64,000 nucleotides of DNA from Acidobacteriota bacterium (GTDB lineage Bacteria > Acidobacteriota > JAAYUB01), in assembly GCA_040768985.1 (NCBI GenBank), contig JAXGLX010000002.1, forward strand, positions 1,856,637 through 1,920,636, written 5' to 3'. The first letter of the stretch is position 1; every line of letters starts with the position of its first letter. Under the pieces are notes generated by a model, which saw only the letters and a program-made list of their open reading frames with translations, made no database searches and was not told the DNA's origin. Position numbers and translations under genes: made by a program. This document shows positions 1 through 64,000 of the stretch, piece after piece.

Positions 1-1418
1 CACTCATACACGTTGCCATGGGTGTCGTACAGGCCCCACGGATTGGGCAGTTTCGTCGCCACCGCCGCGGTGGCTCCGGGATCGTTGGCGCAGAACACCG
101 CCGCAGACTCCAGATTCTGGAGCACTCCAGTCACACCACAAAGATCACAGTTTTCGGTGGCTAAGTATGGCTCGTCGATCCAGAATGGCGAAGTCGTGCC
201 CGCCCGGCAACAGTACTCCCACTCGCCTTCGGTCAGCAACCGGTAACCGTCGGCGTCGAAGTCGCAGTAGCACGGCCCGGCGGTGTAGTTGGTGGAGTCG
301 ATGGGGACGGTGAAGCCGGCGTTCGCATAGTAGCACCGGGTCAGCCCCTGCTGCACCGAGAGCAGATTGGCGAACAGCACCGCTTCTTGCCAGGAGACTG
401 ACTGCACCGGATTGTGAATTCCTGATCCGTAGGCGGTATCCGTCGGATCGGCCGGCAGTGCGGGCTGCACCGCCCGCAGGGCCGACCACATCTGTCGGGT
501 CAGCTCGGTGGCCATCACGGCCAGGTTGCGGGTCAGGGTGTGGGTGAATTGATCCTCATCCCCCTGGCGGCACGACTCGCCGGTCGGAGATCCCTGGGTG
601 AACGTGCCCGCCGGGATGTACATCAGGCCGCCCACGATGGAATCGATGACGTATAGATCACCCGGCTGGAGATCCGTCTGCACCGCCGTCGGCGCCGCGT
701 TGAAGAAAACGTGGCGATCGTTGGCCTGGTCCCAGGTGATGGACATGGGAGTCGGAAATACCACCTGATCGCTGCTGATCCGGACCATATCGAAATCGTC
801 GACACCCACCCCCGCCCAGATCCCCTCCGAGATGGAGACCAGCTTGGTGTGGGGGGCGATCGTCATCGGGCCGCTGTCCCCCACCTGGACACCCAGGCGG
901 AATGCCTCGAACCGGACCGCCAGGGATGACTCCAAGGGATTCATCACGGCGATGCCGGTGCCGATGAAATGCTCCTGGATGGTGTTGGGCAGCACGTACT
1001 CCCACGCCAGCGTCTCCTGCATGAAAAACTCGCACAGCGACAGGCTGTCGCCGTAGCGGTACGACAGTTTCGGCCGGACCCGCTCGCTGGCCGCGGTGAC
1101 GGCGCAGGTGCCTTCCACTGCCGCAAGCACGATTTCACCCGGGGCCGGCGAGTAGCCGGGGTCGGCGGGCAGGACCACGCTGGTCGCCGCATGGGCGCCC
1201 ACCGGGTACTCGGTGGATGACACCAACTGTCCGTTGGTATTCCAGATGGTCAGGGTGAAGGTGTGGGGCGCATCGTCGTTGTTGTACACGTCGATGCGGT
1301 TGATCCACGGCGACAGCGCGGTGACATGGGCCCCGTAGTACGTGGCGGCCGCCAGGGGCGCCGCGAGTGCTGTGGCGATGACCACGCTCAGCAGAAACCG
1401 GTGCATTCCGAGTTTCAT
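1..1418 (-). CDS. Formylglycine-generating enzyme (FGE/SUMF1) domain protein, C-terminus cut by window edge; N-terminal signal peptide plus ~200-aa unknown domain
   Basis: Minus-strand frame runs off position 1 and is therefore absent from the ORF track. It translates to ...SVSWQEAVLFANLL...GYRLLTEGEWEYCCRAGTTSPFW...NPWGLYDTHGNVYEW, the hallmark FGE-sulfatase motifs. ATG at 1418..1416 with a GGAGGAGG RBS 9 nt upstream. N-terminus MKLGMHRFLLSVVIATALAAPLAAA is signal-peptide-like. Confidence 0.8.
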   Translation of the reverse strand, partial: MKLGMHRFLLSVVIATALAAPLAAATYYGAHVTALSPWINRIDVYNNDDAPHTFTLTIWNTNGQLVSSTEYPVGAHAATSVVLPADPGYSPAPGEIVLAAVEGTCAVTAASERVRPKLSYRYGDSLSLCEFFMQETLAWEYVLPNTIQEHFIGTGIAVMNPLESSLAVRFEAFRLGVQVGDSGPMTIAPHTKLVSISEGIWAGVGVDDFDMVRISSDQVVFPTPMSITWDQANDRHVFFNAAPTAVQTDLQPGDLYVIDSIVGGLMYIPAGTFTQGSPTGESCRQGDEDQFTHTLTRNLAVMATELTRQMWSALRAVQPALPADPTDTAYGSGIHNPVQSVSWQEAVLFANLLSVQQGLTRCYYANAGFTVPIDSTNYTAGPCYCDFDADGYRLLTEGEWEYCCRAGTTSPFWIDEPYLATENCDLCGVTGVLQNLESAAVFCANDPGATAAVATKLPNPWGLYDTHGNVYE

Positions 1419-1439
1419 AACATGAACCTCCTCCATGAA

Positions 1440-1930
1440 AGGTGAGCTTTGATCGCTCCGCCTGTTGTACCGATTGAAAGATATGATTTGACGTGATTGT
1501 ATTGGGATAAATTTCCAAATGCAATCTTTCGATGAACGATAATGTCGGTGAATGGGTGAATGGGTAAATCGGTGAATGGGTGAGGGTTCGTTCTCGTAAT
1601 CGTAATTCGTAATCGTGATCGTGATCGTGATCGTAATCGTGATCGTCATCGAAGTTCAAGGTGAATGGGTGAATCGGTGAATGGGTGAATCGGGAGACGG
1701 GAGACGGGAGACGGAAGACGAGAGACGGAAAACAGAAAACGTTAGATGAACGGAAAAACCCGAACCGCGAGCCGCGAATCGCCAGCCCCGAACCGCGAAC
1801 CCTGAACCGCGAGCCCCGATTTCCGATGTCCGATGTCCGCTGATCGGGAACGAGCCTCGAGTCCCGAGCCTCGATCACGATTACTCAGTTACTTCCGAAA
1901 TTCTGCCAAAATTTGGCAAAATTATTCACC
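1440..1930. repeat. Composite tandem-repeat block: (GTGAATGG/GTGAATCG)n, (CGTAAT/CGTGAT)n, (GGGAGAC)n, (CGAACCGCGAGCC)n, (TCCGATG)n, GGAACGAGCCTCGAG module, CGATTAC; ends with a copy of the R-end motif ACTCAGTTACTYCCGAAATTCTGCCAAAATTTGGCAA at 1880-1930
   Basis: Tandem short-period arrays are directly visible. The same modules in the same order recur at about 12 other sites in this window. Confidence 0.85.
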
Positions 1931-2260
1931 GGTTTCTTCCCCCCCTGATCGCCCATCCCAACATCGACCGGCACCGTCTCCGCATTCACGACGAAAATAG
2001 CCAGGCGCAGCCCCGCGAACGCGGGGCAGCGCCTGGAAGGCCAAATAGTTGACGCGCCGCGCCCCGGGTACGGGGCGCGAAGAAAGCGTGTCGGCGGACT
2101 CCACGCTTCCCCGCGCCCCTGTTCAGGGGCGCGTCGGGTAAAAATACTCGGCTGTCCAGGCGCTGCCCGGCTGCGCCGGGCTGCGCCTGGCTATTGTCTT
2201 TGAAACTGGACGGGCTTGCCGAAGATCCAGGATCGCGGCACGGAGCTGAAGTTCACCATC

Positions 2261-2545
2261 ATGCCCCTTTGGTTCCGGCTCCGCCGGGTTGGGATCACGA
2301 TTACGATCACGATTACGAATCACGAGCACGAGTACGAGCACGATCAGGCAGCGGGCAGGCGGGAGGTACCGCGAGCGGCAGCCAGGGGCGGTCCGCCACG
2401 ACCCCGCGAGCCCCGAACCCCGAACCGCGAACCCCGATGTCCGCAGCTTGGGAACGAGCCTCGAGTCTCGAGCCTCTAGCCTCGATTCCGATTACGATTA
2501 CTCAGTTACTCCCGAAATTCTGCCAAAATTTGGCAAGATATCTGG
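2261..2545. repeat. Composite repeat block with L-end motif (TTGGTTCCGGCTNCGCCGGNTTRGGATYACGATTACGA) at 2261-2310 and R-end motif (CCCGAAATTCTGCCAAAATTTGGCAA, palindromic core TGCCAAAaTTTGGCA) at 2510-2545
   Basis: The L-end motif is repeated at 4193-4245 (direct) and 43930-43985 (inverted). The R-end motif is repeated at 1880-1930 and 44355-44400 (inverted). The R-end overlaps the 3' end of CDS 2498..4060. Confidence 0.8.
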
Positions 2546-4060
2546 TGATGGCGCGCAACGGTCCGACAAGGCAGGGATGAGGAGGAACTCTTGCAGGGTG
2601 ACACCGGCGGCGATGACTTTACGACCGAGGGCGGTGAGGTAGTACTTGTAGCAGCGGGTGGCTTTGCGAATCAGTCCGCGCAGCCGGAGATTTTTCAATA
2701 GTCGAGACACCTGACTGGTCGTGCCGCCCAGGAGTCGGCGGACGTGACGGTTGCGCAGGCCGTTGACCATGAACTCAGCGCGACCGATGGTGCGCAGGAG
2801 GCGCTGATCGTGAGCGGCGAAAAAGTTCAGTCCGCGATACCGGCGCCCCTGATGGGTGTGCGCGTGCGACAGGTCGTCGAGCCGGCGGGCCCCATCGGTG
2901 GGGTCCTCGAGCTGGGCCAGGAAGTCGAGATAACGGGCGTTGGCCGCCCGCATCACCGGCATCAGTTCGGGCAGCGAATAGATGTGTTTGCGAAAAGGGG
3001 CCTCCTTGCAGACGGTGTGACCGGTCCGCTGTACCACCGGACGGTGGTGCCGGAAGTAGGTGATATCATCGGCCACCGTCTCCACCCGCAAGATGCGGTG
3101 ATGCTTGTCATACATCTTGATGGAGACCGGCCAGAGGGTATGTTTGACACAGGTGCCCTGCGGTCGGGTGACGAACAGGGTGTCCACGGCGCCCTTGGGC
3201 AGATGGGGAAACTGGCGGCCGAAGAATGCCGTCACCCGCTCCGGCTTCGCCGCCAAGATCACCGCGCGCGACAGGTGCTCATAGACCTGGCGCAACGCGG
3301 TCGGATCGCGAAACACGATGTCCGTGGCATACTCCACCTGGGAAACGGACCAGTGATACGTGGTCTCGAACGTCTCCATCACCGGGCAGCAGCGCCGGGC
3401 ATACTCATCGAGCCGGGCATGCAACCGGGCGATCGCCCAGTCGTCCGCCAGCCGCTGCGCCGCGGCATAGTCGGCCACCTGATGGAAGGCGTTGTCCTGC
3501 AGCGTAAACGCCACGCCCGCCGCCGCCAGCCGGTGGGCCAGCCAGGCGTGGCCGTTGAAGCAGACCTGCAGCCGGTACGGGCACCAGGTCGGTACGCGCA
3601 GGTGCAGCAGGCCCAGTTCCGCATCCAGGAAATAGAAATAATAGTGCAGGCACTTGCCGCCCCGCACCGTCAAATAGGGCGCCCCACTCGGGCGGCGGTG
3701 CCGCACCTCGTACGACTCGCAGCGTTCCTCGGCCGACAGAATGCAGACCAGGCCCGGCGTGTCGCCTCGGGCCGCGCGGCGGGCCTGCGCCACCTCTTCC
3801 TTGCGCACGCTGGCCTTCCGGATGAACTCGATCGTCTGCCCGTTCGCCGCGGCCAGCGCCTCCGCGGTCTGTTTGATCCGGTCTCGCAACCCCATCACCA
3901 GCGGCAGATACTCCGTCAGCGGCCGTTGCCGGCTGTGCAGGTAGGCCGCCATCCCGTCCCGGTAGCAGATCGTCGGCAACGTGCCGAAGAGCAGAATCCG
4001 GTCGTAACACGACAGCACGCCGGCAATCTCGTGCGAATAGCGCGTCTGCAGGTTGCTCAT
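2498..4060 (-). CDS. Hypothetical 520-aa protein with a C-terminal winged-HTH-like region; cargo of a repeat-bounded putative mobile unit; family not recognised
   Basis: Long minus-strand ORF with no long competing frame. The last ~13 codons (ILPNFGRISGVTE) are encoded by the R-end repeat that also occurs at two other sites. The basic region LRNRHVRRLLGGTTSQVSRLLKNLRLRGLIRKATRCYKYYLTALG is HTH-like. No DDE, HUH or tyrosine-recombinase signature was recognised. Confidence 0.6.
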   Translation of the reverse strand: MSNLQTRYSHEIAGVLSCYDRILLFGTLPTICYRDGMAAYLHSRQRPLTEYLPLVMGLRDRIKQTAEALAAANGQTIEFIRKASVRKEEVAQARRAARGDTPGLVCILSAEERCESYEVRHRRPSGAPYLTVRGGKCLHYYFYFLDAELGLLHLRVPTWCPYRLQVCFNGHAWLAHRLAAAGVAFTLQDNAFHQVADYAAAQRLADDWAIARLHARLDEYARRCCPVMETFETTYHWSVSQVEYATDIVFRDPTALRQVYEHLSRAVILAAKPERVTAFFGRQFPHLPKGAVDTLFVTRPQGTCVKHTLWPVSIKMYDKHHRILRVETVADDITYFRHHRPVVQRTGHTVCKEAPFRKHIYSLPELMPVMRAANARYLDFLAQLEDPTDGARRLDDLSHAHTHQGRRYRGLNFFAAHDQRLLRTIGRAEFMVNGLRNRHVRRLLGGTTSQVSRLLKNLRLRGLIRKATRCYKYYLTALGRKVIAAGVTLQEFLLIPALSDRCAPSPDILPNFGRISGVTE

Positions 4061-4189
4061 GGGTCACCATCTGAGAGAAAGGAATACTCCGATTATAGGC
4101 GATGTGGACCGCATGGAAAATCCTGCCCGCAAGAGAATACATTCCCGGCCGAACGCCGAGAGGCTGATGATCAGCCTTCGAGATACAGA

Positions 4190-4325
4190 TAATGCTTTTT
4201 GGTTCCGGCTACGCCGGCTTAGGATTACGATCACGATTACGAATTACGAGCACGAGCACCCAACTCCTATCTCCTGTCTCCTCACTGTTCACCGTTCACT
4301 GTTCACCGTTCACCGTTTTACATAG
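4190..4325. repeat. L-end motif copy (4193-4245) followed by CGATTACG array and GGAGATAGGAGA / GTGAACGGTGAACAG arrays
   Basis: Direct repeat of 2261-2310 lying 135 bp upstream of the ATG of CDS 2498..4060; tandem heptamer arrays visible. Confidence 0.8.
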
Positions 4326-4391
4326 ACCTTGCGGGATGCCGGGATTTTAACTATACTTTGCTTTTGAATCGTTGTTGAACGGAGTTTAAAC

Positions 4392-4796
4392 ATGGAACGG
4401 AAGATCCGCGTGCTCATCGCCAAGCCGGGCCTTGACGGCCACGACCGCGGCGCCAAGGTCATCGCCCGGGCGCTGCGCGATGCCGGGATGGAGGTCATCT
4501 ACACGGGGCTGCGCCAGACGCCGGAGCAGATCGTCGCCGCGGCGCTCCAGGAAGACGTGGACGTGATCGGCATCTCCATCCTCTCGGGTGCTCACATGCA
4601 TCTCTTCCCCAAGATCATGGCCTTGGTGAAGGCCAACCAGATGGACGACGTGCTCGTCTTCGGCGGCGGCATCATCCCCGAGGGGGATGTACCCCAGCTC
4701 CAGGCCATGGGCGTGGCCGCCATCTTCCCCCCTGGCACCTCCACCCAGTCGGTGATCGATTTCCTGAAGGAACGCTTCCAGGCCGCCAAGGCCTGA
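4392..4796 (+). CDS. Cobalamin (B12)-binding domain protein (methylmalonyl-CoA mutase C-terminal domain-like)
   Basis: 134 aa; [36 protein letters not shown]...[14 protein letters not shown] matches the B12-binding Rossmann domain with the DxHxxG motif. Confidence 0.85.
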
Positions 4797-4815
4797 GCGC
4801 CGCCCCAAACAGATC

Positions 4816-4857
4816 GCGCCCCGGACAGCGGCAGCCGTCCGGGGCGCTGTGTTTTTG
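4816..4857 (+). terminator. Rho-independent terminator after the B12-binding gene
   Basis: GCGCCCCGGAC-agcggcagcc-GTCCGGGGCGC, an 11-bp stem, followed by TGTGTTTTTG. Confidence 0.65.
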
Positions 4858-4898
4858 CAGGGGCGCCCGCCGCCCGAGCGCGGGCTCCGCCGGCGGCG

Positions 4899-5603
4899 CT
4901 AGCGGCCGCCCTCGGCGAGCATCCGGTGCACCTCCTGGGGGACCGGCCCCTGGGCCCAGAAGCGCAGCTCGGTGATCTCGTCGGGAGCCGAGCGGCCGTA
5001 CTTGTAGAAGATGAGCAGGAACTGGCGGTCGTCGAGGCGGCGGTACTCCTTCAGCGAATCCCATTCCTTCACGAACGCCCGGTCGGCGCACTTGGCCGCG
5101 CCCGTCTCGAAGACGATCTTGTCCTCGCGCAGCACCAGGGTGCCCATGCAGTTGGGCCCGTTGAGGTCCAGCTCGACTTTCAGCCGGTACGGCAGCTCCA
5201 CCGGCTCGGCGGGCTGGCCGGCCGGCGCCATGGCCCGGGGACCCATCCGGCCCTGGATGTAGCCGATGGCGGCCATGTTGTCGGGATTGTCGTCGCGGAA
5301 CTTCAGCACGTACTTCTGCCCCTTGCCGTGCACGGTGTCGGAGAAGAACACGTGGAACTCCCAGGTCGAGTCGAACACGATCCGCTCGATGTTGGCGTAC
5401 TCCCAGATCCGGCCGCAGCCCACGTTCCTGGACTCGAAGATCACCTTGTCGTCGCGCACGATGAGGGTGCCCTGGCACTCGCCGCTGCGGTGGTTGTGCT
5501 CCACCTTGATCTGGTAGAGGGTCTCGGCCAGCGCCGGCGCCGCCAGCACGACGGCGACGAACAGGAGCAGCGCGGCCAGCCGCCAAGTCGCTATCCGATG
5601 CAT
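4899..5603 (-). CDS. Secreted protein with internal ~110-aa duplication, unknown function
   Basis: ATG at 5603 with a GGAGG RBS; signal peptide MHRIATWRLAALLLFVAVVLAAPALA; two homologous halves (YQIKVEHNHRSGECQGTLIVRDDKVIFES... / YRLKVELDLNGPNCMGTLVLREDKIVFET...). Overlapping long ORFs on both strands judged spurious high-GC frames. Confidence 0.6.
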   Translation of the reverse strand: MHRIATWRLAALLLFVAVVLAAPALAETLYQIKVEHNHRSGECQGTLIVRDDKVIFESRNVGCGRIWEYANIERIVFDSTWEFHVFFSDTVHGKGQKYVLKFRDDNPDNMAAIGYIQGRMGPRAMAPAGQPAEPVELPYRLKVELDLNGPNCMGTLVLREDKIVFETGAAKCADRAFVKEWDSLKEYRRLDDRQFLLIFYKYGRSAPDEITELRFWAQGPVPQEVHRMLAEGGR

Positions 5604-5763
5604 GTGTACCTCCAGGTTCAGATGACGTGGTGTCAGGATAGCTCAATCCGGCCGCCGCCGCAAGCGGCCGGCGGCCGCATTTTTCCAATTTGCGGCTAGC
5701 TTTTTAGCCGGGCACCACGTATACCATTCTTTTACGATCTCGATCCGAATGGAGGACCCACCC

Positions 5764-7131
5764 ATGGACGCCTTGGATTTTTTAGCCCAACATGAAGCCG
5801 ACAACCTGGATCAACTCAAGGAACTGCTGCGGATCCCCAGCGTCAGCGCCCAGTCCGAGCACGCCGCCGACACGCGCCGCTGCGCCGGCTGGGTGGCGGA
5901 CCACCTGCGCGGCATCGGCCTGGCGGCCGAGGTGTGCGAGACCGGCGGCCACCCGGCGGTGATCGCCGAGTACCAGGGGCCCGCCGGCGCGCCGACGGTG
6001 CTCGTCTACGGCCACTACGACGTCCAGCCGGTCGATCCGGTGGAGCTCTGGAAAAGCACGCCCTTCGATCCCATTGAGTCGGACGGCTACCTGCTGGCGC
6101 GCGGCGTCACCGACGACAAGGGCCAGTTCTTCACCCACGTCAAGGGCGCCGAAGCGTGCCTCCGCACCGCCGGCGCGATCCCGTGCAGCCTGAAGTTCCT
6201 CATCGAGGGCGAGGAAGAATCCGGCTCCGCCCACCTGAACGCGTTCATCGAGGCCAACCGCGAGCGGCTGGCCGCCGACGTGGTGGTGATCTCCGACGGC
6301 TGCCAGTACGGGCCGGACATGCCCGCCATCAACTTCGGCCTGCGCGGGCTGGCGTTCGTCGAGGTCCGGCTCACCGGCCCCGACCGGGACCTGCACTCGG
6401 GCTCCTACGGCGGCGCCGTGGCCAATCCCGTGAACATGCTGGCCCGGATGATCGGCCAGCTCCACTTCGCCGACGGCCGCATCCGGGTGCCCGGCTTCTA
6501 CGACCGGGTGTACACCGCCACCGCCTGGGAGCGGGAACAGTTCGCCCGGCTGCCCTTCGACGCGAAGGAATACCGGCGCTCCACCGGCGCACCGGCGCTC
6601 TGGGGCGAGCCGGGCTTCACGCCCCTGGAGCGCACCTGGATCCGGCCCACCCTCGACGTCAACGGCATCACCGGCGGCTACCAGGGCGAGGGGGGCAAGA
6701 CCATCATCCCGGCGTGGGCCTCGGCCAAGATCACCATGCGCCTGGTGCCCGACATGACCCCCGAGGACACGGCGGCCAAGCTCGAGGCGTACCTGCGGCA
6801 GATCTGCCCGCCCTCGGTCCGGCTGGAGGTGATCCACCACGGCGGCGCCCCGGCGGTGCAGGTGCCCGTGGACGGCCCCTGGCTCGAAGCGGCCGCACGC
6901 GCGCTCGAGACGGGCTTCGGCCGGCGCCCCTTCTTCACGAAGGAGGGCGGCTCGATCCCGGTGGTGGGCACCTTCAAGTCGGTGCTGGGCATCGACACCC
7001 TGCTCATCGGCTTCGGCCAGCAGACCGACAATCCGCATTCGCCCAACGAGCGGATGCTCATTCGCGATTTCCACCGGGGCTGCCGCACGGCGGTGGCCCT
7101 GTTCCACGAACTGGCCGGCGTGCGCCGCTGA
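5764..7131 (+). CDS. M20 family metallopeptidase (dipeptidase / ArgE/DapE-like)
   Basis: GHYDVQP...DDKG...EGEEESGS...H motifs typical of M20. The ATG at 5764 has a GGAGGA RBS 7 nt upstream; an alternative ATG lies at 5749. Confidence 0.85.
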   Translation: MDALDFLAQHEADNLDQLKELLRIPSVSAQSEHAADTRRCAGWVADHLRGIGLAAEVCETGGHPAVIAEYQGPAGAPTVLVYGHYDVQPVDPVELWKSTPFDPIESDGYLLARGVTDDKGQFFTHVKGAEACLRTAGAIPCSLKFLIEGEEESGSAHLNAFIEANRERLAADVVVISDGCQYGPDMPAINFGLRGLAFVEVRLTGPDRDLHSGSYGGAVANPVNMLARMIGQLHFADGRIRVPGFYDRVYTATAWEREQFARLPFDAKEYRRSTGAPALWGEPGFTPLERTWIRPTLDVNGITGGYQGEGGKTIIPAWASAKITMRLVPDMTPEDTAAKLEAYLRQICPPSVRLEVIHHGGAPAVQVPVDGPWLEAAARALETGFGRRPFFTKEGGSIPVVGTFKSVLGIDTLLIGFGQQTDNPHSPNERMLIRDFHRGCRTAVALFHELAGVRR

Positions 7132-7205
7132 CCGCCGGCGGCCGCACGCTTTGGGCGGAGTCCGCAGGATTCCGTCCGCCACGCAATCTGAAGAGGAGTG
7201 ACGAC

Positions 7206-9461
7206 ATGCGCCAGATTCTGACTGTGTGCCTGATTCTCGCCGGCCTGCTGCTCTCGGCGCCGGCCGCGCCGCAGGGGGCCGAACCGGCCGCCCCGCCGCT
7301 GACCATCGACGAGGTGCTGAGCCCGGCGCACCGGACGGCGTTCCGGCTGCCGTCCTACTACTGGCTCCCCGGCGATCAGATCCTGCTGTTCGATTCCGGG
7401 AAGCCGGGCGCCGAACGCGGCCTGGAGCGCTACGACCCGGCCACCGGCGCGCGCACCCCGCTGCTGGCGGATCCGGCCGCGGCGCTGAAGGGGCTCAACG
7501 AGCTGCTGACCGCCGGCGGAGGGACGGCCGAGGAGCACCTGGGCGAGCCCCTGGAGCTGGACGCCGCCGGGAAGCGGGCCCTGCACCTGATCGCCGACGA
7601 CGTCTTTCTGCAGGACCTGGCCACCGGGGCTTTCCGGCGGATCACGCGCACGCCCGCCGCAGAGGCCGAGCCGCATTTCTCGCCCGACGGCCGGTGGGTG
7701 GCGTACCACCGGGAACACAACCTGTACGTCACCCGGCTCGCTGACGGCAAAGAGCACGCCCTCACCCGCGACGGCCGCGACACCCTGCTCAACGGCACCC
7801 TGTCCTGGGTGTACTGGGAGGAGATCTTCGGCCGGGAGGACCTGGGCTACTGGTGGTCGCCCGACTCCACGGCCATGGTGTACCTCAAGTCGGACGAGTC
7901 GCAGGTGCCGGTCTCCTACTTCCCCGACTACGAGCCGGCCACGCCGGCGGTGCACCGCCAGCGCTACCCCAAAGCGGGCGAGACGAACCCGTCCGTGTCG
8001 GTCTGGCTCGCCGAGGTGCCCGGCGGCAAGGCCCGCCGCGTCGCGTTCGCCGATCCCGAAATCGAGTACGTCGTGCGGGTGCACTGGCTCCCCCACGGCC
8101 GCAGCGTCGCCGTCCAGACCATGAACCGGGCCCAGAACCGCCTGAAGGTCTGGCTGGTGGACCGCCGCCGCGCGACCGCCCGCGTGATCCTCACCGAGGA
8201 GAGCCCCACGGTGGTGAGCATCCACGACGACCTGGCCTTCACCGCCGACGGCGCCCGCTTCGTCTGGGCCTCGGAGCGGGACGGCCGCAACCGGCTGTAC
8301 CTCTATGAGGTCAGCGGGAAGCTGGTCCGCGCGCTCACCCCCGCGAACCTGCTGGTGCGCGCCTCCAGCGGCGTGGCCTGGGTGCGGGGGGGCCTCTGCG
8401 CCCTGGACGAGGCCGGCGGCTGGGTCTACTACACCGCCACCGACGGCGCGCCCATCGCCCCGGCGCTCTACCGCTCGCCGCTGGCCGGTGGTGTCGCCGA
8501 GCGGCTGACCCGGGAGCCGGGCAGCCACCGGGTGGGCTTCAGCCCGTCGATGCAGTACTTCTTCGACGAGCATTCGTCCATGAGCCGGCCGCCGGGGCTG
8601 ACCCTGCGCCGGGCCGACGGCGAGGCGGTGCGCGTCGTGGCGGCGCCGGCCGTGGACCACGCCGCGAAACTGGGGCTGCTGTATCCCGAATTCCTCACCA
8701 TTCCGGCCGAGGACGGCTTCGCGCTGCCCGCGCAGATCCTCAAGCCGGCGGCGCTGGAGCCGGGCCGCCGCTATCCCGTGATCCTCTACGTCTACGGCGG
8801 GCCCAACGCCCCGGTGGTGGGCGACCGCTGGGGCCGCGACCTGCTCATGAACAATCTGCTGGTGCAGCGCGGCTACATCTGGATGGCCGTGGACAACCGC
8901 AGCGCCTCCGGCCTGGGCAAGGCGCTTGAGGACACCGTCCACCACAAGCTCATGAGCGGCGGCGAGGTGGCCGACATCGTGGCCGCCGTGCGCTGGATCA
9001 AGCGCCAGCCGTGGGCGGACCCGGACCGCGTGGGCGTGTGGGGCTGGAGCGGCGGCGGCACGTTCACCGTCCAGCTCATGAGCCAGAGCCGGGAGTTCCG
9101 CGCCGGCATCGCCGTGGCGGGCGTGTACGACTTCCGCTACTACGACTCCGTCTGGGCGGAGCACCTCCTGGGCCTGCCCAAGGACAATCCCGAAGGCTAC
9201 AAGGCCGGCGCGCCGGCCACCTGGGCCAAGAACCTGCACGGCCGGCTGTTCCTCGTCCACGGCCTGGCCGACGACAACGTCCATCCCCAGAACGCCTGGC
9301 GGCTGACCGACGAGCTCATCGCGGCGAAGATCCCGTTCGACCTGATGGTCTATCCGCGGCAGGGCCACGGCATCCGCGCCCCGGCCAGCTACCGGCACCT
9401 GATGACGGCGATGCTGGATTTCTGGAAGAGATGGTTGAAGGGAGAGAACGGTGAACAGTGA
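7206..9461 (+). CDS. S9 family serine peptidase (dipeptidyl-peptidase IV / prolyl oligopeptidase type), secreted
   Basis: Signal peptide MRQILTVCLILAGLLLSAPAAP; DPPIV-like N-terminal propeller region; catalytic GWSGGG (VGVWGWSGGGTF), Asp (HGLADDNV) and His (GHGI). GAGGAG RBS before the 7206 ATG. The upstream part of the 6156..9461 ORF is an in-frame extension over the M20 gene. Confidence 0.9.
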   Translation: MRQILTVCLILAGLLLSAPAAPQGAEPAAPPLTIDEVLSPAHRTAFRLPSYYWLPGDQILLFDSGKPGAERGLERYDPATGARTPLLADPAAALKGLNELLTAGGGTAEEHLGEPLELDAAGKRALHLIADDVFLQDLATGAFRRITRTPAAEAEPHFSPDGRWVAYHREHNLYVTRLADGKEHALTRDGRDTLLNGTLSWVYWEEIFGREDLGYWWSPDSTAMVYLKSDESQVPVSYFPDYEPATPAVHRQRYPKAGETNPSVSVWLAEVPGGKARRVAFADPEIEYVVRVHWLPHGRSVAVQTMNRAQNRLKVWLVDRRRATARVILTEESPTVVSIHDDLAFTADGARFVWASERDGRNRLYLYEVSGKLVRALTPANLLVRASSGVAWVRGGLCALDEAGGWVYYTATDGAPIAPALYRSPLAGGVAERLTREPGSHRVGFSPSMQYFFDEHSSMSRPPGLTLRRADGEAVRVVAAPAVDHAAKLGLLYPEFLTIPAEDGFALPAQILKPAALEPGRRYPVILYVYGGPNAPVVGDRWGRDLLMNNLLVQRGYIWMAVDNRSASGLGKALEDTVHHKLMSGGEVADIVAAVRWIKRQPWADPDRVGVWGWSGGGTFTVQLMSQSREFRAGIAVAGVYDFRYYDSVWAEHLLGLPKDNPEGYKAGAPATWAKNLHGRLFLVHGLADDNVHPQNAWRLTDELIAAKIPFDLMVYPRQGHGIRAPASYRHLMTAMLDFWKRWLKGENGEQ

Positions 9462-9652
9462 AGAGTGAGGAGACAGGATACAGGAGATAGGAGTTTAATG
9501 TATGTTATAGTGTTAAACTTAAGACAGGACTGTGTTCTACTATTTTGTGTGGTTGATTTGCAATTTCGACAGTTTGTATTTTTGACTATGATAAGTTGTA
9601 CTCGATTTAAACACTATTTTTTTTGAATCCGACGACACAGGAGGAATATTTG

Positions 9653-11101
9653 ATGACTAAAATTCTTAGAGTTTTTCCATATTATCTAATTTTCAGTTTT
9701 TTTATTTCTTTCAACTTCTCTCAACAGAATCCTCCCGATCCATATTCATATTATTATCCTGATTCTCTTGGTAATGGTTCATCTGATGGAATAATACAGT
9801 CTCCTGGAAAGGGTTGGGCCGCTTATGTTTCTTGGCAGCCAGATATATTTAGAAGTTACGATGATCTTGAATCAAAATTTGAAACTTTAATTTCTGGCGG
9901 TTGCAATGTATTATACTTAAGGCCTACATGGAAAGAATTCACCAATGATTATGCCCAACTTTGCATTTTCATGCAAAATATTCAAGATTTCAACTCCGGA
10001 AAGAATTTATGGGAAGATAAAATCAAAGTAATTATACGAGTAATGGTCACAAATACTTGCAATGAAGATAATTCTGACTACCCATACTATATTAGCCCTG
10101 ATTCTTTATGGCAGCTTTGCTATAACTCGAGCCCCTGTACTTCCCATACATATTATTTTTGTGGACAAGAAAACGACTATCAGATAAGAGAGCTAAAATA
10201 CACATCTAGTACTGCCAGAGTAGTTTTTCTTGATTATCTATCAAATATCTCAAATTTTCTCGAAGAAAACGGACAAAATGTAATCGCAATTGATTCTGGG
10301 TTCATGGGGGATTGGGGTGAAAACCATTTGCTGATGTATGTGTTCTATGGAAATAATGATTGGAATTCTTTTCTAAGTGCATATTCACTTTGGTTTTCAG
10401 ATTTAATTTGTGCAGTAAATCAATATAATGTAATCGTATTTTCTTGTGCCAACAATCACTGGTACTTTCTGTCTCCTTCAATAGCAAATGATATGTTTTC
10501 GTTAATGAAATCAAAAGGCTTTACATTTCGTAGGGACAGCCCTCCTGAGGTTGATCCCATTGAATTTAACTCGATGTTTACAAATTTCGTTCTCTCCTCA
10601 AGTCCTTCGATGATTGAATGGGATCAAAATGATGGACTATTAAATGATTTCACGTTAAGATATCCAAATTTTTCGCAATTGCAAATGGTACATCATGATA
10701 TAGATGGGTGGGGTTTGGAACCAGCTATTTCTTCTCTTACAGATCCCGACTATTTATTATTTATGAATAAATTGGGATATCGTCTTAGAATCAATCATGT
10801 ACGCTACGTTGTAAAACAAAATTTGTTTATCAATATTAGTAATATAGGCTATGGATTTTGCGTTAATGATATTCGCTTGCTCTTGAAGGTAAAACAGATC
10901 TCGACACAAAATTTCATTGTCTTAAAAACATCAACTGTAACCTCTTCTACAATAAGAACATTGCGCCGCGGAGGAGTTGATTGTCTTGATGTTGGTTTTG
11001 CCTGGCCAACGCGTCCAGTTGGAACTGAACCAGATTTTTATGGCTCTTCGCTTTTTAGTGTGGGTAACGCTATACAAGTCCTGCACTCCTGGTTACGATA
11101 G
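9653..11101 (+). CDS. AT-rich secreted hypothetical protein; 3' end disrupted by the ISL3 insertion
   Basis: ~35% GC. ATG at 9653 with an AGGAGG RBS; the track's 9623 start is TTG. Hydrophobic N-terminus ILRVFPYYLIFSFFISFNFSQQ. From about 10957 the ORF becomes GC-rich read-through into IS sequence. Confidence 0.6.
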   Translation: MTKILRVFPYYLIFSFFISFNFSQQNPPDPYSYYYPDSLGNGSSDGIIQSPGKGWAAYVSWQPDIFRSYDDLESKFETLISGGCNVLYLRPTWKEFTNDYAQLCIFMQNIQDFNSGKNLWEDKIKVIIRVMVTNTCNEDNSDYPYYISPDSLWQLCYNSSPCTSHTYYFCGQENDYQIRELKYTSSTARVVFLDYLSNISNFLEENGQNVIAIDSGFMGDWGENHLLMYVFYGNNDWNSFLSAYSLWFSDLICAVNQYNVIVFSCANNHWYFLSPSIANDMFSLMKSKGFTFRRDSPPEVDPIEFNSMFTNFVLSSSPSMIEWDQNDGLLNDFTLRYPNFSQLQMVHHDIDGWGLEPAISSLTDPDYLLFMNKLGYRLRINHVRYVVKQNLFINISNIGYGFCVNDIRLLLKVKQISTQNFIVLKTSTVTSSTIRTLRRGGVDCLDVGFAWPTRPVGTEPDFYGSSLFSVGNAIQVLHSWLR

Positions 11102-12470
11102 AGCGGCAAGATGGGCTGTGGAAATATGGAAATCCCTGCGCGGACTCCGGGATTCCCACAATTCCACAGCCCCGGCTACGATTACCCCGCTAACCCAGAA
11201 ACCACGTAGGGAACCATCATGCGAGACACGGATTTGTTTCAACTGGCGCTCGGGCTGCTGCCGCCCTGGCTGGTGAAGGACTGCCAGTTCAGCGTGAGCG
11301 AGCAGCGGCTGGACCTGTATATCGACTTCGCCAAGGGCGGGAGCTTCACCTGTGCGGACTGCGGGCAGGCAGGCTGCCCGGCGTACGACACCGAGGAGCG
11401 GACCTGGCGGCATCTGAACTTCTTCCAGCATGAGACGTACCTGCATGCCCGGGTGCCGCGGGCGGAGTGCCCCCAGTGCGGGGTGAAGACGGTGGCGGTG
11501 CCGTGGGCGCGGCCGGGCAGCGGCTTCACGCTGTTGTTCGAAGCGCTGGTGATGACGCTGGTGCGGCAGATGCCGGTGCGGGCGGCCAGCCGGATCGTGG
11601 GCGAGCACGACACGCGGCTGTGGCGGATCGTCCACCACTACGTGGGCGCGGCGCGGGCGCAAGCCGACCTGTCCGGAGTGCGCCGGGTGGGCATCGACGA
11701 GACGGCCAGCCGGCGGGGTCACCACTACATCAGCGTGTTCGTGGATCTGGACCGGGCGAAAGTGGTGCATGTGGCGCCCGGCAAAGATGGCGACACGGTG
11801 GCGAGCTTCGCCGAGGATCTGACCGCCCATGGCGGAGCGGCGTCCCAAGTGGCGGAAGTCTGCATCGACATGTCGCCGGCCTTTCAGGCGGGGGTGCGGG
11901 AGCATCTGCCCGCGGCCCGGATCACCTTCGACAAATTTCACGTGACCCGGCTGCTCAACCAGGCGGTGGACCAGGTCCGGCGGGCGGAGCAGGGCCAGCG
12001 GGCGGAACTGAAGCGGACGCGCTACCTGTGGTTGAAAAACCGGCGGCACCTGACCGTTGGGCAACGGGCCCGGCTGGCCGACCTGGAGGACCGACGGTTG
12101 AACCTGAAAACGGCGCGGGCGTTGCGGCTCCGGGAAAGTTTCCAGGACTTCTACGACCAGCCGCCCGAATGGGCCGGCGCGTACCTGAAGCGGTGGTATT
12201 TCTGGGCCACCCACAGCCGGCTGGCGCCGCTCATTGACGTGGCGCGGACGATTCGGGAGCACCAGGACGGCATCCTGCGCTGGTTTCAAACGCGGGTGAC
12301 GAACGGCTTGCTGGAAGGTATCAACAGCCTGATCCAGGCGGCCAAGGCCAAGGCGCGAGGCTATCGCACCCTGAACAATCTCATGGTCATGGTCTATCTG
12401 GTGGCGGGTAAAATGGACTTTGAAACCTGAGTTAGCCATAGTAATCAGCGAGGAGGCATTTTTATATTTC
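10957..12470 (+). mobile_element. ISL3-family insertion sequence (~1.5 kb) inserted in the AT-rich island
   Basis: ~68% GC block embedded in ~35% GC DNA, carrying the ISL3 transposase gene. Boundaries estimated from the GC transition; a GGCTCTTCGCTTTTTAG end-like motif sits at 11041. TIR/DR not confidently resolved. Confidence 0.65.
11219..12430 (+). CDS. ISL3 family transposase
   Basis: 403 aa. MRDTDLFQLALGLLPPWLVKDCQFS...CADCGQAGCPAYDTEERTWRHLNFFQHETYLHARVPRAECPQCG zinc-ribbon N-terminus and DDE core typical of ISL3. Confidence 0.9.
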   Translation: MRDTDLFQLALGLLPPWLVKDCQFSVSEQRLDLYIDFAKGGSFTCADCGQAGCPAYDTEERTWRHLNFFQHETYLHARVPRAECPQCGVKTVAVPWARPGSGFTLLFEALVMTLVRQMPVRAASRIVGEHDTRLWRIVHHYVGAARAQADLSGVRRVGIDETASRRGHHYISVFVDLDRAKVVHVAPGKDGDTVASFAEDLTAHGGAASQVAEVCIDMSPAFQAGVREHLPAARITFDKFHVTRLLNQAVDQVRRAEQGQRAELKRTRYLWLKNRRHLTVGQRARLADLEDRRLNLKTARALRLRESFQDFYDQPPEWAGAYLKRWYFWATHSRLAPLIDVARTIREHQDGILRWFQTRVTNGLLEGINSLIQAAKAKARGYRTLNNLMVMVYLVAGKMDFET

Positions 12471-12831
12471 GCTTCAGGTTAAGGACAAAAAAACTGGAAC
12501 TTGGGTAGATGTTCCTTGGTCTAATAATAACAATGGTGAAACTTTACCTTCCAAAAATTTAAAGCTCATTTTGTAAGAATATTTGAAAACTAGAAATAAT
12601 TTGGTTTTCAATCATCTGACCAAATTCATCCGAATGCTTGCATTCTCGTCTAAATGTTTATAAAGCAACTTACCTGAATCAAGCTTTGTTCGATGCGTTT
12701 CGTGTACGTCTGCCGATTGGTGGGTAGGCAAAAAATTATCATAGATTTTCCGAGACCCCATTAACATCTCGCATTACGATCATTGTATTTCAAATAGAAG
12801 GGGGTTTGTGGTTAGAGAACATTTTTCAAAT

Positions 12832-14178
12832 TTAAGGATTTTTCATCGCAATGACAAAAAATTCCTCTCCAAGTCCGAGTTTTTGTGCAACCGTTGGCCA
12901 TAGATGTTTGGCATCTTTATCGGAGGAGAAAAAATTGTTGGTTTTTAAATACTTCACATCTAGTTTGGCTTTTTTCAACATATCGAGTAGTTCACTCTTT
13001 GAAAATTCGGTATGATAAAAAAATTTTCCATCAATTTCTTGGTGTATATCTCGTCTTGGTAACCTTTCAGAATTAAATTGCCCCATAAATATTCGATAAA
13101 ACATAACGGGATTTTTAATCATCTTAAAATGTGCCCGATTATTTGTTGTTAAGATTGCTCTGCCCCCTGGACGAAGGACGCGATATATTTCCATCAACCC
13201 AGCTATAGGATCATGAAGATGCTCAAGTACGTCTGTGAAGACAACATAATCAAAAGAATCTGTTGCCAAAGGAATACGCATTGCATTCGCAAGGATGGCA
13301 TCACTGTTGAATAACTTTCGAAAGGCGAGGACGTTGAAATCTTGTGTATCTAACCCGATTAATTGGCAACCATGTTCTTCAAAGAACCTATTAACCTCTT
13401 GATGTGTTATTCCTCCACATCCAAGGCACAGGATACTTTTTCCCTCAAGAGTCATCGACCTCATTTTTTTAAATATTTTATGTAAATATTTCGCCTTTCT
13501 CGATACAAATTTCCGCTGTTCAGTTTCCATTTGCCACGTTTCTTTTTCATCGTTTTCTACATCAAGTTTTAAATCGCGATTCCAACTTTCAAGAAGATTA
13601 AATCCTCCTCCGAAGTGTCTTCTTTCGGAGAGTAATCCGCGTTCACAAAGGTCAGCCAAACGAGACGCATGTGTTCTAAAGTAATTTTCCTTACATATAT
13701 AAAAGTGGTTCGCTGATGCAATCCACGCTCTAAAATACCCCATAATCATGAAGATAACTATACTCGCCAGTGCTATTGTAAAGATGAGAGATGAAAACAA
13801 ATTCAGTTTGAAAAAGAGTACAAATAAAGTGGCAAGTACCAGCGACGAGAGCAGAACGAATCGTTTCTGATTATCACGATAAGTGCGAATTTTATATTTT
13901 AAACTCTCTTCAAAAGCGTCATGTTTTAGAATTCGCCAATTGTTCAAAGTTTTAAAATTTAGCACATTATCTTTGTAATCATGATTCCATAATCGCACAC
14001 AAACGTCATCTTCCAACCAAAGTACGGGTATTTCTTGAAAAATTTTATATTCCAAATGACAAACGGCACATTCCAAGTTAGATCGTTTTTTATTATTGCC
14101 GTCTTCTGCACCATCCTGTTTTACAATTATCATTCCAAGGCAAATCGGACATCTCAATTTAAAAACAAATTCTATCAT
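12832..14178 (-). CDS. Membrane-anchored class I SAM-dependent methyltransferase with N-terminal zinc ribbon (AT-rich, likely horizontally acquired)
   Basis: 448 aa, ~33% GC. CPICLG...CAVCH zinc ribbon, two to three TM segments, C-terminal ILCLGCGGITHQ...DYVVFTDVLEHLHDP...VLRPGGRAILTT MTase motifs I-III. Confidence 0.75.
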   Translation of the reverse strand: MIEFVFKLRCPICLGMIIVKQDGAEDGNNKKRSNLECAVCHLEYKIFQEIPVLWLEDDVCVRLWNHDYKDNVLNFKTLNNWRILKHDAFEESLKYKIRTYRDNQKRFVLLSSLVLATLFVLFFKLNLFSSLIFTIALASIVIFMIMGYFRAWIASANHFYICKENYFRTHASRLADLCERGLLSERRHFGGGFNLLESWNRDLKLDVENDEKETWQMETEQRKFVSRKAKYLHKIFKKMRSMTLEGKSILCLGCGGITHQEVNRFFEEHGCQLIGLDTQDFNVLAFRKLFNSDAILANAMRIPLATDSFDYVVFTDVLEHLHDPIAGLMEIYRVLRPGGRAILTTNNRAHFKMIKNPVMFYRIFMGQFNSERLPRRDIHQEIDGKFFYHTEFSKSELLDMLKKAKLDVKYLKTNNFFSSDKDAKHLWPTVAQKLGLGEEFFVIAMKNP

Positions 14179-14464
14179 TTAGGTATTACTCCGTGAACAA
14201 TTTGATAAATCAAAGTATAAGTTTAGTATATCTTTCAAGCAAGTAATCGCTAATTTTTAGTGGTTTTGTTCAAAACTTCAACCTCTCTTAATACTACTTT
14301 CTTTACATTAAAAAATCAATTTTTCTGTTGATTTGTTGGTTAGACTCACACACTGATAGAATATAGTACATCACGAACAATGCAATCTCACGATGATTCT
14401 CACATAGAGATTGCGCAGTTCGTCCTGGAATGCAACTCGTTTATACCCGATCACGCAAGTTGCA

Positions 14465-14765
14465 TTTCCCGCCCATCCTCCGTAATTCGTAATCGTGATC
14501 GTAATTCGTGCTCGAGGCTTGGGACTCGGGGCTCGAGGCTCGTTTCCAAGCTGCGGACATCGCGGTTCGGGGTTCGGGGTTCGGGGTTCGCGGTTCGGGG
14601 TTCGGGGTTCGCGGTTCGCGGTTCGCGGCTCGGGGCTCGGGGTTCGCGGCTCGGGGCTCGGGCTCGGGGTTCGCGGCTCGGGGTTTTCCGTTCAGCTAAC
14701 GACTTCCGTCTCCCGCCTCCCGATTCACCCATTCACCCATTCACCCATTCACCCATTCACCGGCC
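14465..14765. repeat. Composite repeat block in reverse orientation (CGTAAT, CTCGAGG, CGGACATCG, GGGGTTCGCGGTTCG arrays, GTCTCCC, TTCACCCAT arrays)
   Basis: Same modules as 1440-1930 in reverse-complement order. Confidence 0.8.
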
Positions 14766-14768
14766 GAC

Positions 14769-15347
14769 TCAGCGGCGGGGGAAGCGAGGCTGCCGACGGT
14801 CAGGTCCAGTGCCCCTGGCCCGGTGCGCCGGCGCGGCCTCACGCAGCCGGGAGGACCACTGCCACAGTCCGTTGATGGCGGCCGGCGGGAGGCGGTGGCC
14901 CAGCGCCCGGGCCGCGACGACGAGCTGCCCCCGGTGGTGCGACTCGTGGGACAGGGCGTAGCCGCAGAAGAGGACCGCGTCGCGGGGCATGGCGCCGTAG
15001 ATGAACGGGCTCTTCACGCCGGGAAACGGGCCGCCGTTTGCCAGCCCCGCGTGCAGCAGGCGCTCCACGGCATCGGCGCTCAGGGCCAGGGCCGCGAGGA
15101 CATCGGCCGGCGCGGCCGCGGCGCGGTTCACTTGGCAGGGAACGGCGATCCCGGACGCCGTCGCGAGACTGTTCAGCCAGAGGCAGCGGCAGTTGTGGGG
15201 GTGGGCGGCGATGCTCCGCACGGTGCGGCGGGGCGCGCCGGGCAATCCCAGCGGCCAGAGGTCCGCGGGGAGTTGCTCCACAAGGAACGCGGTGACCCGG
15301 CTGTTGATGCGCCACGCATTCAGGATGGATTCGTGAAGCGCGTTCAT
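14769..15347 (-). CDS. DinB/DinB_2 superfamily protein (HxxxH...HESHHRGQ metal-binding motif)
   Basis: ALSHESHHRGQLVVAARAL motif; ATG at 15347. The C-terminal ~25 aa are encoded by the repeat block, so the true stop is uncertain. Confidence 0.6.
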   Translation of the reverse strand: MNALHESILNAWRINSRVTAFLVEQLPADLWPLGLPGAPRRTVRSIAAHPHNCRCLWLNSLATASGIAVPCQVNRAAAAPADVLAALALSADAVERLLHAGLANGGPFPGVKSPFIYGAMPRDAVLFCGYALSHESHHRGQLVVAARALGHRLPPAAINGLWQWSSRLREAAPAHRARGTGPDRRQPRFPRR

Positions 15348-15453
15348 GCGTTGCTTCCACCTCCAGCTACTGACGGGGTGGCGTCAGGCGCCTCCGGCAT
15401 CTGCGGCCGGGCGCGCGGCGCCGCCAACGGAATGGCTGTGATCGGCCGCGGCG

Positions 15454-15816
15454 TCACGGACCGGCGCGGCGCTCCAGTTGCCAGAGGCCGTGTTCCACGC
15501 CGCCCTGGATGTAGATGGCGAACGTGCCGTGGCCCGGGATCGCCAGCGGCGGATGGGCGATGACGGCGCCGGCGGATGCCGCCGCGGCGACCGCCGCCTC
15601 GATGTCGTCCACGAGCCAGTAGGGCCGCACGATCGGCGTTTCCGACTCGCGCAAAGGCGCCCGGACGCCCACCAGGCCGCCGTCCGGCAGGGCCGCCGTC
15701 CGCGCCTGGCCGAGACCGGGATCGGGCTCGCCGAACCGCAGCCCGTTGGCCGCGGCGTACGCGGCGCATACCGCGTCCACCTCCGGGGTCACGATTTCCA
15801 GGTAATGGATCCGCAT
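15454..15816 (-). CDS. VOC (glyoxalase/bleomycin-resistance) family protein
   Basis: MRIHYLEIVTPEVDAV...HGTFAIYIQGGVEHGLWQ; ATG at 15816 with an AAGGAG RBS. An upstream in-frame ATG at 15915 would add a lipoprotein-like leader (AVLGC). Confidence 0.65.
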   Translation of the reverse strand: MRIHYLEIVTPEVDAVCAAYAAANGLRFGEPDPGLGQARTAALPDGGLVGVRAPLRESETPIVRPYWLVDDIEAAVAAAASAGAVIAHPPLAIPGHGTFAIYIQGGVEHGLWQLERRAGP

Positions 15817-16188
15817 GGTCTGTTCTCCTTGATGGACCTGCCGGTCCGGATCCGTCCGGCCCGGCGTGCAGCCCAGGACGGCTGCAGCAACAACGGCGGC
15901 GAGCATCCAGCGCATGATTCGGCCTCCTTGAAAAACGCAAGACTGCGGCCTGCTCGGCATCGGCGTCAGCAGCGGCCTGACATCAGCATGCCGGGGCGCG
16001 CCGCTAATGATCTGCGTCGTTCAATTGTAGGGCTTCCCTACCGCCGGATCAAGTTCCGAGCATCGGTATCCGCCGGCTGCGCCGGGCGGATGGACGGGGC
16101 CGCATCGCCGCGCCGGCGAATTGCATTTGGGATTGGGCGGACTTTCGGATGATAATACCGTATGCGAATTCCATGACGAGGTGCCGCG

Positions 16189-18057
16189 ATGTCTGAGCGT
16201 CGTTTGAACCGGCGGATTCATTGTCTGGCGGGTGTCCTCGCCGTCGCTGTGGCGCTGGCGGCGGTGGGGCTTTGGATCGCGGCGCCGCGAAGCGCCCACG
16301 CGGCCGAAGCCGCGCCTTCCGTCGGCTTCCGCTTCGAGGGCGCGCAATTCATACTGGACGGCAAGCCGTTCCAGATCCGGGCGGGCGAACTGCACTTCCA
16401 GCGCATCCCCCGGGAGTACTGGCGCGACCGGCTGCTGAAAGCCCGGGCGATGGGCCTCAATACCGTGGGCGCCTATGTCTTCTGGAACGCGCTGGAGCCG
16501 GAGCCGGGCCAGTGGGACTTCACGGGGCCGAACGACGTCGCCGCGTTCGTCCGGGAGGCCGGCGCGGCCGGGTTGCGCGTGCTGCTCCGGCCCGGGCCGT
16601 ACGCATGCGCCGAGTGGGATTTCGGCGGCCTGCCGGCGTGGCTGCTCCGCGTCCCCGACATCCGGGTGCGCTGCTCGGCTCCGCTCTACCTCGAGGCGTG
16701 CGAGCGTTACATCACCCGTCTGGCCGGCGAGGTGCGCGACCTGCAGGCCAGCCGCGGCGGGCCGATTCTCATGGTCCAGCTCGAAAACGAATACGGCTCC
16801 TTCGGCAACGACGCCGCCTACCTGCCGTGGCTACGCGACGCCTGGCGCCGCGCCGGCATCGACGTCCCGTTCTACACCGCCGACGGACCCTGGCCCGCCA
16901 TGCTGGCAGCGGGCACCGTCCCCGGCGCGGCCATCGGACTGGACCCGGCCCACACCGCCGAGCATTTCGCCGCGGCCGAGCGGCTGGGGCGCGGCGTGCC
17001 CGTCTTATGCAGCGAGCTCTACCCCGGCTGGCTCACCCACTGGGGCGAACCGTGGGCCCGCGCGGCCACCGAGAAGATCGCCACCCAGCTCCAGTGGCTG
17101 CTTGAAAACGGCAAGTCGTTCAGTCTCTACATGCTCCATGGCGGCACCAACTTCGGCTTCTGGGCCGGCGCGAACTACTCGGACAAGTACGAGCCCGACG
17201 TCACGAGCTACGACTACGACGCGCCGCTGGACGAGCGGGGCCGGCCCACCCCGAAGTACCACGCCCTGCGCGAGCTGATCCGGAAGCATCTGCCGCCGGG
17301 CGAGACGCTCCCCGAGTTGCCGCCGCCCCTGCCGGCGATCGCGATCCCCGAGCTCCGCCTGGCCGAGGAGGCCTCGCTCTGGACGAACCTGCCGGCGGCG
17401 GAGCGCGCGCTCATGCCGGCGCCCATGGAGTTCTTCTACCAGAACCACGGTTTCATCCTGTACCGGAGCCGGGTGCCGGCGCATGCCAGCGGTCGGCTCA
17501 CTATCACGGAGCTTCACGACTACGCCAATGTCTATCTAGACGGCGCGCTGGCGGCCAGCCTCTTCCGCGGGCTGCACCAGGATTCAATCGATGTCCCCGC
17601 GGTCGATCCGCCCCAGCGGCTGGACATTCTCGTGGAGGGCATGGGCCGGATCAACTACGGGCCGCGCCTCGTCGACCGGAAGGGGATCACCGAGCGGGTG
17701 ACCCTTGGCGGCATGACCGTCATGGATTGGGAAGTCTTCCCCCTCCCCTTCGACGCGGCGTACCTGGCGGCGCTCCGCTTCGGACCGCCTGACCCGGCCG
17801 CCCCGCCGGGCAAATTCTTCCGCGGCGCGTTCAGTTTGGACGCCGTCGGCGACACATATCTCGACATGAGCGGCTGGTCGAAGGGCGTGGTCTGGGTCAA
17901 CGGCCACAACCTGGGCCGGTACTGGAACATCGGCCCCCAGCAGCGGCTGTTCCTGCCGGCGCCGTTCATGAAGCGGGGCGCCAACGAGGTCGTCGTCTTC
18001 GAGTTGCACCGCACCGCCCCCTCGCCTATCCGCGGCATCCCCGACCTCGGGGAGTAG
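16189..18057 (+). CDS. Glycoside hydrolase family 35 beta-galactosidase, secreted
   Basis: 622 aa; signal peptide; MVQLENEYGSFG (the GH35 catalytic ENEYG), GPYACAEWDFGGLPAWL. Confidence 0.9.
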   Translation: MSERRLNRRIHCLAGVLAVAVALAAVGLWIAAPRSAHAAEAAPSVGFRFEGAQFILDGKPFQIRAGELHFQRIPREYWRDRLLKARAMGLNTVGAYVFWNALEPEPGQWDFTGPNDVAAFVREAGAAGLRVLLRPGPYACAEWDFGGLPAWLLRVPDIRVRCSAPLYLEACERYITRLAGEVRDLQASRGGPILMVQLENEYGSFGNDAAYLPWLRDAWRRAGIDVPFYTADGPWPAMLAAGTVPGAAIGLDPAHTAEHFAAAERLGRGVPVLCSELYPGWLTHWGEPWARAATEKIATQLQWLLENGKSFSLYMLHGGTNFGFWAGANYSDKYEPDVTSYDYDAPLDERGRPTPKYHALRELIRKHLPPGETLPELPPPLPAIAIPELRLAEEASLWTNLPAAERALMPAPMEFFYQNHGFILYRSRVPAHASGRLTITELHDYANVYLDGALAASLFRGLHQDSIDVPAVDPPQRLDILVEGMGRINYGPRLVDRKGITERVTLGGMTVMDWEVFPLPFDAAYLAALRFGPPDPAAPPGKFFRGAFSLDAVGDTYLDMSGWSKGVVWVNGHNLGRYWNIGPQQRLFLPAPFMKRGANEVVVFELHRTAPSPIRGIPDLGE

Positions 18058-18464
18058 GCGGCCGATTCACCACCAAGGCACGAAGGGCACAAAGAGATCA
18101 TCACCATTTGTCACTGATCATTTTTCATTGATCAATTGTCATTGGTAATTTTGGATGGTGAATCGGGAGACGTGAGACGGGAGATGTCAGACGGGAAGCA
18201 TCAGACAAACGGGAGGAATCGAACCGCGAAACCCGAACCGCGAGCCCCGATATCCGACGTCCAAAGTCCGATGTCCGGCCAGATCCCGGGTCCCAAATCC
18301 CAGATCCCATCCACAGCATGAACGAACTCTTTTCCAGATAGCCATTAAAATATAAGCAATCAACAATAACCAATAATCCGAAATGCCCAATGAAAAATGT
18401 CAGATGATCAATGACAAATGCATCTCTCTGTGCTCTTCGTGCCTTAGTGGTGAGAAGACCAAAT
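18058..18464. repeat. MITE-like unit: ~85-nt conserved 3'-end element at both ends in inverted orientation, flanking a composite tandem-repeat core
   Basis: 18069-18150 (CACCAAGGCACGAAGGGCACAAAGAGATCATC...GTCACTGATCATTTTTCATTG) versus the reverse complement of 18380-18460, each abutting the stop of one of the convergent genes. The core holds GTGAATCG, GGGAGAC, CGAACCGCGA and TCCGAYG arrays. Confidence 0.8.
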
Positions 18465-18872
18465 TCACTCGCTTGATTTGCGCGTGCGGCCCAGTTCCAT
18501 GGCCCGGACCACGACGAAGGCGATGAGCGCGAAGATGAAAAACACGAGCAGCATCCAGGCCACGCCCTGCATGGCGCCGATCACGGTGCGGTAAACCTCC
18601 AGCACCCAGCGGTCGGTGGTGAGCGCCAGGATCTGCGCATCCTTGCCCGTGCCCATGGGCGAGATGTATTTTTCCAGTTCCCAGATCCGAACGCCGCTGG
18701 AGATGCCGATCACCAGGATGGCGAAATCGAGGTAGCGCTTCCAGGCCACGCTGATCTCGTCGGCCATGATCCGCTGGAGGATGCTGCCGATGGGGCGCTT
18801 GAACACCACCACGAGAACCCCTGAGACCACCAGTGAGATCACAAACGTCACTGCGAGCAGGGTGAGAAACAT
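18465..18872 (-). CDS. Small integral membrane protein (3 predicted TM), unknown function
   Basis: 135 aa, strongly hydrophobic segments; preferred over the overlapping 18400..18930 frame. Confidence 0.5.
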   Translation of the reverse strand: MFLTLLAVTFVISLVVSGVLVVVFKRPIGSILQRIMADEISVAWKRYLDFAILVIGISSGVRIWELEKYISPMGTGKDAQILALTTDRWVLEVYRTVIGAMQGVAWMLLVFFIFALIAFVVVRAMELGRTRKSSE

Positions 18873-19064
18873 GGGACACCTCCCGGAATCGTCGTTCCGC
18901 CGCCGGACACCCGCGACGGGCTGTCGGCATCGGTCACGCGGGTAATTTCAAATTCGGTGCCAGGACGGGAGTTTCACCCAAATCCCCATAAAACAAGGCA
19001 ATGAACGCGGCATCCGTACGGGTGCGGTGTCCGAACGCGTCGATAAGATCACATTAAATGAACG

Positions 19065-19090
19065 TTTGTATACAAAATATGTATATTAAA
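19065..19090. promoter_or_regulatory. AT-rich palindrome TTTGTATACAAA + ATATGTATATTAAA between mrpG stop and the downstream membrane-protein gene; candidate operator/promoter
   Basis: Perfect 12-bp palindrome inside a locally AT-rich patch of a 70% GC genome. Confidence 0.3.
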
Positions 19091-19129
19091 TCCCCGCCCT
19101 GTGCGGCGCTTGTCATAGATGCCGGGATT

Positions 19130-19498
19130 TCATTCGCGCGGGTCTGTGACGCTCTCGTCGTCTCCATCCCGCCGCCGGCATTCGGGCGCGTCTTCGCCGA
19201 AGCGCGTCCCGGGCGCCGGTGGAACCCCCGTGCGGAGCGCCGCCCGGGCCAGCAGGTAGGCAGCGACGGGGTTGGAGAGCAGCAGAAAGACGATCACCGC
19301 TGCGGCCTTCAGCGCCACTTCCGCCGTTCCGAAATGCATGGCGACGCCGAGCAGGATGAGGCCGAGTCCGAGCGAAGCGGCCTTTGAGACGGCATGCATC
19401 CGGTTGTACAGGTCGGGCAGCCGGACCAATCCCAGCGCCGCCAGGAACAGGAAGGCGGCCCCCGCCGCCAGCAGCGCCGCGGCCGTCAGCCCGATCAT
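19130..19498 (-). CDS. mrpG: Na+/H+ antiporter subunit G
   Basis: LPDLYNRMHAVSKAASLGLGLILLG matches the MnhG/MrpG signature. Confidence 0.85.
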   Translation of the reverse strand: MIGLTAAALLAAGAAFLFLAALGLVRLPDLYNRMHAVSKAASLGLGLILLGVAMHFGTAEVALKAAAVIVFLLLSNPVAAYLLARAALRTGVPPAPGTRFGEDAPECRRRDGDDESVTDPRE

Positions 19499-19767
19499 GG
19501 CCGCCCCCCATGCTCCACGTAGCGGGCCGCGGCGACGGTGCCCAGGAACACGAACAGGGCGAGCACCAGCAGGACGTCCAGCAGCACGTCCTCGCCTGAG
19601 GTCACGGCGAACACCCCCGCCAGTCCCGCCACGATCAGCCCGATCAGGTCCAAGGCCACCGCCCGGTCCGGCAGCGACGGCCCACGCAGCAGGCGGAACA
19701 GCGCCAGGATCAGGGACCCCGCCAGGAGGGCCAGGGCCGCCGACACGAGTGCCGCCGCCGGGCTCAT
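19495..19767 (-). CDS. mrpF: Na+/H+ antiporter subunit F
   Basis: Internal ATG at 19767 within ORF 19495..20094; [43 protein letters not shown]; ATGA overlap with mrpG. Confidence 0.8.
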   Translation of the reverse strand: MSPAAALVSAALALLAGSLILALFRLLRGPSLPDRAVALDLIGLIVAGLAGVFAVTSGEDVLLDVLLVLALFVFLGTVAAARYVEHGGRP

Positions 19768-20099
19768 CGCAGCACCTCCAGCACCCGTCGCTCCAGGTTC
19801 CGCCGGATGGAGCGGGCCAGCGCGTCCGCGTCCGCCGCGTACATGGTGTGCACGCACAGCTGCCGGTTGTCGGGCGACAGCTGGACGCTGAACGTGCCCG
19901 GCGTGAACGAGATGAGGTTGGTCACCAGCAGGATCTCCAGGTCGGTCCGCGCCTCCAGGGGCACCATGATGAAACCGGGCGATATCCGCGGCCGCGGCCG
20001 CACGATGTCCGCCGCCACCCGCAGGCTGGACGCGACCACCTCCCAGAGATAGAATCCGATGAATACCGCCGCGAACCAGAGTTTGCGCACCCACCGCAT
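19764..20099 (-). CDS. mrpE: Na+/H+ antiporter subunit E
   Basis: MnhE-like ...LISFTPGTFSVQLSPDNRQLCVHTMYA...; ATG at 20099 just after the mrpD stop. An alternative upstream start at 20138 would overlap mrpD by 35 nt. Confidence 0.75.
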   Translation of the reverse strand: MRWVRKLWFAAVFIGFYLWEVVASSLRVAADIVRPRPRISPGFIMVPLEARTDLEILLVTNLISFTPGTFSVQLSPDNRQLCVHTMYAADADALARSIRRNLERRVLEVLR

Positions 20100-20103
20100 C
20101 GGC

Positions 20104-21594
20104 TCACTCTCCCAGCACGGCCCGGATGTACCCCGCACGGTCCATGAGCTGGTCGCCGGCCCGTTGGGCCAGCTCCAGCAGCGGCTCGGGATACAGGCCG
20201 ACGGCCACCGTGATTGCCGTCAACACCAGCACCGGCACCCACACCGGCGCCCCCAGCGGCCGGACGGCCGGCCCTGCGCCGGCGGCCGCCCCGTCCGGCG
20301 ATTCCTTCCAGAAGGCCTCGAGCCAGATCTTGACCATGGAGAAGAGGGTCAGCAGGCCCACGCCCAGCGCCACGGCTCCGGCCAGCCAGTGGCCGGCCAG
20401 AAAGCAGGCCCGGATCACCACGAACTTGGCGACGAACCCCGACAGCGGCGGCAACCCCGCCAGCGACAGGGCCGACACCAGGAACAGCCCCGACAGGCCG
20501 GGATGCTCCCGCCACAGTCCGCCGAGGCGGGCCAGTTCCTCGGTGCCCCGCAGTCGCTTCACCGCGCCGACCACTAGGAACAGGTTGGTCTTGACCACCA
20601 TGTTGTGCACCATGTAGACCATGACGGCCGCCAGGGCGGCCGGCGTCCACACGCCCAGCCCCAACGTCATGTACCCGATCTGGCTGACGATGTGCACCGC
20701 CAGGATCCGCCGCAGGCCGCCTTGGGCGGCCGCTCCCAGCACGCCCGTGATCATGGTGGCCACCGACAGCACCAGGATGAGCGCGTGGGTTCGGCCCACG
20801 TCCTGGACGAACACCAGGGTGAAGAGCCGGATCAGGGCGTAGACGCCTACCTTGGTGAGCACGCCGGCGAACAGGGCCGAGACCGCCACCGGCGGGGTGG
20901 GATAGGCCGCCGGCAGCCAGTTGAAAAACGGAAAGAGGGCCGCCTTGATCCCGAACGCCGCCAGCAGCAGCGACGCCGACGTCAGCACGACGCCGGTCGC
21001 CGGGTCAGCCGGGATCTTCCGGGCCAGGTCGGCCAGGTTCAGCGTGCCCGTTTTGCCGTACAGCAGTCCGCAGGCCGTCAGGAACATGGCCGAGGCCAGA
21101 AAGTTGATGGCCACGTACTTCACCGCGCCCGCCAGCTGGGCCGGCCGCCGCCCCACCGTCAGCAGGACGAAGGAGGCGATGAGCAGCACCTCAAACCACA
21201 CGTACAGGTTGAACAAGTCGCCCGCCAGGAAGGCGCCCCCGGCGCCCATGAGCAGGACCTGCGCCAGGGGCGGAAAGACAGCGTCCGCCATCAGGTCGTC
21301 CGTGCCCAGCGCGTAGACGCCCACCAGCAGGCCGAGCAGGCCCGTCACCGCGACCATGATGGCCGCGAACAGGTCAGCCACCAGGGCGATGCCGTACGGC
21401 GCCGGCCAGCCGCCCACCGCCAGGACCAGGTGCCCGCCGCCGGCGCAGGCCGCCACCAGCACCAGGCCCGAGCCGCAATGGGCGGCCGCCCCCGCCAGCG
21501 CCAGGATGCCGCGCCACCGCCGGCCGCGGACCAGCACGAGCAGGGCCGCCGCGGCCAGGGGTATGAGGATCGGCGCCGCCAGCCACCCGCTCAC
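20104..21594 (-). CDS. mrpD: Na+/H+ antiporter subunit D (NuoN/NuoM-like)
   Basis: GTG at 21594 overlapping the mrpC stop (GTGA); N-terminus VSGWLAAPILIPLAAAALLVL. The longer ORF upstream of this start is low-complexity, non-membrane sequence. Confidence 0.8.
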   Translation of the reverse strand: MSGWLAAPILIPLAAAALLVLVRGRRWRGILALAGAAAHCGSGLVLVAACAGGGHLVLAVGGWPAPYGIALVADLFAAIMVAVTGLLGLLVGVYALGTDDLMADAVFPPLAQVLLMGAGGAFLAGDLFNLYVWFEVLLIASFVLLTVGRRPAQLAGAVKYVAINFLASAMFLTACGLLYGKTGTLNLADLARKIPADPATGVVLTSASLLLAAFGIKAALFPFFNWLPAAYPTPPVAVSALFAGVLTKVGVYALIRLFTLVFVQDVGRTHALILVLSVATMITGVLGAAAQGGLRRILAVHIVSQIGYMTLGLGVWTPAALAAVMVYMVHNMVVKTNLFLVVGAVKRLRGTEELARLGGLWREHPGLSGLFLVSALSLAGLPPLSGFVAKFVVIRACFLAGHWLAGAVALGVGLLTLFSMVKIWLEAFWKESPDGAAAGAGPAVRPLGAPVWVPVLVLTAITVAVGLYPEPLLELAQRAGDQLMDRAGYIRAVLGE

Positions 21595-21938
21595 GGTCCC
21601 TCCTCCTCGAGCCGGTCGAGGTCCTCCACGCCGGTGGCGTGGTGCATCCGCCAGAGCAGAACCAGGGCGAAGGCGGTGATGCCGAACCCGATGACGATGG
21701 CCGTCAGGACCAGCGCCTGGGGCAGCGGATCCGGATGGGGCGGCGCCAGGGCGGCGGCGCCCTCGGCCACGATGGGCACGCCCCGGGCCGACAGGCCGGC
21801 CGCGGTGAAGATCAGCAGGTTGATGGCGTTGCCCAGCAGGGCGATGCCCAGCACCAGCCGCACCGGGCTCCGGCGGAGGAGCAGGTAGACGGCCACGCCC
21901 GTCAACGCCCCGATGATCACGGCCATCACCAGTTCCAT
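21591..21938 (-). CDS. mrpC: Na+/H+ antiporter subunit C (NuoK-like)
   Basis: 115 aa; MELVMAVIIGALTGVAVYLLLRRSPVRLVLGIALLGNAINLLIFT. Confidence 0.9.
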   Translation of the reverse strand: MELVMAVIIGALTGVAVYLLLRRSPVRLVLGIALLGNAINLLIFTAAGLSARGVPIVAEGAAALAPPHPDPLPQALVLTAIVIGFGITAFALVLLWRMHHATGVEDLDRLEEEGP

Positions 21939-21941
21939 CGC

Positions 21942-22346
21942 TCACTCCTCCATCAGGGCGAACACGATGCTCACGCCCACGCCCAGCACCACCAGGAACA
22001 CGCCCGCATCGAAGATCAGCGGCGTACCCAGGCGGACCCCGCCGGCCCACTCGCCGCTCCACAGCCCGCTCAGGTACGGGCGCCCCAGGACGAGCGCCGG
22101 CAACCCGCTCCCCAGCGCCAGGAGCAGCCCGACTCCCGTCAGCGTGCCGGGGGCGACGCGCAGCCAGCGTTGCGCCGCGGCGACGCCCTCGGCCAGAGCC
22201 AGCAGGGTGAAGGCCCCCGCGGCCACGAGTCCGGCGATGAAACCGCCGCCGGGATCGTTGTGGCCGCGCACCAGCAATCCCAGCGCCCCCGCCAGTTGCA
22301 GGGGCACCAGGATGCGCGCCGCGCCCCGCAGGATCACCGAATTCAT
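21942..22346 (-). CDS. mrpB: Na+/H+ antiporter subunit B
   Basis: C-terminal 134 codons of ORF 21942..24599: [40 protein letters not shown] (MnhB signature); ATGA overlap with mrpA. Confidence 0.8.
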
Positions 22347-24661
22347 GGCGGTCCCTCCTGCGGCGGCCGGCGGCGCTGCAGCAGGTACACCGCCCCGAGG
22401 GCCGCGACCGCCAGCACGGTGATCTCGCCCAGGGTGTCCAGGGCGCGGAAATCCACCAGGATCACGTTCACCACGTTCCGGCCGAACGCGAGGGGCACGC
22501 TGGACCGGGCGTAGAATTCGGAAATAGCGGGCCCCAGCTGGACCTGGAGGGCCTGCCACACCAGGCCGGTCATGGTGATGCCCACGGCCGCGGCGATGCA
22601 CCCGTCGCGCAACCGCTGGCGGCTCGCCGAGAACTCCCGCAACCGCGGCAACCGCCGCAGCACCAGCACGAACAGGATCATGGTCAGCGTCTCCACGAGC
22701 AGTTGGGTGATGGCCAGGTCCGGCGCCCCGTACACCATGTAGAGCAAACTCACGCCGAAGCCGACGCCGCCCAGCGCCAACACCGCCCCCAGGCGCGAGG
22801 CGGCGCGCACCGCCGCCAGGGCCGCCGCCACCACCAGCATGCCCACCACCACCGCCACCGGCGACACGGGGGCGAGCCGGTCCGGACGCGTCCACTGGAT
22901 GTAGCCCCAGGCGCCCCAGGCGGTCGCGGCCACGGCGCCGGCGAGAACGGTGAAGATGTAGCCCCGCAACCGGCCGTGCTGCAGGATCCGGGTCTGGTCC
23001 TTGGCCAGGTCCATCAGCCCCTCCAGCAACTGGCCGTAGATCCGGCTGGGCGTGAACGGCACCGTCAGGGCCAGTCGCTCGCCCAGCCGGCGGACGCGCT
23101 TCCGCATCGCGAACAGGCCGGCACCTACGGCCATCGTGGCCAGGCTCAGCAGCAGCACGGCATTGACGCCGTGCCACAACTTGAGTTCGATTTGCGTCGC
23201 CTGCGCGTGAACGGCGGCCGCGGCCGGCGCGATGACCGGACCGGCCAGCATGCCGGGCATCAGTCCAAACACCAGGCCCAGGACCGCCAACAGGACCGGC
23301 CCGGTCAGAAGCGCCGGCGGGGCTTCGTGCACGGGTGCCCGTGGACGCTTCGGCCGGCCCAGGAACGGCCGGATCCCTACCGTCAGGGCCACCGCAACGT
23401 TGAGCGCGTTGGCCAGCACGCCGGCTCCGAGGATCAACCAGCCGACGCCGGGCGCCTGAAGTTTCGCCTCGTAGAGCAACTCCTTGCCGATATAGCCCAG
23501 CAGCGGCGGGAACCCCGACATCGACAGGGCGGCCAGGCCGGCGGCGACCGCGGTCACGGGCATGCACCGGAACAGACCACCCAGATCCTGGACATTGCGC
23601 GTGCCGGTCTCGTGGTCCACGGCTCCGGCCACCATGAACAGCGCCCCCTTGTACAGCGAGTGCACCAGCAGGATGACCAGAGCAGCTTCCACCGCCATTG
23701 TCGTGTCCAGCCCCAGCAGCAGGACCAGCAGGCCCAGCATGCTCACCGTGGAATAAGCCAGCAGGCGCTTGAGATCGGTCTGGCCCAGCGCCATGAGCGC
23801 GCCCAGCAGCATGGTGGTCACGCCCAGCAGGGTGAGCAGGTAGTGCCATTCCGCGGTGCCGCCCAGGACCGGCGCCAGCCGGGCGAGCAGAAACACACCG
23901 GCCTTGACCATGGTGGCCGAGTGCAGGTAGGCGCTTACCGGCGTGGGCGCCGCCATGGCGCCGGGCAGCCAGAAGTGGAACGGCGCCTGGGCCGACTTCG
24001 TCGCCGCGCCCAGTACCACCAGGATGAGGATCGCCCCGTAGTGGCCGTGCGACCGGATCGATGCCGCCGCGCCGGCGAGCTGGACTATCTCGAAGCTGCC
24101 CCCCGCCAGGCCCAGCAACAGCGAACCGGCCAGCAGCGCCAGTCCGCCGCCGCCGGTCACCAGCAACGCCTGCCGGGCGGCGCTCCGGGTCCCGGCGTCG
24201 GCGTGGTGGAACCCGATGAGCAGGAACGACGCGATGCTGGTGAGTTCCCAGAACACGAACAGCGAGATCAAATCCCCCGCCGTCGACACGCCCAGCATGG
24301 CGCCCATGAAGAGTAGTGTCTGCGCGTAGAAGCGGCCCAACCGCGCATCGCCTTTCAGGTACCCGCCGCCGTAAACCAGCACCAGTGCTCCGATGCCGGC
24401 CACCAGCAGGATCATCAGCAGGCTCAGGCCGTCCACGTACAGGCCCACCCGCAGGCCCAGCGTCGGGGCCCAGTCCCAGCCCGCCGCCTCTGCCGGACAG
24501 CCGGGCCGGACCAGCCGGCCGACGGCCGCCGCGACGACAAGCAGCGGCCAGGCCGCCAACAGCCAACCGGCGCGCGCGCCGGCGCGCCGGTACAGCCACG
24601 GCGCCACCGCTGCCGCCCCGAAAGTGCCCAAGATGAGCCAGGCGAACAACACCGGATGCAA
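22343..24661 (-). CDS. mrpA: Na+/H+ antiporter subunit A (NuoL-like, with MrpB-like C-terminal domain)
   Basis: 772 aa; ...[17 protein letters not shown]..., [32 protein letters not shown]. The start at 24661 is TTG; a GTG lies 3 codons downstream. Confidence 0.85.
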
Positions 24662-25029
24662 CCCGTGCAGTGATGGTATCGGCGGAAGACGGATGGTCGC
24701 CGGACCGGCCGCTCCCGCATTCCGCGCCGATGGCCGCGGGACCCGCGGCGCACGGAGCGGATTATATCATCAAAGTTCCGGCGCAGACACTGAGGGAGAG
24801 GTCAGGAGGGCGGGCGCGTGTCGCGGATGCGAACCGGGGGTCCGTCGCGGTGGGGGGCTCGATCCGCCGCCTGTGGAATGACCGCACCGTTCCGCCCGGT
24901 TGATCGTGCGCCCTGAGCCCAGCCATCGACGTGGACAGTCGCAGAAATTCTCGCTCTGCCATTTAACATGCAACAAAAGGGCCTGGCGTTACGTCATATC
25001 ACCGAACATAATCTTTCGGGGGAATACTC

Positions 25030-26001
25030 ATGCATCCATTCGTTCTGACCGTCCGCCGCACGGCGCTGGCTCTGCTGGCAGCCCTGCTCGTCCTGTCCAC
25101 CGGTTCGCTCCTGGCCGAGGATCCCAAGCCCGCACCGGACATCCCGGCGCTCGCCGCCAGGCACCAGGCGGCCATGGCCGCCGGCGACTGGGCGGCCGCC
25201 GCCAAGGCGGGCGAGGAACTCATCAACGCCGTCGCCCCGCTGCACTATGACACCGCCTACGCCGTCGCCGCCTGCTTCTGCCAGATGGGCCGGATCGAAC
25301 TCGCCTACCAGTGGCTCGAGGAGGCCAAAGGGGCCGGCTACTGGGACGTCTGGTCCATGCGCACGGACACGCGGTTCCAGTCCATCCTCCACGAGGAGCG
25401 GTTCAAGACCATCGCCCGCCAGATGCGCGCCCGCACTTACATTCAGATGCTGGAGCGCCCCGAGCGCGAAGCGTTCCAGAAACCCGACCAGGTCATGGCC
25501 GCGCTGGAGTTCAAGCCGGGGGAGCGGGTGGCCGACGTGGGCGCCGGTTCGGGCTACTTCACGGTCCGGGTGGCCGCGGCCGTGGGCGCCGGCGCCACCG
25601 TCTGGGCGGTGGACATCTCCGAGGAGATGCTCGCTTTCCTGGCCGACCGCATCAAGTGGGAACGCATTCCCAACGTGAAGCTCCACCGGTCGATCCCCAC
25701 CGATCCGCAGCTGCCACCCGCCGCCTTCGACACCATCCTGATGGTGGACACCCTCCATTACGTCAAGGACAAGGCCGCCTACGCCGCCAGACTCCGCGCC
25801 GGCCTCGCCCCGGGCGGGCGCGTGGTCATCATCGACTACACGCCCAAATCCATGGAGGAGCGGCCGTGGGGTCCGCCGCCCGAGCAGCAGTTCTCGCGGC
25901 AGGAACTGGACGCCGCGATGGCCGCCGCGGGCCTGGTGCCGGTCAAGGCGCACGAGTTCCTCACCGAGCAGTACTTCGTCGAGTACGCCGTGAAACCGTG
26001 A
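25030..26001 (+). CDS. Secreted class I SAM-dependent methyltransferase with N-terminal helical (TPR-like) domain
   Basis: Signal peptide; VADVGAGSGYFTVRVA (motif I), AVDISEEML, VVIIDY. Confidence 0.8.
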   Translation: MHPFVLTVRRTALALLAALLVLSTGSLLAEDPKPAPDIPALAARHQAAMAAGDWAAAAKAGEELINAVAPLHYDTAYAVAACFCQMGRIELAYQWLEEAKGAGYWDVWSMRTDTRFQSILHEERFKTIARQMRARTYIQMLERPEREAFQKPDQVMAALEFKPGERVADVGAGSGYFTVRVAAAVGAGATVWAVDISEEMLAFLADRIKWERIPNVKLHRSIPTDPQLPPAAFDTILMVDTLHYVKDKAAYAARLRAGLAPGGRVVIIDYTPKSMEERPWGPPPEQQFSRQELDAAMAAAGLVPVKAHEFLTEQYFVEYAVKP

Positions 26002-26138
26002 CGGCGGCCGGGAATGAGCGGGGTTGATCCGCCGCTCAACCGGCGCCCAAGCCGGCGGACAATTCACACAGATTATTCCGGCTTTTGAAGCCCTGGCGGC
26101 GCTTGTCATGACGCGCGCCGGCCCCCGGTACGATTCCC

Positions 26139-29129
26139 TTGACACCACCGGACCGGACGGCCACAATGAACCTGATGACCGACCCCCGCGATCCGTCGAT
26201 ACCGGTGTCAGCCGGCTATTGTGTGGTGTGCGGCGAGCGCCTGCCCGGGCCGGATTCGGAGAGCTGCCCCGGCTGCGGCGCCGCTGTCCGTCACCCGCTG
26301 GTCGCCCTGCCTGAAACTGAGCTGAGCGATCCGTTCGGGTCCGTTTCCAGCCGTTCCGCCGCCTCCACCACCGCCGAACTCGGCCCCGACGGCTTTTCCC
26401 CGCACGTCATGCCCGAACACGTGGGCCCTTACGAGATCCAGGTGGAACTCGGGCGCGGCGGCATGGGCGTGGTGTACCGGGCGTGGCAGCCGTCGCTCAA
26501 GCGCACGGTGGCCTTGAAAGTGATGCTGGCGGGCGAGTTTGCCGGGGAGCGCTCCGTCCGGCGGTTCATCCGCGAGGCGGAGGCCGCCGCCCGGCTGCGC
26601 CATCCGCACATCGTGTCGATCCTGGACCTCGGGGAGCATGACGGCAAGCCGTTCTTCACCATGGCCTACATCGAGGGGCGGACGCTGGAGCAGGCGATCC
26701 GCGCCGGCTCCATCAGTCTGGCCGACGGCGTGGCCATCGTGGCCAAGGTGGCCGCGGCGGTGGCTCACGCCCACGCCAACGGCGTCATCCACCGGGACCT
26801 CAAGCCCGCCAACATCCTCCTCGACGGCGATGGCGAGCCCCACGTGACCGATTTCGGACTGGCCGCCCAGGCGCGGGAGGCCAGTTCCATCACCGGCACC
26901 GGCGCCGTGATGGGGACGCCCCTTTACATGGCGCCGGAGCAGGTCGCGGGCGCCCGCCACCTTGTGGACGAGCGCACCGACGTCTACAGCCTGGGTGCCA
27001 CGCTGTACCACGTGCTCACGGGCCGCGGCCCCTTTCCCGACGAGGCGGCCGCGCCGGTGCTGTTCTCGGTGCTCACCCGCGAGCCGGAGCCGCCGCGGGC
27101 GCTCCGCCCGGACATCTCCCGCGACCTCGAGCTCATCTGCCTCACCGCCATGGCCAAGGAGCGGGACCGCCGCTATGCTTCCATGACCGAATTCCACGAC
27201 GACCTGGAGCGATTCCAGCGCGGCGAAGCCATCCGGGCCCGGCCGGCGTCGCTCGTCTATCGGCTGGGCAAGCACCTGCGGCGCAACAAGACCGCGGCCG
27301 TCCTCGCCGCATCACTGGCGCTGGTGCTGGCCGCCGCCGGCGGCTGGACTTGGTTTCAGCAGGCCCGGACCTGGTTCGGCTGGGAGGAAGTGTTCCGCGA
27401 CGATTTCGACCGCGACGCCATCGGTCCGGACTACCGACCCAATGACGGGCATTGGGCCATCCGGGACGGTCAGTTGAGGGGTCACGGCATCGGTTACGTG
27501 GACATCAGTCTCGTCCGCCCGTTTCCCGGCAACCTGCGCCTGACCTTTGACGCCCGCATCATCCCGGGCAGCCCGAAGCGTGAGATCGCCGTCTTCCTGG
27601 ACGGCCAGCACCGGGACCGGTCCGGTTACTACTTCGGTTTCGGCGGCGACTACGCCACCACCACCATCGATCGCGACGAGAAGGAGGTGCGGCATGCGCG
27701 GTCCCCCGCCGTGGAGCCCGGGCAGGCCTACCACGTGACGGTCACCCGGCAGAACAACCGGCTGGAGATCGCCGTGGACGGTCGCCTGTTGGCCGGCTAC
27801 CTCGACCCGTTTCCGCTCGATCCCGCCGAGACCGACCGGCTCCGACTCGGGACCTACGACGGCGAGGTGACCATCGATAACCTGCGCATCTACCAGGAGA
27901 GCGTTCCGGAGATGCTCAGCGCCACCGCCGTCGGCGACCGGCTCTTCGACCACGGCCAGACCGCTGCCGCCCGGCGGGAATACGAGCTGGTGGCGCGCAA
28001 CCACGCCGGCAAGGCCATCGCCGGCGAGGCGCGTTTCAAGTCCGGGCTCTGCCTGCTGCTCCAAGGCGACTATGCCGCCGCCCGGACCGAATTCAGCCGG
28101 GTCGCCGCCGCCGGCGCCGATGAAACGTACCGCCGGCTGGCCGACCTCAACCTCGGCGTGGTCCTGCGGCTCGAGGGCCGGCATGAAGAGGCGTTCCGGC
28201 GGCTGCGCGACCTCGAGGGCCGGTGCGCCGATCCCGAAGAGCGGGAGCGCCTGGCCATCGAGCTGCAGCAGCTCAGTCACCAGGCATGGACGCACGGGGC
28301 GCCCGAGAGCGCCCTTCGCTACAACCGCTTCATCATCGACCGGTTCCCCGGAACCGAGATGGCCGAGCGGTCCGAACTGGCGCTGGCCGGGAGCGAATCA
28401 GACGAAACGGTCCGCCGCCGGGAGCTGGATCGTTTTTTAGCGCGCCATCCGCGACCCGGCAAAAACCAGAACAACGCGTACCAACTACTGGCCGGCAGTT
28501 GCCTGCTGCTGGGCGATCCGGCGGCCGCCCTGGCCGTTTTCGAACGGCAAATCGAAGCTTTTCGCGGCATCAACACACGGTTCGCGCTCGGCGCGCTGAT
28601 GGGGAAGGGCCTGGTGCTGGCCGGCCTCGGACGCGGGCGCGACGTCCAGTCAGTCCGGGAGGAGATGCTGGCGCTGCTTCCCGGCGATCCGCTACCTGTC
28701 CGCCAGGCGCGCGAATTGGATGTTTTCGCCGCCCGTCGGCAGGGGGACTCCGTCCGCGCCGTCCGCATTCTGGAGGCGGCGGCGGCCGACGGCTCCATCC
28801 ATCCGACCGAGGAAATGACGCTGGCGCTGTTGTACCGGGAGATGGGCGAAACGGACCGGGCGAACGCGCTGTGGCGCCGGGTCGCGGCCGGCCCACCCAG
28901 TGAAGAATCCAAGGCGGCCGTGCTCTTCCTGGGGGACCGTTCGCCCGACGCGTTCCAGGCGGACGAATCGATCATCTACCCCTACCGCTGTCTCTACCTG
29001 TGGCAGTATCACCGGATGCGGGGCGAGCGGGCCGACGCGCTCGCCCTGGAGTATGCCCGCCAGTCGGCGCCGTTCACTCCGGAGGTCTGCGAGGCCATCC
29101 TGGCGCTGCGACCGCCGGCCGGGCGGTGA
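26139..29129 (+). CDS. Serine/threonine protein kinase: N-terminal zinc ribbon, Hanks kinase domain, TM, concanavalin/LamG-like domain, C-terminal TPR repeats
   Basis: [11 protein letters not shown]...[28 protein letters not shown]; CVVCG...CPGC ribbon; [20 protein letters not shown]. Start at 26139 or 26166. Confidence 0.9.
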
Positions 29130-29152
29130 CCGTGGCTCCCGGCGATCCCGTC

Positions 29153-29833
29153 ATGCGTCCGGCCAGTGACCACTCCCTGCTGGTGGCCTTCGGCGACACG
29201 ATCGCACCGGAGCACCACCTGGCCGTGGTGCGGCTGACGGCGCGGCTGCTTGAGGCGCCACCCTCCTGGCTGCGTGACGTGCATCCCGCCTACAGTTCGG
29301 TGTTGGTGTGGCACGATCCACTGCAGATCGACGCCGGGGCGGCCGCCGAAGCGCTCCGCCGCATCTGGGCCGAGGCGGCCGAGGCGCCGGACCCGCCGGA
29401 ACGGACCGTCGAAATCCCGGTCCTTTACGGCGGCGGCCACGGCCCCGACCTGGCCGACGTGGCGGCCCATTGCGGGCTGACCGAGGCCGAGGTGATCCGG
29501 CGCCACGCCGCCGGAGAATACCGGGTCTACTTCCTGGGCTTCTCGCCCGGTTTCCCTTACCTGGGCGGACTGGACGAGGCACTGGCCACGCCGCGGCTGC
29601 CCACTCCGCGACGGCGGGTGCCCGCCGGCAGCGTCGCCATCGGCGGGAAACAGACCGGCGTCTACCCGGTGGCGTCGCCGGGCGGCTGGCGAATCATCGG
29701 GCGCACGCCGCTGCGCCTGTTCGATCCGGCGCGGACGCCGCCCGCCTGGCTTGCCATGGGTGACCGGGTCCGGTTCACGCCGGTCGACGAGGCGGCGTCC
29801 GCCGCCGCGGCGGGCGGGGAGGCGGCGCCGTGA
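29153..29833 (+). CDS. pxpB: 5-oxoprolinase subunit B (allophanate hydrolase subunit 1 / KipI family)
   Basis: [62 protein letters not shown]. An alternative GTG at 29126 overlaps the kinase stop (GTGA). Confidence 0.85.
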
Positions 29834-30777
29834 GCCGCGTGCGTGTTCTCGAAGCCGGTTTTCTCACCACCGTCCAGGACCTGGGCCGGCCAGGCTGGGC
29901 GCACCTGGGGGTATCCGCTGCCGGCGCCGCCGACGCCATCTCGCTGCGCCTGGGCAACCGGCTGTGCGGCAACGCCGACGGGACCCCGGCCCTGGAGCTG
30001 ACCCTGGTGGGCGGCGCCTTCGCCTTCGAGGGACCGGCGCGGATCGCGCTGACGGGCGCCGATTTCTCCGCGACGCTGGACGGCCATCCGGCGCCGGCGT
30101 GGCTCTTACTGGCGGTCGCGCCGGGCCAGGTCCTGCAGCTCGGCCCCGCCCGAAGCGGCACCCGCGGCTACCTCTGCGTCCGCGGCGGTTTCGCCGTACC
30201 GCCCCTACTGGGGAGCGCGGCCACCCACCTCCTGACCGGAATGGGCGGTCACGCCGGCCGGCCGCTGCGCAAGGGCGACGTGCTGGACATCGGGCCGGCG
30301 GCGGACGCGGACGACGTGCCGATGCGGCGCGTCCCGCCGGACGCTCTGGACCGGCTCTTCCCTGCCGGTCCCTTGCGGGCAACCGCGGGTCCCCAGGCCG
30401 ATTACTTCGGGCGGGCTTCGCTGGACCTGTTTTTCTCCAGCCCGTGGCGCGTGCGCGAGTCGTCGGACCGGATGGGGATCCGCCTGGCCGGCCCCGCGCT
30501 GGAGCGGCGCCGCCCTGACGAGCTCCTCACTGAGGGGATCAGCGCCGGCGCCGTGCAGGTGCCCCGCGACGGCCAGCCCATCGTGCTCCACGTAGAGCAT
30601 CCCACCACCGGCGGCTATCCGAAGATCGCCCACGTGATCACCGCCGACGGCCATCGCCTGGGCCAACTCCGGCCGCGGGACGAGATCCGCTTCGCGCCGG
30701 TGGCGCTGGAGCGGGCCGTGGCGCTGCTCCGGGAGCGGGAGGCGCTCATCGACGCCGCGATCCGGGAGGCCGGATGA
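29830..30777 (+). CDS. pxpC: 5-oxoprolinase subunit C (allophanate hydrolase subunit 2 / KipA family)
   Basis: [39 protein letters not shown]...[26 protein letters not shown]; 4-nt overlap with pxpB. Confidence 0.85.
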
Positions 30778-32027
30778 CACCGGACGCTTCGACACCCTGG
30801 TACCGGGCCGCCACCGCCGTGCAGTGGAAGACGCTGCTGGCCGCCCAGCTTGGCTGGATGCTCGACGCCATGGACGTCATGCTGTACGCCTTCGCCCTGG
30901 GGACGATCCAGCAGGAGTTCGACCTCAGCGGCGCCGGCGCCGGCGCGCTGGCTTCGGTCACGCTGATCACGTCGGCCGCCGGCGGCATCTTTTTCGGCTG
31001 GCTGGCCGACCGGGTCGGCCGGACGCGGGCGCTGATCTACTCCATCCTTGTGTATTCCGTCTGCACGGCGCTCACCGCCACGTCGCGCGGCGTCGCCGAG
31101 CTGGTGTTGTGGCGGTCGCTCGTGGGCATCGGGCTGGGCGGCGAGTGGTCCGCCGGCTCGGTGCTGGTGTCGGAGACATGGCCGGCCGCCCACCGCGGCA
31201 AGGCCATCGGCCTGATGCAGAGCGGCTGGGCCATCGGCTACATCGCCGCCGCGCTGCTCGCCGCCGCCATCCTCCCCGTCTGGGGCTGGCGGGTGCTGTT
31301 CGCCGTCGGCGTGCTGCCCGCCCTGCTGACCCTCTGGATCCGGCGCCACGTGCCCGAACCGGAGGTCTGGCGCGCCGCCGCTCCGGCCGGCGCCCGCGAC
31401 CCGCGGCGCGGCGGGGCGCTGGGCGAGATGTTCCGTCCACCGCTGCGCCGGCCCACCCTGGCGGCCATGATCATGACCACCTGCGTGCTCTTCGCCTACT
31501 GGGGACTGTTCACCTGGCTGCCGTCCTTCCTGGCCGCGCCGCCGGAGCAGGGCGGCGCGGGCCTCGGCATCGTCAAGTCGTCCGGCTGGATCGTGCCCAT
31601 GCAGATCGGGGCGTTTTTCGGCTACACACTGTTCGGCTTCCTCGCCGACCGGCTCGGCCGCCGGCCGGTGTTCGCCGGCTTCCTCATCGCCGCAGCCGTG
31701 CTGGTCCCGGTGTACGGGCAACTGGCGCGCCACGAGCTCGCCCTGCTGGCGCTGGGCCCGCTCATCGGCTTCTTCGGTCACGGCTATTTCAGCGTGTTCG
31801 GCGCCATGCTGGCGGAGCTGTTCCCGACGCGGATCCGCGGCACGGCCCAGGGCATGGTCTACAACGCCGGCCGGGCGGTGAGCGCCCTGGCCCCGTTCAC
31901 CATCGGCGCCCTGGCCGACGCATGGGGCATCGGCAGCGCGCTGGCGCTGACCGCGGCGTTCTTTCTGGCCGGCGCGGCGCTCATGGCATTTCTGCCCGAG
32001 ACGCGGGGGCGGGAGCTGGAGGGGTAG
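30774..32027 (+). CDS. MFS transporter
   Basis: 417 aa, 12 TM pattern; GWLADRVGRTRAL, LWRSLVGIGLGGEW motifs; 4-nt overlap with pxpC. Confidence 0.85.
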   Translation: MTPDASTPWYRAATAVQWKTLLAAQLGWMLDAMDVMLYAFALGTIQQEFDLSGAGAGALASVTLITSAAGGIFFGWLADRVGRTRALIYSILVYSVCTALTATSRGVAELVLWRSLVGIGLGGEWSAGSVLVSETWPAAHRGKAIGLMQSGWAIGYIAAALLAAAILPVWGWRVLFAVGVLPALLTLWIRRHVPEPEVWRAAAPAGARDPRRGGALGEMFRPPLRRPTLAAMIMTTCVLFAYWGLFTWLPSFLAAPPEQGGAGLGIVKSSGWIVPMQIGAFFGYTLFGFLADRLGRRPVFAGFLIAAAVLVPVYGQLARHELALLALGPLIGFFGHGYFSVFGAMLAELFPTRIRGTAQGMVYNAGRAVSALAPFTIGALADAWGIGSALALTAAFFLAGAALMAFLPETRGRELEG

Positions 32028-32470
32028 CATTCACCTCAGAGGGCACAGAGGACGCGGAGAAGATCATTCGTCATTGGTCATTGGTCATTGGTCATTTCTC
32101 ATTGGTCATTGTCAGAGGAGCGATGGGTGAATAGGTGAATGGGTGAAAAGGTGAATGGGAAGAGCTTATTTATTATTGCTCATTGACTATATTTTATTGG
32201 ATATTTAGAGCCGAGTCGGGTTTTGCCGGGATCCGGGAGGCGGGAACTGGGACCTGGGAACCGGGACCTAGGAACTGAAACCCGGGAACTAGGACCTGTG
32301 AGCTGGGGGCGAGATCCAGGCCCCAGAACCAAGGTCCCAGATCCGATATCCGAAGTCCGATATCCGAAGTCCGATGATCGGGAACGAGCCTCGAGTCTCG
32401 AGCCTCGATAACGATGACGAGCACGATGAACTCTCAACCCTCAACCATCAACCATCAACTATCAACCGAT
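32028..32470. repeat. 3'-end conserved element (diverged, GTCATTGG array) plus reverse-orientation composite repeat block
   Basis: 32030-32110 starts at the MFS stop; followed by GTGAATRGG and, in reverse, CTCGAG, TCGGACATCGGAT and GGTTCCCAGGTCC arrays. Confidence 0.75.
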
Positions 32471-32482
32471 GAAAGGTGAACC

Positions 32483-33271
32483 ATGGCCATAACGATCGAT
32501 CTGAACGCGGATGTGGGCGAGCGCCCCGAAGCACTGGCCGACGGCTCCGAGGCCGCACTGCTCCGGCTGGTCACTTCGGCCAACATCGCTTGCGGCGGCC
32601 ACGCCGGCGACGCCGCCACCATGGCCGCGACGGTGCGGCTGGCGCTGGAGTCCGGCACCGCCATCGGCGCCCATCCCGGCTACCCGGATCCCCTGCACTT
32701 CGGCCGGGCGGTCCTCGCCATGGAGCCGGCGGCACTTCGCGCCAGCCTGCTGGCACAGATCCGGGCGCTGGCCGGGATCGCGGCCGCCGCCGGCGCCCGC
32801 CTGGCGCACGTCAAGCCGCACGGCGCGCTCTACAACCTGGCCACGCGTGACGCGGCGACCGCCCGCCTCGTCGCCGAAACGGTGGCGGCGATCGACCCGA
32901 AGCTCGTGCTGGTGGGGCTGGTCGGCTCCGCCCTGCTGGAGGCCGGACGGATGGCGGGACTGGCGGTGGTCGGCGAGGCGTTCGCGGAGCGGCGCTACGA
33001 GGCGGACGGGACGCTGCGCGATCGGTGCCACGACGACGCGTTGGTCCGCGATCCGGCCGAAGCGGCGGCCCAGGCCGTCACCATCGCCCGCGACCGCCGG
33101 GTGACGGCCGTCGACGGCACGGTGGTGCCGGTGGACGCCCGCACGCTGTGCCTCCACGGCGACTCCCCCGGCGCCGTGGTCATCGCCGCCGCGGTCCGCC
33201 AGGCGCTTGAGCGCGCCGGCGTGGTTTTAGCGCCGTTGAGAGTGAACGGAGAGGAGATAGGAGATCGGTGA
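32483..33271 (+). CDS. pxpA: 5-oxoprolinase subunit A (LamB/YcsF family)
   Basis: IDLNADVGE...SANIACGGHAGD...HVKPHGALYN. The last ~9 codons (VNGEEIGDR) are encoded by the repeat array. Confidence 0.85.
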   Translation: MAITIDLNADVGERPEALADGSEAALLRLVTSANIACGGHAGDAATMAATVRLALESGTAIGAHPGYPDPLHFGRAVLAMEPAALRASLLAQIRALAGIAAAAGARLAHVKPHGALYNLATRDAATARLVAETVAAIDPKLVLVGLVGSALLEAGRMAGLAVVGEAFAERRYEADGTLRDRCHDDALVRDPAEAAAQAVTIARDRRVTAVDGTVVPVDARTLCLHGDSPGAVVIAAAVRQALERAGVVLAPLRVNGEEIGDR

Positions 33272-33530
33272 GTCGGTGAATGGGTGAATGGGTGAATCGG
33301 TGAATGGGTGAATCGGTGAATGGGTGAATGGGTGAATCGGTGAATGGGTGAATGGGTGAATCGGTGAATGGGTGAATCGGTGAATGGGTGAATCGGTGAA
33401 TGGGTTGTGAGGGGGATTCATCAATTATGAGAAGACCGATCTCCGATGTCCGATGTCCGATGTCCGATGTCCGCGTCATGGGAACGAGTCTCGAGCCTCG
33501 AGTCTCAATGACGAGCACGATTACGATTCG
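33250..33530. repeat. Composite repeat block: GTGAATGG/GTGAATCGG array (12 units), TCCGATG x4, GGGAACGAGTCTCGAGCCTCGAG, ACGATTACGATTCG
   Basis: Direct reading; same module order as 1440-1930. Confidence 0.85.
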
Positions 33531-33531
33531 G

Positions 33532-34865
33532 GCCAAGTGACGGCAACCGCGGAACGCTTGGGTGCCAGCAACCCCGGAACGGTATAATGCCCTATCGACT
33601 ACTTGCAAGGATGATACGATGGCAAAAAAAACAGCCGGGAGACGCTGCGTCGGCGCATGATTCTTGACATTCGCCGGGGGCGTTCCTATCGGTGGGTAGC
33701 CCAACGATATGGGGTTGGGCTTGCCACCGTAGCGCGTTGGGTGAACCGAACCGATGGTCAGCGGCTGGATCGGACCGACCTGGTGATCGTCGGCGGCCAT
33801 AGGCGGGCGCTGAACCGGACGGATGACGCAATGGAAGAGCGGGTGCTGACCGTTCGCAGCCAGCTGAAACAGTTCAGCGATCTGGGCGAGTGGGGGGCGG
33901 CCGCCATCCGCCAGGAGCTGATGGCGCAGGGGGTGGTGTCGGTGCCGTCGGTGCGGACTATCGGCCGGATCGTGGCCCGGCGGGGGGCGGTGGCCCGGCG
34001 TTACCTATGCGGCGACCGGCGCCGCGGCCGGGTTGGTATCTACCGTCGGTAGCCAGCGGCTGGCTGGAACTGGACAACTTCGACATCGTTGAAGGGTTGG
34101 CGATTCGAGGCGGGCCTGGATTCAGATTGTTCAACGGCATCTCGCTCCACGGAGCCCTGGCGGACACGCATATTCAAGTGTGGGGATTCACCGCCCGAAC
34201 GGTACTGACCGCCTGCCTAGTCCATTGGCGGCGCATGATGCCCCGCCTACGCCCAGTTTGACAATGACAGCCATTCCCGGGGCCGCACAGCCGCCCGGAC
34301 GTCATCAGCCGGGTGATGCGGTTGTGCACGGCGCACTAGGCATCGTGCCGGTGTTTGCGCCACCCGCGAAATGGGCTTCCAGGCCGCCATCGAGCACTAC
34401 AACGGGTTGTGGCCAGGCCAGAGTGTGGCACCGGTTTGTCTATGCCTCACTGGAGGAGGTCAAGCGCAGACGGAACGGTTTCTGACCGCGCGCACCCTGC
34501 AACTGGCTCGCCGCATGGCCGAGGCCCCGGCTCGCCCCGGATCCCATCCACATGGCGACTGGACTTGCAACAACCGCTGCTCGGCCAAGTCATCTTTCTG
34601 CGTCGGAGCGATGACCAGGGCCACGTGACAGTGCTCGGCCGGCGGCTTGCGGTGGATCGCCATTGGGTGAACCGGTTGGTCCGCTGTACGATGGATCTAT
34701 CGAATCAGGAAATCGATTTCTACGGCCTTTCGCGCCGCGATCCCACCGTACAACCCTTGCTGGGACAGGCTCCTTACGTAATCCCCGATAAACGCTTCCA
34801 TGAATAAGCCCGCCAGACAAGGCTTTTCGCTGGGGTGATGTCAGGGTCGGCAGTTTTTTGCGTTC
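33532..34865 (+). mobile_element. Degenerate IS copy 1 (HTH + rve/DDE-type transposase, multiply frameshifted) bounded by ~27-bp imperfect terminal inverted repeats
   Basis: Left end GGCCAAGTGACGGCAACCGCGGAACGC (33532-33560) versus the reverse complement of 34838-34865 (GGCCAAGTGACAGCAACCGCGGAACGC). Frames 33657..34052 (HTH: RWVAQRYGVGLATVARWV), 33890..34261 (LELDNFDIVEG, DDE-like) and 34371..34628 (EHYNGLWPGQS, transposase C-terminus-like) are fragments of one broken gene. Confidence 0.6.
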
Positions 34866-34869
34866 CGCG

Positions 34870-35002
34870 GTTGCTGTCACTTGGCCATTACGAATTACGA
34901 TTACGTCTCACGATCACGACAGCCTTGCCCCCTAACCCAGATCCCCCGTCTCCTATTTCTCCTATCTCCTATCTCTTATCCCCTATCTGACAAGTAGCAT
35001 CA
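34870..35002. repeat. Partial composite repeat (ATTACG array, GGAGATAGGAGA-type array in reverse)
   Basis: tacgaattacgattacg...tctcctatttctcctatctcctatctcttatcccctatc. Confidence 0.7.
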
Positions 35003-36478
35003 CATCGTGCACAAAAAAATAGCATGACATCGTGCACAACAACGGTCGCATATTGCATCACATCGTGCCACCGCCCTCGGTTTTAAGGCCATCAAATAGC
35101 GGGACATCGTGCACACTGATCACTTGGCCCACCGCGCCCGCTCGAACCCACCGATGAAGCGAAGGCAACGGCTCGGTATCATCTCCGCAATAGGAGGTGC
35201 CCATGAGCCAAGAAGAAGACATCCGGCGGCTGGCCGTGGAGCGGGTTCAGCAGGGTGAAAGTGTCCGCTCGGTGGCCACCAGTATCGGCAAGAGTCGGCG
35301 GTGGGTTTATAAATGGTTAGCCCGGCGGGCAAGTGGCGCGGCGGACTGGATGCAGACCCGATCCCGGGCGCCGAAGCGGCCCGCCGTACGCATCGACCCG
35401 GAAACCAAGGTGTTGATTGCGCAAACCCGGCTGGCGTTAGAGCAGACCAAATATGCGCAGAAAGGCGTCATGGCCATCCAATGGGCCTTTCGAAAACAAA
35501 ATCGGCCGGTTCCTCCGGGATGGCAGATCAATCGGGTTCTGAAGAGTCAGGGCTTGGTCCATCAGTCCGTTAAAAAAGAGGCCAAAGGCGTGGCATATCC
35601 CGTCGTCGGGATGGCAGTCCACGGATCGGTGCAGGAGATGGATCTGTGGGGAGCCGCGGTACATTAAAGGCGACGGGCGTTTTTACTCGTTGAATGTGAT
35701 TGATCGACACAGTCACACCGTCTGTCTGAATCCGATTCGAAGCAAAGCCAGACGAAGCCGTCGCCGCTGCCCTGGCCGCGTCTTGGGAACGGATCGGAGT
35801 CCCCGATTATCTCCAGATGGACAACGAGCTGAGTTTCCACGGCTCCAATCGGTATCCACGTTCGTTCGGCCACGTCATCCGCTTGTGTCTGGCGAATCGC
35901 ACCATCGCGGTGTTTGTGCCGATCGGCGAGCCTTGGCGGCAAGGGGTCGTGGAGCGCTTTCATGACGTGTTGGATCGGCTGTTTTTTCGGCAGACCGCAT
36001 TCACTTCATTTCGGCATCTGTGTGCGGAGAGCCGCGTGTTCGGGCGTTTCACAATGCCAGCCACTGCTATTCCCGGTTGAACAGGAAAACGCCCAACATG
36101 GTGAGAACTCAAGACGGCGAGCAGGGCGGACCGCATCAGATTGCGGGTCCGGTTCCGGCTAAAGCGCCGCTGGACTATGGCAGATCTGGCTGGTCCGATT
36201 CATTCGCAGCGATTTGATCCTGGATGTGTTTTCGGAAAAATTCAAACTGCCCAAGGTGGCCCAGTATACGTACGTCGTTGCCAAGATCGATCTCTTGGAG
36301 CAGATGCTGTATGTCTGCGACTCGAACGGGCACATGATCAGCCGGAAGGGATACATCAGATCGTGACTGTGTGCACGATGTGTTGCTATTCGGCCACCCT
36401 TAAAAACTCCCCCCTCGGGGGAGTTGTGCACGATGTTAGTGAACATCGGTCATCAGAAAAGTTGTGCACGATGTGATG
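35003..36478 (+). mobile_element. Degenerate IS copy 2 (same HTH + rve/DDE transposase family, frameshifted) flanked by inverted clusters of a 13-nt repeat CATCGTGCACAA; outer 20-bp TIR TAGCATCACATCGTGCACAA
   Basis: Left: 4 direct copies of ~ACATCGTGCACA at 35003-35125. Right: 3 copies of TTGTGCACGATGT at 36368-36478. Internal frames 35197..35667 (HTH, ...QEMDLWG), 35690.. (YIKGDGRFYSLNVIDRHSH) and 35817..36080 (LQMDNELSFHGS...) reconstruct a DDE integrase-core gene broken by frameshifts. Confidence 0.6.
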
Positions 36479-36529
36479 CTATGCAACACCTATCTCCTAT
36501 CTCCTATCTCCTAATTCTCCGTTCACTGT

Positions 36530-37294
36530 TCACTGTTTACCCGCTATCCGCGGATAGAGCCGGGCGGCGCAGTCGGGGCAGATGCCGTGGCTGAACTCGG
36601 CTTCGGAGTGCTCGCGGATGTACTGCTCCAGTTGGTTCCAGGCGCCGTTGGAGTCGCGGATTTTTTTGCAACTGGCGCAGATGGGAATGATCCCCCGCAG
36701 GGTTCGGATCTCGGCCAGGGCTTTCTCCAGCTTGCCGCAGAGCTCGACCTTCTCCATCTCGGCCGTCTTGCGGCGGGTGATGTCCAGTTGGGCGCCCAGG
36801 GCCCGCAGCGGCCGGCCGTCGGCGCTGCGGGCGACGATGCGGCCCCAGTTGAGGATCCAGCGCCAGCTGCCGTCGCGGAAGCGGAGCCGGTGCTCCACCT
36901 CGAACGCAGGCGTCTCGCCGCACTCGTGGCGGCGCGCCGCCACCTCGACCGCGGGCAGGTCGTCGGGGTGGATCAGCTCCTTCCACGCGGTGGCATGATC
37001 CTCGATGTCGCCGGGCGAATAGCCCAGCATTTTCGCCCAGCTGTCGCTGCGGACCACCCGGCCGGTGGTGAAGTCGTGGTCCCACCAGGCCAGCCCCGCG
37101 CTTTCCACGGCCATGGCCAGGCGCTCCTGCGCGTGGAATGCCTCCTCCAACAGGGCGGGATCGACATCGCCGACCGCCGTGTCAGAGCCGAGTGCCGAAA
37201 CAATGGTTTCGAGCTGGTCCACCCGCGCCATCAGCCGGTCGATTTCCGCCGCCAGCCGTTCCCGTGTGCCTAAAAGGGTCTGCATCCGCCCCAT
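36530..37294 (-). CDS. PAS domain sensor protein with C-terminal Cys-rich module (IPICASCKKIRD...W...YI..HS...FSHGICPDC)
   Basis: N-terminal coiled coil; PAS (WWDHDFTTGRVVRSDSWAKMLGYSPGDIEDHATAWKELIHPDD...WRWILNWGRIV); conserved CxxC...HGICPxC C-terminus; ATG at 37294 with a GAGGAG RBS. Confidence 0.75.
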   Translation of the reverse strand: MGRMQTLLGTRERLAAEIDRLMARVDQLETIVSALGSDTAVGDVDPALLEEAFHAQERLAMAVESAGLAWWDHDFTTGRVVRSDSWAKMLGYSPGDIEDHATAWKELIHPDDLPAVEVAARRHECGETPAFEVEHRLRFRDGSWRWILNWGRIVARSADGRPLRALGAQLDITRRKTAEMEKVELCGKLEKALAEIRTLRGIIPICASCKKIRDSNGAWNQLEQYIREHSEAEFSHGICPDCAARLYPRIAGKQ

Positions 37295-37453
37295 CTCCTC
37301 CCGCGCCGATTCAGCCCGTCACGGCGCCGGATCGCGAAAAGTTGACATGCCGGTCACAAAATCGTCATGTATATGAAAAGCGAAATATACCGCCGCCGAT
37401 GAAACCGTGGCAAGACTTTTTTTCACTGAAAGCACTCCGGCGGCGTCCGCGGC

Positions 37454-37482
37454 GTGACACGGACCGCCCCCTCGGGTACAAT
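37454..37482 (+). promoter_or_regulatory. Sigma70-like promoter GTGACA-N17-TACAAT upstream of the protease / radical-SAM operon
   Basis: -35 GTGACA (37454-37459), 17-nt spacer, -10 TACAAT (37477-37482), ~34 nt upstream of the 37516 ATG, which has an AAGGAGA RBS. Confidence 0.45.
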
Positions 37483-37515
37483 ACCCCCGACACCCCGCCG
37501 CACAAGGAGATCGCC

Positions 37516-38523
37516 ATGACCGATGATGCCCCCGTCAAGATCAAGCAGCCGCCGGTCCTGTTCAGCCAGACCCAGGAGATCATCCAGCGCCTGGCCGGCC
37601 TTCTGGACGGCGTGCTCATCACTTACTGGAACAGCCCCAGCGGCTCGGTCTGCGACAACGACGTCGTCGCCGTCCACCAGATGCTGGAGCGGATCGGCCG
37701 GGTGGAGCGCCTCTACCTCTTCATCAAGTCCGAGGGGGGCGACGGCCAGGCCGCGCTCCGGATCGTCCACCTGCTGCGCCAGTACGCCCGGGAGATCGTC
37801 GCGCTGATCCCGCTGGAGTGCGCCTCGGCGGCCACCATGATCGCGCTGGGGGCCAACGAGCTGCACATGGGACCCATGGCCCACCTCACGGCCATCGACA
37901 CGTCGCTGACGCACCCGCTCTCCCCGGTGGACCGCGACAACGAGCGGGTGAGCGTCAGCCTGGACGAGCTCAAGCGCGTGATCGGGCTGTGGGACCGGGA
38001 GAAGCAGGTGGAGCAGTCCAACCCGTACCAGGCCCTCTTCGCCCACGTGCACCCGCTGGTGATCGGCGCGGTGGACCGGGCCGACTCGCTCTCCATCATG
38101 CTCTGCAAGGAGATCCTGTCGTACCACATCCAGGACGAGGCCACCGCCGAGCGGATCGCCCACACCCTGAACACCCGCTACCCCTCGCACTCGTATCCCA
38201 TCCTGTCCATCGAGGCGCGCCGGCTGGGTCTGGCGGTGCGCGAGCTCGAGCCGGCGGTGCACGATCTGCTCATCGACCTGAACCTGATCTACGCCGAGAT
38301 GGGGCAGCGCGCCGTGACCGACTTCAGCGAGATCCGCAGCCACAACAACGAGATCCTGAACATCATCGAGACGCGCGACGTCCAGCTCTACTTCCAGACG
38401 GACAAGGACTGGTTCTACCGCACCGAGGAGCGCCGCTGGGTGCCGCTCAACGACAACAGCTGCTGGCGCCTCGTGGAACGGATCGACGGCAAGATCCGCA
38501 AGCAGATGTTCCATCTGGCCTGA
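37516..38523 (+). CDS. ClpP/crotonase-fold serine protease (SDH_sah / S49-like family)
   Basis: 335 aa; LYLFIKSEGGDGQAALRIVHLLRQY...ALIPLECASAATMIALGANELHMGPMAHLTAID resembles the GxAASxG nucleophile region of ClpP-fold proteases. An alternative ATG at 37401 lacks an RBS. Confidence 0.6.
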   Translation: MTDDAPVKIKQPPVLFSQTQEIIQRLAGLLDGVLITYWNSPSGSVCDNDVVAVHQMLERIGRVERLYLFIKSEGGDGQAALRIVHLLRQYAREIVALIPLECASAATMIALGANELHMGPMAHLTAIDTSLTHPLSPVDRDNERVSVSLDELKRVIGLWDREKQVEQSNPYQALFAHVHPLVIGAVDRADSLSIMLCKEILSYHIQDEATAERIAHTLNTRYPSHSYPILSIEARRLGLAVRELEPAVHDLLIDLNLIYAEMGQRAVTDFSEIRSHNNEILNIIETRDVQLYFQTDKDWFYRTEERRWVPLNDNSCWRLVERIDGKIRKQMFHLA

Positions 38524-38555
38524 CCGGGCGGGCCGGCCGCCGGGAGCCGACGGAC

Positions 38556-39719
38556 ATGCCGGGGCACCGCTTTCATCTCACCCTCACCGAGCGCTGCAAC
38601 GCCCGCTGCGCCCACTGCTATTGGGACGCGGCCGGCGTCCATCCCGATCCCGGCCTCGATCGCGTGGCGCACATCCTGGCGGAGTTCCGGCGTTTCGGCC
38701 GCGCCCACAGCGAGCGGGGCCGGTCCATCCTAACCCTGAGCGGCGGCGAACCCACCCTGCGCCACGACCTCGAGGCGGTGATCCGCCTGGCCCGGCGGCG
38801 GGGCTTCCGCGTGCGCCTCGTCACCAACGCCATGGCGCTCGACGCGGCGCGGGCCCGGTCGCTGCGGCAGGCCGGCCTGCGGCTGGTCCAGGTGAGCGTG
38901 GACGGGACCGAGGCCGGCACGTTCGAGCGCGTGCGCGGTCCAGGCACATGGGATCCGACGCGGACCGGCATCGAGGCGCTGCGATCCGCGGGGATGTTCG
39001 TGGTGCTGAGCATGGTCCTGCTGCCGGACGTCAACCTGGACGAAGCCCCCCGCCTGCTGGACCTGACCCGGACGCTGGGCGTGGCCGGCGCCAAGTTCGC
39101 CCGGCCGGTCTGCGCCGGTCAGGCCGAACGCCACAGCGCCGCCGGCGCGGCCGACTACTGGGGGGCGTTCCGCCGGATTCTGGAGCACGCCCGGGCCATC
39201 CGCTACCGCCGGCCGTTGCTCCTGTTCGATCCGCTGGCCCATCGCCTGGTTGCCGACCACCCGGAGCTGACCCGCGGCGTGTGGGGACTGGACACCGTGC
39301 TCTGCCGCTGCGAGCGGACCGAGCTCGTGGAGGTCAACGGCGCCACTGGTGACGTGTACTACTGCCGCCTGCGCCACCCGCTGGGCAACCTGGACCGTGA
39401 CGACCTGGTGGGGCTCTGGCGCACCCACCCGGCGCTGGACGCCATCCGCCGCCGCGCGCCCGCCTCGGCCTGCGCCGCCTGCCCCGCGTGGGCGGGGTGC
39501 CGCGGGGGCTGCCCCGCCGTCACCTTCGGCCGAACGGGCGCGGTCGATCGCCAGGACGCCGATTGCCCCGCCGTGGCCGCCCAGTCTGAACCGCCGTGCA
39601 ATCTGCCCGCTGGCGCGTACCCGCGCCCCGCCCGGCTGTCGCTGCCCGCAGCCGCCCGGAGCGCCGGGCGGCTGCTCCGCTCCCTGGCCTTCTACACGGT
39701 GCTGCGCAACCGGGGGTAA
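38556..39719 (+). CDS. Radical SAM enzyme with C-terminal SPASM/twitch Cys cluster (peptide- or protein-modifying maturase type)
   Basis: LTLTERCNARCAHCYW (CxxxCxxC), GGEPTL, C-terminal CRLRHP...CAACPAWAGCRGGCPA...DADCP; 33 nt downstream of the protease gene. Confidence 0.8.
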   Translation: MPGHRFHLTLTERCNARCAHCYWDAAGVHPDPGLDRVAHILAEFRRFGRAHSERGRSILTLSGGEPTLRHDLEAVIRLARRRGFRVRLVTNAMALDAARARSLRQAGLRLVQVSVDGTEAGTFERVRGPGTWDPTRTGIEALRSAGMFVVLSMVLLPDVNLDEAPRLLDLTRTLGVAGAKFARPVCAGQAERHSAAGAADYWGAFRRILEHARAIRYRRPLLLFDPLAHRLVADHPELTRGVWGLDTVLCRCERTELVEVNGATGDVYYCRLRHPLGNLDRDDLVGLWRTHPALDAIRRRAPASACAACPAWAGCRGGCPAVTFGRTGAVDRQDADCPAVAAQSEPPCNLPAGAYPRPARLSLPAAARSAGRLLRSLAFYTVLRNRG

Positions 39720-39930
39720 CGGCCGCCAGTCTTTCACCACAAAGACACGAAGGACACAGAGGAATCCAGTTGTCATTGATCATCTGACATTTTTCATCGG
39801 GCATTTCGGATTATTGGTTAGTAATCGTAATTCGTAATCGTAATCGTGCTCGAGGCTCGAGCACGAATTACGAATTACGAGCACGAAATCCGAAGTCCGA
39901 TATCCGATGTCCGATGTCCGATGTCCGTCC
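39720..39930. repeat. 3'-end conserved element (39725-39815) plus composite repeats (CGTAAT, CTCGAGGCTCGAGC, TCCGATATCCGATGTCCG)
   Basis: CACCACAAAGACACGAAGGACACAGAGGAATCCAGTTGTCATTGATCATCTGACATTTTTCATCGGGCATTTCGGATTATTGGTTA is near-identical to the element at 18380-18464 (reverse complement). Confidence 0.8.
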
Positions 39931-39932
39931 CC

Positions 39933-40592
39933 CTACAGCATCGCCACCAGCACCATCAACACCGTGACCAGCATGGCCGGGTTGTCCAGCCAGCCGGGGA
40001 CGGCTGCTTCCGCTGCGGCCCCGGCCAGGGCCGCGGCGCCGGCGGCGGGCAGCAGCGCCGGCAGGGCCAACCCGTAGCCGAAGTGGCCGCCGATCGTCAC
40101 GATCCCCAGGACGGCTGCTGCGTTGACGGCCGCCCCGACCAGCGACTTGCCTGTCCAGGGGAGACGCGGTCCGCCCAGGCGCCGGCCGGCGATCGCCGCG
40201 GCGGCGTCCCCCCCGCTCATGGCCAGCACCGCCAGCACCAGCTCCGCGCGCCGGCCGGCCAGCCAGGCCCAGCCAAGGGCGAGCAGCGGCCAGACCACCA
40301 CGGCCAGGTAGTAGAGGCCGCGCTCCAGGCGGATGGTCCGCCGGTGGCGCCGCCAGTTGGCTCCCGCATTGCCGGCGAGGATCAGGGCGAGAGCCGGCAG
40401 GAACAACCAGGCCCGCGTCAACCCGTGGACCAGGGGAATCACCCAGACCCCCAGCGCCACGTGGAACACCTTCCGCCCGGCGAACGCCGACAGGCGGCCC
40501 CGCCGGACGACTCCCCCCAGCAGGTCGTGGGTCAACCGCATGCCCGCGAGCCACGCGCCCGCAATGACCAGTTCCCAACCCAGATCGCTCAT
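39933..40592 (-). CDS. Integral membrane protein, CTP_transf_1 (CdsA / dolichol-kinase-like) family candidate
   Basis: 219 aa, ~6 TM; C-terminal SGGDAAAAIAGRRLGGPRLPWTGKSLVGAAVN resembles the cytidylyltransferase family signature. Confidence 0.5.
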   Translation of the reverse strand: MSDLGWELVIAGAWLAGMRLTHDLLGGVVRRGRLSAFAGRKVFHVALGVWVIPLVHGLTRAWLFLPALALILAGNAGANWRRHRRTIRLERGLYYLAVVVWPLLALGWAWLAGRRAELVLAVLAMSGGDAAAAIAGRRLGGPRLPWTGKSLVGAAVNAAAVLGIVTIGGHFGYGLALPALLPAAGAAALAGAAAEAAVPGWLDNPAMLVTVLMVLVAML

Positions 40593-40758
40593 GCCTCCAT
40601 TATGCCAGACGAGACGCCACCCGGCCAGTCGTCTGCCGCCCCCCGGCTGGTCCGGCGCGGTTCCCTTCGAAAATAATTATTTACAAAAATTGCGAAATTT
40701 ATCGCCGGTGCTGTCGATAAATACACTAAAGTAGTGATCCATCCCCCTGGAGGTGCCC

Positions 40759-41982
40759 ATGTCAATAGGTGGTGTCGGAGGAAAAGGTCACATCGACCTT
40801 CCGGAAGGACAACAGCCCCTTGATACCAAGCAGGACATCCAGCAGGCCGCTCCCCAGCAGTTCACCGACGGCATCGTCGGCGCGCAGCAGGTGGCCACGA
40901 ACGTGCTGGATGCAGTGGGCGGGAACCAGCAGGTCGCCCACGGTTCCGTGGAGCAGCTTCAGCTGATGCTCCAGGCGGTGGTCGCCGGCGGCGAAACCCG
41001 CATCCCGGACGAAGACAAGATGCCCAACTACGACCAGGGCAGCACCAACGGCTGCGGCACCACCAGTCTGGCCATGATCCTGAGCTACCTCACCGGCCAG
41101 AACATCACCCAGGCGGACATCGACAAGGCCATCCGCCGCATGGACGTGTTCACCTCGCCCGGCGACCTCCTGGAATTCGCCCGGGACCAGGGGCTGGCGG
41201 CCGAAGGCTACAACAACGGCACCTGGGAGGAGATGAAGGGATTCATCGACCGCGGCCTGCCGTGCCAGGCGCTCATCTCCGCAGACGGCTCCGCCGACCC
41301 CACCAAGCTGCACTACGTCGCCATCACCGGTTACGGCACGGACCCGGCTACCGGCGAGGAGTACGTGATCATGCATGATCCGGCCTCCGGCACCGAGAAG
41401 AACATGCCCATGTCGGAATTCCTGCAGAAGTGGAGCGCCCCGACAGCGGGCTTCGAGAACTACTTCAACGTCTACGGCCCGGATGGCACCGACCTGCCCC
41501 CAAGCCGTTTCGACGGCATCCAGGGCACGTTGTGCTTCTCCGAAGGCTTCGCCAACATGACCAACAATTTGAACCGCCTGTACGACCCCGACAGCGTCGG
41601 CAGCTGGTTCCACGGCCTCATCGGCTTTCCCGGCGGGATCGTCCAGACGGTGGGCGGCGCCATCGGCGGCGGCATTTCCCTGCTGGGCCAGTGGATGAAC
41701 GACGGGGTGGAGGGCATCCCCGTGGTGGAGAACCTGGTCCAGCCATTCGGCGACCTGTTCCACGGCGTCGGCTCCGCCTTCAGCGACGTGGTGGGCGGCT
41801 TCGGCGAGGCGTTCGATTCCTGGGGCCAGGGCTTCGAGGATCTGTTCAGCGGCGACGTCGGCGGATTCTTCAGCGGGATCGGCGAAGGATTGCTGGACAT
41901 CGGCAGCGGCATCGTCGAGGGTGTCGGCGACTTCTTCGGCGGGGTGGCGGATGCAGTGGGCGACTTCTTCAGCGGCTGGTAA
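40759..41982 (+). CDS. Papain-like cysteine peptidase, C39-like domain (Peptidase_C39_2 type) with Gly/Asp/Phe-rich repetitive C-terminal tail
   Basis: YDQGSTNGCGTTSLAMILSYLTG (catalytic Cys context), KLHYVAITGYG (His), MHDP (Asp). C-terminal ~150 aa made of GxxGxxxDxFSG-like repeats. ATG at 40759 with a GGAGGTG RBS. No Sec signal. Confidence 0.6.
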   Translation: MSIGGVGGKGHIDLPEGQQPLDTKQDIQQAAPQQFTDGIVGAQQVATNVLDAVGGNQQVAHGSVEQLQLMLQAVVAGGETRIPDEDKMPNYDQGSTNGCGTTSLAMILSYLTGQNITQADIDKAIRRMDVFTSPGDLLEFARDQGLAAEGYNNGTWEEMKGFIDRGLPCQALISADGSADPTKLHYVAITGYGTDPATGEEYVIMHDPASGTEKNMPMSEFLQKWSAPTAGFENYFNVYGPDGTDLPPSRFDGIQGTLCFSEGFANMTNNLNRLYDPDSVGSWFHGLIGFPGGIVQTVGGAIGGGISLLGQWMNDGVEGIPVVENLVQPFGDLFHGVGSAFSDVVGGFGEAFDSWGQGFEDLFSGDVGGFFSGIGEGLLDIGSGIVEGVGDFFGGVADAVGDFFSGW

Positions 41983-43180
41983 GACCCAGCCGGCGCGCGG
42001 CGCCGCCGTCCTGCTGCTGGTGCTGGCCCTGGGCGTGGCGACTGCCGCGCCACGCCCCACGGCCACGGTCACCGGACGCGTGATGGAAGGGGACGCCTGG
42101 CGACCGCTGGCCGGCGTCACCGTCGCCTGGGACAAGCAGCGCGCCGTCACCGGCGCCGACGGTGCCTACCAGTTGCGGCTGCCGGCGGGCGTGCGCACGC
42201 TGACGTTCTCGGCTCCCGGCCGAGCCGCGGCGCGCAAGCTCGCGGTGATCCGCGATCCGGGCAAGGCCGTCCGGCTGGATGCCATCCTGCCGGCCGCGGG
42301 TCCGGCGCCGCCGCTCCGGCTGGCCCTGAACCGGGGCCTGTTCCTGACCTCCGCCGGCAAGACGCTGCCCGCGGACACCAAGCCCGCCAGTTCCCTCGGC
42401 CTGGCCGATGCCAATGGCAACCAGGACCGGCCGCTCCGGCTGAATCTCCGGGGCTTCAACGCCTGGGCGCCGGTGTGGGCGCCCGGCGGCCGGGCGGTCT
42501 ACTACGGCGTGGACGGCACCTTCCGTAAATCGTCCGACCGCAAGTACCTGGGTGTTTTCCGCCACGAGCCGGCCACGGGCCGGACGGAAGCGGTGCTCCG
42601 CGGCCACGGCATCCGGCACATCGCGCGAAGCCCCGACGGCGCCGCCCTGGCGGCCGCCGGCGAAAAATCCCTCTACGTGCTGGACGCGGCGGCCCATCCC
42701 AACCCCAGCCCGCGCCCGGTCATCTCTCTGGACAGCGCGCGGGGCTGGCTCCTGTCGGTGGCGTGGGGGCCGGCCGATTGGATCTACGTCACGGTGGACG
42801 ACCAGATCCCGCTGGATGAGCGGCGATCCGTCTCGCGGCCGCGCATTGCCCGGGTGCATCCGGACGGTTCCGGGCTGGAACCGCGCTGGGCCGCGGCCGA
42901 GCAGTCCGCCTGCCGGTATCCACTGGCACTGGCGGACGGCGCCGTCCTGTTCGGGCGGCACGCCCTGGATGGCACCGCCCAGGAGATCTGGCTGCGACCC
43001 GCTTCTGAGGAATCCGAGCGGAAGCTCGCCGAGACAGCGCTGCGCCCGGTCTGGCTGGACGCGGCGGGCCGCCGGTTGTATTACATCCACATGCTGGATC
43101 TGCACGTCCGCGACCTGCGGACGGGCGTGGATCTGATCCTGGTCCAGTCCGTGGTGCAGGCGGACTACCGCCGCGACTGA
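41951..43180 (+). CDS. Secreted protein with CarboxypepD_reg-like domain and TolB-like beta-propeller
   Basis: Signal peptide MQWATSSAAGKTQPARGAAVLLLVLALGVATAA; TVTGRVMEGDAWRPLAGVTVAWDKQRAVTGADGAYQL; WD40/TolB-like repeats (SPDGAALAAAG...). The start overlaps the previous gene by ~32 nt. Confidence 0.55.
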   Translation: MQWATSSAAGKTQPARGAAVLLLVLALGVATAAPRPTATVTGRVMEGDAWRPLAGVTVAWDKQRAVTGADGAYQLRLPAGVRTLTFSAPGRAAARKLAVIRDPGKAVRLDAILPAAGPAPPLRLALNRGLFLTSAGKTLPADTKPASSLGLADANGNQDRPLRLNLRGFNAWAPVWAPGGRAVYYGVDGTFRKSSDRKYLGVFRHEPATGRTEAVLRGHGIRHIARSPDGAALAAAGEKSLYVLDAAAHPNPSPRPVISLDSARGWLLSVAWGPADWIYVTVDDQIPLDERRSVSRPRIARVHPDGSGLEPRWAAAEQSACRYPLALADGAVLFGRHALDGTAQEIWLRPASEESERKLAETALRPVWLDAAGRRLYYIHMLDLHVRDLRTGVDLILVQSVVQADYRRD

Positions 43181-43204
43181 TCCGCGCTGAACGGAACGAC
43201 TGCC

Positions 43205-43243
43205 GCTCGCCGCGCGCTAACCCCGCGCGGCGGGCTTTTTTTG
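43205..43243 (+). terminator. Rho-independent terminator (CGCCGCGCG-loop-CGCGCGGCG + T7), overlapping the 3' end of the convergent BLUF gene
   Basis: 9-bp GC stem followed by TTTTTTT on the plus strand immediately after the stop of CDS 41951..43180. Confidence 0.5.
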
Positions 43244-43726
43244 CGTCCCCTTCCGCGCGGGCGCCTTACGGCGCGGCGACGGCTGCTCTGCCGGGCTGCC
43301 GGCCGGCGCAAGGGTCAGCTCGTGCCACGCCGCCCGCTCCAGGACGGCCGTCAGCCCGCTGATGATCTCGCCGTGGCGCATGATCGCCTGGATGATGGCC
43401 TTCAGCGGCTCCAGGCGGAGATCGGTCGCGGTGTCGAGGTCGACCTTCTTCATCTCCCAACCCGGGAACAGCCGCGTCAGATTCCCCTCCTCCACGCGCA
43501 GGGTGAGCACGTCCCGGTGGCGGGGATCGCGCAGGATACGGGAGTACAATTTGTCCAACGCGTCGTCGGGTCCCTCGATGACCTGGAAGAAGACGCCGCC
43601 GGTGGCCATGAGCAGTCCGGTGATGCCGAGCTTCCGGTTTTTGGCGGCCGACTGGGCGGCGATCCGCTCAATGTCGCGGGCGGTCATGGGGGCGGCGAAC
43701 CGGCTGATGTACTTGATCCGTTTCAT
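43217..43726 (-). CDS. BLUF domain blue-light photoreceptor (FAD-binding) with basic C-terminal tail
   Basis: YISRFAAPMTARDIERIAAQSAAKNRKLGITGLLMATGGVFFQVIEGPDDALDKLYSRILRDPRHRDV, the canonical BLUF Y...Q...N...GITG pattern; AAGGAGACGA RBS. Confidence 0.85.
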   Translation of the reverse strand: MKRIKYISRFAAPMTARDIERIAAQSAAKNRKLGITGLLMATGGVFFQVIEGPDDALDKLYSRILRDPRHRDVLTLRVEEGNLTRLFPGWEMKKVDLDTATDLRLEPLKAIIQAIMRHGEIISGLTAVLERAAWHELTLAPAGSPAEQPSPRRKAPARKGTQKKPAARG

Positions 43727-43859
43727 TCTTTCGTCTCCTTAAGTGGTGCTGGCGGTAGCGGCCCGCCGCTCTCTCATTGGATGCCGCCGCGCCGCGCCGG
43801 TCGCAACCGAACCGTTCGCCGCGCGACGTTGCAATGGCAAGAACCCTGTCGGCCATCGC

Positions 43860-44400
43860 CATGGCTCGTTCCCGTAACGCGGACATCGGACTTCGGAAAT
43901 CGGATATCGAATGTCGTGCTCGTAATTGAAATTCATAATCGTAATCGTGATCCTAAGCCGGCGTAGCCGGAACCCATTGATTGAAAGGATCTGGAATTCA
44001 CTCGTCCAATCAGTCGTTCATCGATCGGCCCAGCGCCTGAGACATGCGCACGATCCGCCGGTTGGCAACGTGGAGGTACCGCGAGCGGCAGCGAGCGGCG
44101 CGACAGCCCACTCGGCACGCCTGACCCCAGTTGCCCAACCACTCTGTCCGTGCCGCTTGAATGCCCGTCCGGTCGTCAAAGGGCCAACCATCGCCGCTGG
44201 GTCGGCAACGACACACCCGGTCGCGTGACACGCACTACAGTCAACGTGATGGAATGGTTTCGTGGCGTCGGGACATCAAGGCGGCTGGCCCTTCGCGCCG
44301 CTCGCTGCCGCTCGCGGTACCTCCCGTCTGCCGGCTGCTTGATCATGCTCATGGCTTCAGTCAAAAGATCTTGCCAAAAATTGGCAGAATTTCAGGAGTA
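43860..44400. repeat. Miniature (MITE-like) deletion derivative of the 2.5-4.25 kb unit, inverted: L-end motif at 43930-43985, R-end motif at 44355-44400, and a 31-bp perfect inverted repeat pair (44072-44102 / 44294-44324) inside
   Basis: Reverse complements of the L and R motifs found around CDS 2498..4060. GGAGGTACCGCGAGCGGCAGCGAGCGGCGCG and its exact reverse complement are 191 bp apart. ORF 44161..44784 ends with a degenerate QKILPKIGRISGVTDY copy of the 520-aa protein C-terminus. Confidence 0.75.
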
Positions 44401-44732
44401 ACTGACTACCGGAGACCCGAGGCCGGGCCGCATCGGCTGCCGGTTCCGGCCTCGTCTCAGCCCGACTTCCAATTCCGCTTTTGGCCTGACCCGTCACGGT
44501 GGCGACCCTGTGTTCGCGTGGAGAAGAATTTTCAACTGGCGAAATCGCCTCCAGCCGCGCCGTTCGAGGTGCATCTCCCGCCCATGACAGCAGACAAGCT
44601 TTCCGCCATGTGGTACGATGACCGCATTCCACGTGTTTGTGTTTCTGATCCGGTTTGCGCCTTGGATATATTCGGAGGTTGTATTCTCCATCGCCACGTG
44701 CCGGGATACGATCGCCAACAGAGAGGTGGGCC

Positions 44733-46610
44733 ATGCATCGGTTCATTTGGTTACTGGCGTCGGGCATTCTATTCGTTGGGCTGATTAGCGCGGAATACGA
44801 CTGGAAGGAGAGCCAGAAACTCTGGAAGGAAGTCCAGAAATTGGACAAAAAGTGCCAGAAAGGGGATCGCAAGGCCTGCCTCAAACTCAGCCAGCTCGCG
44901 ATATCCCACCCGGACAACTCCATCCGAGCGATGGCCGCCGTTAGGATCACCGATCAGACGCTGCGGAATCGCCTGGCCCTGGAAGATCCGGACCCCAAAG
45001 TCCGCCGGGCAGCGGTCCGCGGCGTCTCCGACCAGGCGGTGCGGGCCCGGGTCGCGCTGACCGACACGGACGCCGAGGTCTGTGAAACCGCCGTGGAAAA
45101 ACTCACAGACCCGGAGGCCCTGGCACAGTTGGCCATCGATGATCGGCATTCCCTCATGGTCGATGGGCGAGTGCAAAAAACCGCCGTCAAGAACCTGAAT
45201 GATCAGGCGGCCCTGGCCCGAGTGGCCATCGAGTCCAAGATTTGGACGATCCGACTGGCGGCGGTCGAGAAGCTCTCCGATCCGGCGGCTCTGGCCCGCG
45301 TGGCCATCGAGGCAAACGACTTTCGAGGGGAAAATTCCCTGGCCGCGGGCAAGCTGACGGATCCGGCGGCCCTGGCCCGTGTGGCAGTTAAAAGCCCGTA
45401 TCGCAATGTGCGCATCACAGCCGTCAAGAAGATCTCAGACCAGGCGGTCCTGGCCGAGGTGGCGCTCAAGGATACGGACAAAGAAGTCCGTCTGGCCGCT
45501 GTGAAGAAGCTCACCGATCCGGCCGTCCTGGCCGAAGTGGCGCTCAACGATGAAGTCGCGGACATCCGATTGTCTGCCGTAACGAGGCTCACAGATCAGG
45601 CAGTCCTGACAAAGATTGCCCTTGAGGACCCCGCGGCCAGTGTCGGAGTGGCCGCAACGGAAATACTCTGGGACCAGGAAACGCGGGGCCGGGTGGCGCT
45701 CCAGAGCCCCCATGAGGCCGTCCGCCGGGCGGCGCTGCGAAATCTCATCAGCGAAAAGGTCCTGTACCGGGTTGCGCTCGATAGTGACGATGCGTTCGTC
45801 CGCCAGGATGCCACCGAGCGACTCGTCGATCAGGAACTGCTGACACGGCTTGCGGCGGATAGCCGGGACACGGTCGTCCGTCAGGTGGCCGTCGGGAAGC
45901 TCAAAGATGCGACGGTTCTGGCAAGATTCGCCCTGGAAGAACCGGACGAGCAGGTCCGCGCAGCCGCGGTGCGCAACATCACCGATCCGGCGGTGTTGGT
46001 CCAGGTGGCCGCTAAGGACAAGGATCCGATTTTGCGCTGGACAGCGGTCGGCAAATTGGATGATCCGGGTAAGCTGGGCGCGTTGGCAGCCAGGGAAACC
46101 GATCCGATGGTCTGCACCCGGATTCTCAGCCGGTTGCCGGACGCGTCACCCGCGCTGTTGCCGGTGGCCGGAGACCTCAGCCGGTCTGCCCGAAATGCCC
46201 GCGAGGGCATTGCCCGCATCAAGCTCGCCGTCAGGGAACCGCGGGTCCAGATCCGGTGCCCAGGTCTCCAGACGGCTGTCGCGATTGACATCATTGGAGA
46301 GCAATACACCACGATGGGATTAGGCGGCAGGCGGTTATTAATCAGGGGTGAAAAAATTGCCGTCTCACTGCAATGGCAGAATAATCCTCCCGTCCAGAAA
46401 CAATGGCAATCGGCTTTTCCAAAGGATTTTTTGGCGTTGGACGGAGTATTTCCCCGGTTTCAGGAGGCGGATGTAAACGTCGGGGAGCTGCTGGAGGCGC
46501 TACTTCGAGCCGGCGATTTCACCCCGGACGACCTGGCAGAACTGGTTCGATCGAAGATTCCCGAGGTCCGCACCGCCGCACAGAAGCGGCAGACGGAGTT
46601 GACGAACTGA
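44733..46610 (+). CDS. HEAT / PBS-lyase-like repeat protein with N-terminal signal anchor
   Basis: At least 15 repeats of the ~31-aa unit (D..VR.AAV..L.DQAVLARVAL.D.D) following MHRFIWLLASGILFVGLISA; ATG at 44733 with a GAGAGGTGGG RBS. Confidence 0.75.
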   Translation: MHRFIWLLASGILFVGLISAEYDWKESQKLWKEVQKLDKKCQKGDRKACLKLSQLAISHPDNSIRAMAAVRITDQTLRNRLALEDPDPKVRRAAVRGVSDQAVRARVALTDTDAEVCETAVEKLTDPEALAQLAIDDRHSLMVDGRVQKTAVKNLNDQAALARVAIESKIWTIRLAAVEKLSDPAALARVAIEANDFRGENSLAAGKLTDPAALARVAVKSPYRNVRITAVKKISDQAVLAEVALKDTDKEVRLAAVKKLTDPAVLAEVALNDEVADIRLSAVTRLTDQAVLTKIALEDPAASVGVAATEILWDQETRGRVALQSPHEAVRRAALRNLISEKVLYRVALDSDDAFVRQDATERLVDQELLTRLAADSRDTVVRQVAVGKLKDATVLARFALEEPDEQVRAAAVRNITDPAVLVQVAAKDKDPILRWTAVGKLDDPGKLGALAARETDPMVCTRILSRLPDASPALLPVAGDLSRSARNAREGIARIKLAVREPRVQIRCPGLQTAVAIDIIGEQYTTMGLGGRRLLIRGEKIAVSLQWQNNPPVQKQWQSAFPKDFLALDGVFPRFQEADVNVGELLEALLRAGDFTPDDLAELVRSKIPEVRTAAQKRQTELTN

Positions 46611-46650
46611 GGCCAGACAAGTTCAGATCATGGGCGAGGTGAACATCGTG

Positions 46651-48399
46651 ATGAAGCGCTGCATATGGATCATGATTGCCGGACTGGTCTTGAACGCCGC
46701 AGTCTGGGCCGAGGACAAGATTCAGGATGTGGACCAGCTGGCCGCCAAGTGCGCCGCCGGCAATCGGAAAGCGTGCGAGAAGCTCAACCAGTGGGCGCTG
46801 GCCCATACCAATTACACCATCCACTGCCAGGCCATCCGCCGCGCCACCGATCCGTCGGTGTTGGCCGCGGTGGCGCTAAAAGACGAGAGCCGGGAGGCGC
46901 GCAGAATCGCGGTCGAGCGGATCACCGACCAGTCGGTGCTGGCGAAAGTGGCGCTGGAGGATCGGATGGAACTCGTTCGCCGGGCAGCCGTCGAGCGCCT
47001 CTCCGAACCGGCCGCGCTGGTCCGGGTGGCCATTGAAGACGACGACGAAGCGACCCAACTGCTGGCGGTGGCGCGGCTCGACGATCCGGAGGGCCTGATA
47101 CAGGTGGTCAGAGAGGCGAAGACCTGGAATATCCGCAACGCCGCCATCGTGCGGATCACCGATCCGGTGGCAATGGCCCGCCTGGCGCTCGATGCGCCGA
47201 ATCCGGAAATCCGCGAAGCGGCCGTGGAGCGGATCAACGATCCGGCGGTGTTGGCCCGGATCGCGCTCGGTGACCAGCAGCCGGACGTCCGTCGGGCGGC
47301 CGTTGGCCGGATCGATGACCCGGCCGTGTTGGTACGGGTGGCGGCGGAGGACGCCGCGTGGGACGTCCGTCGGGCCGCCGTCGGCCGAATCGACGATCAG
47401 TTGGTGCTGAACCGGATGGCGGCGGAGGATCCAAATTGGAATGTCCGAAAGGCTGCGGCCGGCAAACTGATCGATCCCTCCGTGCTGGCCCGGGTGGCGA
47501 CACAGGATCCGGAACCCTCTGTCCGGGAAGCAGCCGTCAGACGTCTCGACGATCAGACGGTGCTGGCCAAGGTGGCAACCGACGATGCGGTGCCGGCCGT
47601 ACGCGACACCGCCATTGAACGACTCGCCGACAGCGGACTACTGGCCAGCTTGGCGGAGGCGGAGAAATCCATCATCCGCCGCGCCCGGATCATCGCTCGC
47701 ATGTCCGATACCGCACCCCAGTTGGTGGACCTGTCCGGAAACCCCAAACGGACCGCCCGCGACACTCCCGAATGCCTGGCCCGACTCAAACGGGCGACCC
47801 AGGAACCGATTGTCCAGTCCCGGTGCCCCGGCCTGTTTGTCGAGCTGGAGATTGCCGAGATCTCTTCTCGAGGAAAGTACAGCGGAGAGCTGGACGTACG
47901 GGGCGAGACGGTGACTATCGCATTGCGACGGGAACGCGCTCCGGCTGTGAAGATGACGTGGCAGACCTCATTCCCGCCAATATTGGTAGTCCCGGAAACA
48001 GCGCAGACGTGGTTCGTCGACGCAAATGCGGATGGGGGCGCCCTGCTGGCAGAGCTGTTTCGTTCCGGTCCGTTTGCCCATGAGGACCTGTCCGCGCTGA
48101 TGCGCTCCGTGCTGCCCGAAATTCGGGCGGGAGTGGTGGCTTGCCTGTCCGAACCGTCGCTGCTGGCGCGGGTGGCTTTGGAGGATGATGTGCCCAAGAT
48201 CCGCGCCGCAGCCGCCGGGAAACTCACCGATCAGGCGGTGCTGGCCAGGGTGGCACGAACGGATGCCGATTCGGATGTCCGCATCATCGCCATCGAGAAG
48301 CTCGCCGACCCGGCGGTGCTTGACGCGGCGGCAAGCAAGGATCCGGCTCCGGATGTTCGCTCAGCCGCATCACGACGCCTCGCCACCATCCGTCAGTGA
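46651..48399 (+). CDS. HEAT / PBS-lyase-like repeat protein, paralogue of the upstream gene
   Basis: MKRCIWIMIAGLVLNAAVWA signal; shares the KCAAGNRKACEKL motif (KCQKGDRKACLKL in the paralogue) and the 31-aa repeats. ATG at 46651 (GAGGTG RBS) preferred over 46630. Confidence 0.75.
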   Translation: MKRCIWIMIAGLVLNAAVWAEDKIQDVDQLAAKCAAGNRKACEKLNQWALAHTNYTIHCQAIRRATDPSVLAAVALKDESREARRIAVERITDQSVLAKVALEDRMELVRRAAVERLSEPAALVRVAIEDDDEATQLLAVARLDDPEGLIQVVREAKTWNIRNAAIVRITDPVAMARLALDAPNPEIREAAVERINDPAVLARIALGDQQPDVRRAAVGRIDDPAVLVRVAAEDAAWDVRRAAVGRIDDQLVLNRMAAEDPNWNVRKAAAGKLIDPSVLARVATQDPEPSVREAAVRRLDDQTVLAKVATDDAVPAVRDTAIERLADSGLLASLAEAEKSIIRRARIIARMSDTAPQLVDLSGNPKRTARDTPECLARLKRATQEPIVQSRCPGLFVELEIAEISSRGKYSGELDVRGETVTIALRRERAPAVKMTWQTSFPPILVVPETAQTWFVDANADGGALLAELFRSGPFAHEDLSALMRSVLPEIRAGVVACLSEPSLLARVALEDDVPKIRAAAAGKLTDQAVLARVARTDADSDVRIIAIEKLADPAVLDAAASKDPAPDVRSAASRRLATIRQ

Positions 48400-48539
48400 G
48401 CCGCAACGGCGGCCACCCGGACGGAATGTGATTTGAAAGTTTTCGAAGACGGTGACGGTTTTCCGTCCTTCTTCCATTCAGCTACGGGTCTGATTGCTTG
48501 GGACCTGACCACCTCGGCCACATTCACCGATCGAGCTCC

Positions 48540-48600
48540 GGTGTTTGATTGTGCTTCCCCCAATTCACCGATTGACCGATTCACCGATTCACCGATTCAC
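48540..48600. repeat. ATTCACCG array (reverse GTGAATCGG-type) at a convergent gene junction
   Basis: caattcaccgattgaccgattcaccgattcaccgattcacag. Confidence 0.7.
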
Positions 48601-49013
48601 AGCTTCTCAACGGTCAGGTAGTAGTAGCAGGCCGCCGGCCGGCCCTGGTCATCCACGGGTTTGGAAAACCGGTACCGCGACACGGCCTGGGTGAGGGCCT
48701 TGAGCACGCAGCGGGGCACGTCGTCCATCCTGTCCATGTTCAGCATGACGGCGCATTCCACCTCGCCCTGCTCGTCGATGAGGATCTCATAGACCGGCGC
48801 GACCTTGCCCAGCTTGCCCTGGCAGCCCGGCGGACGCTTCACGGGCGAGCGCTCCAGGATCTTCAGGTCGGGAACCGCCTCCGGCTCCAGAATGATCCGA
48901 TCCGGCGATTCGATCATCCCGGTGCAGTGGTGTTTCCGCTCCGGCGGTTCATCCGCGACGGCAACGCCGATAAAAAACACCACCATCAGGAGCAATAGCA
49001 CAATTCGGATCAC
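48597..49013 (-). CDS. Small membrane-anchored protein, possible TonB C-terminal-like domain
   Basis: GTG at 49013 with a GGAGG RBS; N-terminal TM IRIVLLLLMVVFFIGVAVA; C-terminal PVYEILIDEQGEVECAVMLN...LKALTQAVSRYRFSKP is weakly TonB_C-like. Confidence 0.4.
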   Translation of the reverse strand: MIRIVLLLLMVVFFIGVAVADEPPERKHHCTGMIESPDRIILEPEAVPDLKILERSPVKRPPGCQGKLGKVAPVYEILIDEQGEVECAVMLNMDRMDDVPRCVLKALTQAVSRYRFSKPVDDQGRPAACYYYLTVEKL

Positions 49014-49394
49014 GATGCCTCCGTTTTGCCCCAAACACCCTCCACCGGCCGGACGCGGCCGCTTCGGGAGTGTTGACTGACCGGCTATGCCTGTTCGCCC
49101 GCTTCTTCTTGAGGCGCTGTCTCCGGTTGCTCCCCGGCATCCTGCATCTTCTTTTCGAGCCGGCGCTTGCGCTTCTCTTCCTGCTTTTTCTGCCGGGCCA
49201 GATCCTTCTGGCGCTTTTCATGCTTGTAGTTGTTGCGTGCCACCTGCACCTCCTGGGTCTGCGTTCTGTTCAATCGTCGATGGTCGGGTCACACTGTAGC
49301 ACAATGCCTTCCGGGTTTGAAGCAATGAAAGCACCGCGCCCGAACGCGCTAACCAGTGTCCGGCTTGACGAGTATCCCGGTCGGCGGCGCCGCG

Positions 49395-50696
49395 TCACTC
49401 CGTGGCGCCGGCCCGGTTGAGCAGATCGACAATCTCCTCGGTGGAGTGCGCCCGGGCGAACACCAGCAGCGGTCTGCCTTGAGGGTCCCGGATGTTCGGA
49501 TCGGCCCCCTTTTCCAGCAGCCGGGCGACGAATTCCGGCCGTTTCTGCAGGACCGCGTAATAGAGCGCCGGGCGGAGCCGGTCGGGATGCCGGTTGACGT
49601 CAGGAACGGGCTGGTCCAGCACCCGGCCCTTGACCGAGGCGCTCCGGGTGATGAAAAACGTGGCCAGCGCCTCCGGCTGGTCCGCCACCCGGCGGATGAA
49701 CAGGTCCAGCACCTCCGCGTGGACCGGATCGGGCAAGGCGCGGTACTCCACATATTCCACCGCCCGATCGATGGCGGAGTCCAGGGAAGTGGTCACGTCG
49801 TAGATGTGGGCGCCGCGGGCGAGCAGCAGCTCCACGCTTTCCTTGTACCCGGCTCTGCCGGCGCCCTGCCGGACCAGCGTCATCATCGGCGTGACCCGCC
49901 AGTGGTCGTAGGCGTTGGGGTTGACCCCGGCGTCGAGGAGTTTTCGGATATCGTCCACGGCGGCGGACCGGCAGGCGTCAGACAGCGCCTCTTCCGGCCC
50001 TTTGTGTTTGCGGATCGTCGCCAGACCTTCTCCGAAGTGGGACTGCGCCAGCGAAAACGGGGTGTTGTCCGCCAGCCGGCGCTCGAATTCCGCGCCCTTC
50101 ATCTTCTTGGCGTAAACGGTGTTCCCCGTGTCATTCCAGATTCCGGCATCCATCTTCACCAGGTAGTTGTAGTACCCGTTCAGCAGATTGCTCACCAGCG
50201 GATTCCGCCGGTGCTTCTCCAACTCCCGGACATCGAAAAAGGCATACGGATCGGCGCCGCGCTCCAGGAGGAGATCCATGCTGCGGGTGTCGTGTTTGAG
50301 CGTGGCGATCTGCAGCGGTGTCAGCCCGAAGAGCCGTCGGTCAGGATCCGGCGCGGTGTTCAGGAACTCGGCGATGACCGCGTCTCCGAACAGCCGGGCG
50401 TTGAACAGAACGTAGGAATCTTTTGGCTGAAGGGACTGGTCGTGGGCCACCGTCCGCTCGATCCCGCCGGCGTCGCGCACGCGGGCCACAATGAACAGCA
50501 TCAGCAGCTTGTCTTCGGGAGTGGCATCGACGGTCAAAAACTCCTCCAGCAGGGCCTGCCGAAGGATCTCTCCAGCCAACCGGTTCAGGTCAAGTGGCGA
50601 GGACTGGGCCGATGTTCCCTGATCGGCCTGCCGGGCGGTCCCGGCACCCCAGCCGATCAGGCCCAGGATGGCCAGTGTCACGATGATGGTTCTCAT
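49395..50696 (-). CDS. Secreted ankyrin-repeat protein
   Basis: ATG at 50696 with a GAGGAA RBS; signal MRTIIVTLAILGLIGWGAGTA; ANK units (LLLERGADP, LLDAGVNPNAYDHWRVTPMMTL, LLEKGADPNIRDPQGRPLL). Confidence 0.7.
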   Translation of the reverse strand: MRTIIVTLAILGLIGWGAGTARQADQGTSAQSSPLDLNRLAGEILRQALLEEFLTVDATPEDKLLMLFIVARVRDAGGIERTVAHDQSLQPKDSYVLFNARLFGDAVIAEFLNTAPDPDRRLFGLTPLQIATLKHDTRSMDLLLERGADPYAFFDVRELEKHRRNPLVSNLLNGYYNYLVKMDAGIWNDTGNTVYAKKMKGAEFERRLADNTPFSLAQSHFGEGLATIRKHKGPEEALSDACRSAAVDDIRKLLDAGVNPNAYDHWRVTPMMTLVRQGAGRAGYKESVELLLARGAHIYDVTTSLDSAIDRAVEYVEYRALPDPVHAEVLDLFIRRVADQPEALATFFITRSASVKGRVLDQPVPDVNRHPDRLRPALYYAVLQKRPEFVARLLEKGADPNIRDPQGRPLLVFARAHSTEEIVDLLNRAGATE

Positions 50697-50963
50697 GTCG
50701 ATTCTGTTCCTCCCGAACACTCGGCTGCCGCAGTGGCGGATGGATCACCACTGGTATCGGCAGGCTGACGATGATTGCGGACATCATTCTGCCATATCCG
50801 GCGAAAGCTTGAAAAGCGGGAATCGGGGATCGATTGCGGATCACCAGCGGCGGTGCGCAGCCTGCAGGTGTCGCTGGCAATCATCAGCGTCATGCAGAAT
50901 CCCCATATGCCAGGCAAACGGCTTTCCTGTTCGATAAAGCAGTCAGTTCTTGAGCCAGCGCGT

Positions 50964-51845
50964 CTAGCGGGCGACGAGTTCCAGCTTTTTCGTTTCCCAG
51001 GTGTATTGCTTGGGCTCCTTGCCGGGTATTTCGGCGCGCCTCAGTAGGACCACGGGAAATTTCGAACCGGGGGGCGTGTCGAGCGCCGAGAATTGGGACG
51101 CGTTGCGGATGGGGATCCCGTTGATCTGCTGGATGACATCCAGGGCCCGGATCCCGGCCTTGTCGGCGGGCCCGTCGATGGCCACGCTCGTGACCAGGAC
51201 ATATTCCACGCTGGTCTGCCCGAGGTCCTCCGCCTGCTCCGGCGTGAGGTTGTCCACGTATATACCGTAGCTGGGCATCGTGAGCTTCCGGCCGGTGGCC
51301 GCCAGGATGGAGGCCGTGGCGTCCATGAAGTCCCGCGCCGCGCTTTCGGCATCGAAGCAGAATACATAGACCGAGCCGGCGAACATCTTGACGCACCAGT
51401 GAAGCGTGCGGTTCCGCGGCAGCATCGTCCCGACGTTCGGGACGTACCACAGCTCCAAGCGGGTGATGGGTTCCAGCTTGAGCTTGTAAGTGGTCTTCCC
51501 CTCCCCGTCGCCGTTTTTCTGGTACCAGATCGTGTGGAATCGGAGTTCGTCCTTCTTGGGCTTCTTGCGGTCGAGCTTCACCTCGACGGTGTTGGCCAGC
51601 AGCACCGCGTTGTAGTTCTCGGGGATCAGGCAGGCCGGGTGGGACCGCTTGAACAGAGCGGTGAACTGCTCCAGGGTCAGTTGGGTTTTCGGCTCGTGCC
51701 AGAACCGTTGCTGGTCGCTCGGCGCCGGCCACACCTTCTTCTTGCCCGGGATGATGGTGATCTCCTGCTGCGCCAGCGCCGGCGAAGCGTCCGCTACGAG
51801 GCCGGCCAGACAGCACCCTGCGATCAGCCCGAGAAGCAGCATCAT
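50964..51845 (-). CDS. Secreted PDZ-domain protein
   Basis: Signal MMLLLGLIAGCCLAGLVADASPALA; C-terminal PDZ (VLVTSVAIDGPADKAGIRALDVIQQINGIPI). Upstream in-frame extension to 51929 is possible. Confidence 0.65.
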   Translation of the reverse strand: MMLLLGLIAGCCLAGLVADASPALAQQEITIIPGKKKVWPAPSDQQRFWHEPKTQLTLEQFTALFKRSHPACLIPENYNAVLLANTVEVKLDRKKPKKDELRFHTIWYQKNGDGEGKTTYKLKLEPITRLELWYVPNVGTMLPRNRTLHWCVKMFAGSVYVFCFDAESAARDFMDATASILAATGRKLTMPSYGIYVDNLTPEQAEDLGQTSVEYVLVTSVAIDGPADKAGIRALDVIQQINGIPIRNASQFSALDTPPGSKFPVVLLRRAEIPGKEPKQYTWETKKLELVAR

Positions 51846-52060
51846 GCCGCTCCGCCGGCGGAGTCCCTTCCGATCCCCGCGACGAAGAGCTTGTCTCGCG
51901 TCCATGGCACCTCCTGTTGCGACCGCCATCGATTCTCAGGTGAGCAGGTCCGGAACCGTAGATAACCGAATTGTAAATCCTGCCCGCCCCGTTTTTCAAC
52001 CCCCGGCTGCAGGTCGACAACCACGGCCGGGCGGGGCGGCAGGCCGGCACAGAGCCATCC

Positions 52061-52095
52061 AAAAAAAAGAAAAAGTCCCGCCGGATCGGCGGGAC
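52061..52095 (-). terminator. Rho-independent terminator for the 52129..52848 gene
   Basis: GTCCCGCCG-gatc-GGCGGGAC hairpin (52075-52095) with a poly-A run on the plus strand (52061-52074), i.e. a T-tract on the minus strand. Confidence 0.6.
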
Positions 52096-52128
52096 TCTGA
52101 TCGGTTCTGATCCGGTGCGGACGGGCGG

Positions 52129-52848
52129 CTATTTCTCGAACACCTTCTCCACGTCCTGGTACCGGGTGTGCATGGTCTCCAGGGCGGTGTCGATGACCTT
52201 CCAGTCCTCACCGGCCAGCGCCTGGTTCAGTTCGGCGGTGGCGGCGCCGAGCACCTTGAACGCCTCCTTCAGCGCCTCGGTCTTGGCTTCGAACCGCTTG
52301 GGGACGGCCGCGGTCTGGAGCACTTCGCACGCCTTGGCGAGTTCGGCGCCCGAGGCGCGCAGCGCCGCCAGGTCCTTGGCCGGCCACTGGTAGTGGTACA
52401 CCTGGTACAGCACCTGGTGGTAGGCGTCGAGCTCCTTCATCACCGGCCGGACCATGCGCACCAGCCCTTCGTAGCGGGCGTGCAGCTCCTCGGCGGCATC
52501 CAGACAGGGCTGGAGCTCCCCGCCGGCGACGGCCTGCTCGTACTTGGCCACCGCGGCGGCCATGGCCTGGACGCCGGCGTCCCACTTGGCCTGCTTGTCG
52601 CGCAGGATGCCGGGCAGCTTGGCTTTCTCCAACTCGGTCAGGTGCGCCCGGATCTGGGGCGACAGCTCCTTCATCAGGGCCAGGTCCTTGTTGGGCCAGG
52701 CGTTGTGCCACAGCGGGTAGATCACGTCGTGGAACGCGAACAGGGCGGGCACGTCGGACTTGACGTCCGACGGATCGGTGGGGATCGCCCACGCCGCCAG
52801 CATCAGCACGGCGACGAGGCCGAACAGCAGACGGGAACGCGTATTCAT
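52129..52848 (-). CDS. Secreted all-alpha protein of unknown function
   Basis: ATG at 52848 with a GGAGG RBS; signal MNTRSRLLFGLVAVLMLAAWA. The longer track ORF (to 53115) is an unsupported N-terminal extension. Confidence 0.6.
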   Translation of the reverse strand: MNTRSRLLFGLVAVLMLAAWAIPTDPSDVKSDVPALFAFHDVIYPLWHNAWPNKDLALMKELSPQIRAHLTELEKAKLPGILRDKQAKWDAGVQAMAAAVAKYEQAVAGGELQPCLDAAEELHARYEGLVRMVRPVMKELDAYHQVLYQVYHYQWPAKDLAALRASGAELAKACEVLQTAAVPKRFEAKTEALKEAFKVLGAATAELNQALAGEDWKVIDTALETMHTRYQDVEKVFEK

Positions 52849-52993
52849 GAAGCCTCCAGAGGTTTGGTTTGCGGACCTGGATCTTGTGCGGCAGCCCTGC
52901 CGCCCGCCCATTCTAGCCGCCGCGGCCGGTTTGTCAAGGTTCCGGTCGGCGGCAGTCGCGGTTAAGATGCCCGGCCGGCGAAGAAAGACGGTC

Positions 52994-53482
52994 CTACTTG
53001 CGCGCCCGCTCCTCTTTTTCCCGCGCGAAGTCCTTCTCGGCGGCCCGCAGCACCCCCGGCGGGATGCCGGCTTTGCGGGCCAGTTCCTTGAAGTGCGCGA
53101 AATCGTCCTTGGCATCCCGCAAGCGCTGCATGTAGGCGTTGGATGCCAGGAGGCCCTGTTTGTTCCATTCCAGAACGCGGGTCTCCATCTCGTCGATCTG
53201 GGCCAGGTACCCCTTGAACTTCTTGAAGTAGAACTCCTCGTTGGCCGTCCGTTCCGGTCCGCCTGCAGCCGGCGTCATGGTGGTGCCGTCGTAGACGGGC
53301 GCGGCCGCAGGTTCCTTTTTGACCGATTTGAGGTGGTCGTTGGTGATGACCACCGTCGCCTTCTTCTCCTTCGAGTTTTTGCTCTTCCGGGCCACGTCGG
53401 CCACGCTCTGGCCGGACGCGCCGGCCGCCAGCAGCAGGACCAGCGCGGTCAGCGCCGTCGCCCGAAGGCGGGATCTGTTCAT
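52994..53482 (-). CDS. Small secreted Lys/Glu-rich protein, unknown function
   Basis: ATG at 53482 with a GGAGG RBS; signal MNRSRLRATALTALVLLLAAGASG. Confidence 0.55.
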   Translation of the reverse strand: MNRSRLRATALTALVLLLAAGASGQSVADVARKSKNSKEKKATVVITNDHLKSVKKEPAAAPVYDGTTMTPAAGGPERTANEEFYFKKFKGYLAQIDEMETRVLEWNKQGLLASNAYMQRLRDAKDDFAHFKELARKAGIPPGVLRAAEKDFAREKEERARK

Positions 53483-53535
53483 CGCGGACCTCCTGGTTGC
53501 AGCCGTCGCCTCGGCGGACCGGGCACGCCGCCCCG

Positions 53536-54447
53536 TCACCGCGGCAGGGCCGGTTGCCGCTTCAATCGCACCCGGATGTCGAGTCGGGCGCCCTGGCGCG
53601 ACACAACGCCGAACTTTCCCGAATAGTCGGCGAACACCAGCGCCCTGTCCGACCCCTTCAGCACCTTCAGATACGGGTCGAGCTGGGCGACCAGCTTGCG
53701 GAACGCCTCCCGCGCCGCCGCCTCCGACGGGTAGTCGACGCGCATTCGGGTGTAGTCACCGCCCTCGCCGTCGTCGTACCGCGCCACCGCGGCGGTGGCC
53801 GTCCGGCCCAGGCTGAGGATGTTGCCGTCACCGAAGGTGAAGATGGGGCTCATGCCGTACGGGCCCCGGACCAGCCGCAGCGTGTCGGGGAGCTGCCCCT
53901 CGGCCGGCAGCCGCCTCAGCAGGGGCACGGTGGCGTCCGGCGGGAGCCGCCGGGCGATGGCCTGCCCGATCGCGGTCAGCACGGGCCGCAGTTCGCTGCC
54001 GCCGGCCAGGTTGTTGACGATCACCAGGTAGCGGTTCTGCTGGAGCATGAGCTGGTAGGCGTCCACGGTGTGCCGGGCCGGGATGCCGGGATCGCGCTGC
54101 TCCCGCCCGCACTTGGCCAGGTAGATGCCGGCGCCCGCGGCCGGATCGGTCATCCGGTACACCTCCACCGCCAGCTCCGCTGCGTCCTTGTGGAAATGCT
54201 GCAGGGTCAGGGCCTCGAAGCCGAACTCGAGGAACAGCTCGGCGCCCCCGTCGATGTAGTTGTACAACTCGCCGGGGCCGTACACCCGCTGGGTCCCGGC
54301 GCGGGTCCAGCCCGGCGCCGCGCCGTCAGGGGGGATCAGTCCGGGATCGCCGACGGCGCCGGCGGCCGCGGCCGCCAGCCAGAGGAGCGCGATGAGCGCG
54401 CCGACGGCCCGGCCGGAGCCGGGTCGTCGCTCGGTGCAGGTGCGCAT
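53536..54447 (-). CDS. Secreted hypothetical protein
   Basis: ATG at 54447 with a GGAGGTGG RBS (the track start at 54456 is GTG); signal MRTCTERRPGSGRAVGALIALLWLAAAAAGAVG. Confidence 0.55.
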   Translation of the reverse strand: MRTCTERRPGSGRAVGALIALLWLAAAAAGAVGDPGLIPPDGAAPGWTRAGTQRVYGPGELYNYIDGGAELFLEFGFEALTLQHFHKDAAELAVEVYRMTDPAAGAGIYLAKCGREQRDPGIPARHTVDAYQLMLQQNRYLVIVNNLAGGSELRPVLTAIGQAIARRLPPDATVPLLRRLPAEGQLPDTLRLVRGPYGMSPIFTFGDGNILSLGRTATAAVARYDDGEGGDYTRMRVDYPSEAAAREAFRKLVAQLDPYLKVLKGSDRALVFADYSGKFGVVSRQGARLDIRVRLKRQPALPR

Positions 54448-54478
54448 GGGTTCCACCTCCCGCGGACGCTGCCGCGGC

Positions 54479-55684
54479 TCAGAGTTTCACGTACTGGATC
54501 CGGGCCGGATCGGCCACGCCCAGCCCCAGTTTCTCCGCGTAGTGGAGATACTCCGTGTACCGGGGATGTTCGTTGACCGCCACGCCGGCCGCCTTCCGCT
54601 TCTCCACCATGTGCCGGTGCCCGATCATGTCCAGGGCGAAGGGATCGGTGGCGAAGTAGAGCGAGTGCCACGGGTAGACGAACTTGGCGTTCATCATGGG
54701 CCCGTCGTCGTACTGGCCCCGGATGCCGTCGATGATTGAGAGCACCATCTTGTCCCGCACCCACGGCGCGGCGCACACCTCGGTGTTCACCCGGAAGAAG
54801 AGCGGGGCGTGCAGCCGGCCGGTGTTGCAGACGGCGCCGTAGCCGATGTTCTTGGTGACCATGGAGACGCCGTTGCCGGTGTTCTTGAACACGGCGATGT
54901 TGATGATCTTGGTGAGCTTTTCGGTGAGCAGCTTGCCGAAGTAGCTGTACTCGCCGGCGAAGACGTGCTGGTTGAGGTAGAACTCGTCGTCCTTGTAGCC
55001 GCGCACCGCCTTCCCCTCGACCCCCCTGGCGAAGTAGAACGCCTTCGGGTCGAAGTTGGCCTCGCTGACATGGTGGCCCGCCGCGTCGCGCCACTTGGTC
55101 CCTTCTTCGTCCATGGTCTGCAGGCCCACGATGCCGATGCCGGGGAAGCGTTCGGGGGTGTACCGGGCCTCCGTCAGCATGAGATCGAAGCGGTCCCAGA
55201 TGACGATCCGTTCCCGCGGCAGTCCGTTGGCGGTGAGCCACTCGATCACGGCGTCCACCACCTCGTGGCGGGTGTTGATGAGGGGATAGCCCACCGGGTT
55301 GATCTTGATGCCCACGACGTCATCGGGATTGAAGAGCAGCTTGAAGCTGGCCGGCATGTCCTGGCCGGTGAGCCCGGTGATGCCTCGCTGCACCATCTGC
55401 CTGACCACCTCGGCCACCGGCTGGTCGTTGGCCAGGCAGGCGGGATCGGTCACATGGACCACCTTGCCGGGGAAGGGCCCGGGCAACGACCACGGCTTTT
55501 TGGGCACGGCCATGAACTCGGCGATGTTCGTCTCGACTTCCGCCGGCGGCGGCGTCCCCTGGCCGAATGACGGCCGGCCCAGCACCAGCCCGCCGGCGGC
55601 CGCCGAACCGACGCCCAGCGCCTTGACGAATGTCCGCCGCGACAGGCCGCGGTCCGTCGCCCGTCCGTTGTCACGTCCGCTCAT
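54479..55684 (-). CDS. Twin-arginine (Tat) signal protein, DUF362-like family
   Basis: LSRRTFVKALGVGSAAAGGLVLG Tat motif; 401 aa; family assignment from memory of DUF362 architecture (moderate). Confidence 0.5.
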   Translation of the reverse strand: MSGRDNGRATDRGLSRRTFVKALGVGSAAAGGLVLGRPSFGQGTPPPAEVETNIAEFMAVPKKPWSLPGPFPGKVVHVTDPACLANDQPVAEVVRQMVQRGITGLTGQDMPASFKLLFNPDDVVGIKINPVGYPLINTRHEVVDAVIEWLTANGLPRERIVIWDRFDLMLTEARYTPERFPGIGIVGLQTMDEEGTKWRDAAGHHVSEANFDPKAFYFARGVEGKAVRGYKDDEFYLNQHVFAGEYSYFGKLLTEKLTKIINIAVFKNTGNGVSMVTKNIGYGAVCNTGRLHAPLFFRVNTEVCAAPWVRDKMVLSIIDGIRGQYDDGPMMNAKFVYPWHSLYFATDPFALDMIGHRHMVEKRKAAGVAVNEHPRYTEYLHYAEKLGLGVADPARIQYVKL

Positions 55685-55783
55685 GATTGGATGTCCTCCT
55701 CGAAATGAATGCGCGCCCGGTCCGTGACCGGCTCAATCTTTGTACGCAGAAATTCGCGGCCGGGTTCGCGCCGCCGTCCGCGC

Positions 55784-56470
55784 TCAGGCGGGTGGCGCCG
55801 CGGCCGGCGGTCCGCCGGCCGGCGGCGCGGCCAGGTCCTGCCGGCACGACGGGCAGACCACCGCCCCCGACCGGATGAGCTCACCGCACTTGGGGCACGG
55901 CACCCGCCACTCGGTCCCGCGCACGGCCAGCCAGACGCCGGCCAGGACGACCCCGAGGAGCAGCAGGGCCGCGGCCACCGGCACCAGCACGGCCGCCAGC
56001 CCCACCACGCCCGAAAAGCCCGCCTCGCCCAAACTGAACACCTTGCTCAGCCCGTCGTGGACGCCGCCGGTGAGCTCCCGCACCGGCCGGCGGATCCGGT
56101 TGCGCAGGTAGTGCACGCCGGTGGCAGTGGCTCCGCCCAACAGCCCCGAGGCGCCGAGTTCCACCAGGCTCTGGTCCAGCGAGCCCACCACGGCGGCGAA
56201 CGCGATGAAGCCGGCGATGAGCTTCGGCAGGTAGGCGGCCAGGTCGGAGTACTCGCCCAGGTCGGGGTGGGCGTCGATCCAGATTTCGAACACGATGAGG
56301 ACGCCCAGGATCACCAGGACCGTGGGGTCGGCCATCCAGCGGAAGGCGGCCGAGAGCTCGAAGTATTTCGTGTGGTGGAGCAGGCCCAGCAGGAAGACGG
56401 GCACGAATGCCTTGGCGCCCGCGCCGCCGGCCACTCCGAACGCGGTCAGGTATTCCAGCACGTTGGTCAC
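55784..56470 (-). CDS. DUF4126-like integral membrane protein with C-terminal zinc ribbon
   Basis: Multiple TM; C-terminal CPKCGELIRSGAVVCPSC. Confidence 0.5.
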   Translation of the reverse strand: MTNVLEYLTAFGVAGGAGAKAFVPVFLLGLLHHTKYFELSAAFRWMADPTVLVILGVLIVFEIWIDAHPDLGEYSDLAAYLPKLIAGFIAFAAVVGSLDQSLVELGASGLLGGATATGVHYLRNRIRRPVRELTGGVHDGLSKVFSLGEAGFSGVVGLAAVLVPVAAALLLLGVVLAGVWLAVRGTEWRVPCPKCGELIRSGAVVCPSCRQDLAAPPAGGPPAAAPPA

Positions 56471-56534
56471 GGCGTCACCTCCCGGGCCAGGATGCTGCCG
56501 GCATGGTTTGGCGCGGATCCATTATATAACCGCA

Positions 56535-56880
56535 AGCGGGGATCGTGATTGTAAACGTGATCGTAATCGCAATCGTGATCGTAATCGCAATCGTGATCGC
56601 AATCGTGATCGCAATCGCAATCGAGGCTCGAGACTCGAGGCTCGTTCCTGGAACGCGGACATCGGACGTCGGAAATCGGAAATCGGAAATCGGACCTGGG
56701 ACCTGGGTTCTGGGCCCTGGATCACAGAACCCAGATCCACGTACCCATTCACCCATTTACCCATTCACCCATTTACCCATTCACAATTCGAAATGCTCAA
56801 TGACAAATGAAAAATGAAAGATGATCAATGTAAGACTCCTCTCCCGATTCACCTATTCACCTATTCACCCATTCACCTAT
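56535..56880. repeat. Composite repeat block (CGTGATCGTAATCGCAAT array, CTCGAG module, GGACATCGGA, GGAAATCGGA x3, GGACCTGGGA, TTCACCCAT arrays) plus 3'-end conserved element (56780-56830)
   Basis: Direct reading. The minus-sense of 56780-56880 contains TTGATCATCTTTCATTTTTCATTTGTCATTGAGCATTTCG right after the stop of the beta-barrel gene. Confidence 0.8.
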
Positions 56881-57717
56881 TCACCAGATCTTAATCCTAT
56901 AGCTCACCCCCGCGCTGAGCGATGTCTCGGAGACAAACATGCCCTGCACGGCGAACGACCAGCCGTCGCCGAGGTCCACCTCCACGCCCGGCAGCACGGC
57001 GAGGTTCTTCTCGCGGGTGGTCCTGCCGTCGTAAGCGACGGTGATTTCCGGATACGGGGCGTACACCCAGAGGCCGTCCAGGTCGAAGTGGGAGTGGCAG
57101 TAGCCCAGGCCGACATACGGCGCGAACCGTCCGACGGGCCAGACCAGGATTCCTGACGCGCTGGCCTGCCAGTACGTGACTGTGTCATCGGTCGCCCAAC
57201 CGAGTGATTCGGCGGAGCTGCCGTCGGGCGCGTAGACCCAGTCCCCGACATCGCGCGACGTGTAGCGGAGGTATTTCACCGCGGCGATGAGCTCGGGCCC
57301 CGCCGCATGCTTCCACAGCAGGGCCTTGCCGCCCACGTACCAGAGGAACCGACGCCCGACGGTTCCATCCCAGTCGTTGACGCCCGCCTCTTCGCTGAGC
57401 CATCGACCACGGCCCGTCAGGCCGAGGCCGGCGTTGACGTTGACGCGGTCGTGGAGTCCCAGCGCCAGGGTTACGAGGAATTGTTCATCGTCCTCGAATT
57501 TGGCATCCTTCACATCGGTGGCCGAGGAATCGTCCCAGTAGGTCCGGGCCAGTTCGTAGTGCTCGAAATCCTGGAGGAAAATAAATCCGGCCTGCAGCCC
57601 CACCCCCAGATGCCCCTTGGGCACCAGACGGACGGGATTGCCGACGTCCTGGGCGGCGGCGGCAGTCAGGCAGGCGGCACCGATCAGCAGCAACAGCAGG
57701 TGGTGTTTCACGGTCAT
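56881..57717 (-). CDS. Outer-membrane beta-barrel protein
   Basis: Signal MTVKHHLLLLLIGAACLTAAAAQD; alternating amphipathic strands; C-terminal ...SAGVSYRIKIW aromatic terminus. Confidence 0.6.
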   Translation of the reverse strand: MTVKHHLLLLLIGAACLTAAAAQDVGNPVRLVPKGHLGVGLQAGFIFLQDFEHYELARTYWDDSSATDVKDAKFEDDEQFLVTLALGLHDRVNVNAGLGLTGRGRWLSEEAGVNDWDGTVGRRFLWYVGGKALLWKHAAGPELIAAVKYLRYTSRDVGDWVYAPDGSSAESLGWATDDTVTYWQASASGILVWPVGRFAPYVGLGYCHSHFDLDGLWVYAPYPEITVAYDGRTTREKNLAVLPGVEVDLGDGWSFAVQGMFVSETSLSAGVSYRIKIW

Positions 57718-57734
57718 TCTCCTCTCGCGGATCC

Positions 57735-60700
57735 TCAATGGTGCGGGGGCAGGACGGTTTTCACGGCGTAGCCGTGCTTCGGCACCGTCAGCGCCTCATC
57801 CAGCAGGCCGTCCTGGGAGGTGGTCTGGCCCACCCGCCACCAGTTCACGGTGCAATCCGCGTCGTTGGGATTGCAGGCGACGACGGTGTAAAGTTTCTTG
57901 TCCGGATGGTAGAACACCGCCGCGGCCGGCTGGACCACCGCCTTCCCCTGGGCTTGAGAGGCGGCCACGGTCTTGGAGTAGCCGAAGTAAACGGGATCGG
58001 GGGATCCGTACTGGTCCAGCGCCCAGAAGAAGTTGATGAGCTCCACCGGCGTCTGGCGGTCGTCCAGGAAGTTGTTGGCCAGGTTGTTGCGCGACGCCTG
58101 CGTGCCGTCGCAGGTCATGGACCAGATCCACTGCCAGGGCGACAAGCCGTTCTGGCCCTTGAAATCCGGCCGGGGATCTTTGTAAATGGTGGACAGGCCC
58201 AGCAAAGCGCGCATCTGGTTCACCGAGGCCACGTAGGTCTTCAGGCCTGGGTTGCGCGAGTAGTCCCAGCCCTGGGAGGGGATGTCCTTCGTGTTCAGGA
58301 TCTCCAGGGCCGCCTTCTGGAAGGCGCTCCCCCGGACGAAATCGAGCGTATGGGCCGACTGCGGGATCCACCCGTTGTCGCGGGCGCCGAGCGGCATGGC
58401 GTCGCCGTACATCGACTGCTGGATCACCGCCGCCTGGTGAATCTTCATGCTCCAGGCCGTGTAGTTCGCCTTCGTCGCCGTCTCCGGCGTCACGCCCCAG
58501 TACCACCAGCCGGACCAGAAGGTGGTCCCGCGCGTCCAGTAGTTGCCGGCGCTGGGCCCGTCGCAGTTGGCGCTGGGCACCCAGTCGCCGCGGGCTGACC
58601 AGCGGGCTTCACCGGGGGTATAGGTCGGCGTGGAGTACATCTCCTCAGGCACCCGGATCTGGAGGTGGTCCGCCCAGTAGGCCTGGTAGTTGTAAAGCAT
58701 GGTGGTGGCCAGGTACAGCCCGAGGTCCGCCACCGCCTGCCGCCCGGTGGCCTGGCCCCACAGGACCATGGCGGCGAACATCTGGTACGCCTCGCCGAAG
58801 GCGTTGTCGTTCTTCCCCTCCCAGTCGGCGACACCCTGGGTGCCGCTGGCGGAGGGAACGCCGTCGGTCCACGGCTGCCCCAGCCACTGGTCGAAGTAGT
58901 TGAACTTGGTGTAAGTGAAGCCGTCCACGGTCCAGAACTTCTGCGTCGCCGGGATCTGCGCGCTGGCCTGCAGCCCGGGATCGTGGGCCACGGTCATGAC
59001 GAGCTGGTCGATCAGGGTGCCGAAGTGATCCTGGTGGAACATGTCGGTGTACGGATCGTCGGCCAGCGGGGCCTGCCAGGCCGCCTGGCTGGCGGCCATG
59101 GTGAGCCAGCCGTAGTTGTAGTGGTAGTCGGCGAAATGCGAGTTCAACTCGAAGGTGTCCTCCACCAGCCCGGCCAGGTCCGTCGGCTGGGCGATGTAGG
59201 CCAGCCCGCCCCCGGGACCCGCGCCGGTGTTCGCGCAGCCGCTGGGACACACCAGGGCGGTGTTGCCGGGGTAGTAGAGCACGGCGCCGAGATCGGCGTC
59301 GTACATGAAGAACACGGGACAATCCGGGTTCGCCTGGCCCGCCTGGGGGTTGCCGCCGGAGCCCCAGCGCATGGTCGCGCTCTCCCGGGTGGCCAGGTCG
59401 AAAAAGTCATGGATCCCCTGCATGGCGAATCCGAACATCTCCTTCCCGTCATAGGACGGCTTCGACGTGTAACCCCACTGCGGCCGGATGGCGCTGAAGG
59501 CGATGTCCGACGCGGGTTTGCCCACGTCCGCGGACGGCTGCTCGGCCAGCGCCTTCAGGATGGGCAGCGTGGCGGCGATCTTGCGCAGTTGCCCGCCCGA
59601 CTTGTACAGCCCGGCCTGGCCGCCGCCGTCCAGCTCGGTGAAGAGCGGCGGGTACATTTGCAATGCCGCGGTCCAGTCCCAGCAACTCATCCAGTTGATC
59701 ACTTCCCAGACGTGCTTCTTCGTCGTGCTCCCGGGCAGCGTTTCCTGTTCCCCTTCGGCGACGGGCGGCATGTACGGCAGGATGTGGGCCAGAACGTAGT
59801 TGGTTCCGAAGCTCTGGCCGTGAATGGCCTTGAGCGCACCGTGGGCGGTCCAGTACGGGTAGAAGCCATTGTGGACGGTGGGCATCCGCCCCCAGAAGGG
59901 GCCATGCTCGGCTGCCGGATTCACGGGTTTGATCTCCGCCGTGGCCATGTTGCCGGCGAACACCGCCCGGCCCTGGCCGTCGTTGAAATCGTCGTAGTGG
60001 TGGGGCATGAGGCAGAAGACTGTCTCGCTGCCGGCCGCTTCGCCCACGGGGCCGCGGTTGGCGGTGGCGGCGGTGTAGGTCGTGGCCAGAAGGCCCCGAT
60101 CGTGATGAATCGCGTAGGCCACCTGGGTATCCGTGACCGCGTTGAAGGCGAACGGAGCCAGCGCCACCGCCCAGGCGGCGGCGTTGGCGCGCGCCTCGTC
60201 GCGGGTGGGCGCGCGGGCATCGTCGTACGGGTACTCCACCAGGGGCAGGGCGGCGACGACGTAGTGCCACGCCGCTCCGGCCGGCAGGTCCGCCGCCGGC
60301 GACAGGAACACGCCCTGGCTCTCCGAAGTGCCCACCGTCTTGATCTGCGCGGGCACCGCCGTGGTGGTGCCCTTGTCGTAGAACACCGCCATGTACCGGT
60401 AGACGGTGATTTTCGGGTTGGTGCCCAGCGCGTCGGCACCGGCCAGCAGCATCTCCCGGATCTCGAGCAGGTAGCAGCCGAGACCGGCGTTCACCGCCGC
60501 CGTGCGGTCCCCCAGGTCGATGGCGGCGAGCTGCCGGGCCGCCAGGTTGTCGCCGCGCTTGACCACGAACTGCATGCCGTTGCCCGCCGTCCAGCCGGTG
60601 TGGGCGAACCAGGCGAAGGGCGAGCCCTGGGCCATGGTGAGCCGGATCGTCTCCGCGGTCTGTTTTGCCGCGGGCGCCCGCATCTTGGCGGACCGGCGGG

Positions 60701-61385
60701 CCTCGATCACCCGCCCGGCGCCGGGGGGCGGGGCCGGCCGTTCGAGGACCATCTCGATGTCCCAGTCGCCCATCCGGTCGGTCACGGCGTTGTCGGCGAG
60801 CCAGGCCGGCTCGGCGTCGGTGTTCGCGGTCGCGGGATACACCCGCATCAGCGGATAGAACGCGCCCCGGTGGACCATGCCGCGGGTGTGCTTCGTGTTG
60901 GGCCAGTGGTTGTAGGCGGGATTCTCCCAGGTCCCCAAGGTCCCCACCGGCGCGCCGAACTGGAGCCCGGGCCACTCGCCGTACGTCTGGGCCGTGGGAC
61001 GGGTGGTGTTGATGTATTTCAGACCGATGGGTCCGGCCAGCAGGGCGCCCTGGACGAGCTTGTCGGTGGCGTTGTGGTCCCCGTTGTTGTCCACCTTCTG
61101 GTAGTCGGTGACGTTGTTGCCCCACAGCATCCAGCCCGCCCACGAGTGCAGGCGGTCCACCCGCGTGCCGAAGTCGCCCGCCTCCTTCATGTTATCGGTG
61201 ACGGTCGCCGTGTCCACGAAGAACGGCTGCGGATTGATGTTGCGGCTCTTCTCCGGTTTAGTGTGGATGTAGGCGGAACCCGCTTTCACCGGATCCGCCG
61301 CGCGGGGGCCGCCGGCGAGCAGCGCGCACAGCACACCCAGGACGGCGGCTGCCTCCGAAACGCTCCGCAACGAATGACGGTTCAT
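57735..61385 (-). CDS. Large secreted glycoside hydrolase, GH81-like (endo-beta-1,3-glucanase family) candidate
   Basis: 1216 aa; signal peptide; NSHFADYHYNYGWLTMAASQA resembles the GH81 NDHHFHYGYFIYAAA motif. The antisense 917-aa ORF 58665..61418 is rejected as a mirror frame. Confidence 0.5.
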   Translation of the reverse strand: MNRHSLRSVSEAAAVLGVLCALLAGGPRAADPVKAGSAYIHTKPEKSRNINPQPFFVDTATVTDNMKEAGDFGTRVDRLHSWAGWMLWGNNVTDYQKVDNNGDHNATDKLVQGALLAGPIGLKYINTTRPTAQTYGEWPGLQFGAPVGTLGTWENPAYNHWPNTKHTRGMVHRGAFYPLMRVYPATANTDAEPAWLADNAVTDRMGDWDIEMVLERPAPPPGAGRVIEARRSAKMRAPAAKQTAETIRLTMAQGSPFAWFAHTGWTAGNGMQFVVKRGDNLAARQLAAIDLGDRTAAVNAGLGCYLLEIREMLLAGADALGTNPKITVYRYMAVFYDKGTTTAVPAQIKTVGTSESQGVFLSPAADLPAGAAWHYVVAALPLVEYPYDDARAPTRDEARANAAAWAVALAPFAFNAVTDTQVAYAIHHDRGLLATTYTAATANRGPVGEAAGSETVFCLMPHHYDDFNDGQGRAVFAGNMATAEIKPVNPAAEHGPFWGRMPTVHNGFYPYWTAHGALKAIHGQSFGTNYVLAHILPYMPPVAEGEQETLPGSTTKKHVWEVINWMSCWDWTAALQMYPPLFTELDGGGQAGLYKSGGQLRKIAATLPILKALAEQPSADVGKPASDIAFSAIRPQWGYTSKPSYDGKEMFGFAMQGIHDFFDLATRESATMRWGSGGNPQAGQANPDCPVFFMYDADLGAVLYYPGNTALVCPSGCANTGAGPGGGLAYIAQPTDLAGLVEDTFELNSHFADYHYNYGWLTMAASQAAWQAPLADDPYTDMFHQDHFGTLIDQLVMTVAHDPGLQASAQIPATQKFWTVDGFTYTKFNYFDQWLGQPWTDGVPSASGTQGVADWEGKNDNAFGEAYQMFAAMVLWGQATGRQAVADLGLYLATTMLYNYQAYWADHLQIRVPEEMYSTPTYTPGEARWSARGDWVPSANCDGPSAGNYWTRGTTFWSGWWYWGVTPETATKANYTAWSMKIHQAAVIQQSMYGDAMPLGARDNGWIPQSAHTLDFVRGSAFQKAALEILNTKDIPSQGWDYSRNPGLKTYVASVNQMRALLGLSTIYKDPRPDFKGQNGLSPWQWIWSMTCDGTQASRNNLANNFLDDRQTPVELINFFWALDQYGSPDPVYFGYSKTVAASQAQGKAVVQPAAAVFYHPDKKLYTVVACNPNDADCTVNWWRVGQTTSQDGLLDEALTVPKHGYAVKTVLPPHH

Positions 61386-61549
61386 GGATGTCTCCCGGAC
61401 CGAGCGTTAACTGACTGAAACAGCACCTGCTCAACATAGTGACTCGATCCCGGCCGGGATGTCAATTGGATTCCAAAAGGCGGGTGTGAGCGGGATCACG
61501 TAATTCGCCGAATCACCGGTGGGGGATGCCGGTCCGGGGAAAATCGAGG

Positions 61550-61800
61550 CTCAAGTATGGTGACGATTACGATTACGAATGACGATTACGAGCACGACAC
61601 TCGATATCCGAATTCCGATGTCCGATGTCCGATGTCCACGTTACGGGACGAGTATCGAGCCTCGATTACGATCACGATTACGATTACGATTACGATTACG
61701 ATTACGAATTACGAGCACGAATCACGCCCCCGCCGCCCCCCTCCTCACTCCTATCTCCTAACTCCTCACTGTTTACTATTTACTGTTCACTGTTCACTCC
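61550..61800. repeat. Composite repeat block (CGATTACG array, TCCGATG x3, CGAGCCTCGATTACG, GGAGATAGGAG / GTGAACAG variants)
   Basis: Direct reading. Confidence 0.8.
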
Positions 61801-61819
61801 CACAGGCGGGACGCCTGCG

Positions 61820-62005
61820 CTACAGCCAGCGCCAGTCGTGGTGGGTGAAGAGGTACCAGATGACGTAGATCCAGCCCAGCAGCCCGTGCAGCAGCACCCA
61901 CAGGATCGACTTGTTCGCCGTCCACGACATCACCATGGCCAGCGCCGCCCCGAATCCCAGCCCCGATCCGGCCAGGGCGCAGCCCCGCCCTTCTCGTTCC
62001 GCCAT
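61820..62005 (-). CDS. Pmp3/YqaE (UPF0057) family small membrane proteolipid
   Basis: ATG at 62005 with an AGGAGG RBS; MAEREGRGCALAGSGLGFGAALAMVMSWTANKSILWVLLHGLLGWIYVIWYLF. Confidence 0.7.
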   Translation of the reverse strand: MAEREGRGCALAGSGLGFGAALAMVMSWTANKSILWVLLHGLLGWIYVIWYLFTHHDWRWL

Positions 62006-62149
62006 CGCGCCTACCTCCTGATCTGAATGGACCGGCATTCGCCGCGCGGTGACACCGGTGTCAGTCCCCCTGTTTGCCCTTCGCGGGGGGGATATCGGGC
62101 GCGCGCCGCCAACGGGCACATTTCCCGCCGGCGGCGCGCCCTTCGGCAT

Positions 62150-62560
62150 CTATTCGGGCTTGGAGCCGCAACCGCTCCGGCTGGGGCACTGGCTGCAGTC
62201 CGGCTTGGCGGCGGTCTTCCCCTCGGCGGGAACCACCTTCTCCAGCTTCGCGGCGGGGGTCACCGGGGCCAGAGCTTTCAGGATCTCGTCGGGATTGGTC
62301 TTGGCCGTTTCGAAGGTGACCGCGTACTGGCTCTTTTCCTTGTCCACCTTGGCGGCGACGATACCGGTCTTCTCGGCCAGCGCCTTGGACAGCGCCTTCA
62401 CCGTGGCCACCTGGTCCAGACCGGGCACCGCGAACACGGCGGTTTCCTGGGCGACCGCCGGCTTGGCGGCGGGCGTGGCCGTCGTGTCGGCAGCCAGCAG
62501 GCCGCCGGCGACTGCGCCTACCAGAACGGCAAGCACCATGAGTCTAGTCAGCTTCATCAT
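62150..62560 (-). CDS. Secreted small protein with HMA-like (ferredoxin-like) fold lacking the CxxC metal site; C-terminal Cys-rich tail
   Basis: ATG at 62560 with a GGAGG RBS; signal MMKLTRLMVLAVLVGAVAGGLLAA; C-terminus CSQCPSRSGCGSKPE. Confidence 0.5.
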   Translation of the reverse strand: MMKLTRLMVLAVLVGAVAGGLLAADTTATPAAKPAVAQETAVFAVPGLDQVATVKALSKALAEKTGIVAAKVDKEKSQYAVTFETAKTNPDEILKALAPVTPAAKLEKVVPAEGKTAAKPDCSQCPSRSGCGSKPE

Positions 62561-62598
62561 GTCCGCAATCCTCCACATGTATGGTTTATGGGTCTCAA

Positions 62599-63024
62599 TC
62601 ACTTTCCTGTCGCCGGAATCTGATCCCGGGGGATTCCATCCACTTCGACCACACGGTAGACGCCAAACGCCACTTCGCCGGTCTCTTCGTTGTACACCGG
62701 GCTCTCGATGGCCTGGATAATCGCGGCCGGGTCGGTCCGAGTTGGGTCATAGGTCACCTCGGCCCGGTTGCGCGAGGCGAACGCTTCGAATCGTATGATG
62801 CCGGGCGCGCCTTCAAGTTGCACGGCGGCACGCTCGGCGGTATCCACGCAGCGGAGCCCCTCGACCAGCAGGACGGTGGTCCGTTGCCCGGCGGCGCCCG
62901 CCGCCGCGGCGGCGGGCTGAAAATCGCGGGTATAGCTGGGCACGGCCACGAGGCTCGCCGAACCGATTCCGAACAGCGCCAGCACGAGCACAGCCGTGGG
63001 GATCCACCAGGGCGACACTCTCAT
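62599..63024 (-). CDS. Membrane-anchored small protein with HMA-like domain (single Cys)
   Basis: ATG at 63024 overlapping the upstream stop (ATGA); MRVSPWWIPTAVLVLALFGIGSASL; VLLVEGLRCVDTAERAAVQLEGAPGIIRFEAF. Confidence 0.5.
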   Translation of the reverse strand: MRVSPWWIPTAVLVLALFGIGSASLVAVPSYTRDFQPAAAAAGAAGQRTTVLLVEGLRCVDTAERAAVQLEGAPGIIRFEAFASRNRAEVTYDPTRTDPAAIIQAIESPVYNEETGEVAFGVYRVVEVDGIPRDQIPATGK

Positions 63025-63890
63025 CGCCGCACCCCCTCGAGGCGCAGCTCCAGGGCTCCGGCGGCCGGGCAGGCGTGCACGCACTCCAGGCACAGGGTGC
63101 ACTCGCCCGAGCGTACCTGGTCCACTCCGGACACGTCCAGCGAGTGGGGACAGGCCCGGTCGCACGCTCCGCAGCGGGTGCAGGCCGCCTCGGACCGCGC
63201 CAGGCGCATCCGGCCCACCGCCGCCAGCGGCCAGAGCGCCGCGCCGAGCGGGCACAGGTAGCGGCACCAGGCCATGGGCACCAGCAGCGCCGCCGCCAGC
63301 AGCCCCGCCAGCACGGCGTAGCTCCACGGCATCACGTCGTGGCCGTGGAAGCTGAACAGGATGTAGTAGGGGTCATACCCCCGGAAGATCAGCTCCCCGG
63401 TCCGATAGGTGAAGTACAGGATCAGGAGGAGGACCGGCACCCGCAGGAGGCGGAGCCAGCGGTCCGCCGCGCGGGGAGGCTCCAGGCACTGCCGGTACCC
63501 GCCGCCGGGAGAGCGCCCGCTCCGCCGGAAGATGCGCCGGCCCAGGGCGGCCAGACCCTCGCTGACGGTGCCGAACGGGCACACCCAGGCGCAGAATGAC
63601 TTGCGCGCCAGCAAAGTCAATCCCAACAGGGCCAGGAACAGGGTCAGGTTCAGCTCGCCCGCGGCGCAGCTGAACCGCTGGTTGGTGAGGAAGGCGTACA
63701 GCGTTTCGAGTCCGCCAAAGGGGCAGTATTTTTCCACGCTCGTCAGGGACCAGCCCATGGCGAAACGCCAACCGGTCACGACGGCGGCCACGACGATCGC
63801 GATCTGGAAAACACGGCGGGTCAGTTTCAGCATTTTCGGTCCACTGAACCGGCTGTCAGGCACCGGCGAAATGAACCGAAACCGTACCAT
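63021..63890 (-). CDS. NapH/MauN/NosR-type polyferredoxin membrane protein (4Fe-4S binding)
   Basis: FCAWVCPFG, CRYLCPLG, CTRCGACDRACP, CTLCLECVHACP motifs. Confidence 0.8.
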   Translation of the reverse strand: MVRFRFISPVPDSRFSGPKMLKLTRRVFQIAIVVAAVVTGWRFAMGWSLTSVEKYCPFGGLETLYAFLTNQRFSCAAGELNLTLFLALLGLTLLARKSFCAWVCPFGTVSEGLAALGRRIFRRSGRSPGGGYRQCLEPPRAADRWLRLLRVPVLLLILYFTYRTGELIFRGYDPYYILFSFHGHDVMPWSYAVLAGLLAAALLVPMAWCRYLCPLGAALWPLAAVGRMRLARSEAACTRCGACDRACPHSLDVSGVDQVRSGECTLCLECVHACPAAGALELRLEGVRR

Positions 63891-64000
63891 CCGGCATTCA
63901 CTTCGTCAAGTGATTTCGGGCGTTTCCAGCGGCACTTCCCGAATCCCGCCTGCCGCGTCCAGCTCGAACACCGCCAGGGCGCCGGGACCGTCCCCCACCT

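Follow-up and report, generated by a model that had tools for sequence, protein, structure and literature searches.

Polar modular intergenic repeats and an extragenic palindrome arm in an Acidobacteriota genome

Background

The REP/BIME sequences of enterobacteria and pseudomonads are extragenic imperfect palindromes of about 30 nt that occur in high copy number, alternate with further short motifs in a regular pattern, lie mostly at the 3' ends of genes, and are believed to work by way of hairpins at mRNA ends or of DNA topology. REPs are species-specific. The tag GTAG/CGTC marks the two REP superfamilies (PMC3733652). MITEs such as Correia, Nezha and Chunjie have inverted terminal arms and a variable AT-rich interior, are present in many dispersed copies, and apparently derive from a gene-carrying parent by internal deletion. 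Heptamer SSRs are arrays of a single 7-nt unit that are confined to intergenic DNA, vary in length between related genomes and are distributed patchily across phyla; in addition to the STRR sequences of heterocystous cyanobacteria they include GGGAATC/GGGGAYT of Xanthomonas and Nostoc (Rehm et al. 2015, PMC4692102) and TAACTGA of Beggiatoaceae, which was proposed as a binding site for post-transcriptional regulators in a study that raised, and left unresolved, the puzzle of how unrelated phyla come to share identical short repeats between genes (MacGregor 2015, PMC4679880).

The repeat described here, from a 64-kb stretch of Acidobacteriota DNA (the window), belongs with REP/BIME-like and heptamer-repeat DNA, in a new variant form. 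Like REP/BIME it has a palindrome, with an arm stem of 25 bp, in company with other motifs, in an order that is kept in the window and 22 contigs of relatives; it differs in that its arms carry no GTAG/CGTC tag, that each arm is in turn built of 8-9-nt tandem repeats and has long tandem arrays as partner motifs rather than fixed short boxes, and that the arm sequence is common to many phyla. Its tandem 7-nt units, intergenic confinement, variable length and patchy distribution are those of heptamer SSRs, but about a dozen unit types are joined in fixed order by unique linkers into a composite unit that is dispersed and has a palindrome arm at its head. One of these unit types, the TCATTGG of module b (defined below), is presumably the same repeat as STRR2, TT(G/T)GTCA.

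Results and discussion

The 90-nt element and its copies in the window

The original prediction was of a conserved AT-rich element of about 90 nt placed in sense orientation immediately after stop codons, as a candidate terminator, 3'-UTR RNA element or MITE. A nhmmer profile built from the five claimed copies and searched against the 64-kb window returned, at E<0.1, the same five copies and no others (Table 1), each 0-15 nt past a stop codon and in sense orientation (5/5), with TTCACC at 8 nt from the stop of the GH35 gene, 10 nt from that of the membrane gene, 2 nt from MFS and 13 nt from radical SAM. Pfam confirmed the GH35, MFS and radical-SAM genes and matched the outer-membrane beta-barrel (OMP) gene weakly; the small membrane gene (135 aa) had no Pfam match. 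Three of the five copies are full and the MFS copy is diverged, as had been described, but the OMP copy is incomplete, with GGTGAATA octamers in place of its first ~30 nt in an alignment of the copies. The second half of the proposed consensus (48 nt) was found exactly at 18370-18417 on the minus strand and with one mismatch at 39770-39817 on the plus strand, with 0 matches in shuffled sequence; the first half as written had 0 matches with up to 3 mismatches because one base is missing from it. The corrected first half is CACCAC-N-AAG, and the pattern TCACCACNRAGRCACRAAGRRCACARA was used in its place for the later arm search. The palindrome said to be centered on GATC amounts to TGATCA with a 4-bp GTCA/TGAC clamp, is missing from the MFS copy, and forms no stable fold.

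Two further observations of the original prediction hold: the element is followed by composite repeats, and its two copies at the convergent GH35/membrane-gene junction (18058-18464) are an inverted pair, since two units, each running from its own stop codon, meet there head-on. The order a-b-z-i of the right-hand unit (modules are defined below) recurs in the relatives L213, L150, L175 and L139, and its a+b portion (18367-18454) is 89% identical, ungapped over 88 nt, to the copy at 39733-39820. The whole 407-nt junction folds through its a+b arms with a z-score of -6.7.

Folding of the individual copies bears on whether the element is a self-contained cis-acting RNA of ~90 nt, transcribed with the upstream gene and serving as an intrinsic terminator, 3'-UTR stabilizer or sRNA. 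The uniform placement of the five copies past stop codons is what such an RNA would have, the a+b sequence is well conserved over 34 copies in relatives, and these gene ends are without canonical terminators, so that something else must end the transcripts. Single copies fold no better than shuffles, however (z-scores of -0.5, -0.9, +0.7, +0.8 and -1.7). Scans for terminators and sigma-70 promoters over ~19 kb around the copies found nothing within the elements, neither a stem followed by a T run nor any hairpin with a U-tract; an Rfam search of the window at gathering thresholds gave 0 hits; and an ordinary bidirectional terminator is in use elsewhere in the genome, at 4797-4866. Also against an RNA element, orthologous sites in genomes with proteins 84-93% identical have lost module b or have another module instead of it, and many of the relatives' copies follow other repeat modules instead of a gene. 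Single copies have no conserved structure, an outcome that the original prediction had itself named as telling against its proposal, and the RNA-element reading fails for this reason and is judged improbable. The 90-nt element, made up of modules a and b, is probably the head of a larger intergenic repeat unit that is polar and modular.

Modular intergenic units

Approximately 15 intergenic regions of the window, where TRF arrays with periods of 6, 7 and 8 cluster, consist of tandem arrays whose units are 6-8 nt long, with a small number of unique linkers between them, as detected by TRF and a repeat finder. About 12 array types are combined into polar units of ~40-450 nt in a fixed order: a, b, c, d, then x-e or z-i, f, y-g, h, then j or k-l. 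Module a is TTCACCAC with RNCACRRAG units, b is a degenerate 7-nt array of TCATTGN, c is GGTGAATN, d is CGGGAGA, x-e is CGAACCG/CGAGCCC, z-i is GGGAMCT, f is CCGATGT, y-g is GGAACGAG-CCTCGAG and h is ACGATY. On reading the sequence, the same order is present in all 15 window regions, and in relatives 22 non-redundant contigs and 34 unique a+b copies keep to it as well. Among the units of the window that begin with a, b or c, eight of nine begin at a stop codon, starting 0-15 nt past it and running in the direction of that gene, and the GC skew of the head arrays is +0.5 to +0.86 on the sense strand. In the unit that follows the radical-SAM gene, the CGTAAT and ATTACG hexamers form a local hairpin (39815-39885, -34.5 kcal/mol, z -7.8), and the end of this unit abuts the stop of a minus-strand gene at 39933.

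Table 1. Copies of the 90-nt element and repeat units located in the window
Feature	Position	Strand	Evidence and remarks
GH35-side copy of 90-nt element	18056-18170	+	nhmmer E 8e-28
Membrane-gene-side copy	18463-18362	-	nhmmer E 2e-28
MFS-side copy	32026-32128	+	nhmmer E 1e-23
Radical-SAM-side copy	39724-39829	+	nhmmer E 2e-27
OMP-side copy	56880-56774	-	nhmmer E 3e-21
Unit A, c-h-c-d-x-e-f-y-g-h	1533..1885	+	Sole head facing a gene start (minus-strand FGE-sulfatase gene)
Tail-only partial unit (small hairpin, h, e, f, y-g, h)	2268..2500	+	Repeat finder, TRF
Tail-only partial unit (small hairpin, h, k, l)	4198..4325	+	Upstream of B12-binding-domain gene; TRF
Unit c-d-x-e-f-y-g-h	14481..14768	-	Starts 7 nt after stop of DinB-family gene; TRF and sequence reading
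Module a, left arm, TTCACCACCAAGGCACGAAGGGCACAAAGAG	18066..18096	+	8 nt after GH35 stop; pairs with 18424-18454 in fold
Module b, left unit, degenerate 7-nt period (TGTCAC TGATCAT TTTTCAT TGATCAA TTGTCAT)	18097..18155	+	TRF 18105-18144, period 14; alignment
Rest of left unit: c (GGTGAATC), d (GGGAGAC x4), e (CGAACCG/CGAGCCC), f (CCGATGT)	18156..18278	+	TRF 18164-18277; repeat families D8, D19
Inner right unit: AT-rich linker z (TTATTGGTTATTGTTGATTGCTTATATTTTAATGGCTATCTGG), then array i (GGGATCT/GGGATTT/GGGACCC)	18279..18366	-	TRF and sequence reading
Module b, right unit	18367..18423	-	Exact match to earlier consensus; missing in L001 ortholog
Module a, right arm	18424..18454	-	10 nt after stop of 135-aa membrane gene
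Diverged a (TTCACCTCAGAGGGCACAGAGGACGCGGAG) and b as (TCATTGG)x7	32030..32111	+	2 nt after MFS stop; TRF 32064-32111, period 7
Rest of MFS-LamB unit (c, z, i, f, y-g, h, j)	32123..32482	+	Reaches LamB/YcsF start codon; TRF, Pfam
Unit c(x17)-f-y-g-h	33267..33530	+	Begins at LamB/YcsF stop; repeat finder, TRF
Modules a+b past radical-SAM gene	39733..39820	+	13 nt after stop; consensus and nhmmer matches
Rest of radical-SAM unit: CGTAAT hexamers, CTCGAG core, ATTACG hexamers, CCGATGT x5	39821..39932	+	TRF
Short c array, CGGTGAAT x4.8	48563..48600	-	At stop of minus-strand gene 48597-49034; TRF
Unit past OMP gene, c-b-c-i-f-y-g-h, without module a	56541..56885	-	Module b at 56835-56795; TRF, alignment
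Partial unit h-f-y-g-h-k-l	61557..61800	+	Antisense to both flanking genes; TRF

Conservation of module order across many contigs could mean that the order is a functional layout, in which the units are bound by a DNA- or RNA-binding factor, as was proposed for the TAACTGA heptamers (PMC4679880), or form non-B DNA. Arrays c, d and i have G3 tracts (quadruplex-forming G3+ tracts being the mark of the Rehm class of heptamers), and six array stretches match the G-quadruplex motif on the sense strand of the unit; but many c arrays alternate GGG with CGG and miss the motif, the long c arrays do not fit it, and modules a and b have no G tracts, so that a G-quadruplex reading is only partly borne out. 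The number of units, and even their type, differs between close relatives, and no candidate binding protein was identified. Binding-site arrays or non-B DNA are considered quite unlikely as the explanation of the repeat.

Turnover of arrays between related genomes

The exact GH35 protein of the window is not on record, and the comparison genomes L001 and L002 were reached through GH35 homologs with 93% and 84% identity, respectively. The spacer at the GH35 junction is 407 nt in the window, 293 nt in L001 and 91 nt in L002. In L002 the same two convergent genes have nothing between them but a pair of a-arms that forms a near-perfect ~29-bp hairpin. This hairpin folds at -41 kcal/mol over the 91 nt (z -9.6), and its T run lies within the loop instead of following the stem. 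An a-hairpin occupies this junction in all three genomes and only the interior differs, L001 being without the right-hand b and L002 without any b, which argues for growth in place. At the orthologous MFS site of L001, module b is replaced by a heptamer array, (TTGATNG)n, and the lengths of indels between units of the window and L001 include 7, 14 and 20-21 nt. One unit of L001 matches the non-orthologous unit A of the window; non-orthologous units are up to ~99% identical, and modules are swapped or copied between loci.

Mosaics of short repeats could in principle be produced by misassembly of low-complexity reads, and repeats of this kind do break short-read assemblies, many of the related contigs being short. 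Nevertheless, the same architecture is found at the same syntenic sites in independent NCBI, Logan and JGI/ENA assemblies, with conserved unique linkers and intact flanking genes, and an assembly artefact is scarcely credible.

The rule of placement past stop codons in sense orientation, which the window obeys in its five copies and eight of nine head-first units, is weakened once relatives are included. There, about a quarter of the a+b copies lie directly past a stop: 6 of 34 are within 40 nt of a sense stop, and two of these six are orthologous to the copy at the GH35 site; a further 2 are within 200 nt. Another 11 of the 34 are chained after f or h modules, and 5 are next to a divergent gene start. 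Whole units in relatives have little orientation bias (17 versus 18 on the 5' side, by crude gene calls).

The arm family in other phyla

Module a is one arm of an extragenic palindrome. A scan across phyla located at least 120 loci, and the a-arm sequence was found in at least 15 phyla; among the matches listed, 59 of 135 arms are paired with an inverted arm at a distance of 0-850 nt, and single arms are common. The arms begin with TTCACCAC and end with GTGGTGAA, with no GTAG/CGTC tag. RNAalifold on arm pairs gave a 25-bp consensus stem with 9 compensatory pairs, but this covariation was not taken as a sign of selection, since each genome has its own arm subtype and covariation between arms may merely reflect such subtypes. 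When six hairpin loci were compared to Rfam by E-value, the only matches were sub-threshold ones to generic miRNA-precursor models. By crude gene calls, single arms have no clear orientation bias with respect to neighboring genes across phyla (25 versus 33), and hairpins lie between convergent, tandem and divergent genes in 10, 12 and 6 cases. Tandem arrays appeared more frequent near a-arms in other phyla (8.5 versus 2.0 per 10 kb in the raw counts), an excess consisting almost entirely of partner arms; non-arm arrays were not enriched, at ~2 per 10 kb, and the mosaic is therefore lineage-specific.

The other suggestion of the original prediction, a MITE, would be a non-autonomous transposon mobilized by a transposase from another locus, with the a+b arms as its terminal inverted repeats and the repeat core as its body. 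Inverted arms do occur at 18066-18155 and 18367-18454, near-identical copies are present at unrelated loci, and the only Pfam hits with transposase affinity in the window are IS630/IS481-like HTH fragments; no RAYT gene, the companion of REPs, was noticed in these 64 kb. The repeat resembles MITEs in the inverted arms of its paired copies, variable AT-rich interior and many dispersed copies, and the a-arm family alone also in its apparent derivation from a gene-carrying parent by internal deletion, with cassette ends and gene-less derivatives in other phyla. Target-site duplication, however, was absent from 23 complete hairpins (mean flank repeat 1.78 nt versus 1.86 nt in shuffles), and none was visible at the GH35 junction of the window. 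Three of the five window copies (39733, 32030, 56835) have no inverted partner; the units are polar with respect to genes and chained head-to-tail, in relatives often behind other modules; and the three genomes compared at the GH35 junction include no empty site. A MITE is unlikely.

Association of arms with GxxExxY genes

The small, PD-(D/E)XK-like genes of the GxxExxY family (Pfam PDDEXK_3, PF13366) that occur near arms match TIGR04256. The family is listed without a known function, and 'multiple transfers' are noted for it between divisions (PMC3424549). An a-type arm lies within 200 nt of 10 of 10 GxxExxY genes examined, on both sides in 6 of 10. These ten comprise the genes of the arm loci, 5 of 5 of which are within 200 nt of an arm, and five independently collected homologs, all of which have arms, four of them on both sides, that start ~7-17 nt after the upstream stop. 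Module-a-like inverted repeats surround GxxExxY genes in Planctomycetota, Chloroflexota, Bacteroidota, Acidobacteriota and a deltaproteobacterial MAG. The arm family also includes gene-less hairpins, some of which hold truncated GxxExxY remnants, as in loops of 209 and 222 nt. The cassette arms are 8-9-nt tandem repeats of the form TTCACCAC(RRAG-RNCAC)n … GTGGTGAA. Units of the window share with these cassettes the start a few nt after an upstream stop and arms that match module a; the cassettes enclose a gene, whereas the window units enclose none. No GxxExxY gene or remnant is present in the 64-kb window, though arms are, so that a cassette origin of module a at this locus is argued from resemblance of sequence only. 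Searches of the accessible literature with the arm sequence and with GxxExxY/PDDEXK_3 found no published account of these repeats.

Tentatively, module a may represent an undescribed cross-phylum cassette, a small GxxExxY gene in inverted arms that inserts a few nt past stop codons and decays to the commoner gene-less hairpins. In this acidobacterial lineage the hairpins would nucleate a second layer, a mosaic of about a dozen short tandem arrays, polar and fixed in order, which spreads from one intergenic region to another.

Possible origin and function of the units

The explanation that best fits these observations is one in which sites were seeded by a-type palindromes, relics of a GxxExxY cassette family that spreads horizontally and comes to rest immediately past stop codons. 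The arrays would then have grown by replication slippage and spread through recombination or gene conversion between copies, and their polarity could be kept because the 3' end of a transcript tolerates only one orientation, that which would place the G-rich head arrays on the non-template strand. The putative function is that of a 3' boundary without sequence specificity, in which a hairpin or G-rich obstacle would end or stabilize the upstream transcript; by inference, a boundary role is the most probable function if there is any, and the exact sequence of the 90 nt is unlikely to matter for it. The conserved module order could equally be due to selection for an as yet unrecognized function.

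Conclusions

About one third of the window's intergenic regions consist of this repeat, as do long stretches without genes in relatives. Annotators of small ORFs, sRNAs and terminators in these Acidobacteriota-like genomes will meet it, and it produces spurious ORFs and broken assemblies. If confirmed genome-wide, the strict module order and stop-codon polarity would suggest either an unrecognized way of marking transcript or gene boundaries or a transcription-coupled mutational process that builds repeats. The link between arms and GxxExxY genes is a concrete lead for a large protein family of unknown function, and bears on the puzzle of short repeats shared by unrelated phyla. Should the GxxExxY protein prove to be a structure-specific nuclease with its own palindrome as target, the proposed cassette would constitute a new kind of homing element, which would explain the presence of identical short repeats in unrelated phyla.

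Architecture of the repeat unit

The ~90-nt element that the original prediction placed in sense orientation just 3' of five stop codons is a composite and part of a larger, modular intergenic repeat unit. A profile built from an alignment of the five claimed copies matches those five and no others in the window at E<0.1, bearing out the predicted placement: the TTCACC that begins the element lies 8, 10, 2 and 13 nt 3' of the stop codons of the GH35 gene, the 135-aa membrane gene convergent with it, the MFS gene and the radical-SAM gene, always in sense, and in the copy downstream of the outer-membrane beta-barrel (OMP) gene GGTGAATA octamers stand in place of the first ~30 nt, which are missing. 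Pfam searches assign the flanking genes to GH35, MFS and radical SAM, the outer-membrane beta-barrel weakly, and give the membrane gene no family. The 48-nt second half of the predicted consensus occurs exactly at 18370-18417 (minus strand) and with one mismatch at 39770-39817 (plus strand), with no match in shuffled sequence; the first half as written lacks one base and matches nothing, and its corrected form, TCACCACNRAGRCACRAAGRRCACARA, matches three copies.

The window, 64 kb of the source genome, has ~70% G+C with many sharply lower intergenic stretches, in which Tandem Repeats Finder detects closely packed arrays with periods of 6, 7 and 8. Side-by-side reading of ~15 intergenic regions reveals a fixed module order: TTCACCAC plus RNCACRRAG units (module a); TCATTGN (b); GGTGAATN (c); CGGGAGA (d); either a unique linker x and CGAACCG/CGAGCCC (x-e) or an AT-rich linker z and GGGAMCT (z-i); CCGATGT (f); GGAACGAG and CCTCGAG (y-g); ACGATY hexamers (h); and either TCAACCA (j) or CTCCTAT and TTCACYG (k-l). 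The predicted element is a+b, and its second half, b, is itself a tandem array (..TGTCAT TGATCAT CTGACAT TTTTCAT TGGGCAT..). Of the nine units in the window headed by module a, b or c, eight start at a sense stop codon; the lone exception, with its head at 1533 (plus strand), faces the start of an FGE-sulfatase-domain gene. Unit tails (h, j, k-l) mostly face the start of the next gene, as at 32467 (ATG at 32483) and 4325 (4392). The interval 18058-18464 consists of two opposed units, each starting from the stop codon of its own gene (a-b-c-d-e-f on the left, a-b-z-i on the right), which accounts for the inverted pair around a repeat core that had been predicted at this junction. A small conserved hairpin, TTTGGTTCCGGCTACGCCGGCTTAGG, precedes ACGATY arrays at three sites and may be a further module or the boundary of tail-only units.

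Positions of repeat copies and other features in the window
Feature	Position	Strand	Remark
a+b, GH35 side	18056-18170	+	profile match
a+b, membrane-gene side	18463-18362	-	profile match
a+b, MFS side	32026-32128	+	profile match
a+b, radical-SAM side	39724-39829	+	profile match
a+b, OMP side	56880-56774	-	profile match
Unit heads at sense stops	18066, 32030, 33267, 39733	+	
Unit heads at sense stops	14768, 18454, 48600, 56885	-	
TTTGGTTCCGGCTACGCCGGCTTAGG hairpins	2268-2293, 4198-4223, 43950-43975 (minus strand)		ahead of ACGATY arrays
Intrinsic terminator	4797-4866		between convergent genes
Segment missing from L001	18872-25030		~6 kb, several minus-strand genes
Low-G+C islands	9600-11200, 12400-14400		~34% G+C
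Methyltransferase gene	12832-14178	-	448 aa
G+C-rich hairpin cluster	1985-2215		e.g. CCAGGCGCAGCCCCGCG / CGCGGGGCAGCGCCTGG
Inverted arms related to this cluster	44040-44110 / 44286-44356		
HTH/IS630-IS481-like transposase fragments	33657-34052, 35197-35667		in lower-G+C region 33657-36540
GCATCACATCGTGCACA	34990-35140		four copies
GCATCACATCGTGCACA, inverted	36460-36490		one copy
Two adjacent large genes	44655-48399		78-nt (26-aa) HEAT-like repeats

Other repeats and islands in the window

The two low-G+C islands are possibly foreign DNA; the second, which holds the methyltransferase gene, is conserved in contig L001 (1-2000), which carries a related GH35 locus. The G+C-rich hairpin cluster, nearly unchanged at a different locus in L001 (6720-6925), is a candidate repeat or structured RNA. 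The transposase fragments and GCATCACATCGTGCACA copies are probably decayed insertion-sequence ends, and the HEAT-like repeats give rise to many direct-repeat families.

Terminator, RNA and MITE readings

The original prediction had offered a terminator or 3'-UTR RNA element, or a MITE, and none of these was borne out. In the RNA structure check that it proposed, the folds of the five single copies are no better than those of dinucleotide-shuffled sequence (z = -0.5, -0.9, +0.7, +0.8 and -1.7), and an Rfam search returned no match, so that a self-contained RNA was rejected; an intrinsic terminator was rejected on finding no stem-plus-T-run site in the copies. The modular repeat differs from a MITE, a reading rejected because no target-site duplication was found at hairpins formed by a-arms (the arms of the extragenic palindrome). 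The whole 407-nt GH35 junction folds as a single long hairpin through its a+b arms (-143 kcal/mol, z -6.7). Elsewhere in the window, a canonical bidirectional intrinsic terminator with A and T runs on either side of a G+C stem indicates that this genome uses ordinary terminators at some gene ends.

Turnover and placement in relatives

The closest homologues of the GH35 protein (93% and 84% identical) lie on contigs L001 (GCA_016294955.1) and L002 (Logan assembly), and the nearest named ones are from Acidobacteriota/Aminicenantes MAGs. The same two convergent genes are separated by 407 nt in the window, by 293 nt in L001, where both a-arms and the left b-c-d-e-f are present and the right-hand b is absent, and by 91 nt in L002, where the spacer is essentially a near-perfect ~29-bp hairpin (arms TTCACCACGGAGGCACAAAGAACACAAAA and TTTTTGTGTCCTCTGTGCCTTTGTGGTGAA, left and right, with TAAT between; -41 kcal/mol, z -9.6). 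In the MFS-LamB spacer of L001, (TTGATNG)n takes the place of the window's b, and the indels between window and L001 3' of a DinB-family gene include 7, 14 and 20-21 nt. The L001 unit at that gene is ~99% identical over ~130 nt to the non-orthologous 1660-1800 of the window, not to the orthologous unit, and over 18367-18454 the right-hand a+b shares 89% ungapped identity with 39733-39820. The palindrome is therefore the old and stable part, the arrays change by one or more whole units at a time, and dispersed copies exchange sequence. The segment that L001 lacks falls within otherwise syntenic sequence (L001 6332-7201).

A metagenome scan for the a-b junction followed by a profile filter, with a pattern that required TTGTCAYTGATCA and thus sampled only that b core, yielded 34 unique a+b copies in relatives, all continuing into c-d or z-i. 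Stop-codon placement, by heuristic gene calls, is looser there than in the window: six copies (two of them GH35-site orthologs) lie within 40 nt after a sense stop, two at 41-200 nt, 11 directly behind the f/h modules of a preceding unit, five within 200 nt of a divergent gene start and one at a contig edge, with nine unassigned. Up to five units stand in tandem over ~2 kb. By crude gene calls, whole units are almost evenly split in orientation on the 5' side (17 versus 18), co-orientation with the downstream gene is favoured (22 versus 14) and the antisense-to-both arrangement is rarest (2 of 26). Gene-free stretches of head-to-tail units reach ~2 kb (L128 3388-5229; also L229, L150, L203 and L227), and a conserved ~60-nt unique segment containing GACTTTTAGGGTCAATGGAAAGACGAGG precedes some chained stretches.

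Module a and GxxExxY genes across phyla

A scan of representative genomes with TCACCACNRAGRCACRRAGRRCACARA matched at least 120 loci; the matches listed come from Acidobacteriota, Planctomycetota, Chloroflexota, Bacteroidota, Gammaproteobacteria, Desulfobacterota, Cyanobacteria, Nitrospinota, Verrucomicrobiota, Gemmatimonadota, WOR-3, Latescibacterota and others, with the isolates Thiocystis minor DSM 178 and Geothrix limicola and a single Methanothrix MAG among them. Of 135 arms among the matches listed, 59 are followed at 0-850 nt by an inverted partner. The consensus stem from 36 arm pairs is 25 bp, with compensatory changes at nine pairs that are discounted as proof of selection because the arm subtype (AGAG, AAAG, GAAG, GGAG) is genome-specific. 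By crude gene calls, a-arms have no clear orientation bias relative to neighbouring genes, and where the left neighbour is in sense, most hairpins start no more than 40 nt from its stop. Hairpins of the same build with other 8-9-nt arm units (CGCAAAG, CATGAAG) adjoin a-type arms at L086, L089, L097 and L113, which suggests a wider class of palindromes with tandem-repeat arms.

Small ORFs in three hairpin loops match TIGR04256, the 'GxxExxY protein' of a nuclease-like family (PF13366/PDDEXK_3), and in the retrieved sequence every one of five GxxExxY genes has arms within 200 nt. As an independent test, the flanks of five homologues (61-84% identity) from different assemblies were inspected, including the isolate Kallotenue papyrolyticum and a gene between cas2 and cas4: four have arms on both sides and the fifth is closely followed by a hairpin, the start of left arms lies ~7-17 nt 3' of the upstream stop, and each of the five genes points in the same direction as both its neighbours. 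In total, at least one arm is close by in 10 of 10 genes examined (L039, L044, L059, L068, L112, L239, L243, L245, L246 and L247, with inverted TTCACCAC(RRAG-RNCAC)n arms), on both sides in six. Two hairpins (L035, L068) have truncated remnants in their loops, which measure 209 and 222 nt; in the window, neither gene nor remnant was found. Pfam lists the function of PDDEXK_3 as unknown, with 'multiple transfers' between divisions (PMC3424549), and no description of repeats flanking GxxExxY genes was found in the literature searched. Genes and arms together look like a mobile cassette family spanning phyla.

Proposed origin and role

In mode of working the modular repeat is closest to REP/BIME elements; it lacks the REP tag GTAG/CGTC and resembles intergenic heptamer repeats (STRR, GGGAATC, TAACTGA). 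The head arrays carry a strong excess of G over C on the sense strand (skew +0.5 to +0.86) and match the strict G4 motif only in part; they echo the G-rich heptamer repeats of Xanthomonas and Nostoc, which are on the sense strand within 50 bp of the stop and are transcribed (PMC4692102). The combination of a cross-phylum, GxxExxY-linked palindrome arm with the ordered mosaic that it heads, made of about a dozen tandem arrays, appears to be undescribed in the sources searched.

Alongside the observed architecture, palindrome, turnover, exchange between copies and cassette link, the most likely origin is one in which the seed of repeat sites would be an a-type palindrome left over from a GxxExxY cassette family that spread horizontally and settles just 3' of stop codons; arrays would then expand by slippage and spread via recombination between copies, their polarity being kept because the 3' region of a transcript would tolerate one orientation only. 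A function tied to the 90-nt sequence itself is disfavoured because b is rapidly replaced. Judged from sequence, a role at the 3' boundary of genes is plausible, in which the repeat would act as a candidate hairpin where both arms are present and otherwise as a G-rich obstacle.
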